64,000 bases of DNA from Candidatus Eiseniibacteriota bacterium (GTDB lineage Bacteria; Arandabacterota; Arandabacteria; Arandabacterales; Arandabacteraceae): positions 64,001 through 128,000 of the forward strand of contig JBDRNT010000161.1 of NCBI GenBank assembly GCA_043810925.1, given 5' to 3'. The notes beneath the pieces are model-generated. The model did no database searches. It had not been told where the DNA came from and saw only the letters and a program-made list of their open reading frames with translations. This document shows positions 1 to 64,000 of the stretch, in pieces. Both the position numbers and the translations under genes were made by a program. Each line of letters opens with the position of its first letter. The first letter of the stretch is position 1.

Positions 1-133
1 CGCCGGTCTCACTATAGGGCTTGACGCCTACGTTACCCTGATCATCCCGTGCAGTAACATAAAGGTCTCCGCGTTTCTCAAGCCAGTTTAAAAAAGAAAC
101 CAGATCCGAATCGGTCAGAAAGTGCGCTTCCAA
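1..133 (-). CDS. 5' part of a CDS running off the left edge (MEAHFLTDSDLVSFLNWLEKRGDLYV...); product uncertain, N-terminus loosely resembles AsrA/sulfhydrogenase beta-type Fe-S proteins
   Basis: TTG at 133 preceded by purine-rich SD (GGGGGAGGA); frame open to window edge; sigma70-like promoter upstream. Family guess is weak. Confidence 0.45.
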   Translation of the reverse strand, partial: MEAHFLTDSDLVSFLNWLEKRGDLYVTARDDQGNVGVKPYSETG

Positions 134-204
134 TCCTCCCCCTTCCTAACTGTCAATCCGTCGCTTGGTTCCGCCGTACCGACCCCCCGGCCACCGAATC
201 GGGA

Positions 205-233
205 AGGTTATAGATTCCGCGTCCTCTTGTCAA
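205..233 (-). promoter_or_regulatory. sigma70-type promoter
   Basis: TTGACA-N17-TAACCT on minus strand upstream of the partial CDS. Confidence 0.55.
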
Positions 234-308
234 GAAAAAAACCGGCGGCCGATCCCGGCATCAAAACCCGAGAATGATAACAAGACTGCGGTCGTTATGC
301 AAGGACAT

Positions 309-923
309 TCAGCTATCCTTTGTAAGTGACGCCCGAATTGCTCTGAGCTCGTCCAGCATCTCGCCTAGCAGGCCCGCAGAACCGGGATCAGCATCCGTCT
401 CAGAAGCGGTCGGCTTCATCGCCCCGCGAAACCCGCGCAGCCGGTCGAGCACCATCTGATGGACGTTCTCCCAGTCACCAAGCCCCGCAAGAGACGCCTC
501 ATACCCGGTCTCCCCGCTCTTGCCGGCAGTCTGGATTTTGATCGCACCGAGATTGACGGCATGCCGGTCAAGCAGGTCTCGGACCTCGACGATGTTTGTT
601 ACAGTCCTGTAGGGAATGGTCTTGACCACCTTCGTGACTATGCCCTTCCTCACGACGATCTCAGAGCCGGTAAGTTCATATGAGATCGATCTGAAGTAGG
701 GCGGGATAAGCGCCGCAAACAGAATCCATGTCACAATGCTGCAGAGGACAAAGACGCCCAGAAAGATGATTGCCCGGGTGTCCGACGGGCCGACGTCATT
801 GGCCGCCATTATCGCCAGCACGAAAATCAGAATCCCGGCGGCGATAATGCCGTAGACAATCCCTCCAACCATGAACATCTTGGATCTGTATTTCGGTGAC
901 GGCTTGAGTTGAGCTGTTTCCAT
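309..923 (-). CDS. Membrane protein with bacterial PH (bPH_2, YdbS-like) domain
   Basis: Two TM helices then Y.LT..EIVVRKGIV...TIPYRTVTNI...LGAIKIQTAG motif; start moved to ATG 923 (METAQ) with AGGGG SD. Confidence 0.8.
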   Translation of the reverse strand: METAQLKPSPKYRSKMFMVGGIVYGIIAAGILIFVLAIMAANDVGPSDTRAIIFLGVFVLCSIVTWILFAALIPPYFRSISYELTGSEIVVRKGIVTKVVKTIPYRTVTNIVEVRDLLDRHAVNLGAIKIQTAGKSGETGYEASLAGLGDWENVHQMVLDRLRGFRGAMKPTASETDADPGSAGLLGEMLDELRAIRASLTKDS

Positions 924-1093
924 ACTTCCGTATCCCCCTTGAATGTCGTGTGTTCGAAGCCAGATTAACATGCCCCTTGCTCCCGGACAAGCTCCTGATT
1001 GTCGCGGTCTGGCGGCGGTGGAACCCGATGTTACCGGGCTGCACGGTGGGGTCCCCATGGATCCAAACCCGGAGTCTCTCTCCAGAAAAGTCC

Positions 1094-1121
1094 TTGACAG
1101 GCCATACTTTCGGATTATACC
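1094..1121 (+). promoter_or_regulatory. possible sigma70 promoter for the cheB/cheR-kinase operon
   Basis: TTGACA-N16-TATACC. Confidence 0.35.
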
Positions 1122-1227
1122 GTTGGAATGGCAGTTGTCTTACTGTGCGCATGCGACTACGCCTGAATGCATCCGCGGAAGGGTAGTCGAAGACAGGCAT
1201 CTCAGTGCTGCAGCTGGCCGTGATTAG

Positions 1228-4200
1228 GTGGAGGTTTCATTGGCCGTTCGAAAGAGGGGGACTGCGCGGGCAGTGACCAAGAAGCCGATTGCCGGGAAGC
1301 GAGCAGGCAGAGCTCGCAAGACCCGTGAGCATGTCCCTCCACCCCCTCCAGATCGGGCGGCCTTCCCTGTTGTCGGCATAGGCGCTTCTGCCGGAGGGTT
1401 AAAAGCTCTCGAAGGATTCATGGCCCACATGCCGGACAACAGCGGTGTGGCCTTCGTAGTCATCCAGCACCTGGCTCCGACGCACAAGAGTCTTATGGGT
1501 TCCCTGCTGGCGAAATACACTTCAATGAGGATCATACCTATCGAAGACGGGGTGAGGATCGAACCGAACTGCATCTACCTCAATCCGCCCCATAAGAATG
1601 TGGCTCTGATCGATCGTGTTTTCACTTTGATCGAACCCGATGGACCTCATGCCGCCAACTTGCCGATTGACCACTTCCTCCGCTCTCTCGCTGAAGACCA
1701 GCGCGCTAAGGCGGTCTGTATTATTCTCTCAGGAACCGGAACCGACGGCACTCAGGGGCTGACAGCTGTCAAGGGTGAAGGTGGAACGGCGATGGCCCAG
1801 GAGGTGAGCCAGGCCCAGTATGACAGTATGCCGAGAAGCGCAATAAACACTGGACTTGTCGACTTTGTCTTGCCTGTGGAGAAGATGCCGGAGGCACTTC
1901 TCCAGTACACCACACATACCTACTTTGAGAGCCGTCGGACGTGCGCAACAGCCGAGAAGCAGGAATCGGCGGAGCCTCTGAGGAGAATACTCCATCTCAT
2001 TCGATCGGGGACAGGCCAGGATTTCACCAATTACAAGCAGACCACGATTCTCCGGAGGATAGAACGGCGGATGGCGGTTCACCAGATCATCAGAATGCAC
2101 GACTATGTCACTTATCTTAAACATGATCCGGAGGAGGTGGAAAAACTCTGCAGCGATATGCTCATCACGGTTACAAGATTCTTCAGGGATCCAGAGGCTT
2201 TTGAGATTCTCGAAAAGAAGGTGCTGCCGGATCTGCTTAAGGCACGGCCCTCCGGCATTCCTTTGCGGGTCTGGGTCCCCGGCTGCGGAACGGGCGAAGA
2301 AGCTTATTCCATAGCTATCCTGATTTCCGAAGCCATGACGAGACTGAGGAAGCATCGGGAAGTCCAGATTTTCGCAACTGACGTCGAGGCCGGTTCTATT
2401 GATCGGGCCCGTAGCGGCATATATCCGGAGAACATCGGCATCGATGTAACAGCCAGGAGGTTGAAGCGGTTTTTTGTCAAAGAGGACAGTACTTATAAGG
2501 TCAAGAGAGGGATTCGGGACATAGTGGTCTTTGCCGTTCAGAACCTTATCAAAGACCCGCCTTTTTCCAGAATCGACCTGCTGAGCTGCAGGAACGTTCT
2601 CATCTATCTGAACTCGAGCCTGCAGAAGAAGTTGCTGGCGCTCTTCTGTTACACTCTAACTCCGGATGGCTATCTGTTCCTCGGCCCCTCCGAGACAATC
2701 GGGGAATTCACCAGCGACCTGGTGGCCGTTGACGCGAAGTGGAGGATATACCGTTGCAGGTACGATGCCGCCAAGATAGCTGAGGGTTTTCCGTCCCCAC
2801 CGCCAAGCCTGGCCGAGACCGGGTCCGGCGGTGCAGTTGCAGCAATACCGCATGAGGGCACCCGTCACCAGCCCGTGTTGCGCCAGACCGCCGAAAAGGC
2901 AATCATTGAGAAATACGCTCCTCCTTGCGTCGTCATAGACGAGAAGTTCGAAATCCTCTATTTTCATGGAAGAACCGATAGGTATTTATCACCACCGGTT
3001 GGGGAACCCAGTTTCAACATCTTGAACATGGCTCCTGAAGGCATGCGACACATACTCACGACCGCGTTGCATGATGCAATCACGAAAAGAACGTCATCCG
3101 TTCACAAGGGTTTCCGGATAAGACAAGATGGGGTATCGGTGAGTTTGAATCTCGTCGTGACATGTCTTACGGACCCTCCGGCGATGAGGGGATTGGTGTT
3201 GGTCGGGTTTGAAGACGTGGCGGAGAGCAAGACCGAGCGCCGAAAGGCCAAGAAGGGGATCTCCGGCGATGGCCCAACCGCCCCGCACATCGAAGCTCTG
3301 GAGCGGGAATTGGCAGCTACCAGAGACCGCCTCGAGGCCACGATCGAAGAACTGGTCACCAGTAATGAGGAACTCAGATCGGCCAATGAAGAGTTGCAGT
3401 CTACGAATGAGGAACTGCAAAGCACCAACGAACAGATGGAGACCTCAAGAGAAGAATTGCAGTCGACAAACGAGGAACTCCACGCGGCGAACTCAGAGCT
3501 TCAGGGAAAAATAGCCGAACTCGGGCGTGCCCATGACGACCTGACCAACCTCCTTGCCAGCACGGGAATCGCAACCCTGTTCCTGGACAGGGACCTCTGT
3601 ATAAGGAGTTACACGCCTGCTGTGAGAAGGTTTTTCAGCCTTATTGATAGTGACGTGGGAAGACCGGTCAGCGATATTGTCCACAAGTTCGAATACGCTT
3701 CTCTTGTTGAAGACTCCAGGAATGTCCTTGCGACTTTTCAACGCGTGGAGAGAAGGGTACAAACCACAGAGCACAACTGGTTCAAGGTGAACATTGTGCC
3801 TTACCGGACACTGGAGAACATAGTTGATGGAGTCGTGTTGACCTTCGTTGATATCTCCCAACTCGTACTGGCCGCTGAGGAGAGCGCAGGGGCCCTAGCA
3901 TTCAAAGCAGCCGTCGTTGATACCGTGCGCGAGCCTCTGGTGGTGTTGGATCAGGATCTGAAGGTTGTCTACGCAAGTCGGTCCTTCTATGACACATTCA
4001 TGGTATCGCCACGGACCACGGAGGGACATTCAATACGCGAGCTGGGCAGCGGACAGTGGGCGATTCCCAAGCTGCTGGAGATGCTGGAGGCCGTTCTGGC
4101 GGAGAACACGGTTTTCAGTGACTTCGAGGTCGCGCATGACTTCCCCGATATCGGGCGCAAGACCATGTTGCTGAATGCGCGACAGCTGGCTACCTCGCCG

Positions 4201-4251
4201 GTTCGGGAAGGTGCCATGATTCTCATGGCCATCGAGGACATCACGGACTGA
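1228..4251 (+). CDS. cheB/cheR: CheB methylesterase / CheR methyltransferase fusion with coiled coil and PAS domains
   Basis: CheB triad motifs GIGASAGG, IQH, LSGTGTDG; CheR motifs RVWVPGCGTGEEAYS and CRNVLIY; (NEELQST)n heptads; C-terminal PAS. True start may be TTG 1240. Confidence 0.93.
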   Translation: MEVSLAVRKRGTARAVTKKPIAGKRAGRARKTREHVPPPPPDRAAFPVVGIGASAGGLKALEGFMAHMPDNSGVAFVVIQHLAPTHKSLMGSLLAKYTSMRIIPIEDGVRIEPNCIYLNPPHKNVALIDRVFTLIEPDGPHAANLPIDHFLRSLAEDQRAKAVCIILSGTGTDGTQGLTAVKGEGGTAMAQEVSQAQYDSMPRSAINTGLVDFVLPVEKMPEALLQYTTHTYFESRRTCATAEKQESAEPLRRILHLIRSGTGQDFTNYKQTTILRRIERRMAVHQIIRMHDYVTYLKHDPEEVEKLCSDMLITVTRFFRDPEAFEILEKKVLPDLLKARPSGIPLRVWVPGCGTGEEAYSIAILISEAMTRLRKHREVQIFATDVEAGSIDRARSGIYPENIGIDVTARRLKRFFVKEDSTYKVKRGIRDIVVFAVQNLIKDPPFSRIDLLSCRNVLIYLNSSLQKKLLALFCYTLTPDGYLFLGPSETIGEFTSDLVAVDAKWRIYRCRYDAAKIAEGFPSPPPSLAETGSGGAVAAIPHEGTRHQPVLRQTAEKAIIEKYAPPCVVIDEKFEILYFHGRTDRYLSPPVGEPSFNILNMAPEGMRHILTTALHDAITKRTSSVHKGFRIRQDGVSVSLNLVVTCLTDPPAMRGLVLVGFEDVAESKTERRKAKKGISGDGPTAPHIEALERELAATRDRLEATIEELVTSNEELRSANEELQSTNEELQSTNEQMETSREELQSTNEELHAANSELQGKIAELGRAHDDLTNLLASTGIATLFLDRDLCIRSYTPAVRRFFSLIDSDVGRPVSDIVHKFEYASLVEDSRNVLATFQRVERRVQTTEHNWFKVNIVPYRTLENIVDGVVLTFVDISQLVLAAEESAGALAFKAAVVDTVREPLVVLDQDLKVVYASRSFYDTFMVSPRTTEGHSIRELGSGQWAIPKLLEMLEAVLAENTVFSDFEVAHDFPDIGRKTMLLNARQLATSPVREGAMILMAIEDITD

Positions 4252-4316
4252 TAGCCGCACCCACGCGGGCAGTGATCTTAGGATAAGACGGAGCTGGGCG
4301 CACGGAGAAGGCCCGT

Positions 4317-4883
4317 AGGAGGCAGACCGATGGCCGAGTCCAGGGGCGGATCGCCTAAGAACAGCAATCTCAGAGGCCGTGCCGAGCAGAAGATGAAAGA
4401 GGGGACTGCTCAATCCGCCGGCGGCTCTCGAGTCACAGAGCATGAGCTGATTCATGAGTTGGAAGTTCACCAGCTGGAACTTGAAATGCAGAATGAAGAG
4501 CTCCGCAGAGCACAGCTGGAACTCGAAATCTCGCGTGCCAAGTACTTCAGTCTGTTCGATCTCGCCCCGGTCGGATACTTCACGATCAGTGAGAAGGAGA
4601 TAATTCTCGAGGCGAACCTCACAGGTGCCGCCCTGTTGGGTGTGGCGAGGCGTGATCTGATTAACGTGAGATTCACCGCCTGGGTCAGCGAAGATAGTCA
4701 TCAATGCGTCCACGCACACTGGAAGCGCGTTTTAGAGAGCCGCACTGCGGAGGCCTGCGAAGTGAAGCTGCGCAGGGCGGATGGAACCGTGTTTCACGCT
4801 CAACTGACCAGCGAAGTCGGCCGGGACCCCGACGGTCACTCAACCCAGTGTAGAACGGCGGTAGTCGACATCACCGATCGCAG
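4317..4883 (+). repeat. 567-bp inverted repeat, copy A (SD plus first ~185 codons of kinase)
   Basis: Reverse complement of 6371-6937, about 24 mismatches by manual alignment. Confidence 0.95.
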
Positions 4884-5604
4884 GCATATGGAGGCGGCAC
4901 TCCGGGAGTCTGAGAAGCTGGCCGCAGCCGGTCGGATGGCCGTCCGGATCGCCCATGAGATCAACAATCCACTTGCCGGAATCAAGAATTCGTTCCTGCT
5001 TGTGAAGGACATTGTTGATGAAGAACATCCGCACTATGCATATGTGGGTATGATTCAAAACGAGATCGACAGGATTGCCGATATAGTCCGCAAGATGTTC
5101 GACCTGTACGGCCCGGATAGTAGAAAGATTGAGAAGGTATCGATTGACCGGGCCATCCGTGAGGTCGTTGCTATGCAGTGCGGCAACGCGCGAGTGCACG
5201 GGGTTGAGATAGAACTCGAGTGTCCTCGATTCCCCGTCAATGCCATGCTACCTGCGGGCCATTTGAAACAGGTCTTGCTTAACGTAATCAACAACGCAGT
5301 GGAGGCGTCGGAAGCCGGCGGTGTGATCACGGTGACTCTGGTTGCAGATCAGAGTGCCATCATAAGAGTGCGGGACGAGGGTGGCGGCATCCAGGCCGGC
5401 ATAGGTGATCGCATATTCGAGCCGTTCTTCACCACTAAACAATCCGGAACGATGAGTGGGTTGGGCCTCGGCCTTTCGATCTCCAGGAGTATGGTCGAGG
5501 GAATGGGAGGGACCATCGGCTACGAGATCGTACCTTCGGGGGGAACTGTATTCACGATAACGCTGCCCCTCAAGGGAAGATCAGGAGAAGTCCGGAGCAG
5601 TTGA
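4330..5604 (+). CDS. PAS sensor histidine kinase (NtrB-like core)
   Basis: H-box IAHEINNPL, N-box QVLLNVINNA, G boxes [28 protein letters not shown]. Confidence 0.92.
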   Translation: MAESRGGSPKNSNLRGRAEQKMKEGTAQSAGGSRVTEHELIHELEVHQLELEMQNEELRRAQLELEISRAKYFSLFDLAPVGYFTISEKEIILEANLTGAALLGVARRDLINVRFTAWVSEDSHQCVHAHWKRVLESRTAEACEVKLRRADGTVFHAQLTSEVGRDPDGHSTQCRTAVVDITDRRHMEAALRESEKLAAAGRMAVRIAHEINNPLAGIKNSFLLVKDIVDEEHPHYAYVGMIQNEIDRIADIVRKMFDLYGPDSRKIEKVSIDRAIREVVAMQCGNARVHGVEIELECPRFPVNAMLPAGHLKQVLLNVINNAVEASEAGGVITVTLVADQSAIIRVRDEGGGIQAGIGDRIFEPFFTTKQSGTMSGLGLGLSISRSMVEGMGGTIGYEIVPSGGTVFTITLPLKGRSGEVRSS

Positions 5605-6924
5605 CGTCTGCGGGGCTGCTGCATCGTCCGTGAGCTGCGGTGGGGCCACTTCAGGCATCACCGGAAGCGTGAAGTAAAAAGTCGAACCTTTGCCGGGCTT
5701 TGATTCCACCCATATTCTCCCGCCATGACGCTTAATGATCTTCATACAGATGGCAAGGCCCATACCGGTACCAGGGTACGTATCATCGGGGTTCAATCGC
5801 TGGGAGACAAGGAATATGCGGTCTTTGCATTCCGGATCTATACCAATACCGTTATCACGCATCGAAAAGACCCACTCTCCATCATCTCGCGCGGCAGAGA
5901 TGTGAACACGTGGCCGTTCCAGGCCGCGAAACTTGATGGCATTGCCGATGAGATTCTGAAAGACCGAGACGATCTGGTCCTTATCGGCCATAATCCGTGG
6001 TAGGGAATCATGCTTGATTTCGGCCCGCGATTCCTCTATCGCCGCTTTGAGATTGAAGAGCGTCTCCTCCAGGATGGTCCCGCAATCGGCGGGTTCGAGG
6101 CGGATGTGAAGCGCCCCCGCATGGGAGTAGTGCAGCAGTCCTTCGACCAGAGCTTCCATCCGCCTGGCACCATCGACTGCATATCCTATAAACTCATCGG
6201 CATCCGCGCCCAGCCTGCCCTTGTAGCGCTTCTTGAGCAGTTGCATGAAGCATGAGACCGTTCGCAGGGGCTCCCTGAGATCGTGTGACGCCATGTGAGC
6301 AAAGCGCTCCAGCTCGATATTGGAACATTTCAGCTCCTCGTTGGCCACCTCAAGGTCGTCCAGGATTCTTCTGCGATCGGTGATGTCGACTACCGCCGTT
6401 CTACACTGGGTTAAGTCACCGTCGGGGTCCCGGCCGACTTCGCTGGTCAGTTGAGCGTGAAACACGGTTCCATCCGCCCTGCGCAGCTTCACTTCGCAGG
6501 CCTCCGCAGTGCGGCTCGCGAAAACCTGCTTCCGGTGTGCGTAGACACTCTGATGACTATCTTCGCTGACCCAGGCCGTGAATCTCCTGTTAATCAGATC
6601 CCACCTCGCCACACCCAACATGGCGGCGCCTGTGAGGTTCGCCTCGAGAATTATCCCCTTCTCACTGATCGTGAAGTATCCGACCGGGGCGAGATCGAAC
6701 AGACTGAAGTACTTGGCACGCGAGATTTCGAGTTCCAGATGTGCTCTGCGGAGCTCTTCATTCTGCATCTCAAGTTCTAGCTGGTGAACTTCCAATTCAT
6801 GAATCAGCTCATGCTCTGTGACTCGAGAGCCGCCGGCGGATTGAGCAGTCCCCTCTTTCATCTTCTGCTCGGCACGGCCTCTGAGATTGCTGTTCTTAGG
6901 CGATCCGCCCCTGGACTCGGCCAT
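5581..6924 (-). CDS. PAS sensor histidine kinase (Cph1-type core)
   Basis: H-box ASHDLREPL, NLIGNAIKF, DNGIGID, GTGMGLAI; N-terminus nearly identical to 4330..5604. Confidence 0.92.
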   Translation of the reverse strand: MAESRGGSPKNSNLRGRAEQKMKEGTAQSAGGSRVTEHELIHELEVHQLELEMQNEELRRAHLELEISRAKYFSLFDLAPVGYFTISEKGIILEANLTGAAMLGVARWDLINRRFTAWVSEDSHQSVYAHRKQVFASRTAEACEVKLRRADGTVFHAQLTSEVGRDPDGDLTQCRTAVVDITDRRRILDDLEVANEELKCSNIELERFAHMASHDLREPLRTVSCFMQLLKKRYKGRLGADADEFIGYAVDGARRMEALVEGLLHYSHAGALHIRLEPADCGTILEETLFNLKAAIEESRAEIKHDSLPRIMADKDQIVSVFQNLIGNAIKFRGLERPRVHISAARDDGEWVFSMRDNGIGIDPECKDRIFLVSQRLNPDDTYPGTGMGLAICMKIIKRHGGRIWVESKPGKGSTFYFTLPVMPEVAPPQLTDDAAAPQTSTAPDFS

Positions 6925-6937
6925 CGGTCAGCCTCCT
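6371..6937 (-). repeat. 567-bp inverted repeat, copy B
   Basis: Reverse complement of 4317-4883. Confidence 0.95.
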
Positions 6938-7050
6938 GCCTGAAGCCGCCCATTGAGCGGAATGACACTCCAGCCGGCGGAATTGAATGCGGGATGAGCT
7001 GAGGAGCAAACACGTGAAATCGAACAAGCTGCGGATCTGCAGTTATGCCC

Positions 7051-7100
7051 CATGACAACCTCCAGGATAAGGAATCGGCAGAGAGTGGGTCCGGCATTAG
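7051..7100 (-). promoter_or_regulatory. sigma28-like promoter + RBS cassette, copy 1
   Basis: CTAAT-N16-GCCGATTC-N8-GGAGGTTGTCATG. Confidence 0.65.
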
Positions 7101-7443
7101 GGGAAAATGCATGTTTACCGGACTATATTTCAGGAAGAGCAAGGTCCACCCCACCATACGGCAGTTGACTATAGAGGGGGAACCGTTGAGCACAACCTGC
7201 GCATCACGTCACGCTAACCTACGACCGTCTGATCGCCGGGTAATGAGTTGGCTCGCCTGGTTGACAACAGGGGGAATAGGTCTAAGGGCCAGCGGAGATT
7301 CCGTGCTTGGCCGTGCTCCAACAGCGCCCGGCACACCACCGACTGCCTCCTGTGCCGGAAGCAAGTGTGAGCGCGACCACGCCCCTGGGACCACTGCTGT
7401 GGTTCGTGTGCCCGGAACCTCCGCCTCTGTGCATAAGCTCGAC

Positions 7444-9345
7444 TCACACGCGCGGACTGCTGCCGAACATCTCAGCGCGTGCCTTGCTTGATTCCAGTAT
7501 TCTCCGGATCACCCGGAGTACTTCTCTTATGTTGAAAGGCTTGCGCAAGAACTCAAAACCTTTCTCGCATGTTATGACCCATTGTGCTTCCTCATCCATA
7601 TAACCGCTGGTCAGGAGCACCGGGAGATCAGGCTTAAGAGCGAGCAGCCGTTCCGCCAGTCTTATCCCGTCTTCATCCGGCAGCACGACATCGCTGAAGA
7701 GGAGGTCGAACTCACCGTTTTCTCTCCGGAAGATCGCAAGCGCCTCGTTGGACCCCGGCGCGTCGATAGGAACATAGCCGCTTTCCGACAGCACGGCTGT
7801 GACCATCTCGCGGATCTCATCCTCATCCTCGACGACCAGGATGCGTTCACCCTGTCCACGTACATCGCTTATCCCAACCGGGGAGTCATCCGCCCTTTCA
7901 GACATTATCGAAACCGCCGGGAGGTAGATTTTGAAAGTCGAGCCCCGTCCCGGCTCGCTGTAGACGCTGATCCAGCCTTCATGCTGTTTGACGAGACCCT
8001 GTGCCACTGAAAGTCCGAGACCGGATGCGTTCTCCGCACGTCTCGTGGTGAAGAACGGTTCGAAGATCTGCTGGACGGCCTCCTTCTTGATTCCGGTTCC
8101 CTCGTCCGTGATCGACACACATACAAACTTGCCGGCCCTGGCACCCGGAACCAGCTCCCATTCTCCTTCCCTGAAAGTCACATTCTCGGTCTTGATTCTG
8201 ATATGTCCGCCTTCGGACATCGCATCCCTGGCGTTGATCATCAGGTTCATGATCACCTGCTCGATGCCGGACCCATCAGCTTGCACCGTCCAGAGATCGG
8301 GCTCCAGGCTGGCATTGACCTCTATGTCGTCACCGGCGAAGTGGCCGAGCAACTTGAGCATCCTGTGTGTTGTTATATTCAGGTCTATCGGACTCACCTT
8401 GACCGGGTGCCGCTCGCTCAAGAGGAGTAGCTGACGCGAGAGATTGACCGAACGGACGCATGCGTCATGTATGTGTTGTATGGTCTTGTCGAGTGACGCA
8501 TCCCCGTGTTCACGGATCGTGGCCATCCAGATGTTCAGCTCATGCGCTATCTGTCCGGCCAGTATTCCGATGTCCTCCATCTTCTCACCTCGAAGGAGCT
8601 GGACCTGCATCTTCTGACGTTCGTCTCCCGATTCCTGCCGTGCTGTGTCCACCTTGCTCAACCGTGCAGCCTGGATCGGCCCCAGGTAGCCGCTAACGGA
8701 CCCGAGGAGTTCCAGATCCGTGTCGTCGTAATCAGCAGGCTTGTTTCCCACCGTGAGAAGCCCGATCGTTTCGTTCTCATGAATGACAGGGGCCACGAGA
8801 GCTCTTTCCAGCTGGATATATCCCTCAGTCACCTGCGACGTTTGGTTGGTACACTGGGTATCTTTCTCAAGTAGAGCCCGGTTCCACAGGTCTCCCCAGT
8901 CCTTGCGGGGAAACACCCGGGTCTTAGCAACAGTATCACCCCGCCCCTCCCCCTCGGCTCTTAGGGATGGGCATGCAAGGTCACCGTCCCTGTTCACATA
9001 GCCGAGGAGCCCGTCCTTGCTCCCGGTGGCATCCAGGACTACCTGCAGGGCTTCCTGATAAACATTCTCTTCAGGCTTTGTGAGGAAGATCTCAGCAATC
9101 TGATTTCTGAGTGCCGTGGCCCGTTCGGCGCGCTGGGAAGAGTCCCTTGCACGTCGTGACTTAACCAGCGTTCTGTATGCCACAACGCCGAATACCGCCG
9201 GGATCGTATAGCCGGGGAGATTGCTGACCAGCCATTGCCATGCCGAGGCTTCCGGCCGCAAGAGCGGAGCAAGTACCACGTGCAGGCCATAGATGGACGC
9301 AGCAACAGATATACCGACTATGATGAGCTTGTGCTCATCTTTCAT
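7444..9345 (-). CDS. Hybrid histidine kinase (2 TM, GAF, kinase, receiver)
   Basis: IAHELN H-box (shortened), QVIMNLMINARDAM, FEPFFTT, receiver LLFSDVVLP. Confidence 0.88.
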   Translation of the reverse strand: MKDEHKLIIVGISVAASIYGLHVVLAPLLRPEASAWQWLVSNLPGYTIPAVFGVVAYRTLVKSRRARDSSQRAERATALRNQIAEIFLTKPEENVYQEALQVVLDATGSKDGLLGYVNRDGDLACPSLRAEGEGRGDTVAKTRVFPRKDWGDLWNRALLEKDTQCTNQTSQVTEGYIQLERALVAPVIHENETIGLLTVGNKPADYDDTDLELLGSVSGYLGPIQAARLSKVDTARQESGDERQKMQVQLLRGEKMEDIGILAGQIAHELNIWMATIREHGDASLDKTIQHIHDACVRSVNLSRQLLLLSERHPVKVSPIDLNITTHRMLKLLGHFAGDDIEVNASLEPDLWTVQADGSGIEQVIMNLMINARDAMSEGGHIRIKTENVTFREGEWELVPGARAGKFVCVSITDEGTGIKKEAVQQIFEPFFTTRRAENASGLGLSVAQGLVKQHEGWISVYSEPGRGSTFKIYLPAVSIMSERADDSPVGISDVRGQGERILVVEDEDEIREMVTAVLSESGYVPIDAPGSNEALAIFRRENGEFDLLFSDVVLPDEDGIRLAERLLALKPDLPVLLTSGYMDEEAQWVITCEKGFEFLRKPFNIREVLRVIRRILESSKARAEMFGSSPRV

Positions 9346-9392
9346 GACGACCTCCGACTGTAGTTATCGGCAGGAACCGGGTCTGACGTTAG
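9343..9392 (-). promoter_or_regulatory. sigma28-like promoter + RBS cassette, copy 2
   Basis: CTAAC-N16-GCCGATAA-N8-GGAGGTCGTCATG. Confidence 0.7.
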
Positions 9393-11029
9393 GAGTAAAA
9401 GGGCGTTAAGGCTCCCTTTCCAGGCACAGATCCGCTTCTCTCGCGCTTCTCGATCAACGCGGCGATTCCGTGTGCGATGTCTTCAGGTTGCGGCGCGGAG
9501 TCAATCGAGCCGATGTCCAAGACGTCAAAGGACGCGATTTCGTTGATCCTGGCCTTGCGTAGCTCCTCCAGCAGTTTGAGCTGGGCCCTGATCCTGTTGA
9601 CTAAGACCTCCAGGCCGGCTGCGTCAGCGCATGCGACAAGGTACACTGTCTCACTGCGCTCTCCACGACCCATTTGGGGAAGGACAACGTCCCGGCCCAT
9701 CAAGCTACAACGCTCAAGCAGTTGCCGAACCTGCTGAACCACTTTCGGCGGCACGCGGGCGGGCAGGGGCTCTCCTCCAACCGAGAGATCTACACTGATC
9801 AGAGCTATGGAGCCGTTTCGCAAGTTCTCCGCGGTAAGAATCGGCCTGATAAGGCCGACGAGTGAGAAAGCAGGCAAGGTGAAGTGGAAGGTGGTGCCGC
9901 GGCCGATCTCGCTTTCCGCCCATATCCGGCCTCCGTGGCACGAAACGATTTCCTTGCAGATGTAAAGACCGAGGCCGAGCCCCTTGCGGCTCAGGTCTAC
10001 TGTTGCCTTCCCCTGGTAGAGGCATTCGAAGACCTTCTCGGTCTCCTTGGGATCAATACCGTATCCGGTATCCGATACTGCCAGACATAAGGACGAGGTA
10101 TCCTCACTTGACACGGCACCAGTCACCGTGATCGAACCACCTTCGGGTGTGAACTTGATCGCGTTGTCAATCAGGTTGGTGAGGACCTCCCGCACCCGGT
10201 CTGGATCGGCGTACGCCTGGGGCAGGTCGTTCGGAAAGTGGGCAGACAAAGCTATGCCCTTCCCACCCGCACAGGCCATGAATGCGTTGGTCACCTCCGC
10301 CATGATTTCTGCCACGGCGGTGCGACACGGTTCCACAGTCAGTCTACTTTCCCGGATGCGGGTAACCGCCAGAAGGCCATCGATCATGGACACGAGCTGG
10401 TTCACGTTCTTAAGTATGGTCTGCAGGTGATCACGTTGCTCGGCGCTCATGTGACCTGCCAGGCCATCAGCAAGAATCGTGACGAATTGATGGATGACAG
10501 CGACAGGTGAACGGAGCTCATGAGACACATGGGAGAGAAACTGGTCTTTCGTTCGAAGCTCCTGCCGTCGCGTCTCTTCCAGTTGCTTCAGCATTTCCTG
10601 TCGCTCTATCGCATAGCGAATCGATCGCGAAAGCAGATCGCCGTCTATATGTCCCTTGATCAGGTAATCCTGTGCGCCTTCACGCAGGGCGCCCGCTGCG
10701 ACTCTCTCGTCCGCGAGGCCGGTCAGTACTACAACGGGAATCTGGGAGGCCGCCTCGTGTATTTTCGAGAATGTACCCAGCCCCTGGCTATCAGGTAGTG
10801 AAAGATCAAGCAGCACAACATCGATATCCTGACTCGCCAGACACTCAAGACTGCTCTCAAGGCGACCTCGGACCTCAACGTCAAACCGCACAGCACCTGT
10901 CTCAGAGAGCATCTCTTTGATCAGCCGTGCATCACCCTGGTTGTCTTCAACAAGGAGAATGCTGATCTTCTGGCCCGTTATTGCGCTCCGGGTCGCGTCA
11001 ACTGGTTGTTCTGATTTCGGAATTTGCAT
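9389..11029 (-). CDS. Receiver-histidine kinase hybrid (N-terminal REC)
   Basis: ILLVEDN...VLLDLSLPD receiver; VSHELRSP H-box; NLIDNAIKF; GLGLGLYI; C-terminal extension. Confidence 0.9.
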   Translation of the reverse strand: MQIPKSEQPVDATRSAITGQKISILLVEDNQGDARLIKEMLSETGAVRFDVEVRGRLESSLECLASQDIDVVLLDLSLPDSQGLGTFSKIHEAASQIPVVVLTGLADERVAAGALREGAQDYLIKGHIDGDLLSRSIRYAIERQEMLKQLEETRRQELRTKDQFLSHVSHELRSPVAVIHQFVTILADGLAGHMSAEQRDHLQTILKNVNQLVSMIDGLLAVTRIRESRLTVEPCRTAVAEIMAEVTNAFMACAGGKGIALSAHFPNDLPQAYADPDRVREVLTNLIDNAIKFTPEGGSITVTGAVSSEDTSSLCLAVSDTGYGIDPKETEKVFECLYQGKATVDLSRKGLGLGLYICKEIVSCHGGRIWAESEIGRGTTFHFTLPAFSLVGLIRPILTAENLRNGSIALISVDLSVGGEPLPARVPPKVVQQVRQLLERCSLMGRDVVLPQMGRGERSETVYLVACADAAGLEVLVNRIRAQLKLLEELRKARINEIASFDVLDIGSIDSAPQPEDIAHGIAALIEKRERSGSVPGKGALTPFYS

Positions 11030-11050
11030 GGTCCTTCATCACCGGCAAAG

Positions 11051-11489
<439 letters not shown>

Positions 11490-11497
<8 letters not shown>

Positions 11498-12359
11498 GTT
11501 TGGTAACCTCCTCTTGTTGTTCTGTCGGGATAGTGAAGTAGAATGTAGAGCCTTTTCCGGGCTCGGACTCCGCCCAGATTCTTCCCCCGTGGTGTTCGAC
11601 GATCCTTTTCGTGATAGCAAGACCGGCCCCCGTGCCGGGATATTCAGTACTGCCATGGGGGCGTCGAAAGATCACGAATATCCGATCCGTGTACTCAGGG
11701 TCAATCCCAATACCGTTGTCCTTGATGGAGAAGATCCATTCCTTGTCAGCCCGGCGGGCGGAGACGTGAATGCGGGACACGTTCTCTTGCCGCCGGAACT
11801 TCATAGCGTTCCCGATGAGATTTCGGAAGACCTGCGCCAGCTGGCGCTTGTCCGCAGTGATCGTCGGCAACGTATCGCGCGTGATAGCAGCGTGTTCTCC
11901 CCGTCCCGGAGGGTTAAGGCTGGAGATCACCTTGTCAAGGAGTACGTCACAATTACAGGGTTGCCTGGGTCTTACGCGTGTGGGCACTCGAGAAAACGCG
12001 ACAAGATCATTGATCAGTCTGCGCATTCTCTTTGCACCGCCAACAGCGAAGGAGATGAAGTCATCCGCATCTCCATTCAGCTTCCCCTTATAGCGTTGAT
12101 CCACTAACTGCAGGTAGCTTGAAACCAGGCGTAAGGGTTCCTGGAGATCATGGGTTACCACATCAAGAATCTGCTCCAGCTCCCGGTTGACGAGTTCCAG
12201 CTGGAGAACTTTCTCCTTGAGTCTTTCCTCTGCGTCCTTGCGTTGACTGATTTCCTTCTCGAGACGCTCGTTCGACCATTCGAGCTGTTCTTGATACGCC
12301 CTGGGCTCGCCCTCCGTTCCGGGGTCTCTAATGGCGTGTGTTTTCCGGGTGTTCGTCAC
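11490..12359 (-). CDS. Histidine kinase, Cph1-type core with no sensor domain
   Basis: Coiled coil then [33 protein letters not shown]. Confidence 0.88.
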
Positions 12360-12390
12360 AGTCCCAGGTGCCTTTGCTCAGAGCCTTGGC

Positions 12391-14976
12391 TCATGTTCTC
12401 ACCGGCATCCCGATCTCAGAACTCGTCGGCGCCGGGAGTTCAGCCTTACTGAAGGGAATCGTGAAGTAGAATGTCGAGCCTTCACCAGGGGCCGATTCCA
12501 CGTGTATTCTCCCCCCGTGGCGTTCAACGATCTTCTTGCAGATCGCTAGGCCCATGCCTGTCCCCGGGTATTCATCGCGTGCATGCAGCTGCTGGAAAAT
12601 CACAAAGATGCGATCCTTTGACTCCGGATCGACGCCGATGCCTTCATCAGCAACCGAGAATACCCATTCATCGTCCCTACGCTCAGCAGATATGTGGATC
12701 CGGGGATTCCTTTCACCATGAAACTTGATCGCATTTCCTATCAGGTTCTGAAACACACGAACGAGCTGTTTCTCGTCGGCTGTCACCACAGGCAGGTCAG
12801 CATATGTGACCTCTGCCTGCGTTTCATCTATCGCCACCTTCAGGTCGCGTAAGACTTCTCTTATGACCGATTCACAATCGGTGGGCTCGAAGGGCCTTCC
12901 TTGTCTACCTATACAGGAATAGTCCAACAGTCCGTCTATCAGTCCTTTCATTCGTTTCGCGCCATCCGCGGCGTAACCGATGAAATCCGTGGCATCTCCG
13001 TCCAACAGCTTGCCGTAACGGCGTTCCAACAGTTGGACATAGCTTGCAACCATACGGAGAGGCTCCTTGAGGTCGTGAGAAGCCACGTAGGCAAACTGCT
13101 CCAGTTCTGAGTTGGAGCGCTCGAGTTCCAGGTTGGCCACCTTAAGTCTCTCCTCGGCCTGCTGCCGCTTACGTGCCAGTCTGTCTCTCTGCAGTCTTGC
13201 CTTAAGAATAGGAGCGATGTGCTTGCCGATGACCTCCAGCAGGTTGAGGTCAATCCTGTCATAATCGCTTTCCTTGTTAGCCACCTGGATAAGCCCGATA
13301 GTCTCGTTCTGATGCACGATGGGAAGCGAGATATGCCGGCGCATGGCAACATGACCGTCGGGCGTCTTGCCCGAAGGTTGATTTGAATAGACGGGTTGCT
13401 TATCTCTAATGCACCGGCACCATGAAGTGTCGCCCCAGGTATCGCGAGGAAACACAAATCGCTTATCCGTAACCCGGCACCCGTCCCATGCCTCCTCAGT
13501 CATAGTGGGAACAACCAGCGCGCCATCCTCGTCGAGATGTCCGAAAACACCGCACTCGCTTGCCATCGCTTCAAGAATGACTCTCAGGACTTCTCCGTAC
13601 ATGTCCTCGTCGGAGACGGTCAGGAAGATTTCGTTCACCCTGTTTCGAATGGCGAGTTCGCGCTCCGACTTTCTCAGCGCCTCCTCCGCCGTAGATGTGT
13701 ATATGACCTGGGCCGCCGTGCCGGCGATATTGTCCAGATGCGCTGCCTCTTCAGAATAGATCGGATGGCTGGCGAAGACCGCCAACACACCCATTGGTTC
13801 CCCGGTCTCCGAAAGAAGGCGGAAACCTGCAAACGACACCAGGCCCAGCTTCTTTGCCCACTCATGGTCGTGTACGCGCGGGTCAGCCGTCACGTTGTTG
13901 GTGATGAACCGCGCGTACTTACCGGAGGCGATCAGTCCGATGTTGTAGCATCCGAAGGGGACCCGTCTGTGCATGTCACCGTCTGTGTGGGTGTAGCGAC
14001 CCGAGCTGGTGGCGAGGTGAAGACATCTCTCATGACTTCGACAAACATGTGGCTCATCGGCAGGACCGGCATGGAAACAACCGGAATCACACATGTCCCC
14101 TGGCTTCGCAAGCCAGATCCGGGCGAAATCGGCATCGAAAATATCCACCACGCTATCGGTTATGAGCCTGAGTTTCGGGCCCAGGTTGTTCGGACCCAGC
14201 AGGTTCTCCTTCAGGCGGTTTAGACCCTCCATCCGCCGCTCCGCTCGCTTCTGTTCGGTGATGTCGCGGGCAATAACAGCAAGGCGCCGCACCTTGCCGG
14301 CAGCGTCAAAGACCGGACAAATCTTCTGATCGAACCACCGTCCGTGCTCTTGATCCTCAAAACGTACCGGCTTGCCGCTGGTGATGACGTCCTCCGCCCG
14401 GGCCGTTCTCCTTCTTGCCACATCCGGTTCGTGTATTTCGGATACCTTCTTTCCAATGATTTCATTCTTGGGTCGTCCAATCACCCGCGATGCCGCGTCG
14501 TTTACAGCCACGACGGATCCCTTAGTATCGACCAGCAGCGCAACGTCCGTAGACGCATTCAGGATTGCCTGGGCCTGTTCCTCGCTTTCACGCAGTGCTT
14601 TCTCGGTTTGATGTTTCTCGGCGGCTCGACGCACAACTGATACCAGCTGTTTGGTGTCGTAGGGTTTCTCTATATAGCTGTACGCACCCATATTGACCGC
14701 ATCGATCGCCGACTCTTGCGAGGCATGCCCTGTCATCAGGATGCATTCGGTGGCTGGAGAGTGTTCTCTCACCCGGCGTATCACGTCGAGGCCCGACATG
14801 TCCGACAGCTTGAGATCGATCAGGGCAACTGCGGGTGTCTCCTCGGTGGCCAGATCAACACCTCTCCGGCCGTCAGCCGCCGTTAAAGGAACCGCACCTT
14901 CGGCGATTAGAAAATCCGAGAGAAACGTAAGAAGCTTTGGATCGTCATCTATGACGAGGACTTTAGTCCCATCCAT
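12391..14976 (-). CDS. REC-PAS-GAF-GAF histidine kinase (Cph1-type core)
   Basis: N-terminal receiver VALIDLKL, PAS, Cys-rich GAF, second GAF, ASHDLKEPL H-box. Confidence 0.92.
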   Translation of the reverse strand: MDGTKVLVIDDDPKLLTFLSDFLIAEGAVPLTAADGRRGVDLATEETPAVALIDLKLSDMSGLDVIRRVREHSPATECILMTGHASQESAIDAVNMGAYSYIEKPYDTKQLVSVVRRAAEKHQTEKALRESEEQAQAILNASTDVALLVDTKGSVVAVNDAASRVIGRPKNEIIGKKVSEIHEPDVARRRTARAEDVITSGKPVRFEDQEHGRWFDQKICPVFDAAGKVRRLAVIARDITEQKRAERRMEGLNRLKENLLGPNNLGPKLRLITDSVVDIFDADFARIWLAKPGDMCDSGCFHAGPADEPHVCRSHERCLHLATSSGRYTHTDGDMHRRVPFGCYNIGLIASGKYARFITNNVTADPRVHDHEWAKKLGLVSFAGFRLLSETGEPMGVLAVFASHPIYSEEAAHLDNIAGTAAQVIYTSTAEEALRKSERELAIRNRVNEIFLTVSDEDMYGEVLRVILEAMASECGVFGHLDEDGALVVPTMTEEAWDGCRVTDKRFVFPRDTWGDTSWCRCIRDKQPVYSNQPSGKTPDGHVAMRRHISLPIVHQNETIGLIQVANKESDYDRIDLNLLEVIGKHIAPILKARLQRDRLARKRQQAEERLKVANLELERSNSELEQFAYVASHDLKEPLRMVASYVQLLERRYGKLLDGDATDFIGYAADGAKRMKGLIDGLLDYSCIGRQGRPFEPTDCESVIREVLRDLKVAIDETQAEVTYADLPVVTADEKQLVRVFQNLIGNAIKFHGERNPRIHISAERRDDEWVFSVADEGIGVDPESKDRIFVIFQQLHARDEYPGTGMGLAICKKIVERHGGRIHVESAPGEGSTFYFTIPFSKAELPAPTSSEIGMPVRT

Positions 14977-15162
14977 CAGATCTCGCTCACCTCCCTGTCA
15001 AGGCTACCTGGCCTGGAGGACACCATGGTCGACGATGATCACTTTCGGTCATGGTCTCAAGTAAGTGTGTGCCTGGGGATCGTCTGCGGCGGCAATTGAG
15101 AAACTGGTGTGCAGATTTACACGCAAGTTGATGCTCACGACACTGAGCGCATAGATATACCA

Positions 15163-15212
15163 CATGACGACCTCCAATCCAGTGTTTCGGCAGGAGCTAG
15201 CGGCAGGATTAG
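15163..15212 (-). promoter_or_regulatory. sigma28-like promoter + RBS cassette, copy 3
   Basis: CTAAT-N16-GCCGAAAC-N8-GGAGGTCGTCATG. Confidence 0.65.
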
Positions 15213-15325
15213 CGCAGAATCAGTAATTCAGAGAGATGACGTTTCGTAGTATGCTCAGGACATATCCGCAGTGTTGGGGCTTCGCTCGTGGCTTGTGATC
15301 CGAAGGGCCCAAATCGGGATAGGCC

Positions 15326-15781
15326 TTACTGTTCCTGCCTGTCGGGCAACTCGACGATTGAAAGCCAGAAGTTCTTGATGGCCTTAATGACGTTGGAGAA
15401 CTCGTCGAGGTCAACAGGCTTGGTTATATAGCAGTTCGCGTGCAGATCATAGGCTTTCGCGATGTCCTCCTCGGCCTTTGACGCGGTCAGAACAACCACC
15501 GGGATGCGTCTGAGATACCTATCGGCCTTTATTTCTGCAAGCACCTCACGGCCGTCCTTCTTGCGTAGATTGAGGTCGAGCAGCAGAAGGTCGGGTGGTG
15601 CCGCATCAGTGTGTTCCCCTTCCCCGAGCAGGTAATCCAGTGCTTCCACCCCATCCTTAACGACACACATCTTGACTCGAATTCCCTCGTCCCTGACCAT
15701 TTCCTGTACGAGGCGCGCGTCGGCGGGGTTGTCTTCAACGAGGAGAATCTCGACAGGTCTCTTTGCTGTGTGCGTATCCAA
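15326..15781 (-). CDS. Single-domain response regulator (Rcp1-like)
   Basis: [34 protein letters not shown] before TTG. Confidence 0.92.
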   Translation of the reverse strand: MDTHTAKRPVEILLVEDNPADARLVQEMVRDEGIRVKMCVVKDGVEALDYLLGEGEHTDAAPPDLLLLDLNLRKKDGREVLAEIKADRYLRRIPVVVLTASKAEEDIAKAYDLHANCYITKPVDLDEFSNVIKAIKNFWLSIVELPDRQEQ

Positions 15782-15880
15782 GGTATACTACCTCCTGATC
15801 TCAGTGGACTTGATATACGGAGTGTTGCACAGAAGTGTACCGATAGCCGGCATCCATGCAGTTGTGCAGGACCTTACTTC

Positions 15881-15930
15881 CATAACGACCTCCTGAGGGC
15901 TTTTTCGGCTGGGGAAGTGCACGAGTTTAG
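15881..15930 (-). promoter_or_regulatory. sigma28-like promoter + RBS cassette, copy 4
   Basis: CTAAA-N16-GCCGAAAA-N8-GGAGGTCGTTATG. Confidence 0.7.
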
Positions 15931-15943
15931 TGCAAAGTTCGCA

Positions 15944-18562
15944 TTAAGGGGTGAGCTGGAGCTCTTTCTCGGCTGATGTCTCGATCGGGCTTGATTCAAG
16001 GGCAACCTTCACAGCTCGCAGCAGATCGACCAGCGTATGAGGCTTCGGAAGGAAACGAAATCCACGTTCGGATATGACAGACCGCTGGGCCTTGTCATCG
16101 GCGTAGCCACTGCTCAAAAGAACCCTAAGATCGGATCTGATGCCGAGAAGCCGGTCAACCAGTTGCAAGCCTGTCATGTCCGGAAGCACGACATCGCTGA
16201 AGACAAGATCAAGGTCCTCACCCTCCTTCACAAAGGTGTCGACCGCGTCTTCAGCGTTTGCCGCGTCTATAACTCTATAGCCATGCTCCGAAAGCATCCG
16301 TCCGGCAAGCCCGCGGAGCTGGTCATCATCCTCGACGATGAGTATCCGTTCACCGCTGCCCCGGTAGTCCGCATGAGTGATTGTCTCCGGACTCTCGGGT
16401 CTTGATTCCGCTGGAAGAGATTTGAGGTAGACATTGAACGTCGTGCCTTCTCCCGGCCGGCTGGACACGTCTATCCGCCCGCCGTGCTGCTTGACAATGC
16501 CGTACACCACCGAAAGCCCTAACCCGGTGCCACGGCCGGCCTCCTTTGTGGTAAAGAACGGCTCAAAGATGCGCTGAGCAGTGGCTTCGTCCATGCCTGT
16601 ACCATTGTCTGAGACAGACATGCGAACATACCGGCCAGGCTCCATGTCCTTCCTGACAGCACACTGGTCTTCGGTCAGCAGCACGTTGTCTGTTGTTATG
16701 GTGATCTCTCCCCCGTCAGGCATTGCATCCCTGGCATTCAACGCCAGGTTCATGATCACCTGTTCGAGATTCCCCCTGTCACCGCTTATCGGTCCAAGAT
16801 CGGGCTCGAGGGCCGCACTGATCCGTACGTCCTCACCTATCAGCCGTTCGAGCATCCTGATCATGTTGCCCACAATATCGTTGAGATCCAGTATAGACGC
16901 CTTAATAGGCTGCTGCCGGCTGAATAGCAGCAGCTGGCGGGTAAGATCGGCTGCCGATGAGCCCGCATCCGCTATCTGTTTGATATCGTCGTATACAGCG
17001 TCCTGTTCATCGAGTTTACGCATCGCAAGGTCGCTGTAACCCAGGATTGTCGCAAGAAGGTTGTTGAAATCATGCGCTACACCACCTGCCAGTGCTCCAA
17101 CCGCTTCCATCTTCTGGGCCTGGAGCAACTGGGCCTGCATTTTCTCCTTCTCCTCCTGCGCCAGCATCCGCTCGGTTACATCCCTGAAGACCCCCATGAG
17201 AAAGGTCCTGCCGTCCAAATCAATCGGAACTGAGTTAATGTCCGCGTAGAAGACACTGCCGTCCTTCCGCTTGACGGGGCAGTCCTTTGCAAGTGTGATT
17301 TCTCCCCTGACCTGTTTCTCAAACTGCTCTCTTACCCAGGCCAGGGACTCTGCGGGGTGGATATCCGTGACCGCGACGTTCTGGATTTCTTCAGAGCTGT
17401 ACCCCAACATCTGCGCCATGCGCTTGTTCGCCATGAAAAACATCTGGGTCTCGTGCTCTGCGATAAGAATCCCGTCGGCCGTGCTCTCGAAAATCGTCTC
17501 GAATCTCCGCCGGGACTCTTCCATGGCTGCTTCGGCCGCCCTGGCCTCCGTAACGTCCTGGACCGTGCCCATCATGACCTCGGACTCACCGTCATGGCCG
17601 AACCGTCTTACCTCCGGGTGAGTTGCGTATATCAGGCGCACCTCGCCGTCCGGACGCAGAATGCGGTACTCAAGCGGGTCTCCGTTGCCCCCATCCGCAA
17701 CCGTCTTCATCGCCCCAAGAATGGCTTCTCTGTCATCCGGGTGTATGGATGTCCGAATCAGAGACTGGACACTGTCAAACTCACCGCTCCCCGGAATACC
17801 ATAGATTCGGCACATCTCTTCCGATAGCCGGAACGAGCCATCCCTTATGTTCCATTCCCAACTGCCCACATGAGCAATCTCCTGGGCTTTCTTCAGACTG
17901 TACTCGCTTTGTGCCAGCGCTTCCTCCGCACACTTACGCTCGGTTATGTCTTTCGTTACGGCAATGAAGGACACCGGCTCACCGGCTTGATTGCGGATCA
18001 CACTCGAGGATAGCTCCCCCTCGAACCTCCTATTACCCTTGGCCAGGAGCGTATATACCACATTTCTTATGATGCCTTCCTCAAGTGTCCTCTTAATGTT
18101 CTCCAGAGCTCTCTCATGCTCCTCCGGTACGATGAAGTCCAGGACGCTCCTGCCGACTATCTCCCCCTTTGAGGAACCGCCATGCAGCCGCACTGTGGCC
18201 TCATTGCAGTCCGTGATTATTCCATTCAGATCAGTTGCCGTGATCGCCTCGGGGGATGACTCCAGCATTGTTCTGAACTTGTCTTCACTCGCCATCTGCG
18301 CATCGACGGCACGCTTCCGCTCAGTGACGCAGATCCTGGTCTTATCACGCTCAGATTGAAGTAGCTCCCGATGTTTCCGCCGCTGATATATGACTCTAAG
18401 AAGAAGGAGCACAAGTATGGTGAGGACGGCGTAAGTCGGGGCTCGGTCTACGAGCAGGCTGTGAGGCAGGTTCGATGAAAGCGGGGTCAGTAGTGCCTGG
18501 ACCGCATAAAGCGATACAACAAAAGCAATCACATAGACCGCTACCTTATGCTCATCCTTCAC
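15944..18562 (-). CDS. Hybrid histidine kinase (2 TM, 3 PAS, kinase, receiver)
   Basis: [10 protein letters not shown]-box, [21 protein letters not shown], receiver LVFSDVVLP; start moved to GTG 18562 by SD and by homology with the gene starting at 9345. Confidence 0.93.
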
Positions 18563-18609
18563 GACGACCTCCAAGTCACGCTATCGGAAGCAGTGGGCAG
18601 GAAGTTTAG
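18560..18609 (-). promoter_or_regulatory. sigma28-like promoter + RBS cassette, copy 5
   Basis: CTAAA-N16-TCCGATAG-N8-GGAGGTCGTCGTG. Confidence 0.7.
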
Positions 18610-19025
18610 ATTTAAAATGTGAAAGTCTGGCGTACTTGCTGTGCGGGAGGACATCGCGCGGGGAGAACACCGGCGCATGAGGAATCAGATCGGCAGTTGA
18701 GGCGACGGAAGTTATCTCTGCTCGCTGGCCACAATCAGATCGCCCGTGGGCAGAAGACCCTCAGGAACCTCATGGCCCGATATGGCCTTCTTGTAGCGGC
18801 CGCAATCCTGGTATATCGTGCGGCAGAAGGCCCAGGCCAGATACTCCGTCTCGTCATCGGCCATTATCGTGCAGAACATTGAACATGTTTCAAGAAAAGG
18901 ACAGGCCATGTCTATTGTATCGGCACCGGGAGCTGAAAGCCTTAGGTGTCAGAACACCCAAACATAACGGTTTGCAGATTGTACCGGAAGAGTGCCTAAG
19001 CGACCGTTTTCACGAAACAAATCAG

Positions 19026-19054
19026 TTGACACAATTGCACGTCGTCATTATCTT
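19026..19054 (+). promoter_or_regulatory. sigma70-type promoter for recombinase operon
   Basis: TTGACA-N17-TATCTT. Confidence 0.6.
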
Positions 19055-19114
19055 AACGTTACTTTTGGGACGCATGTCAACGAAGGCACAATCTGAAATG
19101 AAAGGAGCATCGAC

Positions 19115-19984
19115 ATGCCGACGGCAAAACACCCCCCTGTCATTGGCGACCTTATCAAGAGGTACAAGCAGGAGTTGATCTCACGGGACTACAGTGCAAG
19201 AACAGCCGAAGTTTACGCAACATCTGTTTCTTCCTTCCTCAAGAATGTGCCCGATCCCGCGTCTCCCACAGAAGAAGATGCGAACAAGTACATAAAGGGG
19301 ATCCTCGACGGCACCACCAAGGGTGGCGCTTCCCAATCGTCGGTGGGTATCGCGGCAAGTGCGATCAAGCTCCTCTTCAAGCACACGCTCGGAACTCCTC
19401 TTAATCTGTCCGTTGAGCTCAAGCGGCGTGCCCGGCCTATGCCGACCATACTTGCGAGAGAAGAGATCCAGAAGGTCGTAGGTGTTACAAGGAATGTCAG
19501 CCACCGCCTCATCTTCCAGCTGATGTATTCGTCGGGACTCAAACTCGATGAGTTGCTCGGTCTCAAGGTCAAGGACGTTGACATCGACGGCAAGAACCTG
19601 GTGATCCGTGGTAATTCCACCAGCGGAAGAAAAGCCAAGCAAACCAGAACAACCATAATGTCGGAGAAGGTCGCCCCGATGCTCCACGCCTTCATAGTGG
19701 ACAGGGACACGGAAGCTTATGTTTTCCCGGGTATAGACGGCGGACATATGACTCCCAGAGCTGTCCAGAAGGCTTTCAAGCATGCTCTCAAGAAGGCCGG
19801 TGTCAACAAGAAGGCCAGCTGCAATTCTCTGCGACACTCCTTTGCCGTACACCAGCTTGAAAAAGGAGTGGATATCAAGCATGTCCGCAGGCTGCTCGGA
19901 CACGCGCGAACCGAGACCACATCGATTTACAAGAGACTGATATCCGATGATATAATAGACATAAAGAGCCCGCTGGACGCATAG
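19115..19984 (+). CDS. Tyrosine recombinase family protein (Xer/integron-integrase-like), with atypical catalytic residues
   Basis: N-terminal YSART..Y SAM-like domain; LMYSSGLKLDE, NSLRHSFA, LLGHARTETTSIY. Confidence 0.88.
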   Translation: MPTAKHPPVIGDLIKRYKQELISRDYSARTAEVYATSVSSFLKNVPDPASPTEEDANKYIKGILDGTTKGGASQSSVGIAASAIKLLFKHTLGTPLNLSVELKRRARPMPTILAREEIQKVVGVTRNVSHRLIFQLMYSSGLKLDELLGLKVKDVDIDGKNLVIRGNSTSGRKAKQTRTTIMSEKVAPMLHAFIVDRDTEAYVFPGIDGGHMTPRAVQKAFKHALKKAGVNKKASCNSLRHSFAVHQLEKGVDIKHVRRLLGHARTETTSIYKRLISDDIIDIKSPLDA

Positions 19985-20009
19985 GTGTTGCATATCACGG
20001 AGGGATGGA

Positions 20010-20483
20010 ATGGACACGTTCAAGGCAAGTGAGGTTCTTCGGGTTGCAATGAAGATCGAGGAGAATGGCGAGCGGCTATACCGCCACGCTACGACCCTGG
20101 CCGGTGATACGGAGACCAAAGACTTCTTTGGTTTTCTTGCCGATGAGGAGACGAAGCACAAGAAGACGTTCGAGGCTATGCTCTCAAAGGCCGAGCACTA
20201 CCAGCCGTCCGAGACCTATCCGGGTGAGCACCTTGTCTACCTCCGTGCATACGCGGATAACATAATCTTCTCGCCTGACAAAGTCGAAAAGGAGATCGCC
20301 GGCCTCACCGACGTGGACAGCGTGCTTGAGTTCGGAATTCAGCGGGAGATCGAGTCCATTCTCTATTATCTCGAGACCAGGAACCTGGTACCCGATAGTC
20401 AGCGTGAGCAGATTGACAAGATCATTGACGAGGAACGCAGGCACTATCTTAGGCTCGTCGATGTCAGAAAGAACCTGAGTTAG
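20010..20483 (+). CDS. Ferritin-like / rubrerythrin-family di-iron protein
   Basis: Two E...ExxH repeats (IEENG..LY...DEETKH; REIES..YY...EERRH). Confidence 0.88.
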   Translation: MDTFKASEVLRVAMKIEENGERLYRHATTLAGDTETKDFFGFLADEETKHKKTFEAMLSKAEHYQPSETYPGEHLVYLRAYADNIIFSPDKVEKEIAGLTDVDSVLEFGIQREIESILYYLETRNLVPDSQREQIDKIIDEERRHYLRLVDVRKNLS

Positions 20484-20511
20484 AGATCCGCCTATCATCG
20501 AGTCGCAGCGT

Positions 20512-21270
20512 ATGGGCGTTTTTGAGAAATTCGCACGCATCTACTCAGAGGGCGGCTACGGTGATTTCAGCAGGCGGATGGCCGACCTTCTGCCCGCAGC
20601 CCTGAGGCAGATCGGCTTCAAGCCCAGTACAGTTCTCGATCTTGCCTGTGGCGACGGGACCTTTGCTGTTGCCATGGCGGCGGACGGCTTCAGAGTAACC
20701 GGGCTTGACGTATCACCCCATTTGCTCGAATTCGCCGGGAAGAAAGCCGGGAAGGCAGACACCGGCGCCGAGTTTGTGTTGGGCGATATGCGCAAGCTCC
20801 CATTCAAGGAGCAGTTCGATCTCGTCACCTGCTGGTTCGATAGCCTCAATTATCTGACCGAATCCGAAGACCTCAAGGCGACCTTCACGGGCGTATCGCA
20901 TGCGCTCCGGCCGGGAGGACTCTTCATTTTCGACATGAATACCATTTACGGTCTCGCTGTCAACTGGCCGAAATCACCCTGTTACATACAGCAGGACGCC
21001 GATCGTATCTTCGAGGTTCACCTGCCGGCATTCGACCATGAGACCGGTCTCGCAAGCATGAGGATCATCGCGTTCTCGAAGCATGGCCGGACGTGGCAGC
21101 GGATAGAAGAGGAGCACGAGGAGCGCGGATATCCACAGCAGGAAATCAGGTCGTACCTCGGGAACGCAGGATTTCAGGTACTCGCATGCTGGGGAAGTTT
21201 CCGCGAGATGAGTGAGGCCAGGCCTGATAGCAGCCGCGTCTGGTATGTCGCGAAGAAAGCGGGCAAATAA
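20512..21270 (+). CDS. Class I SAM-dependent methyltransferase
   Basis: VLDLACGDG motif I, GDMR, FDSLNY, LRPGGLFIFD. Confidence 0.9.
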   Translation: MGVFEKFARIYSEGGYGDFSRRMADLLPAALRQIGFKPSTVLDLACGDGTFAVAMAADGFRVTGLDVSPHLLEFAGKKAGKADTGAEFVLGDMRKLPFKEQFDLVTCWFDSLNYLTESEDLKATFTGVSHALRPGGLFIFDMNTIYGLAVNWPKSPCYIQQDADRIFEVHLPAFDHETGLASMRIIAFSKHGRTWQRIEEEHEERGYPQQEIRSYLGNAGFQVLACWGSFREMSEARPDSSRVWYVAKKAGK

Positions 21271-21273
21271 CAC

Positions 21274-22662
21274 ATGAAGCGCCGACCGGGCCTTAAGACG
21301 ATCGTGGTACTTGCAGTCCTCTTCGCTGCCGGCGCGCTCCACTGGGTGTTGTTTCTCCACAGCGGGAACATGACGTTCAGGGCGCACGATTGGGGAAAGG
21401 AGTTCATATACTACTCCCTCTTCAAGCAGGCACTGACCACGGGGGAAATACCTTTTCACATCTCGCTTGCTTTTCACGATACACCGAGGTTCCTGGCACT
21501 ACCCGAAACCAACCTGTCCCCCCAGATCCTCTTGCTTCCCCTGATGAGTGTCGGACAATTCATACTGGTCAATATCCTGATCCTCTATTCGATCGGTTTT
21601 GTCGGTTGTCTGCTGATCCGACAACGCTACCGGCTGTCCCTGATACCGTTTTCCATTCTCTTCCTGCTCTTCAACTTCAACGGTCACATCACGGCGCACA
21701 TAGGTGTCGGTCACTCCATGTGGGCCGGTTACTTCCTGCTTCCGTTTTTCTTTCTGTTTGTTCTCGATCTGGCCGGTGGGAACGTCAGACCGACCACCCC
21801 GATTAAGATTGCTTTCGTACTGTTCGCCATCCTGCTTCAGGGAGGGCTTCACATCTTTATGTGGTGCATGACGTTTTTGGTCTTGCTTCTGGCCTTCAAC
21901 TGGCGGTACGTGAGGCCCATCCTCACTTCGGTCCTCCTCACGCTGGTGATGTCTGCATTCAGACTGATTCCTGCGACCTTCGCCCTCGCGGGCAAGAAGG
22001 AGAAGTTCATATGGTCCTATCCTACCTTGCGTGACGTACTGGATGCGATCATAACCATAAGACAGCAGGCCCCCGAGCGCCTTCGGCCGTGGGGGACGGC
22101 CGGGTGGTGGGAATTGGACATATATATGGGCATCATCGGGCTGGCTCTGATTGTCTATTTCGGTATCTTTCTTCGCTTCAGCAAGCGAGAGGATCTTAAG
22201 GACCTCAGGTTCAAGCCGCTGGATCTACCAGTGTTCATTATGGCACTGTTCTCGATAAGCTACTTCCACGCGTTTCTCACAAGACTCCCGATCCCGCTGC
22301 TGAGCGCCGAGCGCGTTGCGACCAGATTCATCATAATACCTGTTCTGCTGCTCGCGCTTCTGGCGGTGATACGCATGGAAAGAGTCCTGACCAACTTGAA
22401 GCAGACCTTCGCTTCCAGGGTCATCGCAGTCGGGGCCGTTCTCATAATGGTACTGGGGTTCGTCGACCATTCATTTCTATGGTCGGTAACGAGGCTTGAG
22501 CGAATCTGCGGGAACCGGGTGGTCGATCTCACGACCCCCGACGTCATCAGCCGGCCGGATCCCTTGTATAAGAATCTTCTCTTGGTATCCGCCGCCCTTT
22601 CGATCGCCGGGATCGCTCTGTCACTTTACTTCGCCTTCAGGCACCGCTCCGACAGGATCTAA
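21274..22662 (+). CDS. Polytopic membrane protein, unknown function (possibly GT-C/YfhO-like)
   Basis: About 10-12 hydrophobic segments; co-oriented 3 nt after the methyltransferase. Confidence 0.7.
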   Translation: MKRRPGLKTIVVLAVLFAAGALHWVLFLHSGNMTFRAHDWGKEFIYYSLFKQALTTGEIPFHISLAFHDTPRFLALPETNLSPQILLLPLMSVGQFILVNILILYSIGFVGCLLIRQRYRLSLIPFSILFLLFNFNGHITAHIGVGHSMWAGYFLLPFFFLFVLDLAGGNVRPTTPIKIAFVLFAILLQGGLHIFMWCMTFLVLLLAFNWRYVRPILTSVLLTLVMSAFRLIPATFALAGKKEKFIWSYPTLRDVLDAIITIRQQAPERLRPWGTAGWWELDIYMGIIGLALIVYFGIFLRFSKREDLKDLRFKPLDLPVFIMALFSISYFHAFLTRLPIPLLSAERVATRFIIIPVLLLALLAVIRMERVLTNLKQTFASRVIAVGAVLIMVLGFVDHSFLWSVTRLERICGNRVVDLTTPDVISRPDPLYKNLLLVSAALSIAGIALSLYFAFRHRSDRI

Positions 22663-23331
22663 CTCGTCGATCACGGTTTCTGATGACTTGTCGATATCTA
22701 TGATTCTCGAACCCTTGATATACTGACGTGTCTCGTACCTGGTGATCGACTGGAGCTTGCGGGTAATACCTATCATACTCTCGACGGCTTCCTGGATCTT
22801 CCCCATTTGGGTCCGCAGCCGGCTCCCTTCTCCTACCTGCTTGAGAAGGAGTTCGGCATACCCGGAGACCACCTGCATGGGCTGGTTGAGCTCGTGGCAG
22901 GTCGCCCCGGCCATCTCCAGGGCTCCGCGCAGCTTCTCACGCTGCATCAACTTAGTCTGCATTTCAAGGATACGCCTGCCCGCACGCAGCCGGACCTTGA
23001 GTTCGTGAGGATTAAACGGCTTTGTAACGTAGTCGTCCGCCCCGGCCCCGATGCCCTCGATGATGTCCTTCTTCCGGTCCCTGCCGGTCAGGAGAATGAT
23101 ATAAATGTATGCCTGACGTTTCTGTTTTCGGATTTCCCTGCAAATGTCGATTCCGTCGATACCCGGCATCATCCAGTTGAGGATGACCAGACTCGGAGAG
23201 TTCCTGGTGTGCAGCTCCTGCCATGCCTCCGCCCCATTGATACAGCTGACGACCTCATACCCCCAGGTCGCGAGCTTACGCTCCAGGAGCCGGCGGGAGA
23301 CACGGTCGTCTTCGGCAATCAGAACTCTCAT
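22621..23331 (-). CDS. Receiver domain + isolated HisKA-like segment; phosphoacceptor Asp replaced by Asn
   Basis: VLIAEDD...VILNWMMP...DDYVTKP; C-terminal TCHELNQPM with no ATPase domain. Confidence 0.85.
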   Translation of the reverse strand: MRVLIAEDDRVSRRLLERKLATWGYEVVSCINGAEAWQELHTRNSPSLVILNWMMPGIDGIDICREIRKQKRQAYIYIILLTGRDRKKDIIEGIGAGADDYVTKPFNPHELKVRLRAGRRILEMQTKLMQREKLRGALEMAGATCHELNQPMQVVSGYAELLLKQVGEGSRLRTQMGKIQEAVESMIGITRKLQSITRYETRQYIKGSRIIDIDKSSETVIDELDPVGAVPEGEVK

Positions 23332-26300
23332 CGTGATTCCCTCCCCAGAGAAGCGAGTGCCGGTTTGAGCCGTTCAATCTCTTGCTCCAACTTCTTGAAC
23401 GCCTCTACCGCATGGTCCAAATCGCCCTCACGCCCAAGCTCTTCGACTCTCTGGGCCGCGTCGAATGCCAACCTGGCAGCAAAGTTGCCGACCGAGCCCT
23501 TAATGGTGTGTGCTGCCCGCTCCAGCTTCTTGCAGTCACCATCTGCCGCTGCCTGCCGCATCCGGTCCATCAGTACAGGGCTCTCTTCAAGAAACATCTC
23601 GGCGATCTCCTTCAAGAGCTCGACATCACCTTCCATTTGCTTCACCGCTTCCTCCCAGCTTATGACGTCGTCACAATGCCCCTCCATCACCGGGGGAATT
23701 CCATGTCCACCCTTCCTGCCGCCGACCAGGCTCTCGATTGTCTCGAACATCTCCCCCGCTCGTATGGGCTTGGAGACATACTTGTCCATCCCTGCTTCCA
23801 AGCAGCGCTCACGGTCACCTTTCATCGCATGAGCAGTCATAGCCACGATCGGCACATGGGTACCCGTGACTTTTTCCTTTTCCCGGATCGCGGACGTCGC
23901 CTCAAACCCGTCCATACCCGGCATCTGGATATCCATCAGTATCAGGTCGAAACTGTCGGTGTCATAGACCTCAAGTGCCTCCTTGCCGTTGGCCGCACTG
24001 ACCGTTGTGTGTCCGCGCTTTTCAAGCAGTCGTACTACCAGCTTGAGGTTGACCGGGCTGTCTTCGACGACAAGTATCTTTAGACTGCGTCTTGTCTCCC
24101 GCAGCGAGTGTTGTGTTATAAGATCGGTAGGCTTGCCGTCCTTTGGCGTCCTCCCAAGAGCAAGCATGATCGCCTCCCATAAATCGGATTTCTTCACCGG
24201 CTTGACAAGGTAACCTGAAATACCAAGTTCCCTGCACCTGGCGCCGTCGCCGACTCTGCCGGCGGATGTCAACATGATGATTGTGGGTTGTGGAAGGTTC
24301 GTACGTTTCTTGATGCGCTCGACCAGCCCGAACCCATCCATCTCAGGCATGCGGGCATCGATGATCGCTAGAGGGAATGCGTGCCCGGTTTCCTTGGCCT
24401 GTTCCATCGCTTCAAGGGCGGTATCTCCGCTGCTCATGACAGTCGGGACCATGCCCCAATCAATTGCAAGTGCACGAAGCAGTGACCTGCTTGTCGAGTT
24501 ATCATCGGCAATCAGAATCGGCAGGCCGGTAACCTCGATCCGGCCGTGCTCCGGCACCATGCAAGTCGGAACCCTCTGAATCGGAAACTCGATGGTGAAG
24601 TGGAACGTACTGCCTTTGCCTACCTCGCTATCGACGCCTATCTCTCCACCCATCATGTGCACGAAACGCTTGACGATTGCCAGACCCAGACCCGTTCCAC
24701 CGTATTTGCGCGTTGTCGACCCGTCGACCTGGGTGAACCTGTCGAAGATCGCCGCCCTTTGATCGGCGGGAATGCCTATCCCGGTGTCCTTGACCTCAAA
24801 ACGTATCATGCCTGTGTTGGATGTCTCACTGACCAGTCGCGCACGGATGGTGACGTCGCCGCGCTCCGTGAACTTAAGCGCGTTCCCCGCCAGGTTGATC
24901 AGCATCTGGCGCAACCTTCCGGGGTCCCCGCGAAGCCGGGTCGGGACCTCGGGATCGACGAAGCAGGTCAGTTCTATGCCCTTTTCAGAGGCCTTCTGAC
25001 CCAGAACGTCCCCGATGCCCTCGACGACGCTCAGCAGGTCAAAGTCGATTGACTCGATTTCCATCTTGCCCGCTTCGATCTTCGAGAAATCGAGGATGTC
25101 GTTTATGATACCGAGCAATGCCGTGCCGCTGCTATAGATCGTGGTCGCGAAGTCCCGATGCTCATTGCGAAGAGCCGGATCGTCGACGAGGAGCTGTGAG
25201 AAGCCGAGAATTCCGTTGAGCGGGGTGCGTATCTCATGGCTCATCATCGCGAGGAATTCGCTCTTGGCTTTGCTGGCGGACTTTGCCTTCGCAGCCATGT
25301 CCCTCGCGAAGACATTTGCCTCCTCCAATTGCTTGTTGGTCTCACGCAACTTTAGATTGGCCCGCTCCGCTGTTTCCTTGGCCCGGTGAGTCTCCAGTTC
25401 CGCGCGCTTGCGCCGGGTTATGTCCTGTGCAACACAAACCAGGCCCTCGAACTTGCCGTCCTCATCACGCATCACAGAGCTTGAGAACAGCATGGGGACC
25501 TTGGTGCCATGCTTTGCACAATAGATCTTCTCGGTATCGGAAACGTAGCCGTCCTTGATCAACATGTCTGTTACCGAACTATCACCCGCTGTGCCTCCAA
25601 CCACCAGGTCGAACGGTTGTCCTTTGAGCTCGGCCTCTTCATACCCCAGGAGCTTCTGCGCAGCCTGGTTCACCTTCCGGATCGTCCCGTCTTTTGCCAC
25701 GATGATCAGCGTGTCGTTCATGGACCGGATGATGTTCTCGACAAAACCCCTTGAGACCGTCGTCTTGATCAGTCCCTCGGTCATCGCGTTAAACGAGATC
25801 ACCAGGTCGTCCACCTCGTCCCGGGCCGACGGCGGCGCCTGCAGCTTGTGTTCGAAGTCGCCCTTGGCCACGCGTGACGCAAAGTGCGAGAGTGACCGGA
25901 TCGGCGAGATGATTCTTCCCATCACCACAGTCAGGAATCCAAGCAGCGCAAGCATGGCCCCAACGCTTATGATCAGGGCCTTGAGCCACTGCGCCTGGGC
26001 CTGTCTGGCGGCGCCGGAAAGCGACTGGGCCACATCTTGCGCCCGAACGACAACCAGATGGTTGAGGTCGGTCAGGAGCTTTGTCTTCATTGCAGCCACC
26101 ACGCGCGTCCGGTCTACGACCTCCCCACCTTTCTGCGGCTCGACGGTGTGAATCTCACTGTATTGTTTCATCGTGAGATAGGCGTGCTGATGCGCGGCAT
26201 TGTAGTAGGTGATGAAGTCATCGAATATGCGGCGCAGCTCGGGGGAGTCTGATTCCGGCATCATCCTCACAAGTTTTTCGGCATGCAGAAGGAACTGGTC

Positions 26301-26612
26301 TTTCTGCTTTCTTGCCGTCTCCAGAGCGGCCGTGTTCCCCGTCTGACCCGCCTCCTCAAACAGTCTCGAGACCTCCTTGAAGGCCTCAGTCAGATGGAGT
26401 ACTTCGGCATGCTGTTGGAGCGTCAGGAATTCAACCTGGTTGAGGTCTGAGGCGATCCGTCGCGAAGAATTGTAGCTGATGACCACAACAATTGCCATCG
26501 CTCCAATGAACCCGGCCAATAACAGACCGAACTTGGCCTTGAGAGGGAAGCGGAAATTAAGCATACGACGGCCCCCAGCTTGTGTCTTGAATATGGACAT
26601 GGGAAATCTCAT
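23328..26612 (-). CDS. Unorthodox hybrid kinase TM-HAMP-PAS-HisKA-HATPase-REC-REC-Hpt (BarA/GacS-like)
   Basis: [30 protein letters not shown], two receivers (IIDARMP, LMDIQMP), Hpt AHTIKGS. Confidence 0.93.
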
Positions 26613-26653
26613 AGCATTATCGTTCCCGGTTATTCTGTTCCTGTACTTCTTTT

Positions 26654-26682
26654 ATATCGGCACGGTTTGGGCCTCAGAATAG
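26654..26682 (-). promoter_or_regulatory. possible further sigma28-like promoter
   Basis: CTATT-N16-GCCGATAT, same spacing as the cassettes but without the shared RBS. Confidence 0.45.
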
Positions 26683-26709
26683 CTCTTTGATTCCGTTTAT
26701 GGAGGGGGG

Positions 26710-28821
26710 CTAAGCGGTGGGTAAGCCGCCGAGAGCAGACGAATGGACACCAAGCCCGTATAAATCCCGGACAAGCCGGTTGAGCTCGTCAAACAACGCA
26801 TCTTCAGGCACTGCCTGCGACTCGATCCGGCAGACCGTCTCTATGATTCTGTCGGCTCTCGCCCGGTTCGGATGCGCCGACGGATCAGGAATGGGTAACC
26901 TTCTAAGGGCATGGATCTTGACCTGTGGAAATGCCCGTTGCTTGGCTTCATAGGACAGTGCCGCGTAGATCCAGCGTGCGGCATCGGAATTGAGCACGGC
27001 CAGGAGGTACTCAACTGAGAAGGGCTCTTCAACCTTGAGCGCCAGCACACTGTTTCTAAAATGACACTGGTGGATGTGACGAGCTGCAATCGGTCTGTCG
27101 GCCGTCTGTCTGAGTATGATGTCCGTATTCCTGTAGACTTCTTCAGAGGCCATCCTGAAATACTCCCCTTCCCGGCACACATATGTCGGATCGAGCCACC
27201 GGTCAGGACTGTCGCAACAAAAAGGGTGAATCCGTCTGCCTTCAAGAACCGGGACTGTTTCCGCACCGGGCTCCTTGAGGATGATCCGCTTCGCAACGTT
27301 TCCGGTATGCACGCCCGGGTCGGAGAAAGTCTTAAGGGTCGGATGACGCGCCTGCATCCGCTCACAGACCTTCCTTGATGCCGATGAATACCACTCATCC
27401 TCACCCCGGGGGCGGAAGAAAGTCCTCTTGCCATCTTCATCTATCGCAAGGGCGGATCGTCCCGGCTCACTCAGCCGTTTCGAGAACATGAAGGTCAAAC
27501 TCGGGGTGGTCACTCCTTCGAATATGTCCTCACCCCAGTACCGGACCTCTAACAGTTCCCCCGACTCAAGCATGCGGGACCTGAGCCGCCCGTACCCGGG
27601 AAGATGCCCGACCTGACCGGGTACGACCATCGATATCAAGCCCCCCTCTCTTGCGAGCTCGAGCGATCTCGTCATGAAGTCCCCGTGGAGGCTCGGCCAC
27701 CGGCCCGGCCTCGCCGCGGCGTTTCCCTTCTGCCTACCCTCCAGGGCCGCGTACATTCCTCTAGGTTTCTGTCTACCCGACAATGAAACGTATGGCGGGT
27801 TCCCGATCACGACGTCGAAGCCGGGAGTTCTACGCGCTGAACCGGTTTCGCCTGGGGCGACCTCGGGAAACTCAGAAGTCCAGTCAAATGACCCCGGACC
27901 GCATAAAGAATCCCCACACTTGACGTGAGATTTGAGAAATGGCAGCGGTCTACCCGGAACCCATGCAAAGAGCTGGAGTGACAGTTCTGCTATTTCCACA
28001 GCCATCGGATTGATGTCGACGCCATAGACGCAACGCTCAGCTACCAGATATCTCCACTCCGCCATCGCATCCACAACTTTGCTGTCTCGCTTCTCCTCCC
28101 GGGCAAGGGCGGCGCCGTATGCCCGGGCAAGGTACTCAACTGTCTCGATGAGAAAGTGGGCTGAACCCATCGCAGGGTCCAGTACCTTTAGATCCAGAAT
28201 CTCATCCGACGACAACGGTCTCCCGGAACCGGGCTCCGGCGCTGATCTACAGTTCCCGCCGCCCAATGGACCCAGAGTTGTGGAGATGATGTACCGGACT
28301 ATGTTCTCGGGAGTGTAGTATGCCCCCGACCGTTTCCGCCTCGAATCCCGGCCTCGACGCCGCATCTCAAATTCGGTGACTGGTACCGAATTACCGGGGG
28401 AGTACTCAAGCAGAGTTTCGTAGATGGTCCCGAACTCGCGGACATCAAGTTTCTCGTAGTCGATCTCTTCCGTCTTGCTCAGAATGTCGCTTGCACGAGC
28501 AAGGGAGTGTTCCGGAACCTCCAGCAAGGAAAGCAATGGATGTGTGTCGGGATCGAACAGCCTGCTCCGGCCATCGAGGATCAGGGCGCATGGGCGATTG
28601 CGTACCGGGCTGGTGTGGATTCCGGGTCCGGGCATATGTCGACTTTGGGCGTAGAAGCCGAAGAGCAGCCTGAAGATCACTGCAATAGACTCATTCAGTA
28701 TGGCTTCAGGAGTGATCGGGTGGGCATCGAGGATCCCGGGATTGGACCGGACGAAGTGGGTAAGCCCCTCCCCAATCGCTTCGACCGCGAGGACTGCACT
28801 GCCTTTGAGATCGACTGCCAT
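26710..28821 (-). CDS. N6-adenine DNA methyltransferase (Eco57I/TaqI-like, with C-terminal TRD)
   Basis: SGAYYTP, VLDPAMGSAHF (motif I), FDVVIGNPPY (motif IV), YLLAVLNS; start uncertain. Confidence 0.85.
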   Translation of the reverse strand: MAVDLKGSAVLAVEAIGEGLTHFVRSNPGILDAHPITPEAILNESIAVIFRLLFGFYAQSRHMPGPGIHTSPVRNRPCALILDGRSRLFDPDTHPLLSLLEVPEHSLARASDILSKTEEIDYEKLDVREFGTIYETLLEYSPGNSVPVTEFEMRRRGRDSRRKRSGAYYTPENIVRYIISTTLGPLGGGNCRSAPEPGSGRPLSSDEILDLKVLDPAMGSAHFLIETVEYLARAYGAALAREEKRDSKVVDAMAEWRYLVAERCVYGVDINPMAVEIAELSLQLFAWVPGRPLPFLKSHVKCGDSLCGPGSFDWTSEFPEVAPGETGSARRTPGFDVVIGNPPYVSLSGRQKPRGMYAALEGRQKGNAAARPGRWPSLHGDFMTRSLELAREGGLISMVVPGQVGHLPGYGRLRSRMLESGELLEVRYWGEDIFEGVTTPSLTFMFSKRLSEPGRSALAIDEDGKRTFFRPRGEDEWYSSASRKVCERMQARHPTLKTFSDPGVHTGNVAKRIILKEPGAETVPVLEGRRIHPFCCDSPDRWLDPTYVCREGEYFRMASEEVYRNTDIILRQTADRPIAARHIHQCHFRNSVLALKVEEPFSVEYLLAVLNSDAARWIYAALSYEAKQRAFPQVKIHALRRLPIPDPSAHPNRARADRIIETVCRIESQAVPEDALFDELNRLVRDLYGLGVHSSALGGLPTA

Positions 28822-28898
28822 GATGCGTCGAGTACCTCCGTGCTCCAGCGTACCGCAGCAGACCAGCACTTTTCAATGTTCGACTGGACACCTCGGGG

Positions 28899-29074
28899 CG
28901 GTTGGCGAAGCGCCTTCGAGCGAATCTGATCGTGAGGAAAGAGAATTCTCACGCGCTGACCGTTAAGAAACCGTGCATGTCTGAGGGCGAAGCCCGAGTT
29001 CACGATTTCAGGGAACACGCGTAGAGAATTCCCGAAACGACCAGCCTGAGCGTAGAAGGTCGCTTCGCCAACCG
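28899..29074. repeat. 176-bp palindromic element with 14-bp perfect terminal inverted repeats (MITE-like/long hairpin)
   Basis: CGGTTGGCGAAGCG...CGCTTCGCCAACCG with nested pairings and GGGC-GAA-GCCC apex. Confidence 0.7.
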
Positions 29075-29159
29075 ATCTTTGGTGTCACCAGCGGAATTGC
29101 AATTGCCCTGGCGTATCGGTATGATGGTATCCGGTCTTGTGGGAGCAGGGAGGAGACTC

Positions 29160-32100
29160 TTGGTAGCAAAAGCTGAACACGGGCTTCACAGACTGGTGAC
29201 GGGTGACTATCCTCGCCTCCAGGAGGTCTTCGTCAGGGAGGTCACCCGGCTTCGGGATCACGATAAGCTCAACCCGCTCATTGTCCTTGTGTCCTCACGT
29301 CTCCTGGGTCTCCATCTCCGGCGTTTCCTGGCGGCCCGGGGAACAGCCCACATCAATCTTCGCTTCTTGAGACTGGAGGATCTGGCAGCGGAGGTCGCGG
29401 CACCTGCTCTTGCCGCACAGGGTAGGGGGCGGGTCCCTTCATTCGCATCTGAGATGATAATAAGTACCGCTGCCGACCAACTCGCCTGCGATGATAAGAA
29501 GTTCTACTTCCGCGGAATCGCCGACAGACCGGGCTTTCACCAGGCGGCGCTTTCAACTATCGAGGATCTCAAGAAAGCCTGTCTCTCACCCGGCGACCTG
29601 AAGGCCGCCATCCGCGTGCCCGGTGTTAAGCGTGGTATCAATGAGGCCAAGGTGGGGGATCTCCTCAAGTTGTGGAAGGTGTATGAGGAGAGACTCGGTG
29701 ACCATGACTGGTTCGACGAATGTGACCTGATGCGGGAGGCGGTCCGGCTGGTCCCGACATCCGGGGTGATCGACAAGGCATCCGCCATAATCGTCTACGG
29801 CTTCTATGACTTCAACACTCTCCAGCAGCAGTTGCTTCAGTCATGCTTCCAGTCCAGGAACACCGTATGTTTTGTACCGTACAAATCACAGCCGGCATTC
29901 GAGTACGCAGAACCCGTAATCTCCTGGCTCAAATCTAATGCTTTCAAAGAAGACCCGGTTTCCGAAGACCGCTCCGGACCGAACCGGGAACCGGTCATCC
30001 AGCATCTCTGCGACCACCTTTTCAGCGAGGGGCGATCGGCAGAGAACCCTGAGGACGCAATAACAATCATATCGGCACCCGGTGAACTCCGCGAGGTTCG
30101 CGAGACCATACGCGATGTTGTCACAAGAGCCCGGCGCGATGAGATGCCCTTCCACGAAGTCGGTATCCTCTTGAGAAACACCGAGCCGTATGCAGGCATA
30201 TTCCGCGAAGCACTTGACAACCTTGGGTTCAAGCCCTATATGCCCGAGGGCACTCCGCTTTCGGCCACCCGCTCCGGCAGAAGCCTGCTCCTTATGCTTG
30301 ATATCCTGCGGCACGATTTCGCCAGGCGGACGGTGATGGAATTCACCACATTTGCGAAGCTTCGAAATACCGGCGCCCCCGGCCGGGACGATACGTCATC
30401 ACCGGCCCCATTGTGGGATGTCATCTCGATGGAGGCGGGAGTAGTCGGAGGGGCCGATGAATGGCTTGCCCGTCTCAAGAGACACTGCAGGGAACTCAGG
30501 GAAGAACACGATCAAGACGATCGCGAAGAGTCGACGTCACCGGGAAGCCCGCAATCCCGATCGAGGATTATTGCGGCAGAGTCGCTCTGCGAGTTCATCG
30601 ATAAGGTCATCGCAGGTCTCACCGCCGTCAAAGACGGACACACCTGGACTGATAAGACGGTCGGACTCATCGATGCTTTCTCAAACCTTGTCGAAGATGA
30701 CGAACACACCGGCGACATCAAGACCGCGCTTGAGCAGCTTAAGGACCTGGATGAGTTTGGAACCTCCCCGTCCGAGGAGGAGTTCTATGGGTTCGCTGAG
30801 GACTCCCTCGCCGCTTCAACCGGGCCCGCAGGCAGGTTTCAACGTAACGGCCCCGCAGTCTTAAACCTGATGGCGTCCCGCGGGATCCCCTTCAGAATGG
30901 TTGTGTTGCCCGGGATGGTGGAGAAGTCGTTTCCGCCTGTGGTGCGTCAGGATGCGATCCTGCTTGACGACGAACGCGCGGCCTTAAACCAGGCTCTGAC
31001 AAAGACCGATTCCGGTCCGCTCAGGCTCAAGGCAAGGGACCGGCTTGATGAGGAGCGTTTGCTCTTCCGCCTGGCAGTGGGCGCCGCCGGGGAGAAACTT
31101 CTCATAACGTATCCGCGGATCGAGATTGCCACGGCGCGCGAGCGCCTGCCATCATCGCTCCTGCTTGCAGCTATCAAGGCACTCTCCGGAAGACAGGTCG
31201 ACTTCGAGGCGGTGGAGCGCTTCGGAGGATTCAAACGGATCGCGCTGGCCCAACTGGCGACCGGCGAGCCCGGAGAGTCACTTGACCGGCTCGAGTATGA
31301 CCTTGCGAAGGCCCTGCACGAGATCGCCGACCGCAAGCCACGCCATCTGCTCTTGCTCCGGGAAACCTGCAATCCATTTAACCGCGCCCTCAAACTTGAG
31401 GCCGAGCGGTGGGGGAGGCGGGTCTTCACCAGTTATGATGGTGTTCTGTCTACCAGGGGACCTAAAACCGCACTTCCGGGTATTCACTCAATCGCAAGCC
31501 GGACGGTCTCCCCTACGCGACTTGAGACTTATGCCAGATGCCCGTACCGGTATCTTCTTGAGAGCGTGATGAGGATTGAACCCCTCGTTGAGCCGGAGCG
31601 CGCCGAGAGAATCAGCCCACTCGACAGGGGTAAGCTCATACACCAGATCCTGTGGGAGTTTCTTATGCAGATTAAGAAGGAGCGCGGCTTCCCGGTCAGG
31701 ATCCAGCCCGGCGACCGGGATATGCTGAAGAAAATAGCCACCCGCCGGTTCGCGGAGTTCGAGCAGCATGGGAACACAGGGTACCCCGCATTATGGGCGA
31801 TCGAGCAGGATACGATCTTCGGAGATCTCGATCGCTTCGTCGAAGAGCAGGTCCCCGAGACGGAGTTCCTCCCGGCCTATTTCGAAGTACGCTACGGGAT
31901 GAAGCCCTATGACGCCGAGGAGAGTGAGATATCGACTGAGACGCCCGTGCCGCTTTCCATCGGGAATCGCGAGATCTCAATCAGGGGAAAGATTGACCGG
32001 ATCGACATCTCGCCGGACGGGAAACGCGGTCGCGTGATCGATTACAAGTCAGGCAGAGCATATGGCCGGGCTAACGATCTCGGCGGAGGTGCGAATCTCC

Positions 32101-32459
32101 AGCTTCCGCTTTACATGATCGCGGCAGAGTGGATTCTTAAGGACCTTCACAAGGCCATACGGATGGAAGGAGCCGAATACTACCACATCACCGAGGAGAA
32201 GGATAAGAAACGTCATGTCGGATTCGATCGTGAAACCCTCGAGTCGAGGACGCAGGACCTGGCGACCATCATAGATACCATAGTCGATTCCATTGAGTGC
32301 GGGCTCTTCTTTGCCAGCCCCGGTGAACATTGCGGTTCCTGTGACTACGAGTTCATTTGCGGTGCGTACCGGCACACCATATTTGAAATGAAATGCGAGG
32401 ATCCGGCGGCAAGGGGTCTCATGAAGATCAGAGACACTGAGGGTGTAGACGCCGAGTAG
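29160..32459 (+). CDS. addB: AddB/RexB-like helicase-nuclease subunit
   Basis: Degenerate helicase region (YGFYDF), SPTRLETYARCP, RGKIDRID, VIDYKSG, LQLPLY, Fe-S cysteines CxxCxxxxxC; TTG 29160 with GGAGG SD. Confidence 0.88.
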   Translation: MVAKAEHGLHRLVTGDYPRLQEVFVREVTRLRDHDKLNPLIVLVSSRLLGLHLRRFLAARGTAHINLRFLRLEDLAAEVAAPALAAQGRGRVPSFASEMIISTAADQLACDDKKFYFRGIADRPGFHQAALSTIEDLKKACLSPGDLKAAIRVPGVKRGINEAKVGDLLKLWKVYEERLGDHDWFDECDLMREAVRLVPTSGVIDKASAIIVYGFYDFNTLQQQLLQSCFQSRNTVCFVPYKSQPAFEYAEPVISWLKSNAFKEDPVSEDRSGPNREPVIQHLCDHLFSEGRSAENPEDAITIISAPGELREVRETIRDVVTRARRDEMPFHEVGILLRNTEPYAGIFREALDNLGFKPYMPEGTPLSATRSGRSLLLMLDILRHDFARRTVMEFTTFAKLRNTGAPGRDDTSSPAPLWDVISMEAGVVGGADEWLARLKRHCRELREEHDQDDREESTSPGSPQSRSRIIAAESLCEFIDKVIAGLTAVKDGHTWTDKTVGLIDAFSNLVEDDEHTGDIKTALEQLKDLDEFGTSPSEEEFYGFAEDSLAASTGPAGRFQRNGPAVLNLMASRGIPFRMVVLPGMVEKSFPPVVRQDAILLDDERAALNQALTKTDSGPLRLKARDRLDEERLLFRLAVGAAGEKLLITYPRIEIATARERLPSSLLLAAIKALSGRQVDFEAVERFGGFKRIALAQLATGEPGESLDRLEYDLAKALHEIADRKPRHLLLLRETCNPFNRALKLEAERWGRRVFTSYDGVLSTRGPKTALPGIHSIASRTVSPTRLETYARCPYRYLLESVMRIEPLVEPERAERISPLDRGKLIHQILWEFLMQIKKERGFPVRIQPGDRDMLKKIATRRFAEFEQHGNTGYPALWAIEQDTIFGDLDRFVEEQVPETEFLPAYFEVRYGMKPYDAEESEISTETPVPLSIGNREISIRGKIDRIDISPDGKRGRVIDYKSGRAYGRANDLGGGANLQLPLYMIAAEWILKDLHKAIRMEGAEYYHITEEKDKKRHVGFDRETLESRTQDLATIIDTIVDSIECGLFFASPGEHCGSCDYEFICGAYRHTIFEMKCEDPAARGLMKIRDTEGVDAE

Positions 32460-32465
32460 GAGTGT

Positions 32466-35400
32466 TTGAAGGTGGACAGACGGGAACTCGTCGATAGGCG
32501 TGACAGAGATCGGGCCTCCACGGATCTGTCTAAGAACTACATCGTTGAGGCCGCTGCCGGGACAGGCAAGACGACGACGCTTGTTTCTCGAATTGTAAAT
32601 CTCGTAACCGGGAAACGCGCCGCTCCCGACAATATCGTGGCCATTACCTTCACCGAACGGGCCGCTGCTGAACTCAAGGCCAAACTGAGGGAACGTCTTG
32701 CAGGTGAGCTCTCGGGAGGACCCGGTGATTGCGCAGCCCACGTAGAGGAAGCGCTCCGCGGGCTTGAGCGGATGCAGGTTACGACGATCCACTCCTTCTC
32801 TGCGGCGCTCCTTAAGGAACGGCCGGTCGAGGCAGGTGTCGATCCCGGTTTTGAGGTGGCAGACGAGATAGTATCCACACTGATTGCCGAAGAGGTCTGG
32901 CAGGAATGGCTTTCGAGGCACATGGATGGTGACGACCCCGACCTGAGACACGCGCTCCTCCTCGGTATGACGCTCGAACACATGCGCGGCCTGGCGCAGA
33001 CCATGCGCGGCAATCGTGATGTGCTCGACCTGCTGCCCAGGGCACGTGATATCGGTTCTGAAGCCGAGGATTTCGTGGGTGCCTTTGGCAAGATTCTGGA
33101 CGAGCTCAAGACGATGACCGACGAGCACTGCACCTCCGCCGCCGACAAAGCCGCCCTCCATATCAAAGAACTCACCGAGTGCGCACGTGAGCTCGCAAAG
33201 ATCAAGGACCGCAAACAGATTGAGGCTTTCATCTTCACGCAGATCAGATTCCGTTCGACCGGGCGGCTCGGTAACAAGGGCAACTGGTCGCCGGCGGAGA
33301 CGCTCGGTGGTGTCCGCGAAAAGATCGAGGAGGCAAGTGAGACTCACTCCAATCTTGCCCTCAGAATCGGGCATAACGCGCTCGCCACGCTCATGCATAG
33401 ACTGCTCGACTACATATCTGCCTACGAGCGGGCCAAGGCAAACAAGGGGGTTCTTGACTTCCATGATCTCTTGATACTTTCCCGTGCCATGCTAAGAGAC
33501 CATGCCCATGTCCGGGACTATTTCCGGAAGCGTTACAAGTACCTTCTCGTAGACGAGTTTCAGGATACGGACCCGCTCCAGGCGGAGATCATCTTCTTCC
33601 TTTCCGAAGAGCAGGCGGGCAGTGCCAGAACCTGGGAGGATGCCGTCCCCGCCCCGGGCCGGCTCTTTCTGGTTGGTGATCCCAAGCAGAGCATCTACCG
33701 TTTCCGGAGAGCCGATATCGAAATGTATGCGTCCGCGAAGGCCAAACTCGGAAAGGGTGCACTCTTAAGCATCCACCAGAACTTCCGCTGCGTACCATCC
33801 ATTGTGGCCGTCGTGAATTCCATCTTCTCAGGTCTGATCCGTCCTCCCGAAGACGGTGCGTATCAGCCCGACTACGTTCCTCTCCACTTCGGCAGAGCCG
33901 AGGAAACCCTGCCCCCTGAACACGGTGTGGTACTCGTCTATCCGCCTGAGAGCGTGAGAGAATCGATGACGAGTGCTGAAGAGAGACGCACGTATGAATC
34001 CCGCTGCATCGCGGCCCTCATCAGAGAGATGGTCGGGGGCGGGGCGAAGTCCGTTTGGGATGCACAGGAAGAGCGCCTCCGGCCCGTTATGCTGAAAGAC
34101 ATTGCTATTCTCTTAAGAGCACAGACGGGACTTGACACACTCGAGGATGCCTTAAGGCTCCACGAGGTCGACTACCGGGTGATCGGCGGCAAGCACTTCT
34201 TCATGCGCCAGGAGGTCCAGCAGTTGCTTGCCGTACTGCGCTCGATTGAAAACCCGTATGACACGATCGCACTCATCGCTGCGCTGCGGTCGCCCTTCTT
34301 CGGAATCTCCGACGATGAGATCTTCATGCATCATGCCCGAGCAGGGGGACTCAATTACCTCCGCTCCACCGGCAACTCAACCCCGGCGGGTGAGGCCCTC
34401 AACCTGCTTGCATCGCTCCATGAGATCCGAAACGACGTCAGTGTCGAAGCTCTGCTTCACAAACTCTACTGCCTTACCGATGCACCGGTCACATACCTGC
34501 TCAAACCCAACGGTGAGCAACGCGTGGCGAACCTGCTCAAACTCGCCGACATAGCGCGTGCACTTTATGAGCGGGGCGTTTACACGCTCCGCGGCTTTGT
34601 GAGCTGGCTGTCCGAGCGAGAGGAAGAGCAAGCCGAGGAGTCCGAGGCCGTAACGGTTGAGGCAGGTGATGACTTCGTGCGTATCCTGACGGTGCACAAG
34701 GCCAAGGGCCTTGAGTTCCCGGTCGTTATCCTCACTGATCTCGCAAAGATGCCCTATTCCCGGTCTGAACGCTTTATCCTCGACCGGGCCGACCAGCAGA
34801 TCGGGGTACTCGCAGGCAGTAAGTCGGACGGCGTGAGAACCGAAAACTATGAAACTCTCTCCGACTTCGAGGACAAGCGATCACAGGCCGAAGAGCAGCG
34901 TCTGCTCTATGTCGCCATGACCCGGGCACGTGACTTCCTGGTCATACCCGCCTACTGGATGTCGGACAGAGAGACCACCAAGGATGGAACGCCAAGACCG
35001 GGTTCGCTCTTAAGCTATATTGCCGATAAGCTGCCGGATGCTGAGACTGCAATGGCGACTGGCTGCCCGGAGGGGATGATGCTCCATGATGCCTCCGGTC
35101 TCGATCTCGAACCGGGGACGCCTCCTCCCTTCCGGCTCAAGGTGGGCCGTTCCGGTACCCCGGGCGCGAAGACCGCTGCAAAGGAGCTCGCCCGCTGGCA
35201 GGATTCTCAGGATTCACTTGCCGCATCCTTCGAACGGGGCCGGGCACTAGTGGCCGCAACCGAGGGCGTACATCTCGACGGGACGGCAGAGCCGGGCGAG
35301 GGAGTGCTCTTCGGGAACCTTGTCCACAGGCTGCTCGAGGTGATCGACTGGGAGCGGCGAGACGGTCTCGAAAGCGCCGCCGAAAGCGAGGGGCAAGCCC

Positions 35401-35771
35401 TGGGGGCCTCGCCGAGCATGATCGCAAAAGCCGCAAAGATGGTGAACAAGGCTCTGGCATCGGATCTCATTGACCGGATCCGCCGGTCGGACAGGTACTT
35501 TAAGGAAGTGCCGTTTGCCTTCGGTGCCGACGGCACCATCATAGAAGGTAAGATGGATGTTGTCTTCGTGGAGGGCGATCGAATCACCGTTGTTGACTTC
35601 AAGACCGATAAGGTCTCACGACCCGACCTCAAGCATAAGGCGGAAACTTACAGAACCCAGGCCGATACCTACGCCCGCGCCATCCACTCCATCTTCGCGA
35701 GACCGCCCCACGAGGTAATTCTGTTTTTCCTCCACCTCATGGAACCCGTGGCCATGTCCAATGATGATTGA
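32466..35771 (+). CDS. addA: AddA/RexA-like UvrD helicase-nuclease
   Basis: Walker A AAAGTGKT, LVDEFQD, VGDPKQSIYRFR, TVHKAKGLEF, LLYVAMTRAR, nuclease GKMD..VDFKT. Confidence 0.92.
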   Translation: MKVDRRELVDRRDRDRASTDLSKNYIVEAAAGTGKTTTLVSRIVNLVTGKRAAPDNIVAITFTERAAAELKAKLRERLAGELSGGPGDCAAHVEEALRGLERMQVTTIHSFSAALLKERPVEAGVDPGFEVADEIVSTLIAEEVWQEWLSRHMDGDDPDLRHALLLGMTLEHMRGLAQTMRGNRDVLDLLPRARDIGSEAEDFVGAFGKILDELKTMTDEHCTSAADKAALHIKELTECARELAKIKDRKQIEAFIFTQIRFRSTGRLGNKGNWSPAETLGGVREKIEEASETHSNLALRIGHNALATLMHRLLDYISAYERAKANKGVLDFHDLLILSRAMLRDHAHVRDYFRKRYKYLLVDEFQDTDPLQAEIIFFLSEEQAGSARTWEDAVPAPGRLFLVGDPKQSIYRFRRADIEMYASAKAKLGKGALLSIHQNFRCVPSIVAVVNSIFSGLIRPPEDGAYQPDYVPLHFGRAEETLPPEHGVVLVYPPESVRESMTSAEERRTYESRCIAALIREMVGGGAKSVWDAQEERLRPVMLKDIAILLRAQTGLDTLEDALRLHEVDYRVIGGKHFFMRQEVQQLLAVLRSIENPYDTIALIAALRSPFFGISDDEIFMHHARAGGLNYLRSTGNSTPAGEALNLLASLHEIRNDVSVEALLHKLYCLTDAPVTYLLKPNGEQRVANLLKLADIARALYERGVYTLRGFVSWLSEREEEQAEESEAVTVEAGDDFVRILTVHKAKGLEFPVVILTDLAKMPYSRSERFILDRADQQIGVLAGSKSDGVRTENYETLSDFEDKRSQAEEQRLLYVAMTRARDFLVIPAYWMSDRETTKDGTPRPGSLLSYIADKLPDAETAMATGCPEGMMLHDASGLDLEPGTPPPFRLKVGRSGTPGAKTAAKELARWQDSQDSLAASFERGRALVAATEGVHLDGTAEPGEGVLFGNLVHRLLEVIDWERRDGLESAAESEGQALGASPSMIAKAAKMVNKALASDLIDRIRRSDRYFKEVPFAFGADGTIIEGKMDVVFVEGDRITVVDFKTDKVSRPDLKHKAETYRTQADTYARAIHSIFARPPHEVILFFLHLMEPVAMSNDD

Positions 35772-35871
35772 CCTCCTGACTTCTTGTGCTGAGTAAACTT
35801 AGCAGCATCGTGCTATCACCCGGGTAACGAAACCGCAAGACAAAGCGTTGATATTATGATATAATGATTGG

Positions 35872-36270
35872 GTGCGGGGCCGGTGATGGGCAGTTTCTTT
35901 GGTCAGGAGGGTAATGGCACCCTGGCGTAGAGGCTTATGCTCAGGTGGGGTCAGACCCCGTTCCGGGGGTCCGGATTCCTCTGCCGAGGGGCAGTTTGTG
36001 CCGAGACAGTCGGCCGGGTGGTGGGCTAAACGGTGGAAACGGCAGAAACGGCCTCGCGAAATCACCAGGCGGCATGCGATATTAGCGCATGCGCGTCCTG
36101 TGAGGGAAATCTGGCAATAGGGATCGGGCGGCAACGCCCGGCGACACCTGTTGAGCATGGCAGAAGCGTTTCATTCCGGTAGGCGGTGGAATATCCCCGA
36201 ATCAGCCCCGGGGAGGATACTACGGCGCTTGAGACCACGTGATTTCCCCGCTCAGGAAACGGCAACTTAA
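35872..36270 (+). ncRNA. Candidate large structured RNA or structured leader (unassigned family)
   Basis: Extended -10 TGaTATAAT at 35857-35865; many local hairpins and long-range complementarity; no convincing ORF. Confidence 0.4.
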
Positions 36271-36330
36271 CGGTGAAAGCTGAGTCTAAAGAGTAGAGAG
36301 AAGTACATACAGAAAAGGGAGGCCCATAAC

Positions 36331-39300
36331 ATGAATTTGAAGACAGTTGCGGTGACCACATGGGCATTATGCCTGGCGATCATGGCATCTTCAGGATACG
36401 GGTTTGTACCACCCGAGCGGATGCCGGCAGGAACAGTCGAGGAGGCACGCATGTCCATGGAGACCTCCCCACCTTCACAGGAAACACAAGAAAGGTGGGG
36501 GGTATTTGTGGCCCGGAACGGTGATGACTGGGAAGCTGTGTGGAATCCGGTCACAAAGACCCCTCACCGTATATACGGTCGAGGCATCAAGATTGCGGAG
36601 TCCGTCGGTGAAGCCAACGTTGCGGATCACATAACGGAGTTCGTTGAGGCCAATGCCGAGGTGCTCGGTATCGATGCTCAAGATCTGCGCCTGCTCAGCC
36701 GTGAGAAGCATGGTGCCAGGTGGTATTCCGACTACCAGCAGGTCCATGACGGACTCGACGTCATCGGTGGCAGGGTTCATGTGAGACTTAAGGAAGATGG
36801 GAAGGTCACGGCCTTCGGCTCTGACTTCTATTCTGATGTGGCTCTGTCGACCTTGCCTTCACTCACGGATAGCGATGCCCTGCGTCGGGCGTCTGATGAT
36901 ACCGGTTTTGACTCACTCACCGATGAGGTGCTCTCCTCAAGACTCGTTGTGCTCCCTGTCGTAAGAGATGAGACCGCAACTCACCATCTGGCTTACGAGA
37001 TAAGACTCCGGGTGGAAAGCGGTCCGGCGATTTGGAAGGTCTATGTCGACGCAGCCAGCGGCGACATTCTTAAGAAGCAAAACGAAATCTACTATGATTC
37101 CATCTATGGAGACGTAACAGGCAATATAAGAGCGATGTACATCGACGATCCGGACCAGGAAGAGCCATTCACCGATCACTACGTGACCGTGACCGATTGG
37201 GGTCAGGCCGCCACCGATGCTGCCGGTTCTTACTCAGTTGAAGCGGGGACCGGCGGGATGCGTGAGGTCACGGCATCACTTACAGGTACCTGGGTGAGAG
37301 TCACCAACCTCACTGGGGGCGAGGCATCATTCGCAGATTCGGTTTCACCCGGCTCGCTGGAAGACATCCTCTGGGACGACTCGAACTCGCGGGCGGATGA
37401 GCGCAATGCCTACTACCACACAGACGTGGCGCACGCGAAGATAAACGAGATCGACCCATCATTCACGGGTATGGACCGGCAGACCCCGGTGAGAGTCAAC
37501 CAGTCCGATTACTGTAACGCCTTCTGGGACGGCAACGGCATCACCTTCGGCGCCGGTTCAGGCACATGCCGGAACCTCGCCATGTTCTCCGACGTGATTT
37601 ATCATGAATACGGTCACGGCATCACCGACTTTCTTTATAGACCACTTTCACCTTCGGGTGCGATGCACGAGGCCCTCTCCGATTACTTCGCATGCACGAT
37701 AACCGACGAACCCTACATCGGTGAGGGAATCTTCCCGGGCGGCTATTTCCGGAACTCCGATAACGATCTCAGGTATCCCGATGATCTTACGGGTGAAGTC
37801 CACGACGACGGACGGATTCTGGCGGGCGCGCTCTGGGATATGAGAGTAGCTCTATCCCCGGACATCCACCTGGCCGATTCGCTTTTCCATTACGCGCGTT
37901 ACGCTAAGGCAGACAACTTCTTCGATTACTACTACGACGTGCTTGAAACCGACGATGATGACGGTGATCTCTCGAACGGTACGCCTCACTTCTACGCGAT
38001 AGCCGGGGCTTTCGGCGCTCACGGAATCGGCCCGGGACTTTTCATCGACATCCTGCACACCCCCGTAACGGATTCGGAAGACTCCACGGTGACATTTGAC
38101 GTTGTCGCAGAGATTACATCCAACCTCTCACTCGATCCCGATTCGCTTGTTCTTTATTACTCAACGGGTGGTGGATACACCGCCGTAACGATGACGGGGA
38201 CCGGGAACCCCGATGAGTATTCCACGACGATTCCCGCGCAGTCTTTCGGAGCCACCGTCGACTACTACATTTATGCGAGAGTCCAGAATCTCGACGACTT
38301 TGCAACCGATCCATCCGGTGCGCCCGCAAGCTTCCATACCTTTGCAGTCGGTAACGACAGCGAAGCGCCGGTGATAACCCATACGCCGCTGGACGATCAG
38401 CCGGACGCGGGTTGGCCTCCGACCGTAACCGCAGAGGTGACCGATAACCTCGGGATCGCATCCGTGATGCTCGAGTACACTAAGAACTCTGTTCCCCAGA
38501 CACCCGTGGCGATGATGAATGTCCCGGGGACTGATACCTACGAAGGTACGTTTGCGGTTGCGGCCTCAAGCGGTGACTTTATCGACTACAGGATCCTGGC
38601 CACCGATGCGTCTGCGTCGGCAAATATCACGGGAGACCCTACAGTGGACCTCCACACGTTCGGAATCGCGACCGCCGATTACTACACGTTTGAAACCGGT
38701 GAGGAGGGCTGGTCCCACTATCCGCCCAGTGGGTGGAATGACGAGTGGCACTTAAGTACAACCCGGAACCATACCGATGGCGGTGGTACCAGCTGGAAAT
38801 GCGGCTCGACCGGTGGCGGGGATTACGGAACGCATCTTAAGGCGTTTCTCGAGACGCCCACCCTCACGATAGGGGAAGATGCCATGCTGGTGTTCTGGCA
38901 CTGGATCGATGCTGAAGTCTATGAGCCGGTCCAGGGATCGGGAATAGCCTGGGACGGCGCGTCTCTCACCCTGCTGGATTCAACGGGAACAGGAATACCC
39001 ATTGATCCCGTGGACGGTTATCCGTACAGGATTGTCCCGGGCTCTGAGGCGCCGTTTACGGATAACAAACCCGTCTATTCAGGCCGGAGTGGTTGGGAGA
39101 TGGCGGTCTTCGATCTTTCTGCATACCAGGGTGAAGGCAAGATCAGGTTCAAGTTCGGTTCCGACAACTACGTGGGCGCTGAAGGCTGGTACATCGACGA
39201 TGTGATGATATGGAGCCGTGATGTCCTGGCCGGAACGGGCGGGGGATGCCCGGAGGACTGCCTGCCGACCGGCCATGTGCCGGTGGCATTCAGCCTGGGA

Positions 39301-39564
39301 CCGGTGCTTTCCAACCCCACACGCGGTGCGACCGGAATTTCCTATGCCGTACCTTCGCCGGGCTCTCACGTCAGTATCAGGGTCTTTGACGTAAGAGGCC
39401 GCCTTGCAGCAACTCTGGTAAACGAGGCCAAGGTGCCGGGCAGGTACACAGCCCAGTGGAACGGACGAGACGGAAACGGCAACTCCGTCTCACCGGGGAT
39501 CTACTTCATCAGAATGGACGCCGGTACTTTTGACACAGCTACGAAGGTAATGCTTATAAAGTAA
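36331..39564 (+). CDS. Secreted thermolysin-like (M4/M36) metallopeptidase with FTP/PepSY propeptide and FlgD/T9SS-like C-terminal domain
   Basis: Signal peptide; NAFWDG, DVIYHEYGH, GAMHEALSD, GEVHDDG; tail IRVFDVRGR...WNGRD...GIYFIRM. Confidence 0.88.
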   Translation: MNLKTVAVTTWALCLAIMASSGYGFVPPERMPAGTVEEARMSMETSPPSQETQERWGVFVARNGDDWEAVWNPVTKTPHRIYGRGIKIAESVGEANVADHITEFVEANAEVLGIDAQDLRLLSREKHGARWYSDYQQVHDGLDVIGGRVHVRLKEDGKVTAFGSDFYSDVALSTLPSLTDSDALRRASDDTGFDSLTDEVLSSRLVVLPVVRDETATHHLAYEIRLRVESGPAIWKVYVDAASGDILKKQNEIYYDSIYGDVTGNIRAMYIDDPDQEEPFTDHYVTVTDWGQAATDAAGSYSVEAGTGGMREVTASLTGTWVRVTNLTGGEASFADSVSPGSLEDILWDDSNSRADERNAYYHTDVAHAKINEIDPSFTGMDRQTPVRVNQSDYCNAFWDGNGITFGAGSGTCRNLAMFSDVIYHEYGHGITDFLYRPLSPSGAMHEALSDYFACTITDEPYIGEGIFPGGYFRNSDNDLRYPDDLTGEVHDDGRILAGALWDMRVALSPDIHLADSLFHYARYAKADNFFDYYYDVLETDDDDGDLSNGTPHFYAIAGAFGAHGIGPGLFIDILHTPVTDSEDSTVTFDVVAEITSNLSLDPDSLVLYYSTGGGYTAVTMTGTGNPDEYSTTIPAQSFGATVDYYIYARVQNLDDFATDPSGAPASFHTFAVGNDSEAPVITHTPLDDQPDAGWPPTVTAEVTDNLGIASVMLEYTKNSVPQTPVAMMNVPGTDTYEGTFAVAASSGDFIDYRILATDASASANITGDPTVDLHTFGIATADYYTFETGEEGWSHYPPSGWNDEWHLSTTRNHTDGGGTSWKCGSTGGGDYGTHLKAFLETPTLTIGEDAMLVFWHWIDAEVYEPVQGSGIAWDGASLTLLDSTGTGIPIDPVDGYPYRIVPGSEAPFTDNKPVYSGRSGWEMAVFDLSAYQGEGKIRFKFGSDNYVGAEGWYIDDVMIWSRDVLAGTGGGCPEDCLPTGHVPVAFSLGPVLSNPTRGATGISYAVPSPGSHVSIRVFDVRGRLAATLVNEAKVPGRYTAQWNGRDGNGNSVSPGIYFIRMDAGTFDTATKVMLIK

Positions 39565-39595
39565 CCTTGATCCGTTATAGCAATCGAAGCGTTCT

Positions 39596-39686
39596 GTCAT
39601 CGCGAGCGAAGCGTGGCGATCTCAAACGTAGCGTAGGGGTTCCACCCCCGGCGTAAAGACCGTCGCCGCAGGAGCGACGACGCTAC
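39596..39686. repeat. Cluster of REP-like palindromes between convergent genes (may also terminate transcription)
   Basis: GTCATCGCGAGCGAAGCGTGGCGATCTC plus two inverted GTAG-started hairpins (39628-39653 +, 39661-39686 -). Confidence 0.6.
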
Positions 39687-39689
39687 ACC

Positions 39690-40508
39690 TTACTCATCCG
39701 GCGGTGGTGACTCTTCGGTGCAGATTTGGCCGTAGAGTGCCGGTTTCCTGTCGTTAAGGAGATGGTTTTGCGGTGTGACCATCTTGTCGAGTGCACGTGT
39801 CGGATCGATCTCAATAATTCTCAAGTCCTCTTCCTTATCATCTGATCGCACGAGTATCTCACCGCGTGGCCCGATTATCTCGCTCGTGCCTATATAGCTG
39901 AGCTCGATGCCGGCGCGGTTCTCACTCCCCACACGGTTGGCCGTGATAGCGAATATTCCGTTTTCAATGCACCGCACTATCATTGCCCGTGGGCAGTGAG
40001 GAAGGACAAGATTGGCCGGATGGCATAACACCTGTGCTCCCTTGAGAGCCTGCACGCGTGCCACCTCCGGAAATATCCAATCGAAGCAGATCATGAGACC
40101 GATCTTAACGCCACCAAGGTCACATACCTCAAAGAGGGTATCACCCGGAGTGAACATCTCCTTTTCACGGTCAAAGAGATGCACCTTTCTATAGCGCGCA
40201 CCGATCTCACCGTTGGAGAACAGGTAACACGAGTTGTAGCAGTCGTTGCCGTCGCGTTCGGCGATTCCGGCAACGATGGCGGCTCCGGACTTGAGTGAGA
40301 GTCCTCTCAAGAAAGTGAATGTCGGCCCCGTCTCATTCTCGGCCATTCCGAGGAGCTCGTCTCTGGATTCGAAGATGTAGCCGGTTGCGAAAAGCTCGGG
40401 CAGTACGATCAGGTCGGCCTTGGCCGAGTCCAGGAAACCTGCAACTCGTTCGAAGTTCGATTCCTTCTGGCCGAAGATGGGGCCGAACTGTAAGTAGCCG
40501 ACTCTCAT
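39690..40508 (-). CDS. Carbon-nitrogen hydrolase (nitrilase superfamily)
   Basis: E-K-C triad: LPEL, YRKVHL, ICFD; start ATG 40508 (MRVGYLQ). Confidence 0.92.
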   Translation of the reverse strand: MRVGYLQFGPIFGQKESNFERVAGFLDSAKADLIVLPELFATGYIFESRDELLGMAENETGPTFTFLRGLSLKSGAAIVAGIAERDGNDCYNSCYLFSNGEIGARYRKVHLFDREKEMFTPGDTLFEVCDLGGVKIGLMICFDWIFPEVARVQALKGAQVLCHPANLVLPHCPRAMIVRCIENGIFAITANRVGSENRAGIELSYIGTSEIIGPRGEILVRSDDKEEDLRIIEIDPTRALDKMVTPQNHLLNDRKPALYGQICTEESPPPDE

Positions 40509-40685
40509 ATCCTTCACTCCCTCCGTGTGGCTGGGGGTTTTGACGCGCCCTTCTGCGCCATTCCTCCCGAACCTGACCCTGAGTCCATGGTTCCCGAACG
40601 AGCCAGCACAATTCAATCTACCATATCTCCATGTGAATAAACAAGTTCTTCGCTTCTACCCGGGCGAACGTATCGATCCCCGCGA

Positions 40686-40701
40686 TGGCATGATACGTGC
40701 A
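40686..40701 (+). promoter_or_regulatory. possible sigma54 promoter
   Basis: TGGCATGATACGTGCA (GG-N10-GC). Confidence 0.5.
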
Positions 40702-40859
40702 ATGTGTTAGATCGGGTCGCGCAACACACTCCCTCAAGGAGAAGTAAAGACAGGCGATTCGGGGGTTCGCACAAGCCCCGCACAAAAAGGTGCTCCCGCA
40801 ACCATGGAGCGAGCCCCCGACCACCTGTCATCAGGAAAAGAAACCCAGGAAAAGCAACC

Positions 40860-41636
40860 ATGAAAGATCAACCTTATTACTACGACATGAAAGACAAGAC
40901 CAAGGAGCCGACATTCTTCTTCATGTTAAACTGCGTGCTCCTTACCCGTGTAAACAACGGTCTCGAATCTGATGACAACCAGTTCGAACAAGAAATCAAT
41001 GTCTACCTTGCAAATCTTCTAACGGCATTTGCCAATCCTTCGTACATCGAACGTTTAAGACCGTACCTTTCCGAGCACGACATCGAGGTGTTCAGGCGGC
41101 TTGAGGGTTCAACTGATGCCAGGCTCAAGTATACCGTCTATAAGGCGAATGCCGATTTCCTGCTCTTCTCGATAGGCGTGTTCGACTCAGCCGGCGAGGA
41201 GTTGCTGCCACTTGGACCGGAGTTCAGACACGGCCATCAGGGTCAGATGGGAAAGGCACAAAGCTACTATCACTTCGCCTTTTCATACAGCAAGAGACTG
41301 CCCGCCGTGGGTGACACCGTTGCTGAGGTCTTGGAACAGCTCTCAAAGGGGTTCGAGAAGTACGTAACCATTCTGACGTATCTCCGGGGAGAGTACTTCG
41401 ACATAGTCAAGCGAATCTCGGATGGGGAGATCTATCACCTCAATCGTTCAGTGGAGGCTGCGGGGAAGAGAATGGAGCTTCGGAAAAAGCAGAATGAGTT
41501 TCTCGATGCCTACATGGACTGGAAGAACCGGGGTACAGGAGAATCAAAGGGAAGAGTGATTTCAATTGCGGAAGAGCTCAGGTGTCTCGATCCCGCGTTC
41601 ACCTACAAACCTGCGCAGCAACTCCGAAACGAATAG
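40860..41636 (+). CDS. Hypothetical alpha-helical protein
   Basis: Long ORF with natural composition; start set at ATG 40860 after the structured leader; no motif recognised. Confidence 0.7.
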   Translation: MKDQPYYYDMKDKTKEPTFFFMLNCVLLTRVNNGLESDDNQFEQEINVYLANLLTAFANPSYIERLRPYLSEHDIEVFRRLEGSTDARLKYTVYKANADFLLFSIGVFDSAGEELLPLGPEFRHGHQGQMGKAQSYYHFAFSYSKRLPAVGDTVAEVLEQLSKGFEKYVTILTYLRGEYFDIVKRISDGEIYHLNRSVEAAGKRMELRKKQNEFLDAYMDWKNRGTGESKGRVISIAEELRCLDPAFTYKPAQQLRNE

Positions 41637-41641
41637 AAAAA

Positions 41642-41824
41642 TCCCCGCACATAGCCGCGTGTTCAGAATATTCTTGATCCCGGATTTAACCAGGTGGGTG
41701 CCCTCACACACGCTTCAAGTCTTCTGACAAAAGCCAGACGTGCAATCCACGTGAGATTTCGAGCTCCCTTATGCTGCTCTGTTGGCTCAGAATACACTGA
41801 AAACATCGCGCGCAACGGCAGGGA
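41642..41824 (-). ncRNA. ssrS: 6S RNA (probable)
   Basis: ~180-nt rod-like hairpin with central bubble; GAGCCAAC...AGGGAGC...CTTGAAG...GGCACCCACCTG...GGGATCAA pattern typical of 6S RNAs; tandem strong promoters upstream. Confidence 0.75.
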
Positions 41825-41899
41825 TTTTATTGGTTGTTTATTCGATTGTCAACAGCCTCAATCTATGAACAGTATATCAGACCTCTCAGAAGCTGTCAA
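41824..41899 (-). promoter_or_regulatory. Tandem sigma70 promoters for the probable 6S RNA
   Basis: TTGACA-N17-TATACT (41871-41899) and TTGACA-N17-TAAAAT (41824-41852). Confidence 0.8.
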
Positions 41900-41922
41900 C
41901 AATTCTAGAGGTAGAGTTGTGC

Positions 41923-41955
41923 GTCACTTCGAGAAGCGCTAGCGACGAAGCAATC
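41923..41955 (+). repeat. REP-like GTCA-type palindrome
   Basis: GTCACTTCGAG...GCGACGAAGCAATC, similar to 39596-39623. Confidence 0.45.
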
Positions 41956-42032
41956 GTTCCGGCTCGTACACCACCCGGTTTGCCACGACTCCACCGGCGT
42001 CTCGCATTGACAGCAGCGAGCGTGAGGGAGGA

Positions 42033-42650
42033 TCACCTGAACATGTGTTTGATCGAACCCCAGGTCGTGGGGGCCGTGGCTTGCTCCTTCGGGAGACAAG
42101 GATTGTGTCCTTTTACACCGAAGACGCCTGCGCAGTAGCTCGCATTCGGATAATCCAGGACATAGGGATCAGGGGTGAGTTCACATGCCATTGTGTTGAT
42201 TGCGCCTGCGAGCGGGTGCGGCACGACACAGACCATCCCCGGAGTGTCAACCGTGATCCAGCCCCATCCGGGCACACAAATGCTGTAGGGCTGACACTCG
42301 TTCCAGATCTGGGTGATTCCGTCACCGGACCATACGATATCGCCCAGGTGGCCATCATCGCAGTCGCTGAACACGCAGCTGTATGACCCAGGCCACTCGA
42401 CAGCATATTCGACGGCACGGTAGTCGACCAGATTGAAAAACACTGGAAAGAAATCGATGTCGACGCCTCCGACGTACGTGGTCAGGATCTCTTCACACGA
42501 ATCGAGTACCGGGAACTTGCGGGTGCAGGCCCTGTTACAGTCATACGGCATGAGATGGACCGCAACCTTGGCATTCTCATTACCAACCGCGAGCAGGCCG
42601 GTGGCTGCGAGCAGGATAAGGCAGACCAACACGATAATCGCCCTTGCCAT
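42033..42650 (-). CDS. Secreted Cys-rich protein with C-terminal TWGxIK motif
   Basis: Signal peptide; one copy of the domain found twice in the neighbour; ends PTTWGSIKHMFR. Confidence 0.85.
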   Translation of the reverse strand: MARAIIVLVCLILLAATGLLAVGNENAKVAVHLMPYDCNRACTRKFPVLDSCEEILTTYVGGVDIDFFPVFFNLVDYRAVEYAVEWPGSYSCVFSDCDDGHLGDIVWSGDGITQIWNECQPYSICVPGWGWITVDTPGMVCVVPHPLAGAINTMACELTPDPYVLDYPNASYCAGVFGVKGHNPCLPKEQATAPTTWGSIKHMFR

Positions 42651-42799
42651 TCCGATCACCCCTTTTCACAGACAAGCGGATCTGATATCGTTTGTTCTGA
42701 ACAATAGTACCCGTACTCATCGTGGTTGCCTCATTGCTTCCTGTGTATAGGTTACCAAAGACATGCCCAGCCGTCAAGATACTCATTGGCCGGCTGCGA

Positions 42800-45382
42800 T
42801 CACCTGAACATTGCCTTGATGCCACCCCAGGTCGTGGGCTCGACCCGGGTGGGCACGCAGGGATCATCCCCAACGGCCCCGGCTAGCCCGGCACAGAAGC
42901 TGTACGACGGAGAGCCCGCCCCACCGCTACAATCCCCTATCGTTATGCTGCCTGTTTGAGGATGCCCGACGATGTAAACCAGACAGGGACTGTCCACGGT
43001 AAGCCATGCCCAGCCCGGGACAGCCACCGGCCCCGGCTGGCATCCGGTCCATGCATGGGATACTCCATCATTTGGATACGTTATGCCACCTATTGTGAGA
43101 TCGCTACAACTTGTGAAAACACAACTGGACTGGCCCGACCAGGTAACCCCATACTCAAACCCCTGATACTCCATGAGATCGAAGAACACGGGAAACACAT
43201 CGGCGTCACCGGAATCTGTCATATAGGTTATGTCCGTGCAGATCTGAATTGCGGGAAAACTTTTTGAACACGATCTTGACGCGTGGGGTTCCACATGAAC
43301 CGCAACCTTCCCATTGGGGTTCGCATGCCCACCGCAGACCGCAGTGTATCGAGTTACGCTCTTTGTACCGGTTTCGTCGCAGGTTATCTCACAGGTATTG
43401 CCTATCGTAGACCAAGAAGGCGTGTTCGGCTTGACCCTCGCAGTCAACCTCACACTCCCGCCCGCCCCACCGGGCAACGCGCCGATTCCCCAGGTGACCG
43501 TACGGGCCCCTGCGTTGTATACACCGCCTCCCGTCGCAGATATGAAATCGGTTTGTGCCGGAACATGGTCGACAATGTTCACATTGTGCACCTCAGAGGT
43601 GTTGGCTGAATTGTTGTAGGAGATAGTGTACATGACACTCTGTCCGGCGACGACGCAAGAACCTCCAAATGGATCGGTCTTGCTCAGGCCGAGTGGTGCA
43701 AAACTGCCTTGACAGACCCCAACACTGTCACGGGCTACCGTAACCGGTGTTTCATCACAGGTTATCCGGCAGGTGTTCACCAGTATCTCGCCCGGCGAAG
43801 CATCTGAACCCACCGCCACCGTCAACTCAACGGAATCGACGAGCCCGCCGGACACTGTGCCGAGATCCCAGACAACGCTGTGGCTGCCGGCCTGGTGTGT
43901 TCCGCCGTGTGAGCATGATACGTAATCCATGTGCGAGGGAACCTCGTCGGTCAGAGTAGCGTTATGGACTTCGGACATGTTCGGGGTGTTATCGTAGATG
44001 ATGGTGTAGGTGATACTGTCCCCGGAATCCAGACAGAAGCCATCGAGTCCATCACTCTTTGAGAGAATCAACGGGGCGAATCCCGCCGGACAAACATCGG
44101 CGTATTCGGTTACCTCGGTTGGAGGGGCTTCATCGCTTGTGATCTCACAGGTGTTGACCAGCACCATCCCGGGTGTTGTCGCGGGGGGGACATGCACCAA
44201 GACACCTACGGCGCCCCCGCCACCAGCAGGAAGCGTACCTATGCCCCAGGCTATCGTGTGGCCGCCGGGATCGTATATACCGCCGTGTGTCGAGGAGACA
44301 AACTCAGTCTCAGGAGGCAGGACGTCGGTTATGGCGACGTTGTGTACGTCGGCTTCGTTCGAAGTATTATCGTAGTCTATCACATAGGCGATGTTCATAC
44401 CTGCGTCTACGCACCCGCCACCGAGCCCATCGCCCTTACTGAGGTTGAGCGGCGCAAATTCAGGACAGACATCTGTATATTCGGTCACCTCAGTTGAAGG
44501 TGTCTCGCCGCTTGTGATCTCACAGATGTTGGCCAACGTGGTCGCGGGCGCAGTGCTCTCATCCACAGACACCGTAATTTCAAACACTCCTGAACCTCCG
44601 GCCGGGACTGTTCCGACATTCCAGGTGACAGTGTGCGTTCCCGGATCATAGTCACCACCACCTGATGCCGACACGAGCTCTACCTCCGGTGGCAGGCGAT
44701 CAGTGACAATCGTATTGTGCACGTCCCAACTGTTAGGCGAGTTGTCATAGGACAGGGTGTAATTGATACTGTCACCAGGTAACACGCAGTATCCCCCAAG
44801 ACCGTCTGTCTTATCGAGATCAAGCGCCACGAAGACCGGGTCGCATGGCATATCGCCGGTCTCGCCACACACACCCGCACAATAAACTGCAGCCGCCTCG
44901 TCAAGGCCGCCGGTGCAATCTCCAACGTTGATCCCACCTGCCCCCGGATGTGCGATTATGCACACCGAACCGTGGCTAAATCCCCCGATCCATCCCCAAC
45001 CCATCACAACCACAGGACCCATCTGGCAGGTGCTCCAAGCATGCGAGATTCCGTCGCCCGGATTCACGATGTCGCCGATCTTAAGATCGCTGCAGCTTGT
45101 GAAACTGCAACTCTCATACCCGGGCCACACGATGCCGTATTCGATCCCCTGGTACTCGACAAGATCAAAGAAGACCGGAAAGATATCTATCTCATCACAT
45201 CCCGCGTACGTGGTCACGATATGTCCGCAGCCGGGGATCTCCGGGAAGTTTCCGCTGCAGGTTCGCCCCGCGTCGTGCGGAAGCACATGAACAGCCGTCT
45301 TGACAGTCGGATTCTGGCCTGCAGAGCCAGGCAATGCCAGTATCAGCGCAAGGCCGACGGTCGCCGCCAGCAGCCTGAACAT
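42800..45382 (-). CDS. Secreted protein: Cys-rich domain, four DUF11-like Ig repeats, second Cys-rich domain, TWGxIK tail
   Basis: Signal peptide MFRLLAAT...; 4x L.L.K.D...Y.I.Y.N...VHN..I.D..P...GG.Y....V.W; ends EPTTWGGIKAMFR. Confidence 0.88.
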   Translation of the reverse strand: MFRLLAATVGLALILALPGSAGQNPTVKTAVHVLPHDAGRTCSGNFPEIPGCGHIVTTYAGCDEIDIFPVFFDLVEYQGIEYGIVWPGYESCSFTSCSDLKIGDIVNPGDGISHAWSTCQMGPVVVMGWGWIGGFSHGSVCIIAHPGAGGINVGDCTGGLDEAAAVYCAGVCGETGDMPCDPVFVALDLDKTDGLGGYCVLPGDSINYTLSYDNSPNSWDVHNTIVTDRLPPEVELVSASGGGDYDPGTHTVTWNVGTVPAGGSGVFEITVSVDESTAPATTLANICEITSGETPSTEVTEYTDVCPEFAPLNLSKGDGLGGGCVDAGMNIAYVIDYDNTSNEADVHNVAITDVLPPETEFVSSTHGGIYDPGGHTIAWGIGTLPAGGGGAVGVLVHVPPATTPGMVLVNTCEITSDEAPPTEVTEYADVCPAGFAPLILSKSDGLDGFCLDSGDSITYTIIYDNTPNMSEVHNATLTDEVPSHMDYVSCSHGGTHQAGSHSVVWDLGTVSGGLVDSVELTVAVGSDASPGEILVNTCRITCDETPVTVARDSVGVCQGSFAPLGLSKTDPFGGSCVVAGQSVMYTISYNNSANTSEVHNVNIVDHVPAQTDFISATGGGVYNAGARTVTWGIGALPGGAGGSVRLTARVKPNTPSWSTIGNTCEITCDETGTKSVTRYTAVCGGHANPNGKVAVHVEPHASRSCSKSFPAIQICTDITYMTDSGDADVFPVFFDLMEYQGFEYGVTWSGQSSCVFTSCSDLTIGGITYPNDGVSHAWTGCQPGPVAVPGWAWLTVDSPCLVYIVGHPQTGSITIGDCSGGAGSPSYSFCAGLAGAVGDDPCVPTRVEPTTWGGIKAMFR

Positions 45383-45451
45383 GCTAGCTACACCTCTCGC
45401 AGTACATAGAAGGAATCCCATGTGACTCGCCCTCGCTCTCGATCCGTGCGG

Positions 45452-45480
45452 ATTATAGCATACCGTGAGGGCTTCATCAA
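45452..45480 (-). promoter_or_regulatory. sigma70-type promoter
   Basis: TTGATG-N17-TATAAT with extended -10 TG. Confidence 0.65.
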
Positions 45481-45540
45481 GAACTTCCCAGATCAATTGC
45501 AGGAGAAGTCGATGCCGGTGTCGCAGAATCGCAGTTGGAT

Positions 45541-45565
45541 CGTCGGGGGTGGAGCCCCGCGCTAC
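45541..45565 (-). repeat. REP-like GTAG-type palindrome
   Basis: GTAGCGCGGGGCTCCACCCCCGACG, similar to 39628-39653. Confidence 0.55.
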
Positions 45566-47865
45566 ATCTCTTTCAGGAATACCTCACTGAGGAAACTGCA
45601 GACATCTCTATAGAGCGTGCGTGCCAGGGCGGGTGGTTTCCCTTTCTGAAGAACGGCGCCAAGTACGTACTCAGAGTAGCGGAATGAATCGACGGCAACA
45701 GCTACAACACCTGCTTCTACACTTGTTGCAGCGACAGCCGTATTTCCGCTGCCGTCCACTTTGATCACCCGTCCTCCGTGGATTCGAAGTCTGGCGGAAG
45801 CGTCGGGGATGGCGGTATCCCTCAGATCAGAGTCGACATATACCATCATTCCGAACTGCCCGAGCACCTCATTTGCAGTCGATCGCTCATTCAACACACT
45901 GTCGAGAACAAGAAGCCTTCCACCGTTCCTTACATATGTAGTGAGGCAATCCAGCTCCTCTTCACTGAACTCGCTGCATGGCTCAGTCAGGACAGCACCG
46001 CGTGGAACGATGTGGTTGATATCAGCAACATCACCTGTTGTCGGATACATACCGATCCTCTGGGCACAGAGGTAGAACTGCTCGAAGCCCCGGTGACCCC
46101 GCTGCCGGGCGAGGCCGAGATAGTCAAAGAGCGTCGCATTGGTGTGGCCGGTGTCAAAGAAGAGCGTTGGTGAAGCGGCTGCTTCAGGGAGCGGCCCGTG
46201 AAGCCTCCCGTTAAGATGACCTACGGCGGCGGTTCCGACTACGAGACCCACACACGCTCCTGCGCAAAGCAGACCGAACCCGCCCGGCACTCGCTTCAAA
46301 CTCCAGAGTGACAGCGCGCTGAGGATTCCGAAAGCCGTCAGGATGACGGGACGCACCCAGGGGTACCTTGTACCCTCACGATTGAGATAGTCCATGAAAC
46401 CCAGGATCAGCTCGCGTCTGCCCGGTGCGAAAACGCAGAAGTTGGAAAAGCATGTGCTGTCTGTAAATAGGAGGACCCGGCCACGACCGAAACGTCTTGA
46501 ACACGCTTGAAGGAATAGGCCGAACCGGTCGCGCAGATCATAAGCAATGTTGCCGAAGAAGTTGGGATGTCCGTAGTCAACATCCTCGCTCCCAAGTCCG
46601 CAACCTATCATAACCGGCTCGGTATGGAGATCCCCCACGACCGTGCAGGATGTAAGAAACTCAAACTCATCCAGTCCACGGAGCGATGGATGGAAAACTG
46701 CACGCGGGCGCTTGAAAGTCGAGAACCCGGTCGTAGCAAGTTCGAAACTGTCGTCATAGCGAAATTCCATCCCGAAGCGCTGTCCTATGGGATTTAAGAA
46801 ATCTGTCATACCGAAGAGATTCGTGTGATCTCCGATCAGGAGAAGACCTCCGCCCGCCCGGACGAATTCGGCGATTGTCTCCACCTCTTCATCTGTGAAT
46901 GGCTCTGTCGGTGTCTTGATGACGAGCACGTCAACACTATCAAGCAGCGACTGTGAGATCCCGCCCGTATCGCTATCGACATCGTAGAAATGAGACAGGT
47001 AGTCCACGAGGCAGTAGTAGTTGTACTCAGCCCTGATCCCAAGTGATGTCGTATCAAACGGTGTCGCGGTCCATTCCCAGTTCGAGTGGGCTTCATCCAC
47101 CACGACCCGTCCTTGCTTTGCATTGCCCGGATCGGCATAGCCAAGCACACTGGCGAGGCAACTTCCGGCGAGCGTGGCGGTCAGCACGGACATCACCACG
47201 TGTCTCCAGCCACCCTGAAGCAAGCGTGGGATTTCGAGACGATCCGGAGGACGCAACACTAGAGCAAGTGGCAGCCAGGACATGACCGAAACAGCAGGAT
47301 CCCACAGAAGACCCACCCTGCCCCACTCTATGGCGATTGCGACAAGGACGACAAACCGCATGACCGAGTAGAGCAGGATGATACCCAGGTTTGCGGGTAG
47401 TCGACGAGCACTGCGGGAGGATCGCGAAAGCACAGTCAAAGCAATAAGTGCGATCACTATGTACCAGATCTCATAAAGCCCGAAACCCTCGAACGTGAGT
47501 CTCACCGTCTCAAGACCCCTGCCGGTCCAGAAGGTAAGAAGACTTTCTGTTGAACCTGCCCCCGGGACGAGATTAGCCGCGACCGGGCCCAGCGCCTGCG
47601 AAACCGGTATATCGTGCAGACGCCATGCGATTTGTCTGAGCGTGAGGGTAGATGCCCCGCACATGGCGACGACAATGACAGCGACGGGTAGAGATCGACG
47701 CAACCGCCTTACGGCGGTTATAAAGAGGGCCGCCGCGCAGACGACGAGCACGGCGGCGAGTCCGATCATCGGAGGAGTCACAAGGTGTTCACCCACCCGC
47801 CATCCCAGCCCTACGAGGACGACAAAAAGCGAAATCCTAATACCCGGAAACGATCTCATGTTCAT
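45562..47865 (-). CDS. Polytopic membrane protein with two DUF4350/GIFT(GldG/IFT52)-like domains
   Basis: ~7 TM, then VVVDEAH...FVRAGGGLLLIGDHT...GRVLLFTDS; 2 TM; second domain LFFDTGH...YVRNGGRLLVLD. Confidence 0.75.
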   Translation of the reverse strand: MNMRSFPGIRISLFVVLVGLGWRVGEHLVTPPMIGLAAVLVVCAAALFITAVRRLRRSLPVAVIVVAMCGASTLTLRQIAWRLHDIPVSQALGPVAANLVPGAGSTESLLTFWTGRGLETVRLTFEGFGLYEIWYIVIALIALTVLSRSSRSARRLPANLGIILLYSVMRFVVLVAIAIEWGRVGLLWDPAVSVMSWLPLALVLRPPDRLEIPRLLQGGWRHVVMSVLTATLAGSCLASVLGYADPGNAKQGRVVVDEAHSNWEWTATPFDTTSLGIRAEYNYYCLVDYLSHFYDVDSDTGGISQSLLDSVDVLVIKTPTEPFTDEEVETIAEFVRAGGGLLLIGDHTNLFGMTDFLNPIGQRFGMEFRYDDSFELATTGFSTFKRPRAVFHPSLRGLDEFEFLTSCTVVGDLHTEPVMIGCGLGSEDVDYGHPNFFGNIAYDLRDRFGLFLQACSRRFGRGRVLLFTDSTCFSNFCVFAPGRRELILGFMDYLNREGTRYPWVRPVILTAFGILSALSLWSLKRVPGGFGLLCAGACVGLVVGTAAVGHLNGRLHGPLPEAAASPTLFFDTGHTNATLFDYLGLARQRGHRGFEQFYLCAQRIGMYPTTGDVADINHIVPRGAVLTEPCSEFSEEELDCLTTYVRNGGRLLVLDSVLNERSTANEVLGQFGMMVYVDSDLRDTAIPDASARLRIHGGRVIKVDGSGNTAVAATSVEAGVVAVAVDSFRYSEYVLGAVLQKGKPPALARTLYRDVCSFLSEVFLKEM

Positions 47866-50086
47866 GCCTGTCTCTTAAGTTTCCCACCAGATCGAGAACA
47901 AAGCGGGTATTTTCCGGAGTGCCCTTAAACTCGCTCTCAAGGCTTTCATCCAGAAACAGTTTTCCGTCACCTATGACGGTGACGGTGCCAAGACCCATCT
48001 CCATCTTCACAATTGTCGGGTAACCAAGAGTTGTTGCGAGTACTGAGGTATCAGCCTCACCGCCGTATGACACCCACCAGGCGTCTTTGTGTCTGACGCG
48101 TGAACCCGCGTCACCGCCACCCAGTGGGACGGGTTCTACCGAAAAACCCAGGTCGGATAACAGGCCGGGACAATGCCCGGGTGATCGATACCCCTGGCAG
48201 ATAATCAGATTCCCACCATCGCTTGTGTAGTCGAGTAGCCATGACGTCTCCCGGTGGGACGGATTCCGCGTCGGGTTCACAATAAAGAGGTAAGCTGCAT
48301 TCCGGGTCCACTCATTGCTTGTGAGGCTCGGAGCCGCCGAGACCCCGGCCCGTGCGAGACAGTTTGCCAGTCCACCGAGTGAGGTTGCTGAAAAGAGTTC
48401 GAGTCTTGCCTCGGGCCTGAGTGAAAAATCGATTACCGCCTTATCATAGTCGAAACCCCCGTACGGAGCTTCGGAAACGCCGGGGCCAATCCGCTGTTCG
48501 CCCCCGGCAAGCCACGCGATCGTTTCCTCGACCAGATTACGTGATAAGAACAGAGCGACATTCTGAAAGGGCGAGGTGTCCCCGAACGTGACAACTCGAC
48601 CCTTGCCTATCGACTGGCCGGCCACGAGCACCAGATCTCCGACACGCTCTGTTGCCTCGTGCCGGCCGTTTCCCATGTGAGCACCCATCCCCGCATTCGA
48701 GTAATCGCCGGCATCGGAGAAACCATACCGCCCCACAACAAGCGGGAATGCTGGCTCTTCGATCTCAAGCGATGCGCCGACTGCCGTCTGGAGCATGACA
48801 GCATCGTGGGCGCCGCGCGTAGTCTCGTGTGCCCTTGTCTTGAGGCAACCATGCCAGTGCTTGCGCAGTGGTACCGCTGAATCGAAGTTGAATCGTATCC
48901 CCGTAAAGGAGAGCAGCGTGTTCAAGGGGTCCCTTGAACCGCCGATGTCGGTGTGATCTCCCAGAACAAGGAGTCCGCCGCCTGAGGTGACGAAATCTCC
49001 AAGTGCCGATACCTCCCCGTCTGTCAGGCTGGTTGTCGGGTTAATGAACGTGATCACACCGACGCGGCTCAGATCATGACCACCAAGGGAGTCAATCAGG
49101 ATCACCTCACCACCGGTTTCCCGTACACGGCGCTCAAGCGATTCTCTGAAGAGTCCGAACATGCCCGAGCTCACAAGCCCCAGTTTCTCGTTATCCGGTA
49201 GTCTCCAGTCTAGCATTCCCCTTGAGTAGAGGGCGAAGGATGGTCTCGACGGACAAGCCCCGGTCGGGCTGGCTGGGATATCGGCCGGACGTAAGCCGAA
49301 CGCGAGGATCGCGACTGTCGATGCTCCGGTAAGCCACAGGTGCTTTAACATACACCGCCGCTCCGGTCTCGTGGCGCTCCCGAGTTCCACGCTCGCGACC
49401 ACCGCCGAAACAAAGGCCACCGAAGCCAGCTGATGAATCGAAATGTGGTGCGCCCCGATGGATTCCAGCATCGACAGTACTACCTTCCCGACCGGGTAAC
49501 CTGCACATAGAATCAGAAGGCCTGTGACGACCCGGTGCCGGTGAGCCCCTGTGATCGATGTTACGGCTAAAACGAGACCCCCCAGCACATAGACCGGAAG
49601 ACTTGAGGCCCATACACCTATAGATGTCTTCGAGACATCGGTGAAATTGCAGGCGCTCCGGGTTATGTACCAGAGCCGGGGGCTTTGCTCGTACCAGGTA
49701 AGAAGACCCGCGAAGGCCAGAGTCGCAAGATGGAAACGGAGCCAGCGCGATCCCGGGTCTGAGCCGCACCCTGCTGCCGGGCAACACTCCACGAGATGGA
49801 TCAGGGCAAACAGCCATGAAAGTCCCAGCAGGCGGTGTGCGCCCGAGTCAAGTCTGAAGATTGTGTGTGCTGCTACGGCAAGCAGGGCAACAGCTACCGG
49901 CCTGACGAACCTCTTCCCGTTCCCGGGATGAGGCAGGCTCGTGACAATTGCCAGACACGCAAGAAAACCCAGGAGCGACCCGCACCAGTCTGACAAGATA
50001 AGGATGGACCCCGAAGCGAGCATCACAGCTGCAATGGCCAGGAAGTTCTGGATCCAGCCCGGAAAGTTTCTCGACACCGGTGTCAC
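47837..50086 (-). CDS. Polytopic membrane protein with two DUF4350/GIFT-like domains (paralog of neighbour)
   Basis: ~9 TM, then FVTSGGGLLVLGDHT...GRVVTFGDTSPFQN; second domain YTSDGGNLII...GTVTVIGD. Confidence 0.75.
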   Translation of the reverse strand: MTPVSRNFPGWIQNFLAIAAVMLASGSILILSDWCGSLLGFLACLAIVTSLPHPGNGKRFVRPVAVALLAVAAHTIFRLDSGAHRLLGLSWLFALIHLVECCPAAGCGSDPGSRWLRFHLATLAFAGLLTWYEQSPRLWYITRSACNFTDVSKTSIGVWASSLPVYVLGGLVLAVTSITGAHRHRVVTGLLILCAGYPVGKVVLSMLESIGAHHISIHQLASVAFVSAVVASVELGSATRPERRCMLKHLWLTGASTVAILAFGLRPADIPASPTGACPSRPSFALYSRGMLDWRLPDNEKLGLVSSGMFGLFRESLERRVRETGGEVILIDSLGGHDLSRVGVITFINPTTSLTDGEVSALGDFVTSGGGLLVLGDHTDIGGSRDPLNTLLSFTGIRFNFDSAVPLRKHWHGCLKTRAHETTRGAHDAVMLQTAVGASLEIEEPAFPLVVGRYGFSDAGDYSNAGMGAHMGNGRHEATERVGDLVLVAGQSIGKGRVVTFGDTSPFQNVALFLSRNLVEETIAWLAGGEQRIGPGVSEAPYGGFDYDKAVIDFSLRPEARLELFSATSLGGLANCLARAGVSAAPSLTSNEWTRNAAYLFIVNPTRNPSHRETSWLLDYTSDGGNLIICQGYRSPGHCPGLLSDLGFSVEPVPLGGGDAGSRVRHKDAWWVSYGGEADTSVLATTLGYPTIVKMEMGLGTVTVIGDGKLFLDESLESEFKGTPENTRFVLDLVGNLRDRHEHEIVSGY

Positions 50087-50091
50087 TCTTC

Positions 50092-50403
50092 TTACACCTC
50101 ATCCCGGGGATCGCATTGCTTCTGCCGTTGCACGGTGCGGATCATCCGGACCTGACTCACGAACCAGTAGATGAGCGACGCCGGCGCCAAGAGCAACCAT
50201 AACCGGTACTCCAACTGGGTCTTCACCTTAAACACCACGAGACCTGCGGCCACTGCAAGTAGCAGGGTGAGTGTTGCTGTGGTGGGACTAACAGCTCTTG
50301 TGCGCTCTCCCCTTGAGCGCCTCCAGGCCATCAAGGATCCCAGGATGCCGCCCGCTACGCCCGTGCCTATTCCGATTATGATCCACAGCGAGTCTGGATT
50401 CAT
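50092..50403 (-). CDS. Small 3-TM membrane protein
   Basis: Three hydrophobic helices, GGAGG SD, tight operon spacing. Confidence 0.7.
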   Translation of the reverse strand: MNPDSLWIIIGIGTGVAGGILGSLMAWRRSRGERTRAVSPTTATLTLLLAVAAGLVVFKVKTQLEYRLWLLLAPASLIYWFVSQVRMIRTVQRQKQCDPRDEV

Positions 50404-50434
50404 GCCGTCCACCTCCCAGCATGCATGAGGTACC

Positions 50435-50917
50435 CTACATCTCCGGGCAGTAACAAAGTGTGTAGCTTAAGCCCCCGGGACCGGGGTCACTCGGGTTTGT
50501 CGGATCGCCACCGATGCCGCAGGCTCTTTCACAAAGTGTGGCCCCGTAGCAGGCCGACCCCGCGCAGACACTCGCGACGCAAGCACTACCTGCGCACAGA
50601 CTCGATGCGCAGGCGCTGCCGACGCACGTACTGCCCACACAACCGCTGCCCACACAACCGCTCCCGAAACAGAGACTTCCAATGCAGTAGCTCCCCACAC
50701 AGAGGCTCCCCAGGCAGTAACTGACTGGACTGAGACTGCACGGCCACCAGTTCGGATCCTCCTCCCCGGGACCATGGGGCACAGCACCAGTCTCCCAGTC
50801 GGCTAATGTCTCATCCAGTCTTGCATGAAAGAGTGGGCTGACCGGTTTGCCGGCAAGCGCCGGCAGAGAGATCGTAACGACCAGGCAGCACACAAGCAGG
50901 ACCGTGATTCGCATCAT
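50435..50917 (-). CDS. Secreted Cys/Ser-rich pentapeptide-repeat protein, (C-x-G-S-x)12
   Basis: Signal peptide ending ALA; 12 tandem pentamers at 50537-50716; GGAGG SD. Confidence 0.85.
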   Translation of the reverse strand: MMRITVLLVCCLVVTISLPALAGKPVSPLFHARLDETLADWETGAVPHGPGEEDPNWWPCSLSPVSYCLGSLCVGSYCIGSLCFGSGCVGSGCVGSTCVGSACASSLCAGSACVASVCAGSACYGATLCERACGIGGDPTNPSDPGPGGLSYTLCYCPEM

Positions 50918-50990
50918 CACAACCACCTCCCCACATCTTCACGTTCCCTATGTCCGTCTCACAGCTCTACCACTGGGGATGTTATTGCAA

Positions 50991-53852
50991 TTAGTGTGCC
51001 GCTCCGACTTCTTCCCTGATTTCCCCGACTTCGATCTCGACTGCGTGGATGATGCTTTCGAGATCCATCTTGTCGACGACACGTAGGAATGCGTCGACAA
51101 CCCTCGGGTCGAATTGGCTGCCTGAACAGCGTTCGATTTCCTCGATGGCTCCCGCCATGGTTCGCTTGCGCTTGTACCATCTGTCGTGGATCATGGCGTC
51201 AAAGGAATCAGCCACGCAGAGGATGCGTGCACCGATCGGAATGTCGTCTCCACTCAGAGCATGCGGATAACCGAGTCCATCGTATCGCTCGTGATGATAC
51301 CGGATCATCTCCGCCACCTGCATCGATGAACCCGCGCACGAAGCGATCTCGGCACTTACATCGGGGTGGGTACGTTTGTATTCCTCTTCTTCGTACTCAT
51401 CCAGCCTTGCCGGCTTTCGAAGGACCTGGTTCGGCCACGAGACCTTACCGAGATCGTGACGAATCGCGGCCTCCTCTATTCTCTCGACGAAAGGCTCGCG
51501 CTTGCCCATCTCCCGGGCTATGGCCACTCCGATCTCGACCACACTCGCTGAATGGCCGCCCGTGTAGCGATCCTTCTCATCGACGGCCTTCGCGATCGCC
51601 CTTATGAGGCTATCCTGAGCTCTGAGGAGTTCATGCCGCCTGAGAAGCGCAAGATGACGCCAGAGCGTCGGGAAGAGGAAGAGCGGCAGCGCCGACCACA
51701 GCCCAAGCAGATTGTTACCGACGAGTATGGCATAACCGCATACGGCATATGTGAGAGGTTCCGGGAAGACTTTGAGATAGTTGCGCTGCCAGAGACGTGC
51801 CGTAGAGATTCCATCACGCGAAAGAAGCGCTGACTGGACGATAGTCTCCATCGCGTAGAAGACCCCCGTCGCAAGGACAAACGGGATCAACTGGGCCGCC
51901 GTTGCCTCAAGACCGAGCGTATCGGAAGCGTGGGTTCCAAACCGGTACACCAGCCAGGCGCCGCAACCCGCCAGCATGAGCACAAAGCCGTAGGCCGATG
52001 CAGTGGAAAGCCGGGCCCCCAGGGCTTTGCTCTTGATGACGCTGGTTATCCCTCCATTGCTATGGTCCCCGCTGACAATATAACCTGTGTCGGTATCTCC
52101 CCGGGCATGCTGACCGTTGCTACCATTGGCAGCTCCGTTAATCACTCCCACGGACGATGACAGGGCACGCTTGGGATCGAGCAGCATCGCCCAGCCTATC
52201 GCTGCAAATCCGAACATGACCGCATAGAGAGGGCCGCCGGCAAGCGACATCACGAGCACAACAGCAGACGAGGACGAAACATATGCGCCCCACGGGAGCC
52301 TGACAGGCTTAAGCGCTGCTAGTCCGAGCAAGAGCATGAAGAACAGGCTCCCCGCGGGGCTGCATGTGATCCGACTGGATACGAACCCGAGCGATCCGGA
52401 TATACTCAGATTGGTGAAGACAAGTAGTACTACCGCAGCCATTGCTACCATGCACGATCCGAGCACCATCGACCGTCGGTGTTTTCGATCACGGGGCAGC
52501 ACCAGAATGGGTTTGGTCTTGCCCTTATACAGACGTTGCTTGATATGCCGTCTGGATGGCGGGCCGAAACCCTTTGCGGCCTTGGCGGCAAGATCGTCCC
52601 TTCCCATCATCTCGAAGAGGAAGTAGACCACGGTTGCGTCAAGCGAATAGCCCTGGGCACGCGCGATCTCATCAAGGGCCTGGTCTTTCGAAAAGACCCG
52701 CCTGCGATGAGGGCGCTCGCTCGTCAGAGCAACATAAGCCTCCGCGACTTTGATAATTGCGGCCTCAAGCGGGATGTCATCGCCTTTGATACCCCTGGGA
52801 TAACCGGTCCCGTCGGGGCTCTCATGATGGCAACGTACGATGCCCGCGACCGGGCCCATTCCCACGACTTCTCTCAGAATCCGCATGCCGCTCTCGGGGT
52901 GCTCCTTTATCTCGTTCATCTCGTCTTCATTGAGCAAGGAACGCTTGAGCACCGTATCCCTGTCCACGGCGATATAGCCTACATTGTGGAGCATTGCGGC
53001 CTGCTCAAGCAGTTCGAAACTCCGGTAGGGCAGCCTCATCTTATGTGCAAGGGCGACGGAGAGCTCCACCACGCGCCGCGTTTCACCTTTGAGATGAGGC
53101 ATGTTGCCGTCCCGGGCGAGACGCAGTGCATCCACGAGGTGAACCACGGATGATTTGATGCGCACGTGATCACGCACCGTCAGGATGCCGATCAGGCCGA
53201 TCCCGACCAATATGCCAATGAGGAGAAATCCACCCTCAAGAAAGAACAGAGCAAGCAGGTACGCCCCGAGCGGCGTGCTCCAGGACACCAGCGCCCCCCA
53301 CCCGAAATTCGCGCGCCACACTTCGAAGGGATTCCGGCCATCGCGCAACCAGATCGCTGTGGAGAGCACGACGGTAGTTGTCGAAAAATACGCTGCATGA
53401 GCAGCTATAAGTCTCAGGAAGACCCCACGGTCCATTCCGGCACTGATAGCCCCCGTTTCAAGACTTGGGCCCCAAAGTATGTACCCCGCAGCAAGTAGGC
53501 AAAAAGCATGTTTCGCCGAATTGACGAGTACACGCTGGACATCCGCTCCAGGGCTTCGAGTGCGAGATGAGAGAGTGGCTATAATCCCGATTAGCCAGCT
53601 CGCAATGACAGAAGCACCCGTTCCGTACAGGACCAGCATCGTGATTAGCGGCAACGGACTGATATTCAGCGCACCGACGCCTGCCATTCCCCTAACTGGG
53701 AGAACTATGACCACGACAGCAAGAGCAAGCCAGAGAATGGCGCTGGGGGAATCACGGAATGTGCTGAGTGCACTTGGTAAGATGGGGATGACGACTGCGG
53801 TAGCGGCAAACCCCAAGACCAATGCGAATATCCAAAACTTCTTGTTGGTCAA
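50991..53852 (-). CDS. Double [membrane sensor + HD-GYP] protein; first HD-GYP degenerate, second intact (putative cyclic-dinucleotide phosphodiesterase)
   Basis: Domain 1 LHNVG/HHE..GYP/VAEAY; domain 2 GHS/RHDLGK/HHERYDGLGYP/VADSFDAM; each preceded by a multi-TM block; TTG 53852 after GAGGAGG. Confidence 0.88.
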   Translation of the reverse strand: MTNKKFWIFALVLGFAATAVVIPILPSALSTFRDSPSAILWLALAVVVIVLPVRGMAGVGALNISPLPLITMLVLYGTGASVIASWLIGIIATLSSRTRSPGADVQRVLVNSAKHAFCLLAAGYILWGPSLETGAISAGMDRGVFLRLIAAHAAYFSTTTVVLSTAIWLRDGRNPFEVWRANFGWGALVSWSTPLGAYLLALFFLEGGFLLIGILVGIGLIGILTVRDHVRIKSSVVHLVDALRLARDGNMPHLKGETRRVVELSVALAHKMRLPYRSFELLEQAAMLHNVGYIAVDRDTVLKRSLLNEDEMNEIKEHPESGMRILREVVGMGPVAGIVRCHHESPDGTGYPRGIKGDDIPLEAAIIKVAEAYVALTSERPHRRRVFSKDQALDEIARAQGYSLDATVVYFLFEMMGRDDLAAKAAKGFGPPSRRHIKQRLYKGKTKPILVLPRDRKHRRSMVLGSCMVAMAAVVLLVFTNLSISGSLGFVSSRITCSPAGSLFFMLLLGLAALKPVRLPWGAYVSSSSAVVLVMSLAGGPLYAVMFGFAAIGWAMLLDPKRALSSSVGVINGAANGSNGQHARGDTDTGYIVSGDHSNGGITSVIKSKALGARLSTASAYGFVLMLAGCGAWLVYRFGTHASDTLGLEATAAQLIPFVLATGVFYAMETIVQSALLSRDGISTARLWQRNYLKVFPEPLTYAVCGYAILVGNNLLGLWSALPLFLFPTLWRHLALLRRHELLRAQDSLIRAIAKAVDEKDRYTGGHSASVVEIGVAIAREMGKREPFVERIEEAAIRHDLGKVSWPNQVLRKPARLDEYEEEEYKRTHPDVSAEIASCAGSSMQVAEMIRYHHERYDGLGYPHALSGDDIPIGARILCVADSFDAMIHDRWYKRKRTMAGAIEEIERCSGSQFDPRVVDAFLRVVDKMDLESIIHAVEIEVGEIREEVGAAH

Positions 53853-53898
53853 CCAGACTCCTCCTCGGACTATGCACAACTTGCCGGTGAAAGGATAC

Positions 53899-53913
53899 GC
53901 AAGCTATGTGCCA
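53899..53913 (-). promoter_or_regulatory. sigma54 (-24/-12) promoter
   Basis: TGGCACATAGCTTGC, near consensus, 46 nt upstream of the HD-GYP start. Confidence 0.75.
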
Positions 53914-54001
53914 GGATGCGGTATTCAGCTCGGGTTAACTGCTTGCCCGCAAAGGGATTGCCGACTGCAAATCGGGGGACAAACGAAGAACGGGCCTCAG
54001 C

Positions 54002-54030
54002 CCGTTGCAAAATGCGAAAACCGTTGCAAA
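54002..54030. promoter_or_regulatory. Candidate enhancer (bEBP) sites
   Basis: Direct repeat CCGTTGCAAA at 54002 and 54021, about 90-120 bp upstream of the sigma54 site. Confidence 0.45.
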
Positions 54031-54032
54031 TA

Positions 54033-54060
54033 GCAAAAAGGCGCTAGAGCGCCTCCTTGC
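54033..54060 (-). terminator. Intrinsic terminator after the small peptide gene
   Basis: AGGCGC-TCTA-GCGCCT followed by TTTT on minus strand. Confidence 0.7.
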
Positions 54061-54091
54061 AGAACAGTTCTTACTTCTGGGCTACCCTAGA

Positions 54092-54151
54092 CTAGAGTTC
54101 ACCATCCCAGAAGCCCAGCCAAACGATAATCCAACTGATAAATCCTAACAT
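54092..54151 (-). CDS. 19-aa hydrophobic Trp-rich peptide MLGFISWIIVWLGFWDGEL
   Basis: AAGGAGG SD 8 nt before ATG; own promoter and terminator; below the ORF-track size cutoff. Confidence 0.7.
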   Translation of the reverse strand: MLGFISWIIVWLGFWDGEL

Positions 54152-54190
54152 CTTCGGATCCTCCTTACTGTACTTCTTGCGCGCAACAGT

Positions 54191-54219
54191 AGTGTATCAA
54201 CTTCCTTGGTTTATGTCAA
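54191..54219 (-). promoter_or_regulatory. sigma70 promoter for the small peptide gene
   Basis: TTGACA-N17-TACACT with extended -10 TG. Confidence 0.75.
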
Positions 54220-54449
54220 GCTCTTTTTTGCGCTTATTAACACGCCGGCCGGGCGACCTCGGAGGATGTTATGATATTAGTAACTACGTGCAGTTAAACA
54301 CGTTAAGCGGATATGCCGACAGGTTGCCCCTCGGCAGTGTGGTGAAAATCGCTGTCCCGGGTTGGCCGGAACCGCTGGCAGTAGTCAAGAACTCACACTG
54401 ATTCGGCCACGACTGGAAACTTAGTCTTGGGAGGGGCCGGCTGCTGATC

Positions 54450-57400
54450 TCAGTTCAACCAGTCGCGACAGAGGAGCTCGGCTTGCTCCAGAACCGTATG
54501 CGTCGCCTTCTCCTGTTTGTCGGGCGGATAGCCGTACTTGCGTAGGACTCGCTTCACCATGATCCTCAGTTTCGCGCGGCTGCTCTCCTTGAGTGTCCAA
54601 TCTATGGAGACATTCTTCCGGACAGTCTCTACAAGCTCCCGGGCAATCGTCAGCAGTACTTTATCACCCAGCACCTTAACGGCACTATCATTCGTCTCAA
54701 GGGCGTCATAAAACGCTATCTCTTCATCCGTTAGACCTAGATCCTCACCCCGGCGGCTTGCCTCCCGCATCTCTTTCGCAAGAGCGATCAACTGCTCAAT
54801 GACCTGGGATGTCTCAATTGCACGGTTCTGGTACGCGCGAATCGAACGCTCCAGCATCTCCGCAAATGACCGTGACTGTACAAGATTCTTGCGTGCGCGC
54901 GTCTTGATCTCATTATTGAGTAGCTTCCGCAGGAGTTCGATCGCCAGGTTCTTCTGCGGAAGGCTTCGAACATCAGCGAGGAATTCCTCCGACAAGATCG
55001 AGATGTCCGGTTTCTTCAGCCCCGCCTCTGCAAAGATGTCGACCACCTGGTCAGATGCTATTGCCTTGGATACAAGCTGGCGGACTGCCTGTTCAAGGAT
55101 CTCTTCCGGTTTCTGTGTCACCGTAGCCGCTTTCGCCAGGGCGGCACGAACAGTCTGGAAAAAGGCCACGTCATCACGTATCTTCGCAGTTTTCTCATGC
55201 GGAACAGATAGGGCGAAGGCCTGAGAAAGCTCGGTCACGAACTTAAGGCACCTGTCCTTGCCCCCCTCCTGAGCAAGGATATGCTCCTGTGCTGCCGGGA
55301 GCAGCGTCAGCCGCTCCACAGGAGTTCCCATCTTCCAGAGCGACCAGTCGAAGCCATGGAAGAGATCACAGCATATCTCGTATTTCTCAAGCATGACGGC
55401 CACCGCCTCCGCCTGGTCGATCGCGGTGCTGCCCCTGCCCCCGCTCTCGGTATAATGGGCGAGGGCCTGCCTGAGGTTGTCTGCAAGTCCCAGGTAGTCC
55501 ACGACCAGCCCACCGGGTTTATCAAGGAAGACCCGATTCACCCTTGCGATCGCCTGCATCAGGCCATGTCTTCGCATGGGCTTATCGACATACATTGTGT
55601 GGAGACAGGGAGCATTGAATCCCGTGAGCCACATGTCACGGACAATCACGATCTTCATGGAATCGTCCGGATCTCTGAATCGATCGGCCAGCTTCTCCCG
55701 GCGCGCCTTGTTTCGAATATGCTGCTGCCACTCAAGCGGGTCCGAGGCGGAACCAGTCATCACTACTTTAATAGCCCCCTGTGTATCATCTTCAGTGTGC
55801 CAGGCGGGCCGCAGCCTCACGATCGCATCGTAGAGATCAACACATATACGGCGGCTCATGCAAACCACCATTGCCTTCCCATCCATGACCTCAAGCCGCC
55901 CCTCGAAGTGATCGATAAGGTCCTGTGCAATGAGCCTGATTCGTTTCTCGGTGCCTACCACTGCTTCCAGTGCAGCCCACTTCGTCTTGAGCCTCTCCCT
56001 GCGTTCAACCTCTTCCCCCTCGGTTATCTCCTCGAATTCCTCATCGAGATGGGGCTTTTCGGTTTCCTTGAGTTCAAGCTTCGCAAGCCGACTTTCGTAG
56101 TAGATGGGCACAGTGGCGCCATCCTCAACAGCCCGTTGTATATCATAGATGTTGATGTAATCACCGAAGACGGCTCTGGTGTTCTTATCTCTAAGCTCTA
56201 TTGGAGTCCCCGTAAACCCAATGAACGAGGCATTCGGAAGAGCATCGCGCATGTGTCGGGCGAACCCGTCGATGAAGTCGTACTGGCTCCGATGGGCCTC
56301 GTCGGCGATGACTACTATGTTGCTCCGATCCGAGAGCCTGGGGAAAGCATCACGCCTTTGCTCAGGGAGAAACTTCTGGATGGTCGTAAACACGACTCCT
56401 CCCGAGGCTACCTTGAGAAGTTCACGAAGTTCGGCACGATCAGCAGCCTGGACGGGCTTCTGACGTAAGATTTCATGGCAGCCACAGAAGGTGTCGAACA
56501 ACTGGTCGTCGAGATCGTTGCGATCGGTTATTACTACTACTGTTGGATTCTCCATCGCCGGGTGGAGGATAATCCGCCCGGCATAGAAAGCCATCGTGAG
56601 GCTCTTACCCGATCCCTGAGTGTGCCAGATGACACCTGCCCGCCTGTCGGCAACCCGATAGGCAGCCCGTGCCTCAGCCGCAATGATGGCTTCGTCCCGT
56701 TGCCCGTGTAGCGATACTGACCCAGCCACGCCTTCCGAGACTCCGCAGGCTCGAAGTGTGGATTCGACCGCCAGGTTGACCGCATGGAATTGATGGTAAC
56801 CGGCTGTCTTCTTGACGGGCAGCCCCCCGGCTTCTTCTTCAAACACAATGAAGTACCTGAAAAGATCAAGCAGGCGCTGCTTGTTGAACATCCCCTTGAT
56901 GAGCACTTCAAGCCGCGGCATAGAGACCGGAGCCACATCTTCCCCCTCGATTGTCCGCCAGGGGAGATACCACTCCCTGTTCGCCGTAAGCGAACCGAAA
57001 CGAGCCTCGAGGCCATCCGAGACGACGAGCACTTCGTTAAAGCCGAAGAGTGAGGGGATCTCCTGCTTATATGTCTGAAGCTGTTTGAGTGCAGTCCAGA
57101 TAGTGGCGTTCTCATCAGCTGGGTTTTTAAGTTCAATGGTTACAATAGGAAACCCGTTGAGGAAGAGCACGATGTCCGGGCGCCGGTTGTGCCGGTCTTC
57201 GATAACCGTAAATTGGTTGACGGCCAGCCAGTCGTTGTTGTTGGCATCCTCAAAGTCTACGAGCGTCGCCTTGTCGTGGACGATCCGGCCATCGGATCGA
57301 TACTCCACATCGATACTGTTTACGAGCATTCTGTGAAAGGTGCGGTTGTTCTGGATGAGTGAGGCTGACTCCGCGCGTGTGACCTTGCGAAAGGCCTCAT

Positions 57401-57602
57401 CAAGTGCCGCTGCCGGGATCTCTGGGTTCAGGCGAGCAAGCGCATCCTTAAGCCTAGTGGGAAGAAACGGCTCCTCGTAGCTCTCCCGCTCGGCCAGAAG
57501 CTCCCCTGGGGCAATCTCCGGACCATGAAGGATGGAGTATCCCAGGCTTTCAAGCCATGAGAGGGCCGCCTCCTCAACCGTTGATTCCCATAGATGGCTC
57601 AC
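54450..57602 (-). CDS. hsdR: Type I restriction enzyme subunit R
   Basis: RPDIVLF..IELK nuclease, [34 protein letters not shown]. Confidence 0.96.
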
Positions 57603-58309
57603 GGAGTGACCCCAACGTAAATGGTATGTATCCGAAATTTCTTCTTCTTGGCGCTGTCAAGCCCAAGCACGCTGTCTTGCATCTCCAACGCCTCTTTCCA
57701 ACCGTCTCGTTCCTTGGGACAGTCTGCATGCGGGTTCGTGTCGCCGCAGAAATATATGTAGAGAAGACACGCTGGGACTCCCTGGTATTCTAGGAAATGC
57801 AGCACCGCAAGGCGATTTGCGTATTGATAGTACTCCTTCAGCCAGTCGCGTGGCACCTCGATGCCTACTGCCTGCTGTGTTTGGTGGAGGGCCTTCTCAA
57901 TAGTCTCAAGTGAGCGAGGAGATTCAGCGCTGCAGCGACTCTTGAGCTCTCCTATATGAGCCTTTGCCTCCACCAGAAGCCAACGATCGACGCTATCACT
58001 TCGAATGCGGCCGACTGCATCCCAGTTGGGAGCGTTGCCGGTCTGGGGCCAGAAGGACTTCCATGCTGTGAAAACATCAGCGCATCGCTCCTGGCTCAGA
58101 AAATCTATGCCGGTGATCTCCTTATCAGGCAGCTTTATCTTAGTGGCATCTGCCGGATCGTACTTGCCGCTGTGTTTGAAATCCTTCCATTCGATTACCT
58201 GCCCACCAGTCTCTTGTTCGATCATCGTGTTCAGTTCGTTGCGGTAGCGTCCCATCCACCGCATCAGGTGAAACTCACTCCCATATCCGGCCCCAATGTG
58301 CGTGCTCAT
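57599..58309 (-). CDS. Hypothetical protein, putative PD-(D/E)xK nuclease fold
   Basis: WDAVG...LLVEAK spacing; stop overlaps the hsdR start (GTGA); start uncertain. Confidence 0.65.
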
Positions 58310-58313
58310 AGAA

Positions 58314-59528
58314 TCACCCAACCTCCTTCATAATCTTCTTCGCTCGATCAACCCGAATCTCGCCGGAAATCAACTTCGGTAACAGCGCATCCCTCACGGA
58401 TCCCAACCGCCTGGATTCGTGAGCGGTGGCGATTATCCTAGCCATCAACGGATACACGAGCTGGCTGAACGCTTCTGCCAGTGCTCGCGGCGGGATGGCG
58501 ATCCGATAGCGTCTCATGTCCTGCCACTTCGTGCGCGGCATCTTGGTTCCCGTTGAACACATAGCGGTGTAATTCACGAAAGCGTCACTCGACACTATTC
58601 CAAGCACGAATCCACGCCACTGGTTTGCCTTCGGTACGATCACAAGAATATCAGTTGAGCAAATACCGTCAATCGCTGCGATCCCGACCTTGTGGAAATA
58701 GGGACGGAGTTTCCCGAAAAGAACCTCCCCCCTCCTGAACAGAAATTTGCCGCTCGCGAGCTCTTCCGCGCATCCCCACTCGGACAGAGCCCAAGCCCGA
58801 CGCGGCATGTGTTCCAGACCGATATATGGCGTTTTCTCATGAAGATCATCGGGGCGGACCGTCCGTCGTAGATTAGCCCCAATGTCGTCAAGCACACCGG
58901 CAACCCAGCCGCGCGGAATCTTCCCGAGCCCCGAGTCTTGGAAGGAATCCGGAAACAGATCGGCGATGTGTTTTGGAAGGCCGGGATCGCGGCCTTCGGC
59001 TTTGGCGCGTACAGGATCGAAGTCCACAAACCACGATTTGAAGATCGCCCGCGCCATCGCCTCAAGCGTTTCGTTCATTCGCCGGTTAAGCTCAATCTTA
59101 TCATCCAGGCTTCCCAGTATGCGCGTGATAGCGCGCTGCTCCTTCAGAGGTGGAATCGGCGCGGGGATCATGCTGAGCGTTGATTGATTAAGAAGCGGTT
59201 GGCCAGAACCTCCTCTCCATTGATTAAGTTGGAGAGTCCAAAGAAGATAAAAGAGGTAGCGGGGTGAGTTATCGTTTAATGCTACTGCACGAATTGCATT
59301 GTCAGTTACCCAACATGTTGGATGGCTAAAATGGAGCGACCCACAGTAGCTACCTACGCGACCGATGACAATTGTGTCCGGACCGGAGTTGGCCTCCCCT
59401 GCATAGCCTATGATGCCGTTCGAACCGTAGACAGGGTATGGCAACCCATCGGCGCGTTCTGGGTTGGATCTGCCATTAGAAAACGATAAGACCTCCCCAA
59501 GTGTTTTTTCTGTCCACTCACCCGCCAT
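58314..59528 (-). CDS. hsdS: Type I restriction enzyme specificity subunit S
   Basis: Two TRDs, PPLKEQRAI..LDDKIELNRRMNETLE central region, RDALLPKLISGE end; start MAGEW with GGAGG. Confidence 0.95.
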   Translation of the reverse strand: MAGEWTEKTLGEVLSFSNGRSNPERADGLPYPVYGSNGIIGYAGEANSGPDTIVIGRVGSYCGSLHFSHPTCWVTDNAIRAVALNDNSPRYLFYLLWTLQLNQWRGGSGQPLLNQSTLSMIPAPIPPLKEQRAITRILGSLDDKIELNRRMNETLEAMARAIFKSWFVDFDPVRAKAEGRDPGLPKHIADLFPDSFQDSGLGKIPRGWVAGVLDDIGANLRRTVRPDDLHEKTPYIGLEHMPRRAWALSEWGCAEELASGKFLFRRGEVLFGKLRPYFHKVGIAAIDGICSTDILVIVPKANQWRGFVLGIVSSDAFVNYTAMCSTGTKMPRTKWQDMRRYRIAIPPRALAEAFSQLVYPLMARIIATAHESRRLGSVRDALLPKLISGEIRVDRAKKIMKEVG

Positions 59529-59697
59529 AGCCGATGTCCTCCAGGTTTGCCCAGACGATCTCGTCCCGATACAGCCACTTGGCAGGGACCCGGGTATCAC
59601 TTCTACAACTGGCCGCAGCCAAACTCCTTCAGCTTGGCCCAGACAGCCCTACGATGCAAGTTCCTCCTCGGCCATCCCTTTATCAGCGTGCGCGGTA

Positions 59698-60900
59698 TCA
59701 CTTCTTATCCCTTTTCATATCAACGTTGCCCAGTTCCGCCTCCAGTTCCTCGATCGTAGGTAGGCTTCCCTTGAATTTCTTGGGTAGCGATTTCACGATC
59801 TTTGTCTTCCACTCAGCAACACCAATGGGCTTCTTCATGTCGCGCAACGCGTATTCGACCTGGAGCTTGTTCTTCGATCTGCACAGGATCAGGCCTATCG
59901 ACGGCATGTCATCCAGGTGCCGCAACTGATCGTCCACTGCCGATAAGTAGAAGTTCATCTTGCCTGCGTACTCTGGAATGAACGGTCCCATCTTGAGATC
60001 GATGACGACGAAGCAGCGTAGATTAAGATGGTAGAAGAGCAGATCGATATAGAAATCGTCCTCACCGACTTCCAAGTGTACCTGCCGCCCGGCAAACGCA
60101 AAACCGATGCCAAGCTCCAATAGGAAGCGCTGTATGTGATCCAAGAGACCCAGTTCAAGTTCCCGCTCTCGTGCTGCAGCATCCAGCGTCAGGAAGCCGA
60201 AGATATAGGGGTCCTTGAGTACCTGCGAAGCCAGGTCAGACTGGGGAGCAGGCAGTGTAGACTCGAAGTTCGTCAAGGCTTTGCCGTGCCTCCGGTAGAG
60301 GTCAGTTTCGATCTGGATACCGAGTACGCTGCGCGACCAGCCATGTTCGATGGTCTTTTGCGCATACCACATCCGCGCTTCGGGCTCTTTGACACGCTCT
60401 ACGAGGTCCGTATTGTGACGCCAGGGAATCTGGCCGAGCAGATCGAGCAGAACCAGTTTGCGGGATTGTCCCCCGGCGTGGGGGACAACTAGATCGGCCG
60501 TCTCTCCGACAGTGGGTGGGATAGTCCTCCCGGGTATTTGTCCCCCAGCCTGGGGGACGATTTGGTCAGCGTCTGGATATGCAAGGTGGAACGAGCGCAT
60601 GCGATAGATGTTGGTTCGGGAGAAGCCGGAGAGCTCAGGGAACTCCGTCTGGAGATCACCGGCCAATCGGTCTATTACCTTGGAACCCCAAGCCTCTGTT
60701 TGTTGGCGCTTAACGATCGCCCTTCCAATGTCCCAGTACATCCAGATGAGTTCGCGGTTGGCGGACAGCGCGGCCTTCACTTGCACAGTACGGATTTTCT
60801 CCTTCAGCCGGGCTAGAAATTCTGGATATGTCCGCGGTATAGGTAGATCCTTGGGCGTAATAGTTCCTTTCTCAGGTCTTGACCGTTTGCTAGAGCTCAT
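59698..60900 (-). CDS. yhcG: YhcG/DUF1016 PD-(D/E)xK nuclease-family protein
   Basis: YWDIG, WGSKVIDRLAGDL, KDPYIFGFL, LLELGIGFAF, YIDLLFYH..VVIDLK. Confidence 0.92.
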   Translation of the reverse strand: MSSSKRSRPEKGTITPKDLPIPRTYPEFLARLKEKIRTVQVKAALSANRELIWMYWDIGRAIVKRQQTEAWGSKVIDRLAGDLQTEFPELSGFSRTNIYRMRSFHLAYPDADQIVPQAGGQIPGRTIPPTVGETADLVVPHAGGQSRKLVLLDLLGQIPWRHNTDLVERVKEPEARMWYAQKTIEHGWSRSVLGIQIETDLYRRHGKALTNFESTLPAPQSDLASQVLKDPYIFGFLTLDAAARERELELGLLDHIQRFLLELGIGFAFAGRQVHLEVGEDDFYIDLLFYHLNLRCFVVIDLKMGPFIPEYAGKMNFYLSAVDDQLRHLDDMPSIGLILCRSKNKLQVEYALRDMKKPIGVAEWKTKIVKSLPKKFKGSLPTIEELEAELGNVDMKRDKK

Positions 60901-61144
60901 GATCCACCTCCTCGCCATCGTACCCTTCCCATGCACTTGATGCTCCAGATCGGAATCTCAAGCCGCTGCCCCACAATAAAATGTCCCACAGTCTGTGGGA
61001 CATTCTCCCAGCCCGATTCGCCAACAGGCCCATAGATACTCCCCACCCAGTCCAACAGGCAGTCGGAGTCTCAATCTACCCTCTAATTGTGCACGCAGTG
61101 GGTGCACTTTCCGCTCTGGGCAATCCCCGCACACCGGCTTCTCC

Positions 61145-62719
61145 CTATATCTCATACCCAATTCCCTTGAGGTTCCTGCGGATGGCCTTTTCGAGTTTCC
61201 TGGACTCCTTGAACTGATCGGCGAGTTGGCCCGTGAGACGCCTCATCTTCTCATCGAAGGGCTCGTCGTCCTCCTCTGCCGGTTCAACCCCGACATACCG
61301 GCCCGGTGTCAAAACGTGGCTGTGCTCCCGGATGTCATCAATGGATGCGCTCTTGCAGAACCCGGGCCTGTCCTTGTACTTGCGCTTCCACTGCTTTCCA
61401 CGCCAGGCATGGTAGGTGCCCGCAATCCGGGCGATATCCTCTTCGGTCAACTCCCGGTGTGTGCGGTCAACCATAGTGCCCATTTTGCGCACGTCTATAA
61501 AGAGCACCTCGCCCTGCCGCTTCCGGTGGCGGCCATTCTTCCTATCACGCGATACAAACCAGAGGCATGCCGGGATCTGAGTGCCATAGAAGAGCTGGCC
61601 GGGCAGGGCGATCATGCAGTCAACCAGGTCTTTCTCTATCAGGCTTTTGCGTATCTCTCCTTCACCCGACTGACTCGAGCTCATTGACCCGTTGGCCAGA
61701 ACGAAACCGGCTATTCCCGTTGGTGCAAGATGATGGATCATCTGCTGGACCCATGCGAAGTTGGCATTGCCGACAGGCGGAACACCGTACTTCCACCGGA
61801 CATCATCCCGCAGGAGCTCACCGCCCCAATCGCTGACGTTGAAGGGTGGATTAGCAAGTATGTAATCCGCCTTGAGATCCCTGTGGAGATCGTTATGGAA
61901 GCTGTCGCCATGGTGGGGACCAAGGTTGGCCTCAATGCCACGAATGGCGAGGTTCATTTTGGCTATCCGCCAGGTTGTGGGATTCGATTCCTGTCCATAT
62001 ATCGAAAGATCGCCGATCTTGCCTCCATGAGCAGTGATGAATTCTTCACTCTGGACAAACATCCCCGACGAGCCGCAGCAAGGGTCATATACCCGCCCCT
62101 TGAAAGGTTCAATCATCTCAACCAGGAGCCTCACAATGCAGCGAGGGGTATAGAACTCTCCGCCTTTCTTGCCTTCGGCACTGGCAAACTGCGACAGGAA
62201 GTATTCGTACACACGGCCGAGGATGTCCTTCGAGCGGTTCTCTTTGTCACCGAGGGCTATCGTGCCGACTAGATCGATGAGTTCTCCGAGCCTCTGTTTG
62301 TCTAGTGCCGGCCGCGCATAGTCTTTAGGAAGCACACCCTTTAGGGTCTTGTTGTCGTGCTCGATCGCGAGCATTGCATCGTCGATCAGCTTGCCGATCT
62401 TCGGCTGTTTGGCATTTGCCTGAAGGTACGACCACCGAGCAGCCTTCGGCACCCAGAAGATGTTGAAGGCGCGGTATTCATCCGGATCTTCCGGGTCGGC
62501 CCCCGCCCTCTTCTGGCCGACCAGCTCGGTGTGTTTCTCCTCGAAGGCATCGGAGATGTACTTAAGGAAGATGAGTCCAAGAACGACGTGTTTGTACTCG
62601 GCGGCATCCATGTTGCTTCTGAGCTTGTCCGCCGCTTGCCAGAGTTTGGCTTCGAAGCCCAGTGTGGCACCGCTTGCAGCCGCTTTCGTCTTCCGCGTCG
62701 GTCCCCGTCCGGTCGCCAT
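61145..62719 (-). CDS. hsdM: Type I restriction-modification methyltransferase subunit M
   Basis: [30 protein letters not shown]. Confidence 0.96.
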
Positions 62720-62727
62720 ATCCCGCC

Positions 62728-62958
62728 TCAATGACTGTCTACCAGGGACAACTTGAGCTTCCCTCGCCTGGCCATCCGCATGCAGAAACTGTCAAGCTGT
62801 GCCCTTGCCAGTTTGGACGGCTTGAACTGACCGTTCTCCCACCGGTTCACGCTTGCGAAGCTTACACCTAACTCACGAGCGAGATCCTCCTGGCTGAGGC
62901 CGAGTTGACTACGGATCTCCTTCAGTAGCGCAGGGTAGTCCATTTCTCCTGGTGTCAT
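62728..62958 (-). CDS. XRE-family HTH regulator (possible controller of the RM operon)
   Basis: [32 protein letters not shown]; directly upstream of hsdM. Confidence 0.88.
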
Positions 62959-63150
62959 ATCTGGATTCCTCTGCAGATGCTCCTGGTACGTTGATATCAT
63001 AATATCACATGCTATACCACCTGCAAGAGGAAAATACAAGAAAGGTGAGATCAGCATTTGTGCAGCAGACTGCCGCACAATTCGGTGAATCGGCCGGCAC
63101 CCGCCTTACGCCACACTTGATGTTCCAGATTGGAACTGCAAGTCTCCGGG

Positions 63151-63609
63151 TTACGCCTTCAGCTCCGACGTACAGAAGCCGCAACGGGTTGCCGGAATAG
63201 GAATAACCGAGTAGCAGTACGGGCATTCCTTGGTCGTCGGCACGGCCGGCGGTGCTTCCGCTTCCTTCTTCATGTTGTTGATACTGCGTATAAGCATAAA
63301 CACGCAGAACGCGACGATGATGAAGCTGATGATGGTATTCAGGAACACCCCATAGTTGACTGAAACTGCGCCGGCCGCCTGTGCATCGGCAAGCGATGCA
63401 TATGGACCCGGGGTGATGCCTTGCTTCAAGACCGCGAAGAGATTGGCGAAATCAACGTTGCCCAGCAGCATCCCGATAGGCGGCATGATGACATCGGCGA
63501 CAAGTGACTTGATTATAGTGCCGAAGGCAGCACCGATTATGATGCCTACGGCCATGTCAACCACATTGCCGCGTATGGCGAAGTCCTTAAACTCCTTCAT
63601 AACTGACAT
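63151..63609 (-). CDS. mscL: Large-conductance mechanosensitive channel with C-terminal zinc ribbon
   Basis: [24 protein letters not shown]; tail CPYC...RCGFC. Confidence 0.95.
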
Positions 63610-63804
63610 GGGTCCCCCTCCTTTGGTTAGTCCACACAGATGGGTTCGCGACACATTGTCCACGAATCGGCACCTTGATGTCAATGGCTTTCCCGCGGGG
63701 GGCACTCCTCCTGCAAAACAGCCAAAGTGCTATGAATAGGAGGCCTGTATACGTTATCCTCCGCTGGAGTTGTCGTATTCTATCAAGGGGGTTGAGAAGT
63801 CACT

Positions 63805-64000
63805 GTGAAGTACAGCAAAACCTTCGTTCTTGGTGTCGTTAACGGTGTGCTGTTCAATCTCGCGGAGGCATTGGTCGGTGGCACCACGGTCCTGCCCACA
63901 TTTGTCAGCAGCATCACGACCTCGAAGGTACTGGTCGGGCTCTCCGGGACGATGGGGAATGCAGGCTGGCTCATGCCCCAGCTCGTGGTCGCAAACCTTA
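63805..64000 (+). CDS. MFS transporter, N-terminal part (runs off right edge)
   Basis: MKYSKTFVLGVVNGVLF...TVLPTFVS...AGWLMPQL, open to window edge. Confidence 0.65.
   Translation, partial: MKYSKTFVLGVVNGVLFNLAEALVGGTTVLPTFVSSITTSKVLVGLSGTMGNAGWLMPQLVVANL

Follow-up and report, generated by a model that had tools for sequence, protein, structure and literature searches.

A previously undescribed gene trio encoding an exported client and two GIFT-domain membrane proteins: a candidate envelope module of many bacteria and some archaea

We identified three neighboring genes, encoding an exported protein (termed the client here) and two paralogous membrane proteins with GIFT/DUF4350 domains (GIFT_A and GIFT_B), in the window, namely a 64,000-nucleotide stretch of a Candidatus Eiseniibacteriota genome (contig JBDRNT010000161.1, positions 64,001 to 128,000). 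The trio is previously undescribed and occurs in many bacteria and some archaea. We lean, if only slightly, toward regarding it as the core of a three-part envelope module, in which a GIFT_A/GIFT_B platform would recognize the N-terminal helix of the exported client. An earlier note, made from the sequence of the window, recognized no named system with this gene set, and our searches agreed: neither Pfam nor NCBIfam gives the set a name, and no published description of the client plus GIFT_A/GIFT_B was found in the literature searched. The articles retrieved for DUF4350 gave no account of a system of a client and a GIFT pair, and no such module appeared in the titles among the matches listed for the GIFT domain or GldG. 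The searches for an exosortase with an N-terminal sorting signal and for 'Cys-every-fifth' found no paper.

Table 1. Features of the gene block and its upstream region, with positions in the window.
Feature	Position	Strand	Basis
Downstream DUF11-repeat surface protein	42800..45496	-	Pfam DUF11, 127 bits
GIFT_B: seven TM helices, beta-hairpin, GIFT domain 1, TM hairpin, GIFT domain 2	45562..47865	-	Pfam and structure model
GIFT_A: polytopic N-terminal domain, then GIFT/DUF4350 domains	47837..50086	-	DUF4350, 50.5 bits (cut-off 30.4)
Small 2-3 TM protein, 106 aa	50092..50412	-	Positional equivalents between client and GIFT_A
Client, 163 residues: signal peptide, SPLF helix, Cys units, short Cys-containing tail	50435..50926	-	Sequence
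Membrane protein with two HD-GYP domains	50991..53879	-	Pfam HD_5, 217.5 bits, 2 stretches
Sigma-54 promoter, TGGCACATAGCTTGC	53899..53913	-	Sequence and conservation
Candidate activator-binding boxes, TTGCA-N3-TGCAA-like	53958..54036	-	One mismatch each
Terminator-like hairpin, GGCGC-TCTA-GCGCC then TTTTT, 3' of the sORF	about 54035..54056	-	Sequence
sORF, 19-aa hydrophobic peptide, MLGFISWIIVWLGFWDGEL	54092..54151	-	Sequence
Sigma-70-type promoter of the sORF	54191..54219	-	TTGACA, 17 nt, TACACT

All of the elements that the earlier note had placed in a minus-strand block are present on that strand (Table 1). The tight packing with a single overlap described there was also recovered; as computed from the coordinates, the gaps measure 64, 22, and 5 nt and the last two genes overlap by 29 nt, and this spacing suggests co-transcription of the genes. 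The same gene order recurs in related genomes and metagenome contigs, and the block is therefore not a product of chance. The small 2-3 TM protein matched no family in Pfam or NCBIfam. Its equivalents lie between the client and GIFT_A at all five type-1 genome loci inspected (L013, L014, L018, L021, and L023) and occupy the same position at one metagenome locus (L177). The protein would be an extra part specific to the lineage. The DUF11-repeat protein downstream, bearing a TWGxIKxxFR motif in its C-terminal tail, may be co-transcribed with the block across a 65-nt gap. A homolog of this protein was found downstream of the cassette at a single locus (L018), and the protein does not count among the conserved members of the module.

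The client was claimed in the earlier note to be a (CxGSx)12 protein. The 12 Cys residues (C71 to C126) and their strict five-residue register were borne out, while the units number 11, nine of which are exactly CxGSx. When the mature part of the client was shuffled 20000 times, 11 units in this register were never reached. The SPLF helix spans residues 30-45, and, in the AlphaFold model, helices 3-24 (TM) and 31-45 (SPLF) are confident. We rejected the assignment of the client to the pentapeptide-repeat proteins, as no Pfam family matched at E ≤ 0.1 and the repeats were modeled at a pLDDT of 33-38 without a defined fold. A-x-A sites, at which the signal peptide may be cleaved, were noted by eye. 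One distant relative carries the source name 'YjbI with pentapeptide repeats', and Cys-repeat proteins of Polyangium and Planctomycetota (P0032 and P0036) appeared among the client relatives. The genomes of Polyangiales and Planctomycetes yielded repeat noise only. Likewise, a search of the genome contigs with a four-unit CxG(S)x pattern returned at least 120 matches; these consisted of simple repeats of 15 nt, most of them out of frame, with no family member among them.

Among the 18 genomes of the phylum, 13 carry the Cys-repeat protein. It adjoins the GIFT pair in six of them (G000, the genome bearing the window, and G001, G005, G008, G010, and G013) and at three metagenome loci (L175, L177, and L178), and lies directly upstream of the pair wherever the contig extent permits. 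The proposed linkage of this protein to two GIFT/DUF4350 proteins was thus upheld. A second GIFT pair, roughly 33% identical, is preceded by a different Cys-rich protein with TCD repeats that shares the N-terminal motif. The clients have in common only an amphipathic helix, SP(L/A)(F/Y)xxxLxxx(I/L)xxL, and the signal peptide (or signal anchor) that precedes it by no more than about 5-12 residues. The bodies beyond this helix are highly variable and often comprise short Cys-rich repeats (CxGSx, TSCP, TCD, or STC; 7-17% Cys), and the clients at the loci with archaeal context are ~220 aa in length with few Cys residues.

We examined 80 metagenome loci for a client neighbor, defined as an ORF bearing both the signal and the SPLF helix within 2.5 kb of the pair, and took the ORFs located farther away as the control. 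Where both flanks were available (37 loci), 26 loci had such a neighbor, and where at least one was (62 loci), 39 did; the same combination occurred in 3 of the 1098 control ORFs. The strict pattern found no neighbor at the remaining 11 of the 37 fully flanked loci; an HMM of the motif recovered some of these and found further clients. Neither the pattern nor the HMM detected one at L190, L200, L206, L213, L218, L225, L249, L253, and L254. In the genome bearing the window, a single ORF carries the SPLF signal, and it is the Cys-every-fifth protein (E = 7.5e-9; E of about 1 for the next match).

The earlier note had also suggested a RiPP-like substrate. On this reading, the Cys-every-fifth protein would be the precursor of a CefA-like ribosomal peptide and would be matured by the products of the neighboring genes. 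The client weakly matched NF038108, 'Cys-every-fifth RiPP peptide CefA' (E = 0.045), but its score of 13.7 bits lies under the cut-off of 30, the model has 65 positions against the 163 residues of the client, and the client carries a Sec-type signal peptide. Furthermore, no radical-SAM or other maturase gene adjoins the block, and the sister modules include non-Cys clients. We thus give the RiPP reading next to no chance.

GIFT_A and GIFT_B are paralogs and belong to the GIFT/DUF4350/ABC_transp_aux superfamily by the Pfam gathering scores. GIFT_B scored 48.3 bits for ABC_transp_aux (cut-off 34.7), 40.8 bits for IFT52_GIFT (27.2), and 40.1 bits for DUF4350 (30.4). Its structure model (pLDDT 93.2) has the flavodoxin-like, GATase1-like fold of GIFT domains, which are of the IFT52/OST48/GldG type, with GIFT domain 1 at residues 253-495, the TM hairpin at 504-556, and GIFT domain 2 at 567-735. 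Judging by eye from the positive-inside rule on this model, we expect the GIFT domains to lie on the outer side of the cytoplasmic membrane. At 68 of the 69 metagenome loci with upstream sequence, GIFT_A immediately precedes GIFT_B, with an overlap of exactly 4 nt at 37 of the 68, and one locus (L231) has GIFT_B without GIFT_A. The GIFT family comprised 1053 clusters (50% identity) at E ≤ 1e-30 and 2404 at E ≤ 1e-10, and its source names cover several phyla. Complex predictions for GIFT_B and residues 1-70 of the client gave scores of 0.18, 0.32, and 0.08, the mark being 0.32.

An ABC-type transporter whose genes lie elsewhere might use GIFT_A and GIFT_B as auxiliary subunits, in the manner of GldG with GldA and GldF in the gliding-motility transporter GldAFG. 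The ABC_transp_aux score of GIFT_B fits this idea, as does a weak match to GldG (22.3 bits). GldG and the GIFT proteins have in common a presumably outward-facing GIFT-type domain with the GD..F.N-type motif, which is typical of GldG. On the other hand, the equivalog cut-off of the GldG model (TIGR03521) is 389.85 bits, the GIFT proteins carry a 7+2 TM domain of their own, with the GIFT domain fused to the 7-TM part, and no ABC ATPase or permease was found among the neighbors in the window. By clustering the neighbors of the pair at the 80 loci, we found no recurrent ATPase, ABC, vWA, or maturase gene within 5 kb, and the housekeeping neighbors that do recur are explained by the shared ancestry of one archaeal clade. 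We regard the role of a transporter subunit as very improbable. The GIFT domains of IFT52 and of OST48/Wbp1, an oligosaccharyltransferase subunit, are eukaryotic, sit in other complexes without a sortase-like membrane domain, and are 13-20% identical to those studied here.

A parallel in context is arCOG01314 (DUF4350), which, together with a MoxR ATPase and a vWA protein, was predicted to form an archaeal secretion or membrane-remodeling complex (Makarova et al., 2015; PMC5898192, section 3.2). The arCOG01314 proteins described there combine a signal peptide with a single TM at the C-terminus and are encoded with AAA+ (COG0714) and vWA genes; a DUF4350/GldG-like extracellular domain encoded with secreted or surface proteins is what they share with the GIFT pair, and their role in secretion was predicted from context. 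The system described here differs from them in the polytopic N-terminal domains, the paralogous pair, and the SPLF client. Membership in the arCOG01314-MoxR-vWA system as presented there was rejected: no AAA+ or vWA gene was found among the neighbors in the window, and none recurred at the 80 loci.

The N-terminal membrane domains of GIFT_A and GIFT_B could be divergent exosortases or archaeosortases, for which the SPLF signal would mark where the client is cleaved or transferred. A structure search of the ESM Atlas with residues 11-210 of GIFT_B retrieved clusters of 'putative Thaumarchaeosortase' with PF09721 (TM-scores of 0.56 and 0.53 over 182 and 177 residues). By hhalign against 35 exosortases, the N-terminal domain of GIFT_A aligned over 182 co-linear columns (Prob 35.5%, P = 3.9e-4) and that of GIFT_B over 149 columns (Prob 6.7%, P = 0.0054), while four reversed alignments used as controls gave P values of 0.1-0.23 over 4-32 columns. 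These probabilities are low; the paralogs GIFT_A and GIFT_B, aligned with each other, gave a Prob of only 54.5%. R170 of GIFT_B is invariant in 66 of 66 sequences and aligned with the exosortase Arg. The layout is also alike: exosortases generally come with a periplasmic domain, either as a partner or in fusion, and are encoded beside their clients, as was seen at the exosortase loci inspected. For the N-terminal domain of GIFT_A, the best feature match in the ESM Atlas was 0.75.

Against this reading, the conserved catalytic Cys of exosortases, which stands in an (E/T)xCSG-like motif at the start of a TM helix, is absent. F125 of GIFT_B, adjoining the 97%-conserved E126, aligns with that Cys, Cys stays below 30% of the 66 sequences in every column along the N-terminal domain of GIFT_B, and GIFT_A has neither the Cys at this position nor the Arg. 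PF09721 matched neither GIFT_A nor GIFT_B at E ≤ 0.1 and was found nowhere in the genome bearing the window; in a Pfam scan of the N-terminal domains at E ≤ 10, it appeared weakly in 2 of 62 (best E of 0.012), no better than unrelated TM families. A PDB search with the 767-residue GIFT_B model found no match to the membrane domain, a part barely probed by that search. Altogether, the GIFT membrane domain weakly resembles, by profile and predicted fold, a cysteine-less exosortase, and we hold that it is unlikely to act as a sortase.

The comparison extends to the signal. In the exosortase systems (EpsH/XrtA with PEP-CTERM and ArtA with PGF-CTERM), a polytopic membrane protein with a periplasmic accessory domain is likewise encoded beside clients that are unrelated apart from a short motif adjoining a TM helix. 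These systems differ from ours in that the motif is C-terminal, a catalytic Cys is present, and many clients are found in a genome, as opposed to an N-terminal motif, two paralogous subunits with GIFT domains, and a single client per genome. The SPLF signal would, on the sortase reading, mirror the tripartite PEP-CTERM signal (charged end, TM helix, and motif), which we likewise doubt. A C-terminal tripartite signal (motif, TM helix, and basic tail) in the clients was rejected; the shared motif follows an N-terminal hydrophobic helix instead.

Upstream of the cassette, the 19-aa peptide gene (sORF) proved to be self-contained as claimed, having its own promoter (-35 box TTGACA at 54219-54214 and -10 box TACACT at 54196-54191), RBS (AAGGAGG at 54166-54160), and terminator-like hairpin. 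Intact orthologs (17-21 aa) were found at nine loci, all of them equipped with a promoter, an RBS, and a terminator of their own, and at every one of these loci the sORF precedes the double HD-GYP gene. The FWD-acidic-hydrophobic C-terminus of the peptide is conserved, the motif AAAAA(T/G)AGCTTGACA at the sORF promoter is kept across the orthologous loci, and hairpins equivalent to the terminator are present in the other loci. With a very small hydrophobic product, a promoter of its own, a conserved acidic motif at the C-terminus, and a membrane signaling protein encoded beside it, the sORF is reminiscent of SHP/Rgg, in which short hydrophobic peptides serve as signals, and of MgrB/PhoQ, in which a small membrane protein regulates the sensor. 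Here, in contrast, the partner of the sORF is an HD-GYP membrane protein.

The near-consensus sigma-54 promoter reported in the earlier note is present and conserved in all orthologous upstream regions inspected, with the GG-N10-GC element in the same place in eight out of eight. Upstream of this promoter, there are three candidate boxes (54024-54036, 54005-54017, and 53958-53970) that may bind an activator. In the orthologous loci, equivalent boxes are found between the terminator and the sigma-54 promoter, and a perfect palindrome of the box lies upstream of the sORF promoter at L018, L023, L255, and L258. The genome has one RpoN match and 23 Sigma54_activat matches (about 20 activator genes), none of the genes for an enhancer-binding activator being within the window.

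The HD-GYP protein has a tandem architecture, a TM block and an HD-GYP domain followed by another TM block and HD-GYP domain. Its gene probably starts at the TTG at 53855, directly after GGAGGAG, and the orthologs align from residue 10. Domain 1 is degenerate (HNVGY, with HN replacing HD, and HHESPDGTGYP), and domain 2 is canonical (HDLGK and HHERYDGLGYP); the motifs of both domains are present in the four orthologs checked. With an HD_5 domain and the HD and GYP motifs by which an HD-GYP phosphodiesterase is recognized in sequence, the protein is presumed to be a cyclic-di-GMP phosphodiesterase with one degenerate domain. It resembles the RpfG-type phosphodiesterases in its HD_5 domains and in the HD and GYP motifs of domain 2, and differs from them in the tandem architecture, the HN of the first domain, and the absence of a receiver domain. 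Its score on the NCBIfam model of HD-GYP response regulators was 235 bits (cut-off 400).

The earlier note proposed a peptide-sensing module linked to a second messenger. Read as one integrated system, the HD-GYP protein would sense the peptide, cyclic-di-GMP turnover would directly control export or anchoring by the GIFT proteins, and all seven elements would be obligate. The elements are adjacent to one another, the sORF is linked to the HD-GYP gene wherever it was found, and a single sigma-54 promoter precedes both the HD-GYP gene and the cassette at five loci (G000, G001, G008, G013, and L178). Furthermore, a REC-GGDEF gene and a GAF histidine-kinase gene lie behind a second sigma-54 promoter, which has boxes of a similar kind upstream of it. 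However, the pair separates from the cassette. In one genus (G005 and G010), the HD-GYP gene and the sORF are on contigs other than that of the cassette, which has its own sigma-54 promoter; in another (G007 and G011), the HD-GYP gene is kept, and the client and a clear GIFT pair are missing. The HD-GYP gene is interrupted by an in-frame stop in G001 and G010, and such a gene was absent from 79 of the 80 metagenome loci with the GIFT pair (L178 being the exception). The HD-GYP and peptide genes are a separable regulatory pair outside the core, and we judge the obligate seven-element arrangement improbable.

We propose that GIFT_A and GIFT_B would form a heterodimeric platform that recognizes the N-terminal helix of a single dedicated client, and would then keep it on the outside of the membrane, process it, or pass it on. 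In the window, the client is the Cys-every-fifth protein, and, in this lineage, the cassette is usually placed behind a sigma-54 promoter together with the double HD-GYP gene. We know of no established biochemical activity of GIFT domains, and 'platform' is a weak mechanistic statement because of this. A more specific version can be put forward tentatively, as a possibility we do not favor: an N-terminal-signal sorting and anchoring system, in which a Cys-less, exosortase-like GIFT heterodimer recognizes the client, perhaps cleaving or transferring it, and installs it on the envelope. There, the ladder of Cys residues could give a disulfide-linked or metal/sulfide-binding surface material, and, in this lineage, installation would come under the control of sigma-54, cyclic-di-GMP turnover, and the tiny hydrophobic peptide.

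To our knowledge, the dedicated sorting signals discovered to date, namely those read by the membrane machines sortase, exosortase, archaeosortase, and rhombosortase, lie at protein C-termini, and no biochemical role is established for the GIFT/DUF4350/GldG domain family in bacteria, in cilia, or in oligosaccharyltransferase. If our proposal is true, the SPLF helix would be a conserved N-terminal counterpart of the C-terminal signals, paired with GIFT proteins, and would therefore represent a new kind of envelope system and a tractable handle on the function of GIFT domains. The GIFT family, with its 1053 clusters, is not tiny and is found in poorly understood sediment and subsurface lineages. 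Its clients are a pool of unusual Cys-repeat proteins, for which metal- or redox-related roles at the surface are possible. Finally, the pair of the sORF and the double HD-GYP gene is a compact candidate for peptide-controlled cyclic-di-GMP signaling.

All the elements of the gene block proposed in the earlier note were located on the minus strand of the window, the sigma-54 promoter included (see the table). The five genes 3' of this promoter are closely packed, with gaps of 64, 22 and 5 nt followed by an overlap of 29 nt. The Pfam scan assigned two HD-GYP (HD_5) domains to the 962-aa protein, as had been claimed for the HD-GYP gene, albeit the start of this gene is probably at 53855. DUF4350, ABC_transp_aux and IFT52_GIFT were named between the two large downstream proteins, the paralogous GIFT_A and GIFT_B, while the 163-aa and 106-aa proteins matched no family in the same scan. 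The 163-aa protein had been described as (CxGSx)12; the regular Cys repeats are present, but the 12 Cys residues, in a strict five-residue register, make up 11 units rather than 12 (nine exactly CxGSx), and 0 of 20000 shuffles attained as much. The block is flanked by a type I restriction-modification system upstream and a DUF11 surface protein downstream. The former (window 54450-62731) comprises HsdR, a 240-aa ORF, HsdS and HsdM, and a DUF1016/YhcG PD-(D/E)XK nuclease gene sits between hsdS and hsdM.

Table. Features of the gene block in the window (nucleotide positions) and of the GIFT_B structure model (residues)
Feature	Position	Strand	Remarks
sORF, 19 codons, MLGFISWIIVWLGFWDGEL	54151-54092	minus	own TTGACA-17-TACACT promoter, AAGGAGG RBS, hairpin terminator
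sigma-54 promoter TGGCACATAGCTTGC	53913-53899	minus	downstream of the sORF, ahead of the five genes
GIFT_B N-terminal region			seven TM helices, beta-hairpin 103-122 (model)
GIFT_B first GIFT domain	253-495		model
GIFT_B TM hairpin	504-556		model
GIFT_B second GIFT-like domain	567-735		model

We compared 18 genomes of the phylum, including that of the window (3.85 Mb in 185 contigs). GIFT_B was invariably adjoined by GIFT_A, and the Cys-repeat protein was present in 13 of the 18 genomes. Among those lacking the latter, G007 and G011 yielded only marginal GIFT matches (E 3.7e-4 and 9e-4), G012 is 57% complete, and G016 and G017 carry only a second GIFT pair, which is approximately 33% identical to the first. 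Wherever the contigs permitted the check, the cassette of the window's kind (type 1) displayed the order of the Cys-repeat protein, small TM protein, GIFT_A and GIFT_B. The second pair (type 2) has its own secreted protein upstream, which is rich in TCD-type Cys repeats and bears the motif SPAFxAxLDEAIARLEG after a hydrophobic N-terminus, matching SPLFHARLDETLADWE of the Cys-every-fifth protein. We term such exported proteins, bearing a signal peptide and the SPLF helix SP(L/A)(F/Y)xxxLxxxIxxL, clients. As the HMM of the motif picked exactly one ORF in the window's genome, namely the Cys-every-fifth protein (E 7.5e-9; the runner-up had an E of ~1), we regard each GIFT pair as having one client.

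The trio of an SPLF client, GIFT_A and GIFT_B is conserved across bacteria and into contigs of archaeal context. A GIFT_B profile search against 1.84 billion representatives recovered 5029 proteins with E <= 0.001, 2404 with E <= 1e-10 and 1053 with E <= 1e-30; the best 150 of the 5029 all had E <= 1.5e-196, most of them spanning nearly the whole profile. The relatives are annotated solely as hypothetical or DUF4350 proteins, and their source names include Eisenbacteria, Acidobacteriota, Desulfobacteraceae, Latescibacterota, Phycisphaerae and Limnocylindria, among others. A candidate relative from an isolate is the Geobacter protein GSU0208, listed in PMC7726332 as a DUF4350 protein of the inner membrane. 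The scan of metagenome contigs retrieved 80 loci, of which 69 had upstream sequence, and GIFT_A was found immediately 5' of GIFT_B in 68 of these. The two genes overlap by exactly 4 nt in 37 of the 68 loci, which suggests translational coupling. In the sole exception, L231 (3767-6241), GIFT_A is missing although the contig extends 3.7 kb upstream; GIFT_B there comes right after a 97-aa Cys-rich ORF, the reality of which is doubtful.

We looked within 2.5 kb up- and downstream for a protein with a hydrophobic N-terminus and an SPLF-type motif. Such a protein was detected at 26 of the 37 loci with both flanks (at least 800 nt on each side) and at 39 of the 62 for which one side was usable, as opposed to 3 of the 1098 more distant ORFs; the small motif HMM added further clients (e.g., in L193, L241, L246 and L252). 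The bodies of the clients are unrelated to one another, being composed of CxGSx, TSCP, TCD or STC repeats (7-17% Cys) or belonging to large proteins of ~1300 aa. In one clade the clients are ~220 aa long and almost Cys-free, and the neighboring genes are archaeal (deoxyhypusine synthase, an MBF1-like HTH protein, DUF7121 and DUF1614). In 18 loci of this clade, the SPLF protein is followed by an extra conserved secreted protein of ~350-390 aa matching no Pfam family (L209 8314-9375, L223 12917-13975, L211 2608-3786 and 15 more), which may be a fourth component there. No recurrent ATPase, ABC, vWA or maturase gene was found among the neighbors clustered across the 80 metagenome loci. P0018 and P0039, two distinct SPLF-bearing Cys-every-fifth proteins, may reside on one metagenome contig (the longest contig is 13292 nt for both), and the Cys-repeat proteins P0032 (Polyangium) and P0036 (Planctomycetota) bear additional C-terminal domains.

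Approximately 55 ORFs of the window's genome end with (S/T)W(G/S)x(I/V)Kxx(F/Y)(R/K), in most cases with E/P-S/T-T ahead of it. The carriers include the DUF11 protein (window 42800-45496) and a 208-aa protein (42033-42659) just downstream of the cassette, and the type-2 clients of L015, L016, L017, L234 and L245 share the same tail, which seems to be a C-terminal signal for sorting or anchoring throughout the lineage. The DUF11 protein has a copy of one Cys-containing domain (VHVLPHD...FPVFFDL.EYQG.EYG) at each end; this domain stands alone in the 208-aa neighbor, in L245 (6389-6994) and in the 203-aa product of a gene 3' of the HD-GYP gene in G007 (L260 2740-3351).

The earlier note had placed the 19-aa peptide gene (sORF) and the HD-GYP gene in the same module as the client and the GIFT proteins. 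The sORF/HD-GYP pair was found in only one of the 80 metagenome loci, L178. In G005 and G010 the pair lies on a different contig from the cassette, which has its own sigma-54 promoter there, and G007 and G011 possess the HD-GYP gene without the cassette. Thus, the sORF and the HD-GYP gene are separable from the core module. The two are tightly linked to each other: the sORF occurs upstream of an HD-GYP orthologue in nine loci (the window, G002, G005, G006, G008, G010 with two tandem copies, G013 and L178), which is compatible with the proposed sensing of the peptide by the HD-GYP protein. The sORF always has 17-21 codons, encoding a hydrophobic body that ends with FWD, acidic residues and a hydrophobic residue, the sole deviating ending being FWDGIL in G005, and every copy comes with a conserved promoter, RBS and terminator of its own. 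The tandem copies of G010 (L257 1849-1914 and 2246-2311) each have a promoter, and G005 (L256 ~2610) has one clear sORF and a possible degenerate second copy upstream. The first HD-GYP domain has HN in place of HD in all four orthologues checked, and the second is canonical. In-frame stops were found in the orthologues of G001 (G001:C138, L013 12678-15325; a TGA that splits it into a 343-aa and a 539-aa ORF) and G010 (G010:C361, TAG); pseudogenes, assembly errors and read-through are all possible explanations.

Boxes resembling TTGCA-N3-TGCAA lie between the sORF terminator and the sigma-54 promoter, and a perfect copy lies ahead of the sORF promoter in four loci; genome-wide, 3 perfect palindromes were observed against 2.6 expected. 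At the window locus, where the restriction-modification system abuts the sORF promoter, the perfect upstream palindrome of other genomes is absent. A second sigma-54 promoter, TGGCACAGTAGTTGC (G000:C163:22037-25246, L265, in the window's genome), accompanied by two TTGCA-like boxes 19 nt apart with one mismatch in each, precedes genes for a REC-GGDEF protein and a membrane GAF histidine kinase. This arrangement tentatively suggests one activator shared by cyclic-di-GMP genes, and the C163 genes may belong to the regulon of the HD-GYP operon. The genome yielded one RpoN match and 23 Sigma54_activat matches, none of them within the window. Another sigma-54-like promoter with upstream boxes (G000:C151 ~35314, minus strand) is not followed by an obvious ORF on its strand and may drive a small RNA or be a chance match.

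The folds, like the promoter architecture, could be established. GIFT_B was modeled with a pLDDT of 93.2 and a pTM of 0.93, and its basic loops (52-57, 147-156 and 203-219) would, by the positive-inside rule, put the two GIFT domains on the outer side of the membrane. Conservation within the family is highest in the motifs GDHTN(L/V)FG and DSTxFSNF of the first GIFT domain, which are recognizable in GIFT_A as well. Only two helices of the client, the N-terminal one (3-24) and the SPLF one (31-45), were modeled confidently; its repeats had a pLDDT of 33-38. In the ESM Atlas structure search, GIFT_B 11-210 resembled two clusters named 'putative Thaumarchaeosortase' (TM 0.56 and 0.53), of which 31% and 70% of the members bear Exosortase_EpsH. 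In a local profile comparison with 35 collected exosortases, the N-terminal domain of GIFT_A matched with a Prob of 35.5% (P 3.9e-4; 182 columns) and that of GIFT_B with a Prob of 6.7% (P 0.0054; 149 columns), against 0.3-0.6% (P 0.1-0.23; 4-32 columns) for four reversed-alignment controls and 54.5% (P 1.2e-4; 53 columns) between GIFT_A and GIFT_B themselves. The exosortase Arg aligned with the invariant R170 of GIFT_B, and the CSG motif with the beta-hairpin and the following helix start. The N-terminal domain of GIFT_B has no conserved Cys, F125 being opposite the exosortase Cys and adjoined by E126 (97% conserved); the exosortase Pfam model had no match in the window's genome and weak matches in only 2 of 62 N-terminal domains. 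Given the lack of the Cys and of Pfam matches, we rejected membership of the GIFT proteins in the exosortase family as defined. They may nevertheless work like a cysteine-less relative, and a sortase-like catalytic role of the pair is possible, as is a purely structural one.

Since only the N-terminal module is conserved across otherwise unrelated clients, we read it as a recognition signal, and the one-to-one ratio of client to pair favors a dedicated partner over a general pathway. We propose that GIFT_A and GIFT_B would form a heterodimer, of which the outward-facing domains or the membrane domain would bind its one cognate client at the SPLF helix, and which would then hold the client, process it or hand it on. 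For the Cys ladder, disulfide cross-linking and metal/sulfide binding are our guesses.

Pfam and NCBIfam (release of June 2026) provided no family beyond domain names for the module proteins, literature searches found no published description of the module, and the module did not belong to the GldG, exosortase, CefA or pentapeptide-repeat families; on these grounds it appears to lie outside the described kinds of system, with a function that is predicted. The nearest published prediction, the arCOG01314/DUF4350-MoxR-vWA complex (PMC5898192), differs in architecture and partners. If the module is distantly tied to exosortases, it would be a strongly divergent variant of the exosortase kind.

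Follow-up and report, generated by a model that had tools for sequence, protein, structure and literature searches.

Several very small hydrophobic proteins that are missed by genome annotation bind to larger membrane proteins, as in the pairs MgrB-PhoQ, AcrZ-AcrB and KdpF-KdpABC; we know of no small membrane partner of this kind for HD-GYP proteins. CbiN and NikN are small accessory membrane proteins encoded beside CbiM and NikM, the metal-specific ECF S components that require them; ligand binding by S components takes place at the outer face. TnaC, the product of a short leader ORF, has conserved Trp and Asp residues at fixed distances from the stop codon, and controls Rho-dependent termination just downstream. 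According to PMC5131902, ComS is a 17-residue pre-peptide with conserved Trp residues that is cut to a 7-residue signal, and its small ORF adjoins the gene for the receptor.

Here we describe a mini-gene located upstream of the gene for a dual HD-GYP membrane protein in Candidatus Eiseniibacteriota bacterium (GCA_043810925.1, JBDRNT010000161.1:64001-128000). The whole stretch of DNA that was analyzed, 64,000 nucleotides in length, is referred to as the window. The reading that we favor, with a probability of about 0.4, is that the mini-gene encodes a functional micropeptide that would act in trans on the neighboring HD-GYP membrane protein. Most c-di-GMP enzymes have no known sensory input, and annotation misses genes of fewer than 30 codons. 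The locus offers a testable pair, composed of a peptide of 19 residues, invariant in its tail, and a membrane phosphodiesterase whose sensor domain is predicted to resemble vitamin transporters. A search of full-text articles retrieved no description of a mini-gene next to HD-GYP genes, nor of the tail motifs.

The mini-gene unit sits in a gap of 570 nt between hsdR, a gene for type I restriction (54450-57602), and the HD-GYP gene (Table 1). The HD-GYP reading frame is open over 50991-53879, with the TTG codon listed in the table as the likely start.

Table 1. Features of the mini-gene locus in window coordinates, listed in the direction of transcription.
Feature	Position	Strand	Details
Mini-gene promoter	54191..54229	(-)	A-run 54229-54224; -35 TTGACA 54219-54214; 17-nt spacer; TG 54199-54198; -10 TACACT 54196-54191
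Shine-Dalgarno AAGGAGG	54166-54160	(-)	8 nt ahead of the ATG at 54151
Mini-gene ORF	54151-54092	(-)	19 codons and TAG; hydrophobic body, Gly-Phe-Trp-Asp, then three residues
Stop-codon hairpin	54074..54113	(-)	Arms 54113-54106 / 54081-54074; Phe-Trp-Asp codons pair with the stretch 11-18 nt past the stop
Intrinsic terminator	54060-54033	(-)	12-pair stem, 4-nt loop, U-run
Two TTGC-N5-GCAA palindromes, 19 bp apart	54036-54024 and 54017-54005	(-)	First overlaps the terminator U-run
Third palindrome-like site TTGCAGTCGGCAA	53958..53970	(-)	Read directly from the window sequence
Sigma-54 promoter TGGCAC-N5-TTGC of the HD-GYP gene	53913-53899	(-)	Consensus elements, 12-locus alignment
Dual HD-GYP membrane protein, 953 aa	50991..53852	(-)	TTG start at 53852 behind GGAGGAG; Pfam HD_5 twice; NCBIfam

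An earlier note on this DNA had claimed a promoter of the form TTGACA-N17-TACACT, followed by AAGGAGG-N8-ATG, an ORF and a terminator, and each of these elements is indeed in place on the minus strand. The translation that it gave, 19 residues with Trp at positions 7, 11 and 15, is correct, and the hairpin that it described over the stop codon is present in the window. It had also pointed out that the gene is missing from the ORF track, which fits the 20-codon minimum of the ORF listing, as the gene has only 19 codons. The promoter is of the sigma-70 type, and its TG dinucleotide is located one base ahead of the -10 hexamer. In a consensus scan of positions 53700-54600, the mini-gene promoter was the sole promoter-like site (10/12 matches), with 1 site found versus 0.4 expected from shuffled sequences. 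The terminator was not listed in this consensus scan, which did list a second hairpin at 54006-53989. From these signals, the transcript would be approximately 150 to 155 nt long, with the terminator beginning about 30 nt past the mini-gene stop. The predicted RNA folds at -53 kcal/mol (z = -2.2), and in the structure of minimum energy a portion of the 5' UTR is base-paired to the ORF.

The last Trp of the window peptide is the fifth residue from the end, and the mean hydropathy is 1.31 overall and 2.25 before the last 7 residues. The mini-gene peptide has a hydrophobic body of 10 to 14 residues and contains neither a basic residue nor a signal peptide. It was noted that 10 to 14 hydrophobic residues in a peptide with no basic residue are short for a membrane span, which speaks against a partner of the sensor acting in trans. 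A likeness of the tail to the GGDEF motif was dropped, as the order of the residues differs and the tail varies. No match was obtained in NCBIfam for three homologous mini-gene peptides of 20 to 21 residues. A search of sequencing runs for the mini-gene locus gave no RNA run, and one DNA run that contained 0.05 of the words.

The dual HD-GYP gene was identified in 12 of the 18 genomes in the phylum set, all of which belong to one order. In 4 of these genomes a contig end cuts the HD-GYP gene and makes the upstream region unreadable, and each of the 8 usable loci had a same-strand ORF of 17 to 21 codons some 300 nt ahead of the dual HD-GYP gene. A scan of metagenomes yielded 6 further loci, with the mini-gene present in all 4 that had more than 300 nt of upstream DNA (two of them near-identical); the other 2 had only about 135 nt upstream, where the sigma-54 promoter alone was visible. 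One further contig, which also contained the mini-gene, was found in a scan of species genomes. The search for small ORFs upstream of homologous HD-GYP genes, which the earlier note had suggested, hence identified an equivalent ORF in 13/13 loci with enough upstream DNA, all of which come from one order and are kin rather than 13 independent events. The copies number 15 in total, with genus g5 having two, one of which represents a 163-nt duplication of the promoter and the ORF with 84% identity.

The promoter, the Shine-Dalgarno sequence, the ORF and the terminator were all kept throughout the orthologous loci in a 12-locus alignment. The A-run, AGC and TTGACA were invariant in this alignment, and TG was located ahead of a weak TAnnnT -10 hexamer in 11 of the 12 loci. 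A Shine-Dalgarno sequence of the GGAGG type preceded the ATG by 6 to 9 nt in all 15 mini-gene copies, and a terminator-type hairpin was present in 12/12 loci, with a sequence that differed from locus to locus. Because every element is conserved in the orthologous loci, chance can be excluded, for which a single window would not suffice. The genes upstream of the mini-gene vary among the genomes: mscL is located close upstream of the mini-gene in G008 and past the restriction island in the window, and the homology break of this island is near 54245.

A profile of ten peptides that was searched over the 18 phylum genomes matched HD-GYP-linked copies only, with E-values from 2e-9 to 4.5e-5; a weak match in G007 (E 0.117) was inspected and rejected as not being a mini-gene. 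A second mini-gene copy in the genome of the window was found neither by DNA search nor with the peptide profile. When the search was extended to 401 genomes, one extra match was obtained, on a 5.6-kb contig that was binned in another phylum and mirrored the genus g3 locus; the most likely explanation for this contig is a binning error or a very recent move. The mini-gene occurs only in company with the HD-GYP gene, with which it is co-inherited.

The pattern of substitutions was examined at the codon level. Synonymous exceeded nonsynonymous divergence (pS > pN) in 19 of 19 same-length pairs, as for example in G002 versus G008, with values of 0.49 and 0.05, and all length differences among the mini-gene ORFs correspond to whole codons. 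The invariant tail positions make use of each of the four Ala codons and of three codons each for Ile and Gly, and the third codon base varies freely at the conserved tail positions. The hydrophobic body is likewise conserved, with conservative replacements. The mini-gene is, judging from these substitutions, a real gene under purifying selection at the protein level.

The earlier note had drawn attention to a Trp at every fourth residue. This holds for the window peptide and is not general, as Trp 11 and Trp 15 become Tyr or Phe in relatives and Phe-Trp-Asp near the C-terminus is the only Trp pattern that was kept; a Trp attenuator of the trpL kind was rejected for the same reason. The Asp is located exactly three residues before the stop in 10/10 type-1 and 9/9 type-2 copies, and it is preceded by Phe-Trp in 8/10 type-1 and 9/9 type-2 copies, the others having Phe-Phe and Tyr-Trp. 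The stop codons themselves vary between TAG, TAA and TGA. It was also noted that termination-stage arrest peptides likewise have conserved residues with a constant spacing to the stop codon, an observation that points away from a trans-acting partner.

The consensus fold of the 12 transcripts contained the terminator as the only common RNA structure (9 pairs, 4 of which had changed on both sides). The stop-codon hairpin was absent from this consensus, although about 5 of the 12 loci had comparable pairing when folded as single sequences, and in the single folds the hairpin forms alongside the terminator. Neither a structure competing with the terminator nor a long stem enclosing the mini-gene was conserved in the 12-locus consensus fold. 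These results bear on the possibility that the locus makes a noncoding small RNA in which the open frame is incidental. A transcript of about 150 nt that is delimited by a promoter and a terminator and folds with a z-score of -2.2 would suit such an RNA. However, the UTRs are poorly conserved whereas the ORF frame has been kept, the differences are mostly synonymous, a strong and well-placed Shine-Dalgarno sequence is present in 15/15 copies, and the conserved structure is limited to the terminator. Furthermore, a search of the window region against Rfam gave nothing below E 0.1; the best match, to RsmY at 16.4 bits versus a cut-off of 57 (E 0.22), was taken as chance. The pure small RNA that the earlier note had listed as an alternative is disfavored by the codon-level pattern of the substitutions, and we find it hardly credible.

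The other alternative that had been put forward was a type I toxin, or more generally a membrane-active peptide that is unrelated to the HD-GYP protein and is kept in check by an RNA. The peptide is short, hydrophobic, unannotated and of a size similar to the Ibs toxins, and the pairing of part of the 5' UTR with the ORF in the minimum-energy fold could be taken in the same sense, but this pairing is not conserved. The earlier note had proposed to look for an antisense RNA, and a consensus scan for sigma-70-like promoters on the opposite strand gave 0/15 units with such a promoter and none in the window. Moreover, there is a single copy per genome save for the one tandem duplication, the synteny with one gene is strict across two families and shows no link to mobile DNA, and a strong promoter combined with an exposed Shine-Dalgarno sequence would be lethal if the product were a toxin. 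A toxin is in our opinion very improbable.

Two TTGC-N5-GCAA palindromes are located directly behind the terminator and are conserved in 12/12 loci. A canonical sigma-54 promoter follows about 100 nt past the palindromes, with GGCA and TTGC invariant in 12/12 loci, and the order in the alignment is palindromes, TGGCA-N6-TTGC and the TTG start of the HD-GYP gene. The genome encodes rpoN and about 20 genes for sigma-54 activators, and the palindromes are probably binding sites for the activator of the sigma-54 promoter. A sigma-54 site placed over the palindromes themselves was rejected by eye, since the spacing from GG to GC was 12 and not 10. In most of the other loci, a palindrome of the third type is located roughly 80 nt ahead of the promoter of the mini-gene, a place that is filled by the restriction island in the window. 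Double palindromes occur at only 4 places in the genome, one of which is the mini-gene locus; the other three are located before an operon for exopolysaccharide export, before the gene for a PilB-type ATPase with MshEN and among minor pilin genes. This distribution suggests that the locus belongs to a small regulon for surface behavior. The location of the sigma-54 promoter behind the terminator suggests that the HD-GYP gene is transcribed separately and that the mini-gene RNA ends earlier, such that the mini-gene would be an autonomous unit.

This arrangement has consequences for an alternative that the earlier note had not raised, namely a cis-acting leader, in which a nascent chain containing Phe-Trp-Asp, or translation up to the stop, would hold the ribosome at the end of the mini-gene and thereby change the transcription or translation of the HD-GYP gene. 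The residues conserved with constant spacing to the stop codon in the two mini-gene lineages and the hairpin that spans the stop codon in the window are features to be expected of such a leader. Against it, a strong terminator follows the mini-gene in 12/12 loci, and a separate, conserved sigma-54 promoter precedes the HD-GYP gene. Furthermore, the terminator starts so far past the stop that it is out of the reach of the ribosome, no antiterminator pairing is conserved, the stop codons vary, and conservation extends to the hydrophobic body. We consider a cis-acting leader unlikely for the locus in the window.

The HD-GYP protein consists of two modules, in each of which an HD-GYP domain follows a multi-helix membrane block, and two HD_5 stretches were recognized by Pfam (1.2e-64). 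The second HD-GYP domain is canonical (HD, HHE, GYP), and the first has Asn replacing the Asp of HD. No Pfam family was assigned to residues 1 to 250, a domain that is fused to HD-GYP and has few relatives, with 8 cluster representatives among 1.84 billion proteins. A structural model of these residues, based on 20 sequences, had a pLDDT of 84 and a pTM of 0.79. Matches in Foldseek were weak and led by riboflavin and thiamine S components, the best with an E-value of 0.083 and none at 0.001 or better. In a wide structural search, the top 14 rows were all ECF S components, with Z-scores from 13.4 to 9.6 over 150 to 181 residues and rmsd values of 3.1 to 4.2. These were headed by CbiM/NikM (Z 13.4 with rmsd 3.3 over 181 aligned residues, and 13.1) and continued with RibU, FolT, ThiT, BioY and PanT down to 9.6, followed by unrelated rows with scores of about 7. 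As helical bundles can reach a Z of about 13 by chance, we assign moderate confidence to the prediction that the membrane domain has an S-component-like fold of six to seven helices.

The first module, of 454 residues, aligns end to end with a single-module membrane HD-GYP protein of 431 aa, with 31% identity over 413 aa (E 8e-52). The gene for the single-module protein was present in 14 genomes of the order, and 12 of these 14 have an upstream mini-gene on the same strand with a product that ends in Phe-Trp-Asp-(Ala/Val)-Ile-Gly. Exactly three residues are located past the Asp in both mini-gene lineages, and the tail of the paralogous peptide is invariant across two families. The fronts of the paralogous peptides range from hydrophobic to clearly hydrophilic. 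In genus g1, which comprises the window genome and a genus-mate, the paralogous mini-gene is decayed and its protein intact, which suggests that the protein can manage without its own peptide and is a point against a partner acting in trans.

The stop of the paralogous mini-gene is located 27 to 208 nt before its HD-GYP gene, the start of which has no clear Shine-Dalgarno sequence. In four genera of the order, complementary stretches and a repeated AGCG-type motif, both seen by eye, flank the paralogous mini-gene. This position, the lack of a clear Shine-Dalgarno sequence and the flanking stretches are in line with control in cis, and co-transcription with the HD-GYP gene is a feature of the paralogous lineage. 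Against this, the tail persists at paralogous loci that have no structured leader. Rfam gave no match below E 0.1 for eight paralogous loci.

The earlier note had interpreted the peptide as a signaling peptide or ligand for the HD-GYP sensor and had proposed a co-fold with the transmembrane domains. The part of this interpretation that stands is that the gene is real, selected and strictly linked to the HD-GYP gene, and that a paralogous copy has the same tail. In place of the 19-residue window peptide, the co-fold was run on the paralogous pair of G005, with the 30-residue form of the ORF and the 431-aa protein, each with an alignment. The pair obtained a score of 0.42 versus 0.01 for the best control, which is to be read against a mark that was reached by 58/80 solved complexes and 2/110 mismatched pairs, and at 0.60 or under by just 7/80 solved complexes and by both of the passing mismatches. 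The runs agreed in at least 78% of the contacts, with a pLDDT of at least 59 for the partner. The verdict was weak support, with no interface given, and the binding part of the interpretation is thereby weakly supported.

To place the mini-gene in a wider context, we examined 16 distant loci from the sister family and other phyla, which encode homologs of the membrane domain with 21% to 28% identity. An upstream ORF that is led by a Shine-Dalgarno sequence and ends in Trp or Trp-x was found in 11 of these loci, and Trp-ending small ORFs accounted for 12/61 on the sense strand versus 0/49 on the antisense strand. The Phe-Trp-Asp tail was observed in 0/16. The peptide of the sister family contains Gly-Phe-Asp and then a terminal Trp, and looks intermediate. 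These Trp-ending mini-genes lead us to regard the window mini-gene, on comparison of sequences, as a derived member of a wider, unpublished family. It was also noted that the occurrence of related Trp-ending mini-genes in other phyla argues against a trans-acting partner.

The mini-genes at the distant loci share with that of the window a homologous HD-GYP gene downstream, an equal strand and position, a small size (16 to 25 codons), a strong Shine-Dalgarno sequence, a hydrophobic front and a Trp near the end. The window mini-gene differs in that the Trp is the fifth residue from the end, inside Phe-Trp-Asp. It also has no enclosing stem, and has its own promoter, a compact terminator and a separate sigma-54 promoter for the HD-GYP gene. 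The excess of Trp-ending ORFs on the sense strand at the distant loci is in favor of a leader acting in cis, and the cis-leader reading, a serious rival where the family is concerned, is stronger for the wider family than for the window copy, for which a cis switch is hard to see because of the promoter, the terminator and the separate sigma-54 promoter.

The same tail is kept in three layouts, the first with a structured leader, the second a plain first cistron and the third a separate unit of the window type with a terminator before the sigma-54-driven gene. It is thus kept with or without a structured leader, and with a hydrophobic or a hydrophilic body. We favor a trans-acting product since nothing else explains the selection on the peptide in the layout with a separate unit. 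If the micropeptide acts in trans on the HD-GYP protein, it would be made in the cytoplasm, and the hydrophobic body of 10 to 14 residues may hold it at or in the inner membrane. The invariant aromatic-acidic tail, consisting of Phe-Trp-Asp, three residues and the free carboxyl end, could then dock on the S-component-like sensor or on its junction with the catalytic domain. Such docking would set the hydrolysis of c-di-GMP, within a putative regulon that also holds genes for exopolysaccharide export and type IV pili.

A different route to the sensor is that of an exported pheromone, the C-terminal part of which is released and read from the outside by the S-component-like domain, in the manner of the small hydrophobic peptides of streptococci. 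The outer-face ligand binding of S components is compatible with this route, as are the location of a very small ORF, absent from annotation and driven by its own promoter, next to the presumed receptor gene and the combination of a variable hydrophobic front with a conserved aromatic C-terminal part. The palindromic site upstream of the promoter in most loci would moreover allow feedback. The hosts are, however, predicted to be diderms, in which to our knowledge such peptide signaling is not established, and no gene for an exporter, a processing protease or an importer is linked to the locus. Nor does the peptide have a signal peptide or a basic residue, some of the paralogous peptides have hydrophilic fronts, and the paralogous tail is invariant across two families whereas pheromones usually diversify. 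ComS, in the passages of PMC5131902 considered here, provides a precedent. The neighboring protein, with HD_5 domains and membrane blocks only, shows no RRNPP-type receptor feature. We hold an exported pheromone to be quite unlikely.

Returning to the micropeptide acting in trans, a tentative and somewhat doubtful extension is that the peptide serves as the cognate ligand for the S-component-like membrane sensor, to which a c-di-GMP phosphodiesterase is fused. The two genes would then represent an old module, with variants in several phyla, that was duplicated in the order, and in which the peptide gene is here autonomous and strongly expressed and the receptor under sigma-54 control. If the peptide is a ligand, it would represent a new class of input for c-di-GMP signaling. 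It would also imply a peptide-based control of c-di-GMP turnover, possibly from cell to cell, in predicted diderm, uncultured bacteria, and Trp-ending leader ORFs elsewhere would encode products and not switches only. In the autonomous layout, the mini-gene is naturally uncoupled from the gene that it accompanies, which helps to decide between product and switch in other phyla.

The mini-gene was also compared with known systems. MgrB, AcrZ and KdpF are longer, with 29 to 49 residues and a full span, and are mostly not kept beside their targets across families. The Ibs/Sib systems share the size and the hydrophobicity of the peptide, but the window unit has no signal of an antisense RNA and no multicopy spread, and instead displays strict synteny and strong signals that look constitutive. 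In contrast to the TnaC system, the terminator in the window is intrinsic and lacks an alternative fold, and the gene downstream is served by a promoter of its own. CbiN comprises about 100 residues with two spans and functions in transport; the mini-gene peptide is unrelated to it in sequence, and the predicted S-component-like fold is here fused to a signaling enzyme. ComS/XIP and SHP with ComR/Rgg of streptococci (PMC5131902; 10.1101/291088) share with the mini-gene an unannotated ORF of about 17 codons, an own unit and a Trp-rich functional C-terminal part. In streptococci, ComR/Rgg is a cytoplasmic transcription factor that is reached after export, cleavage and re-import of the peptide, whereas the protein encoded beside the mini-gene is a membrane c-di-GMP phosphodiesterase in a predicted diderm phylum.

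Besides the double TTGC-N5-GCAA palindromes located between the mini-gene terminator and the sigma-54 promoter of the dual HD-GYP gene, only 3 such double sites were identified in the genome to which the window belongs (G000). One was located 5' of an operon for Wza/Wzz/Wzc-like exopolysaccharide export and another 5' of a gene for an MshEN-domain ATPase of the PilB/GspE type, and the third was flanked by genes for GspH/FimT-like and PilX-like minor pilins. Because these 3 loci share double sites with the HD-GYP gene, the distribution of the motif suggests that the dual HD-GYP gene and genes for surface behaviour are under one putative common regulator.

The first HD-GYP domain of the 953-aa protein encoded by the dual gene contained His-Asn at the place where the second contained His-Asp, a difference that could compromise catalysis in the first domain, which might then act as a sensor or scaffold. 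It was also noted that 5 assemblies break within the first 250 codons of this gene, and that G003 contained 2 differing versions of this stretch, raising the possibility that strains differ, or that repeats occur, at the start of the gene.

Upstream of the mini-gene, a type I restriction-modification island contained hsdR, a 240-aa ORF, hsdS, a gene for a YhcG/DUF1016 nuclease, hsdM, and an HTH gene. Since mscL was located close to the mini-gene in the compared locus of G008, the gene order identifies the island as an insertion between the two. Homology was broken near window position 54245, upstream of the mini-gene promoter, and a palindromic site that is kept 5' of this promoter in other loci appears to have been removed here by the island.

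In genus g5, the mini-gene was present in 2 tandem copies, each preceded by a Shine-Dalgarno site. The copies in G010 represented a 163-nt duplication of the promoter plus the ORF, with 84% identity and 397 nt apart, and an extra promoter-like copy was located between them. A mini-gene and the start of an HD-GYP gene were also identified on a 5.6-kb contig in a genome bin of another phylum (L060, G186:C100), which is probably mis-binned; its MFS-like neighbour was that of G003, a member of this phylum.

Features and their coordinates (G, genomes; C, contigs; L, loci)
Feature	Position	Strand	Remark
Type I restriction-modification island	window 54450-63078	-	between mscL and mini-gene
240-aa ORF of island	window 57599-58321	-	no Pfam match
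mscL	window 63151-63705		far side of island from mini-gene
Tandem mini-genes, genus g5	L039 3256-3815 (G010); L040 about 8299-8672 (G005)		
Other double TTGC-N5-GCAA sites, G000	G000:C104:49237, C69:69750, C89:21773		loci L070-L072
His-Asn, first HD-GYP domain	window 52986-52984 region		residue 289-290 of 953-aa protein
Breaks in dual HD-GYP gene	G001:C138, G004:C14, G007:C74, G011:C121, G003 over C268 + C205		
Mini-gene remnant of paralogous gene	L029 about 1380-1480 (G000:C163)		read-through, altered residues

The paralogous single-module HD-GYP gene in G000 lacked its upstream Phe-Trp-Asp mini-gene, of which a remnant was identified, and in the genus-mate G001 (L028) the corresponding stretch was deleted. 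Despite this loss, the promoter and the 431-aa paralogous gene were undamaged. Inspection by eye across four genera of this order plus distant phyla (L027, L033, L035, L026, and L088-L103) revealed a recurrent AGCG(A/G)AGCG-type repeat in the leaders, which in the four genera are those of the paralogous gene, and complementary stretches flanking the mini-gene on either side, the 3' strand of which was followed by a U-run in several distant loci. An Rfam search of eight loci of the paralogous gene gave no match below E 0.1. In L031, L032, L034, and L027, the paralogous gene started with an ATG without a recognisable Shine-Dalgarno site, 27 to 208 nt 3' of the mini-gene stop, so that either the mini-gene or a structure in the leader may be needed for its translation.
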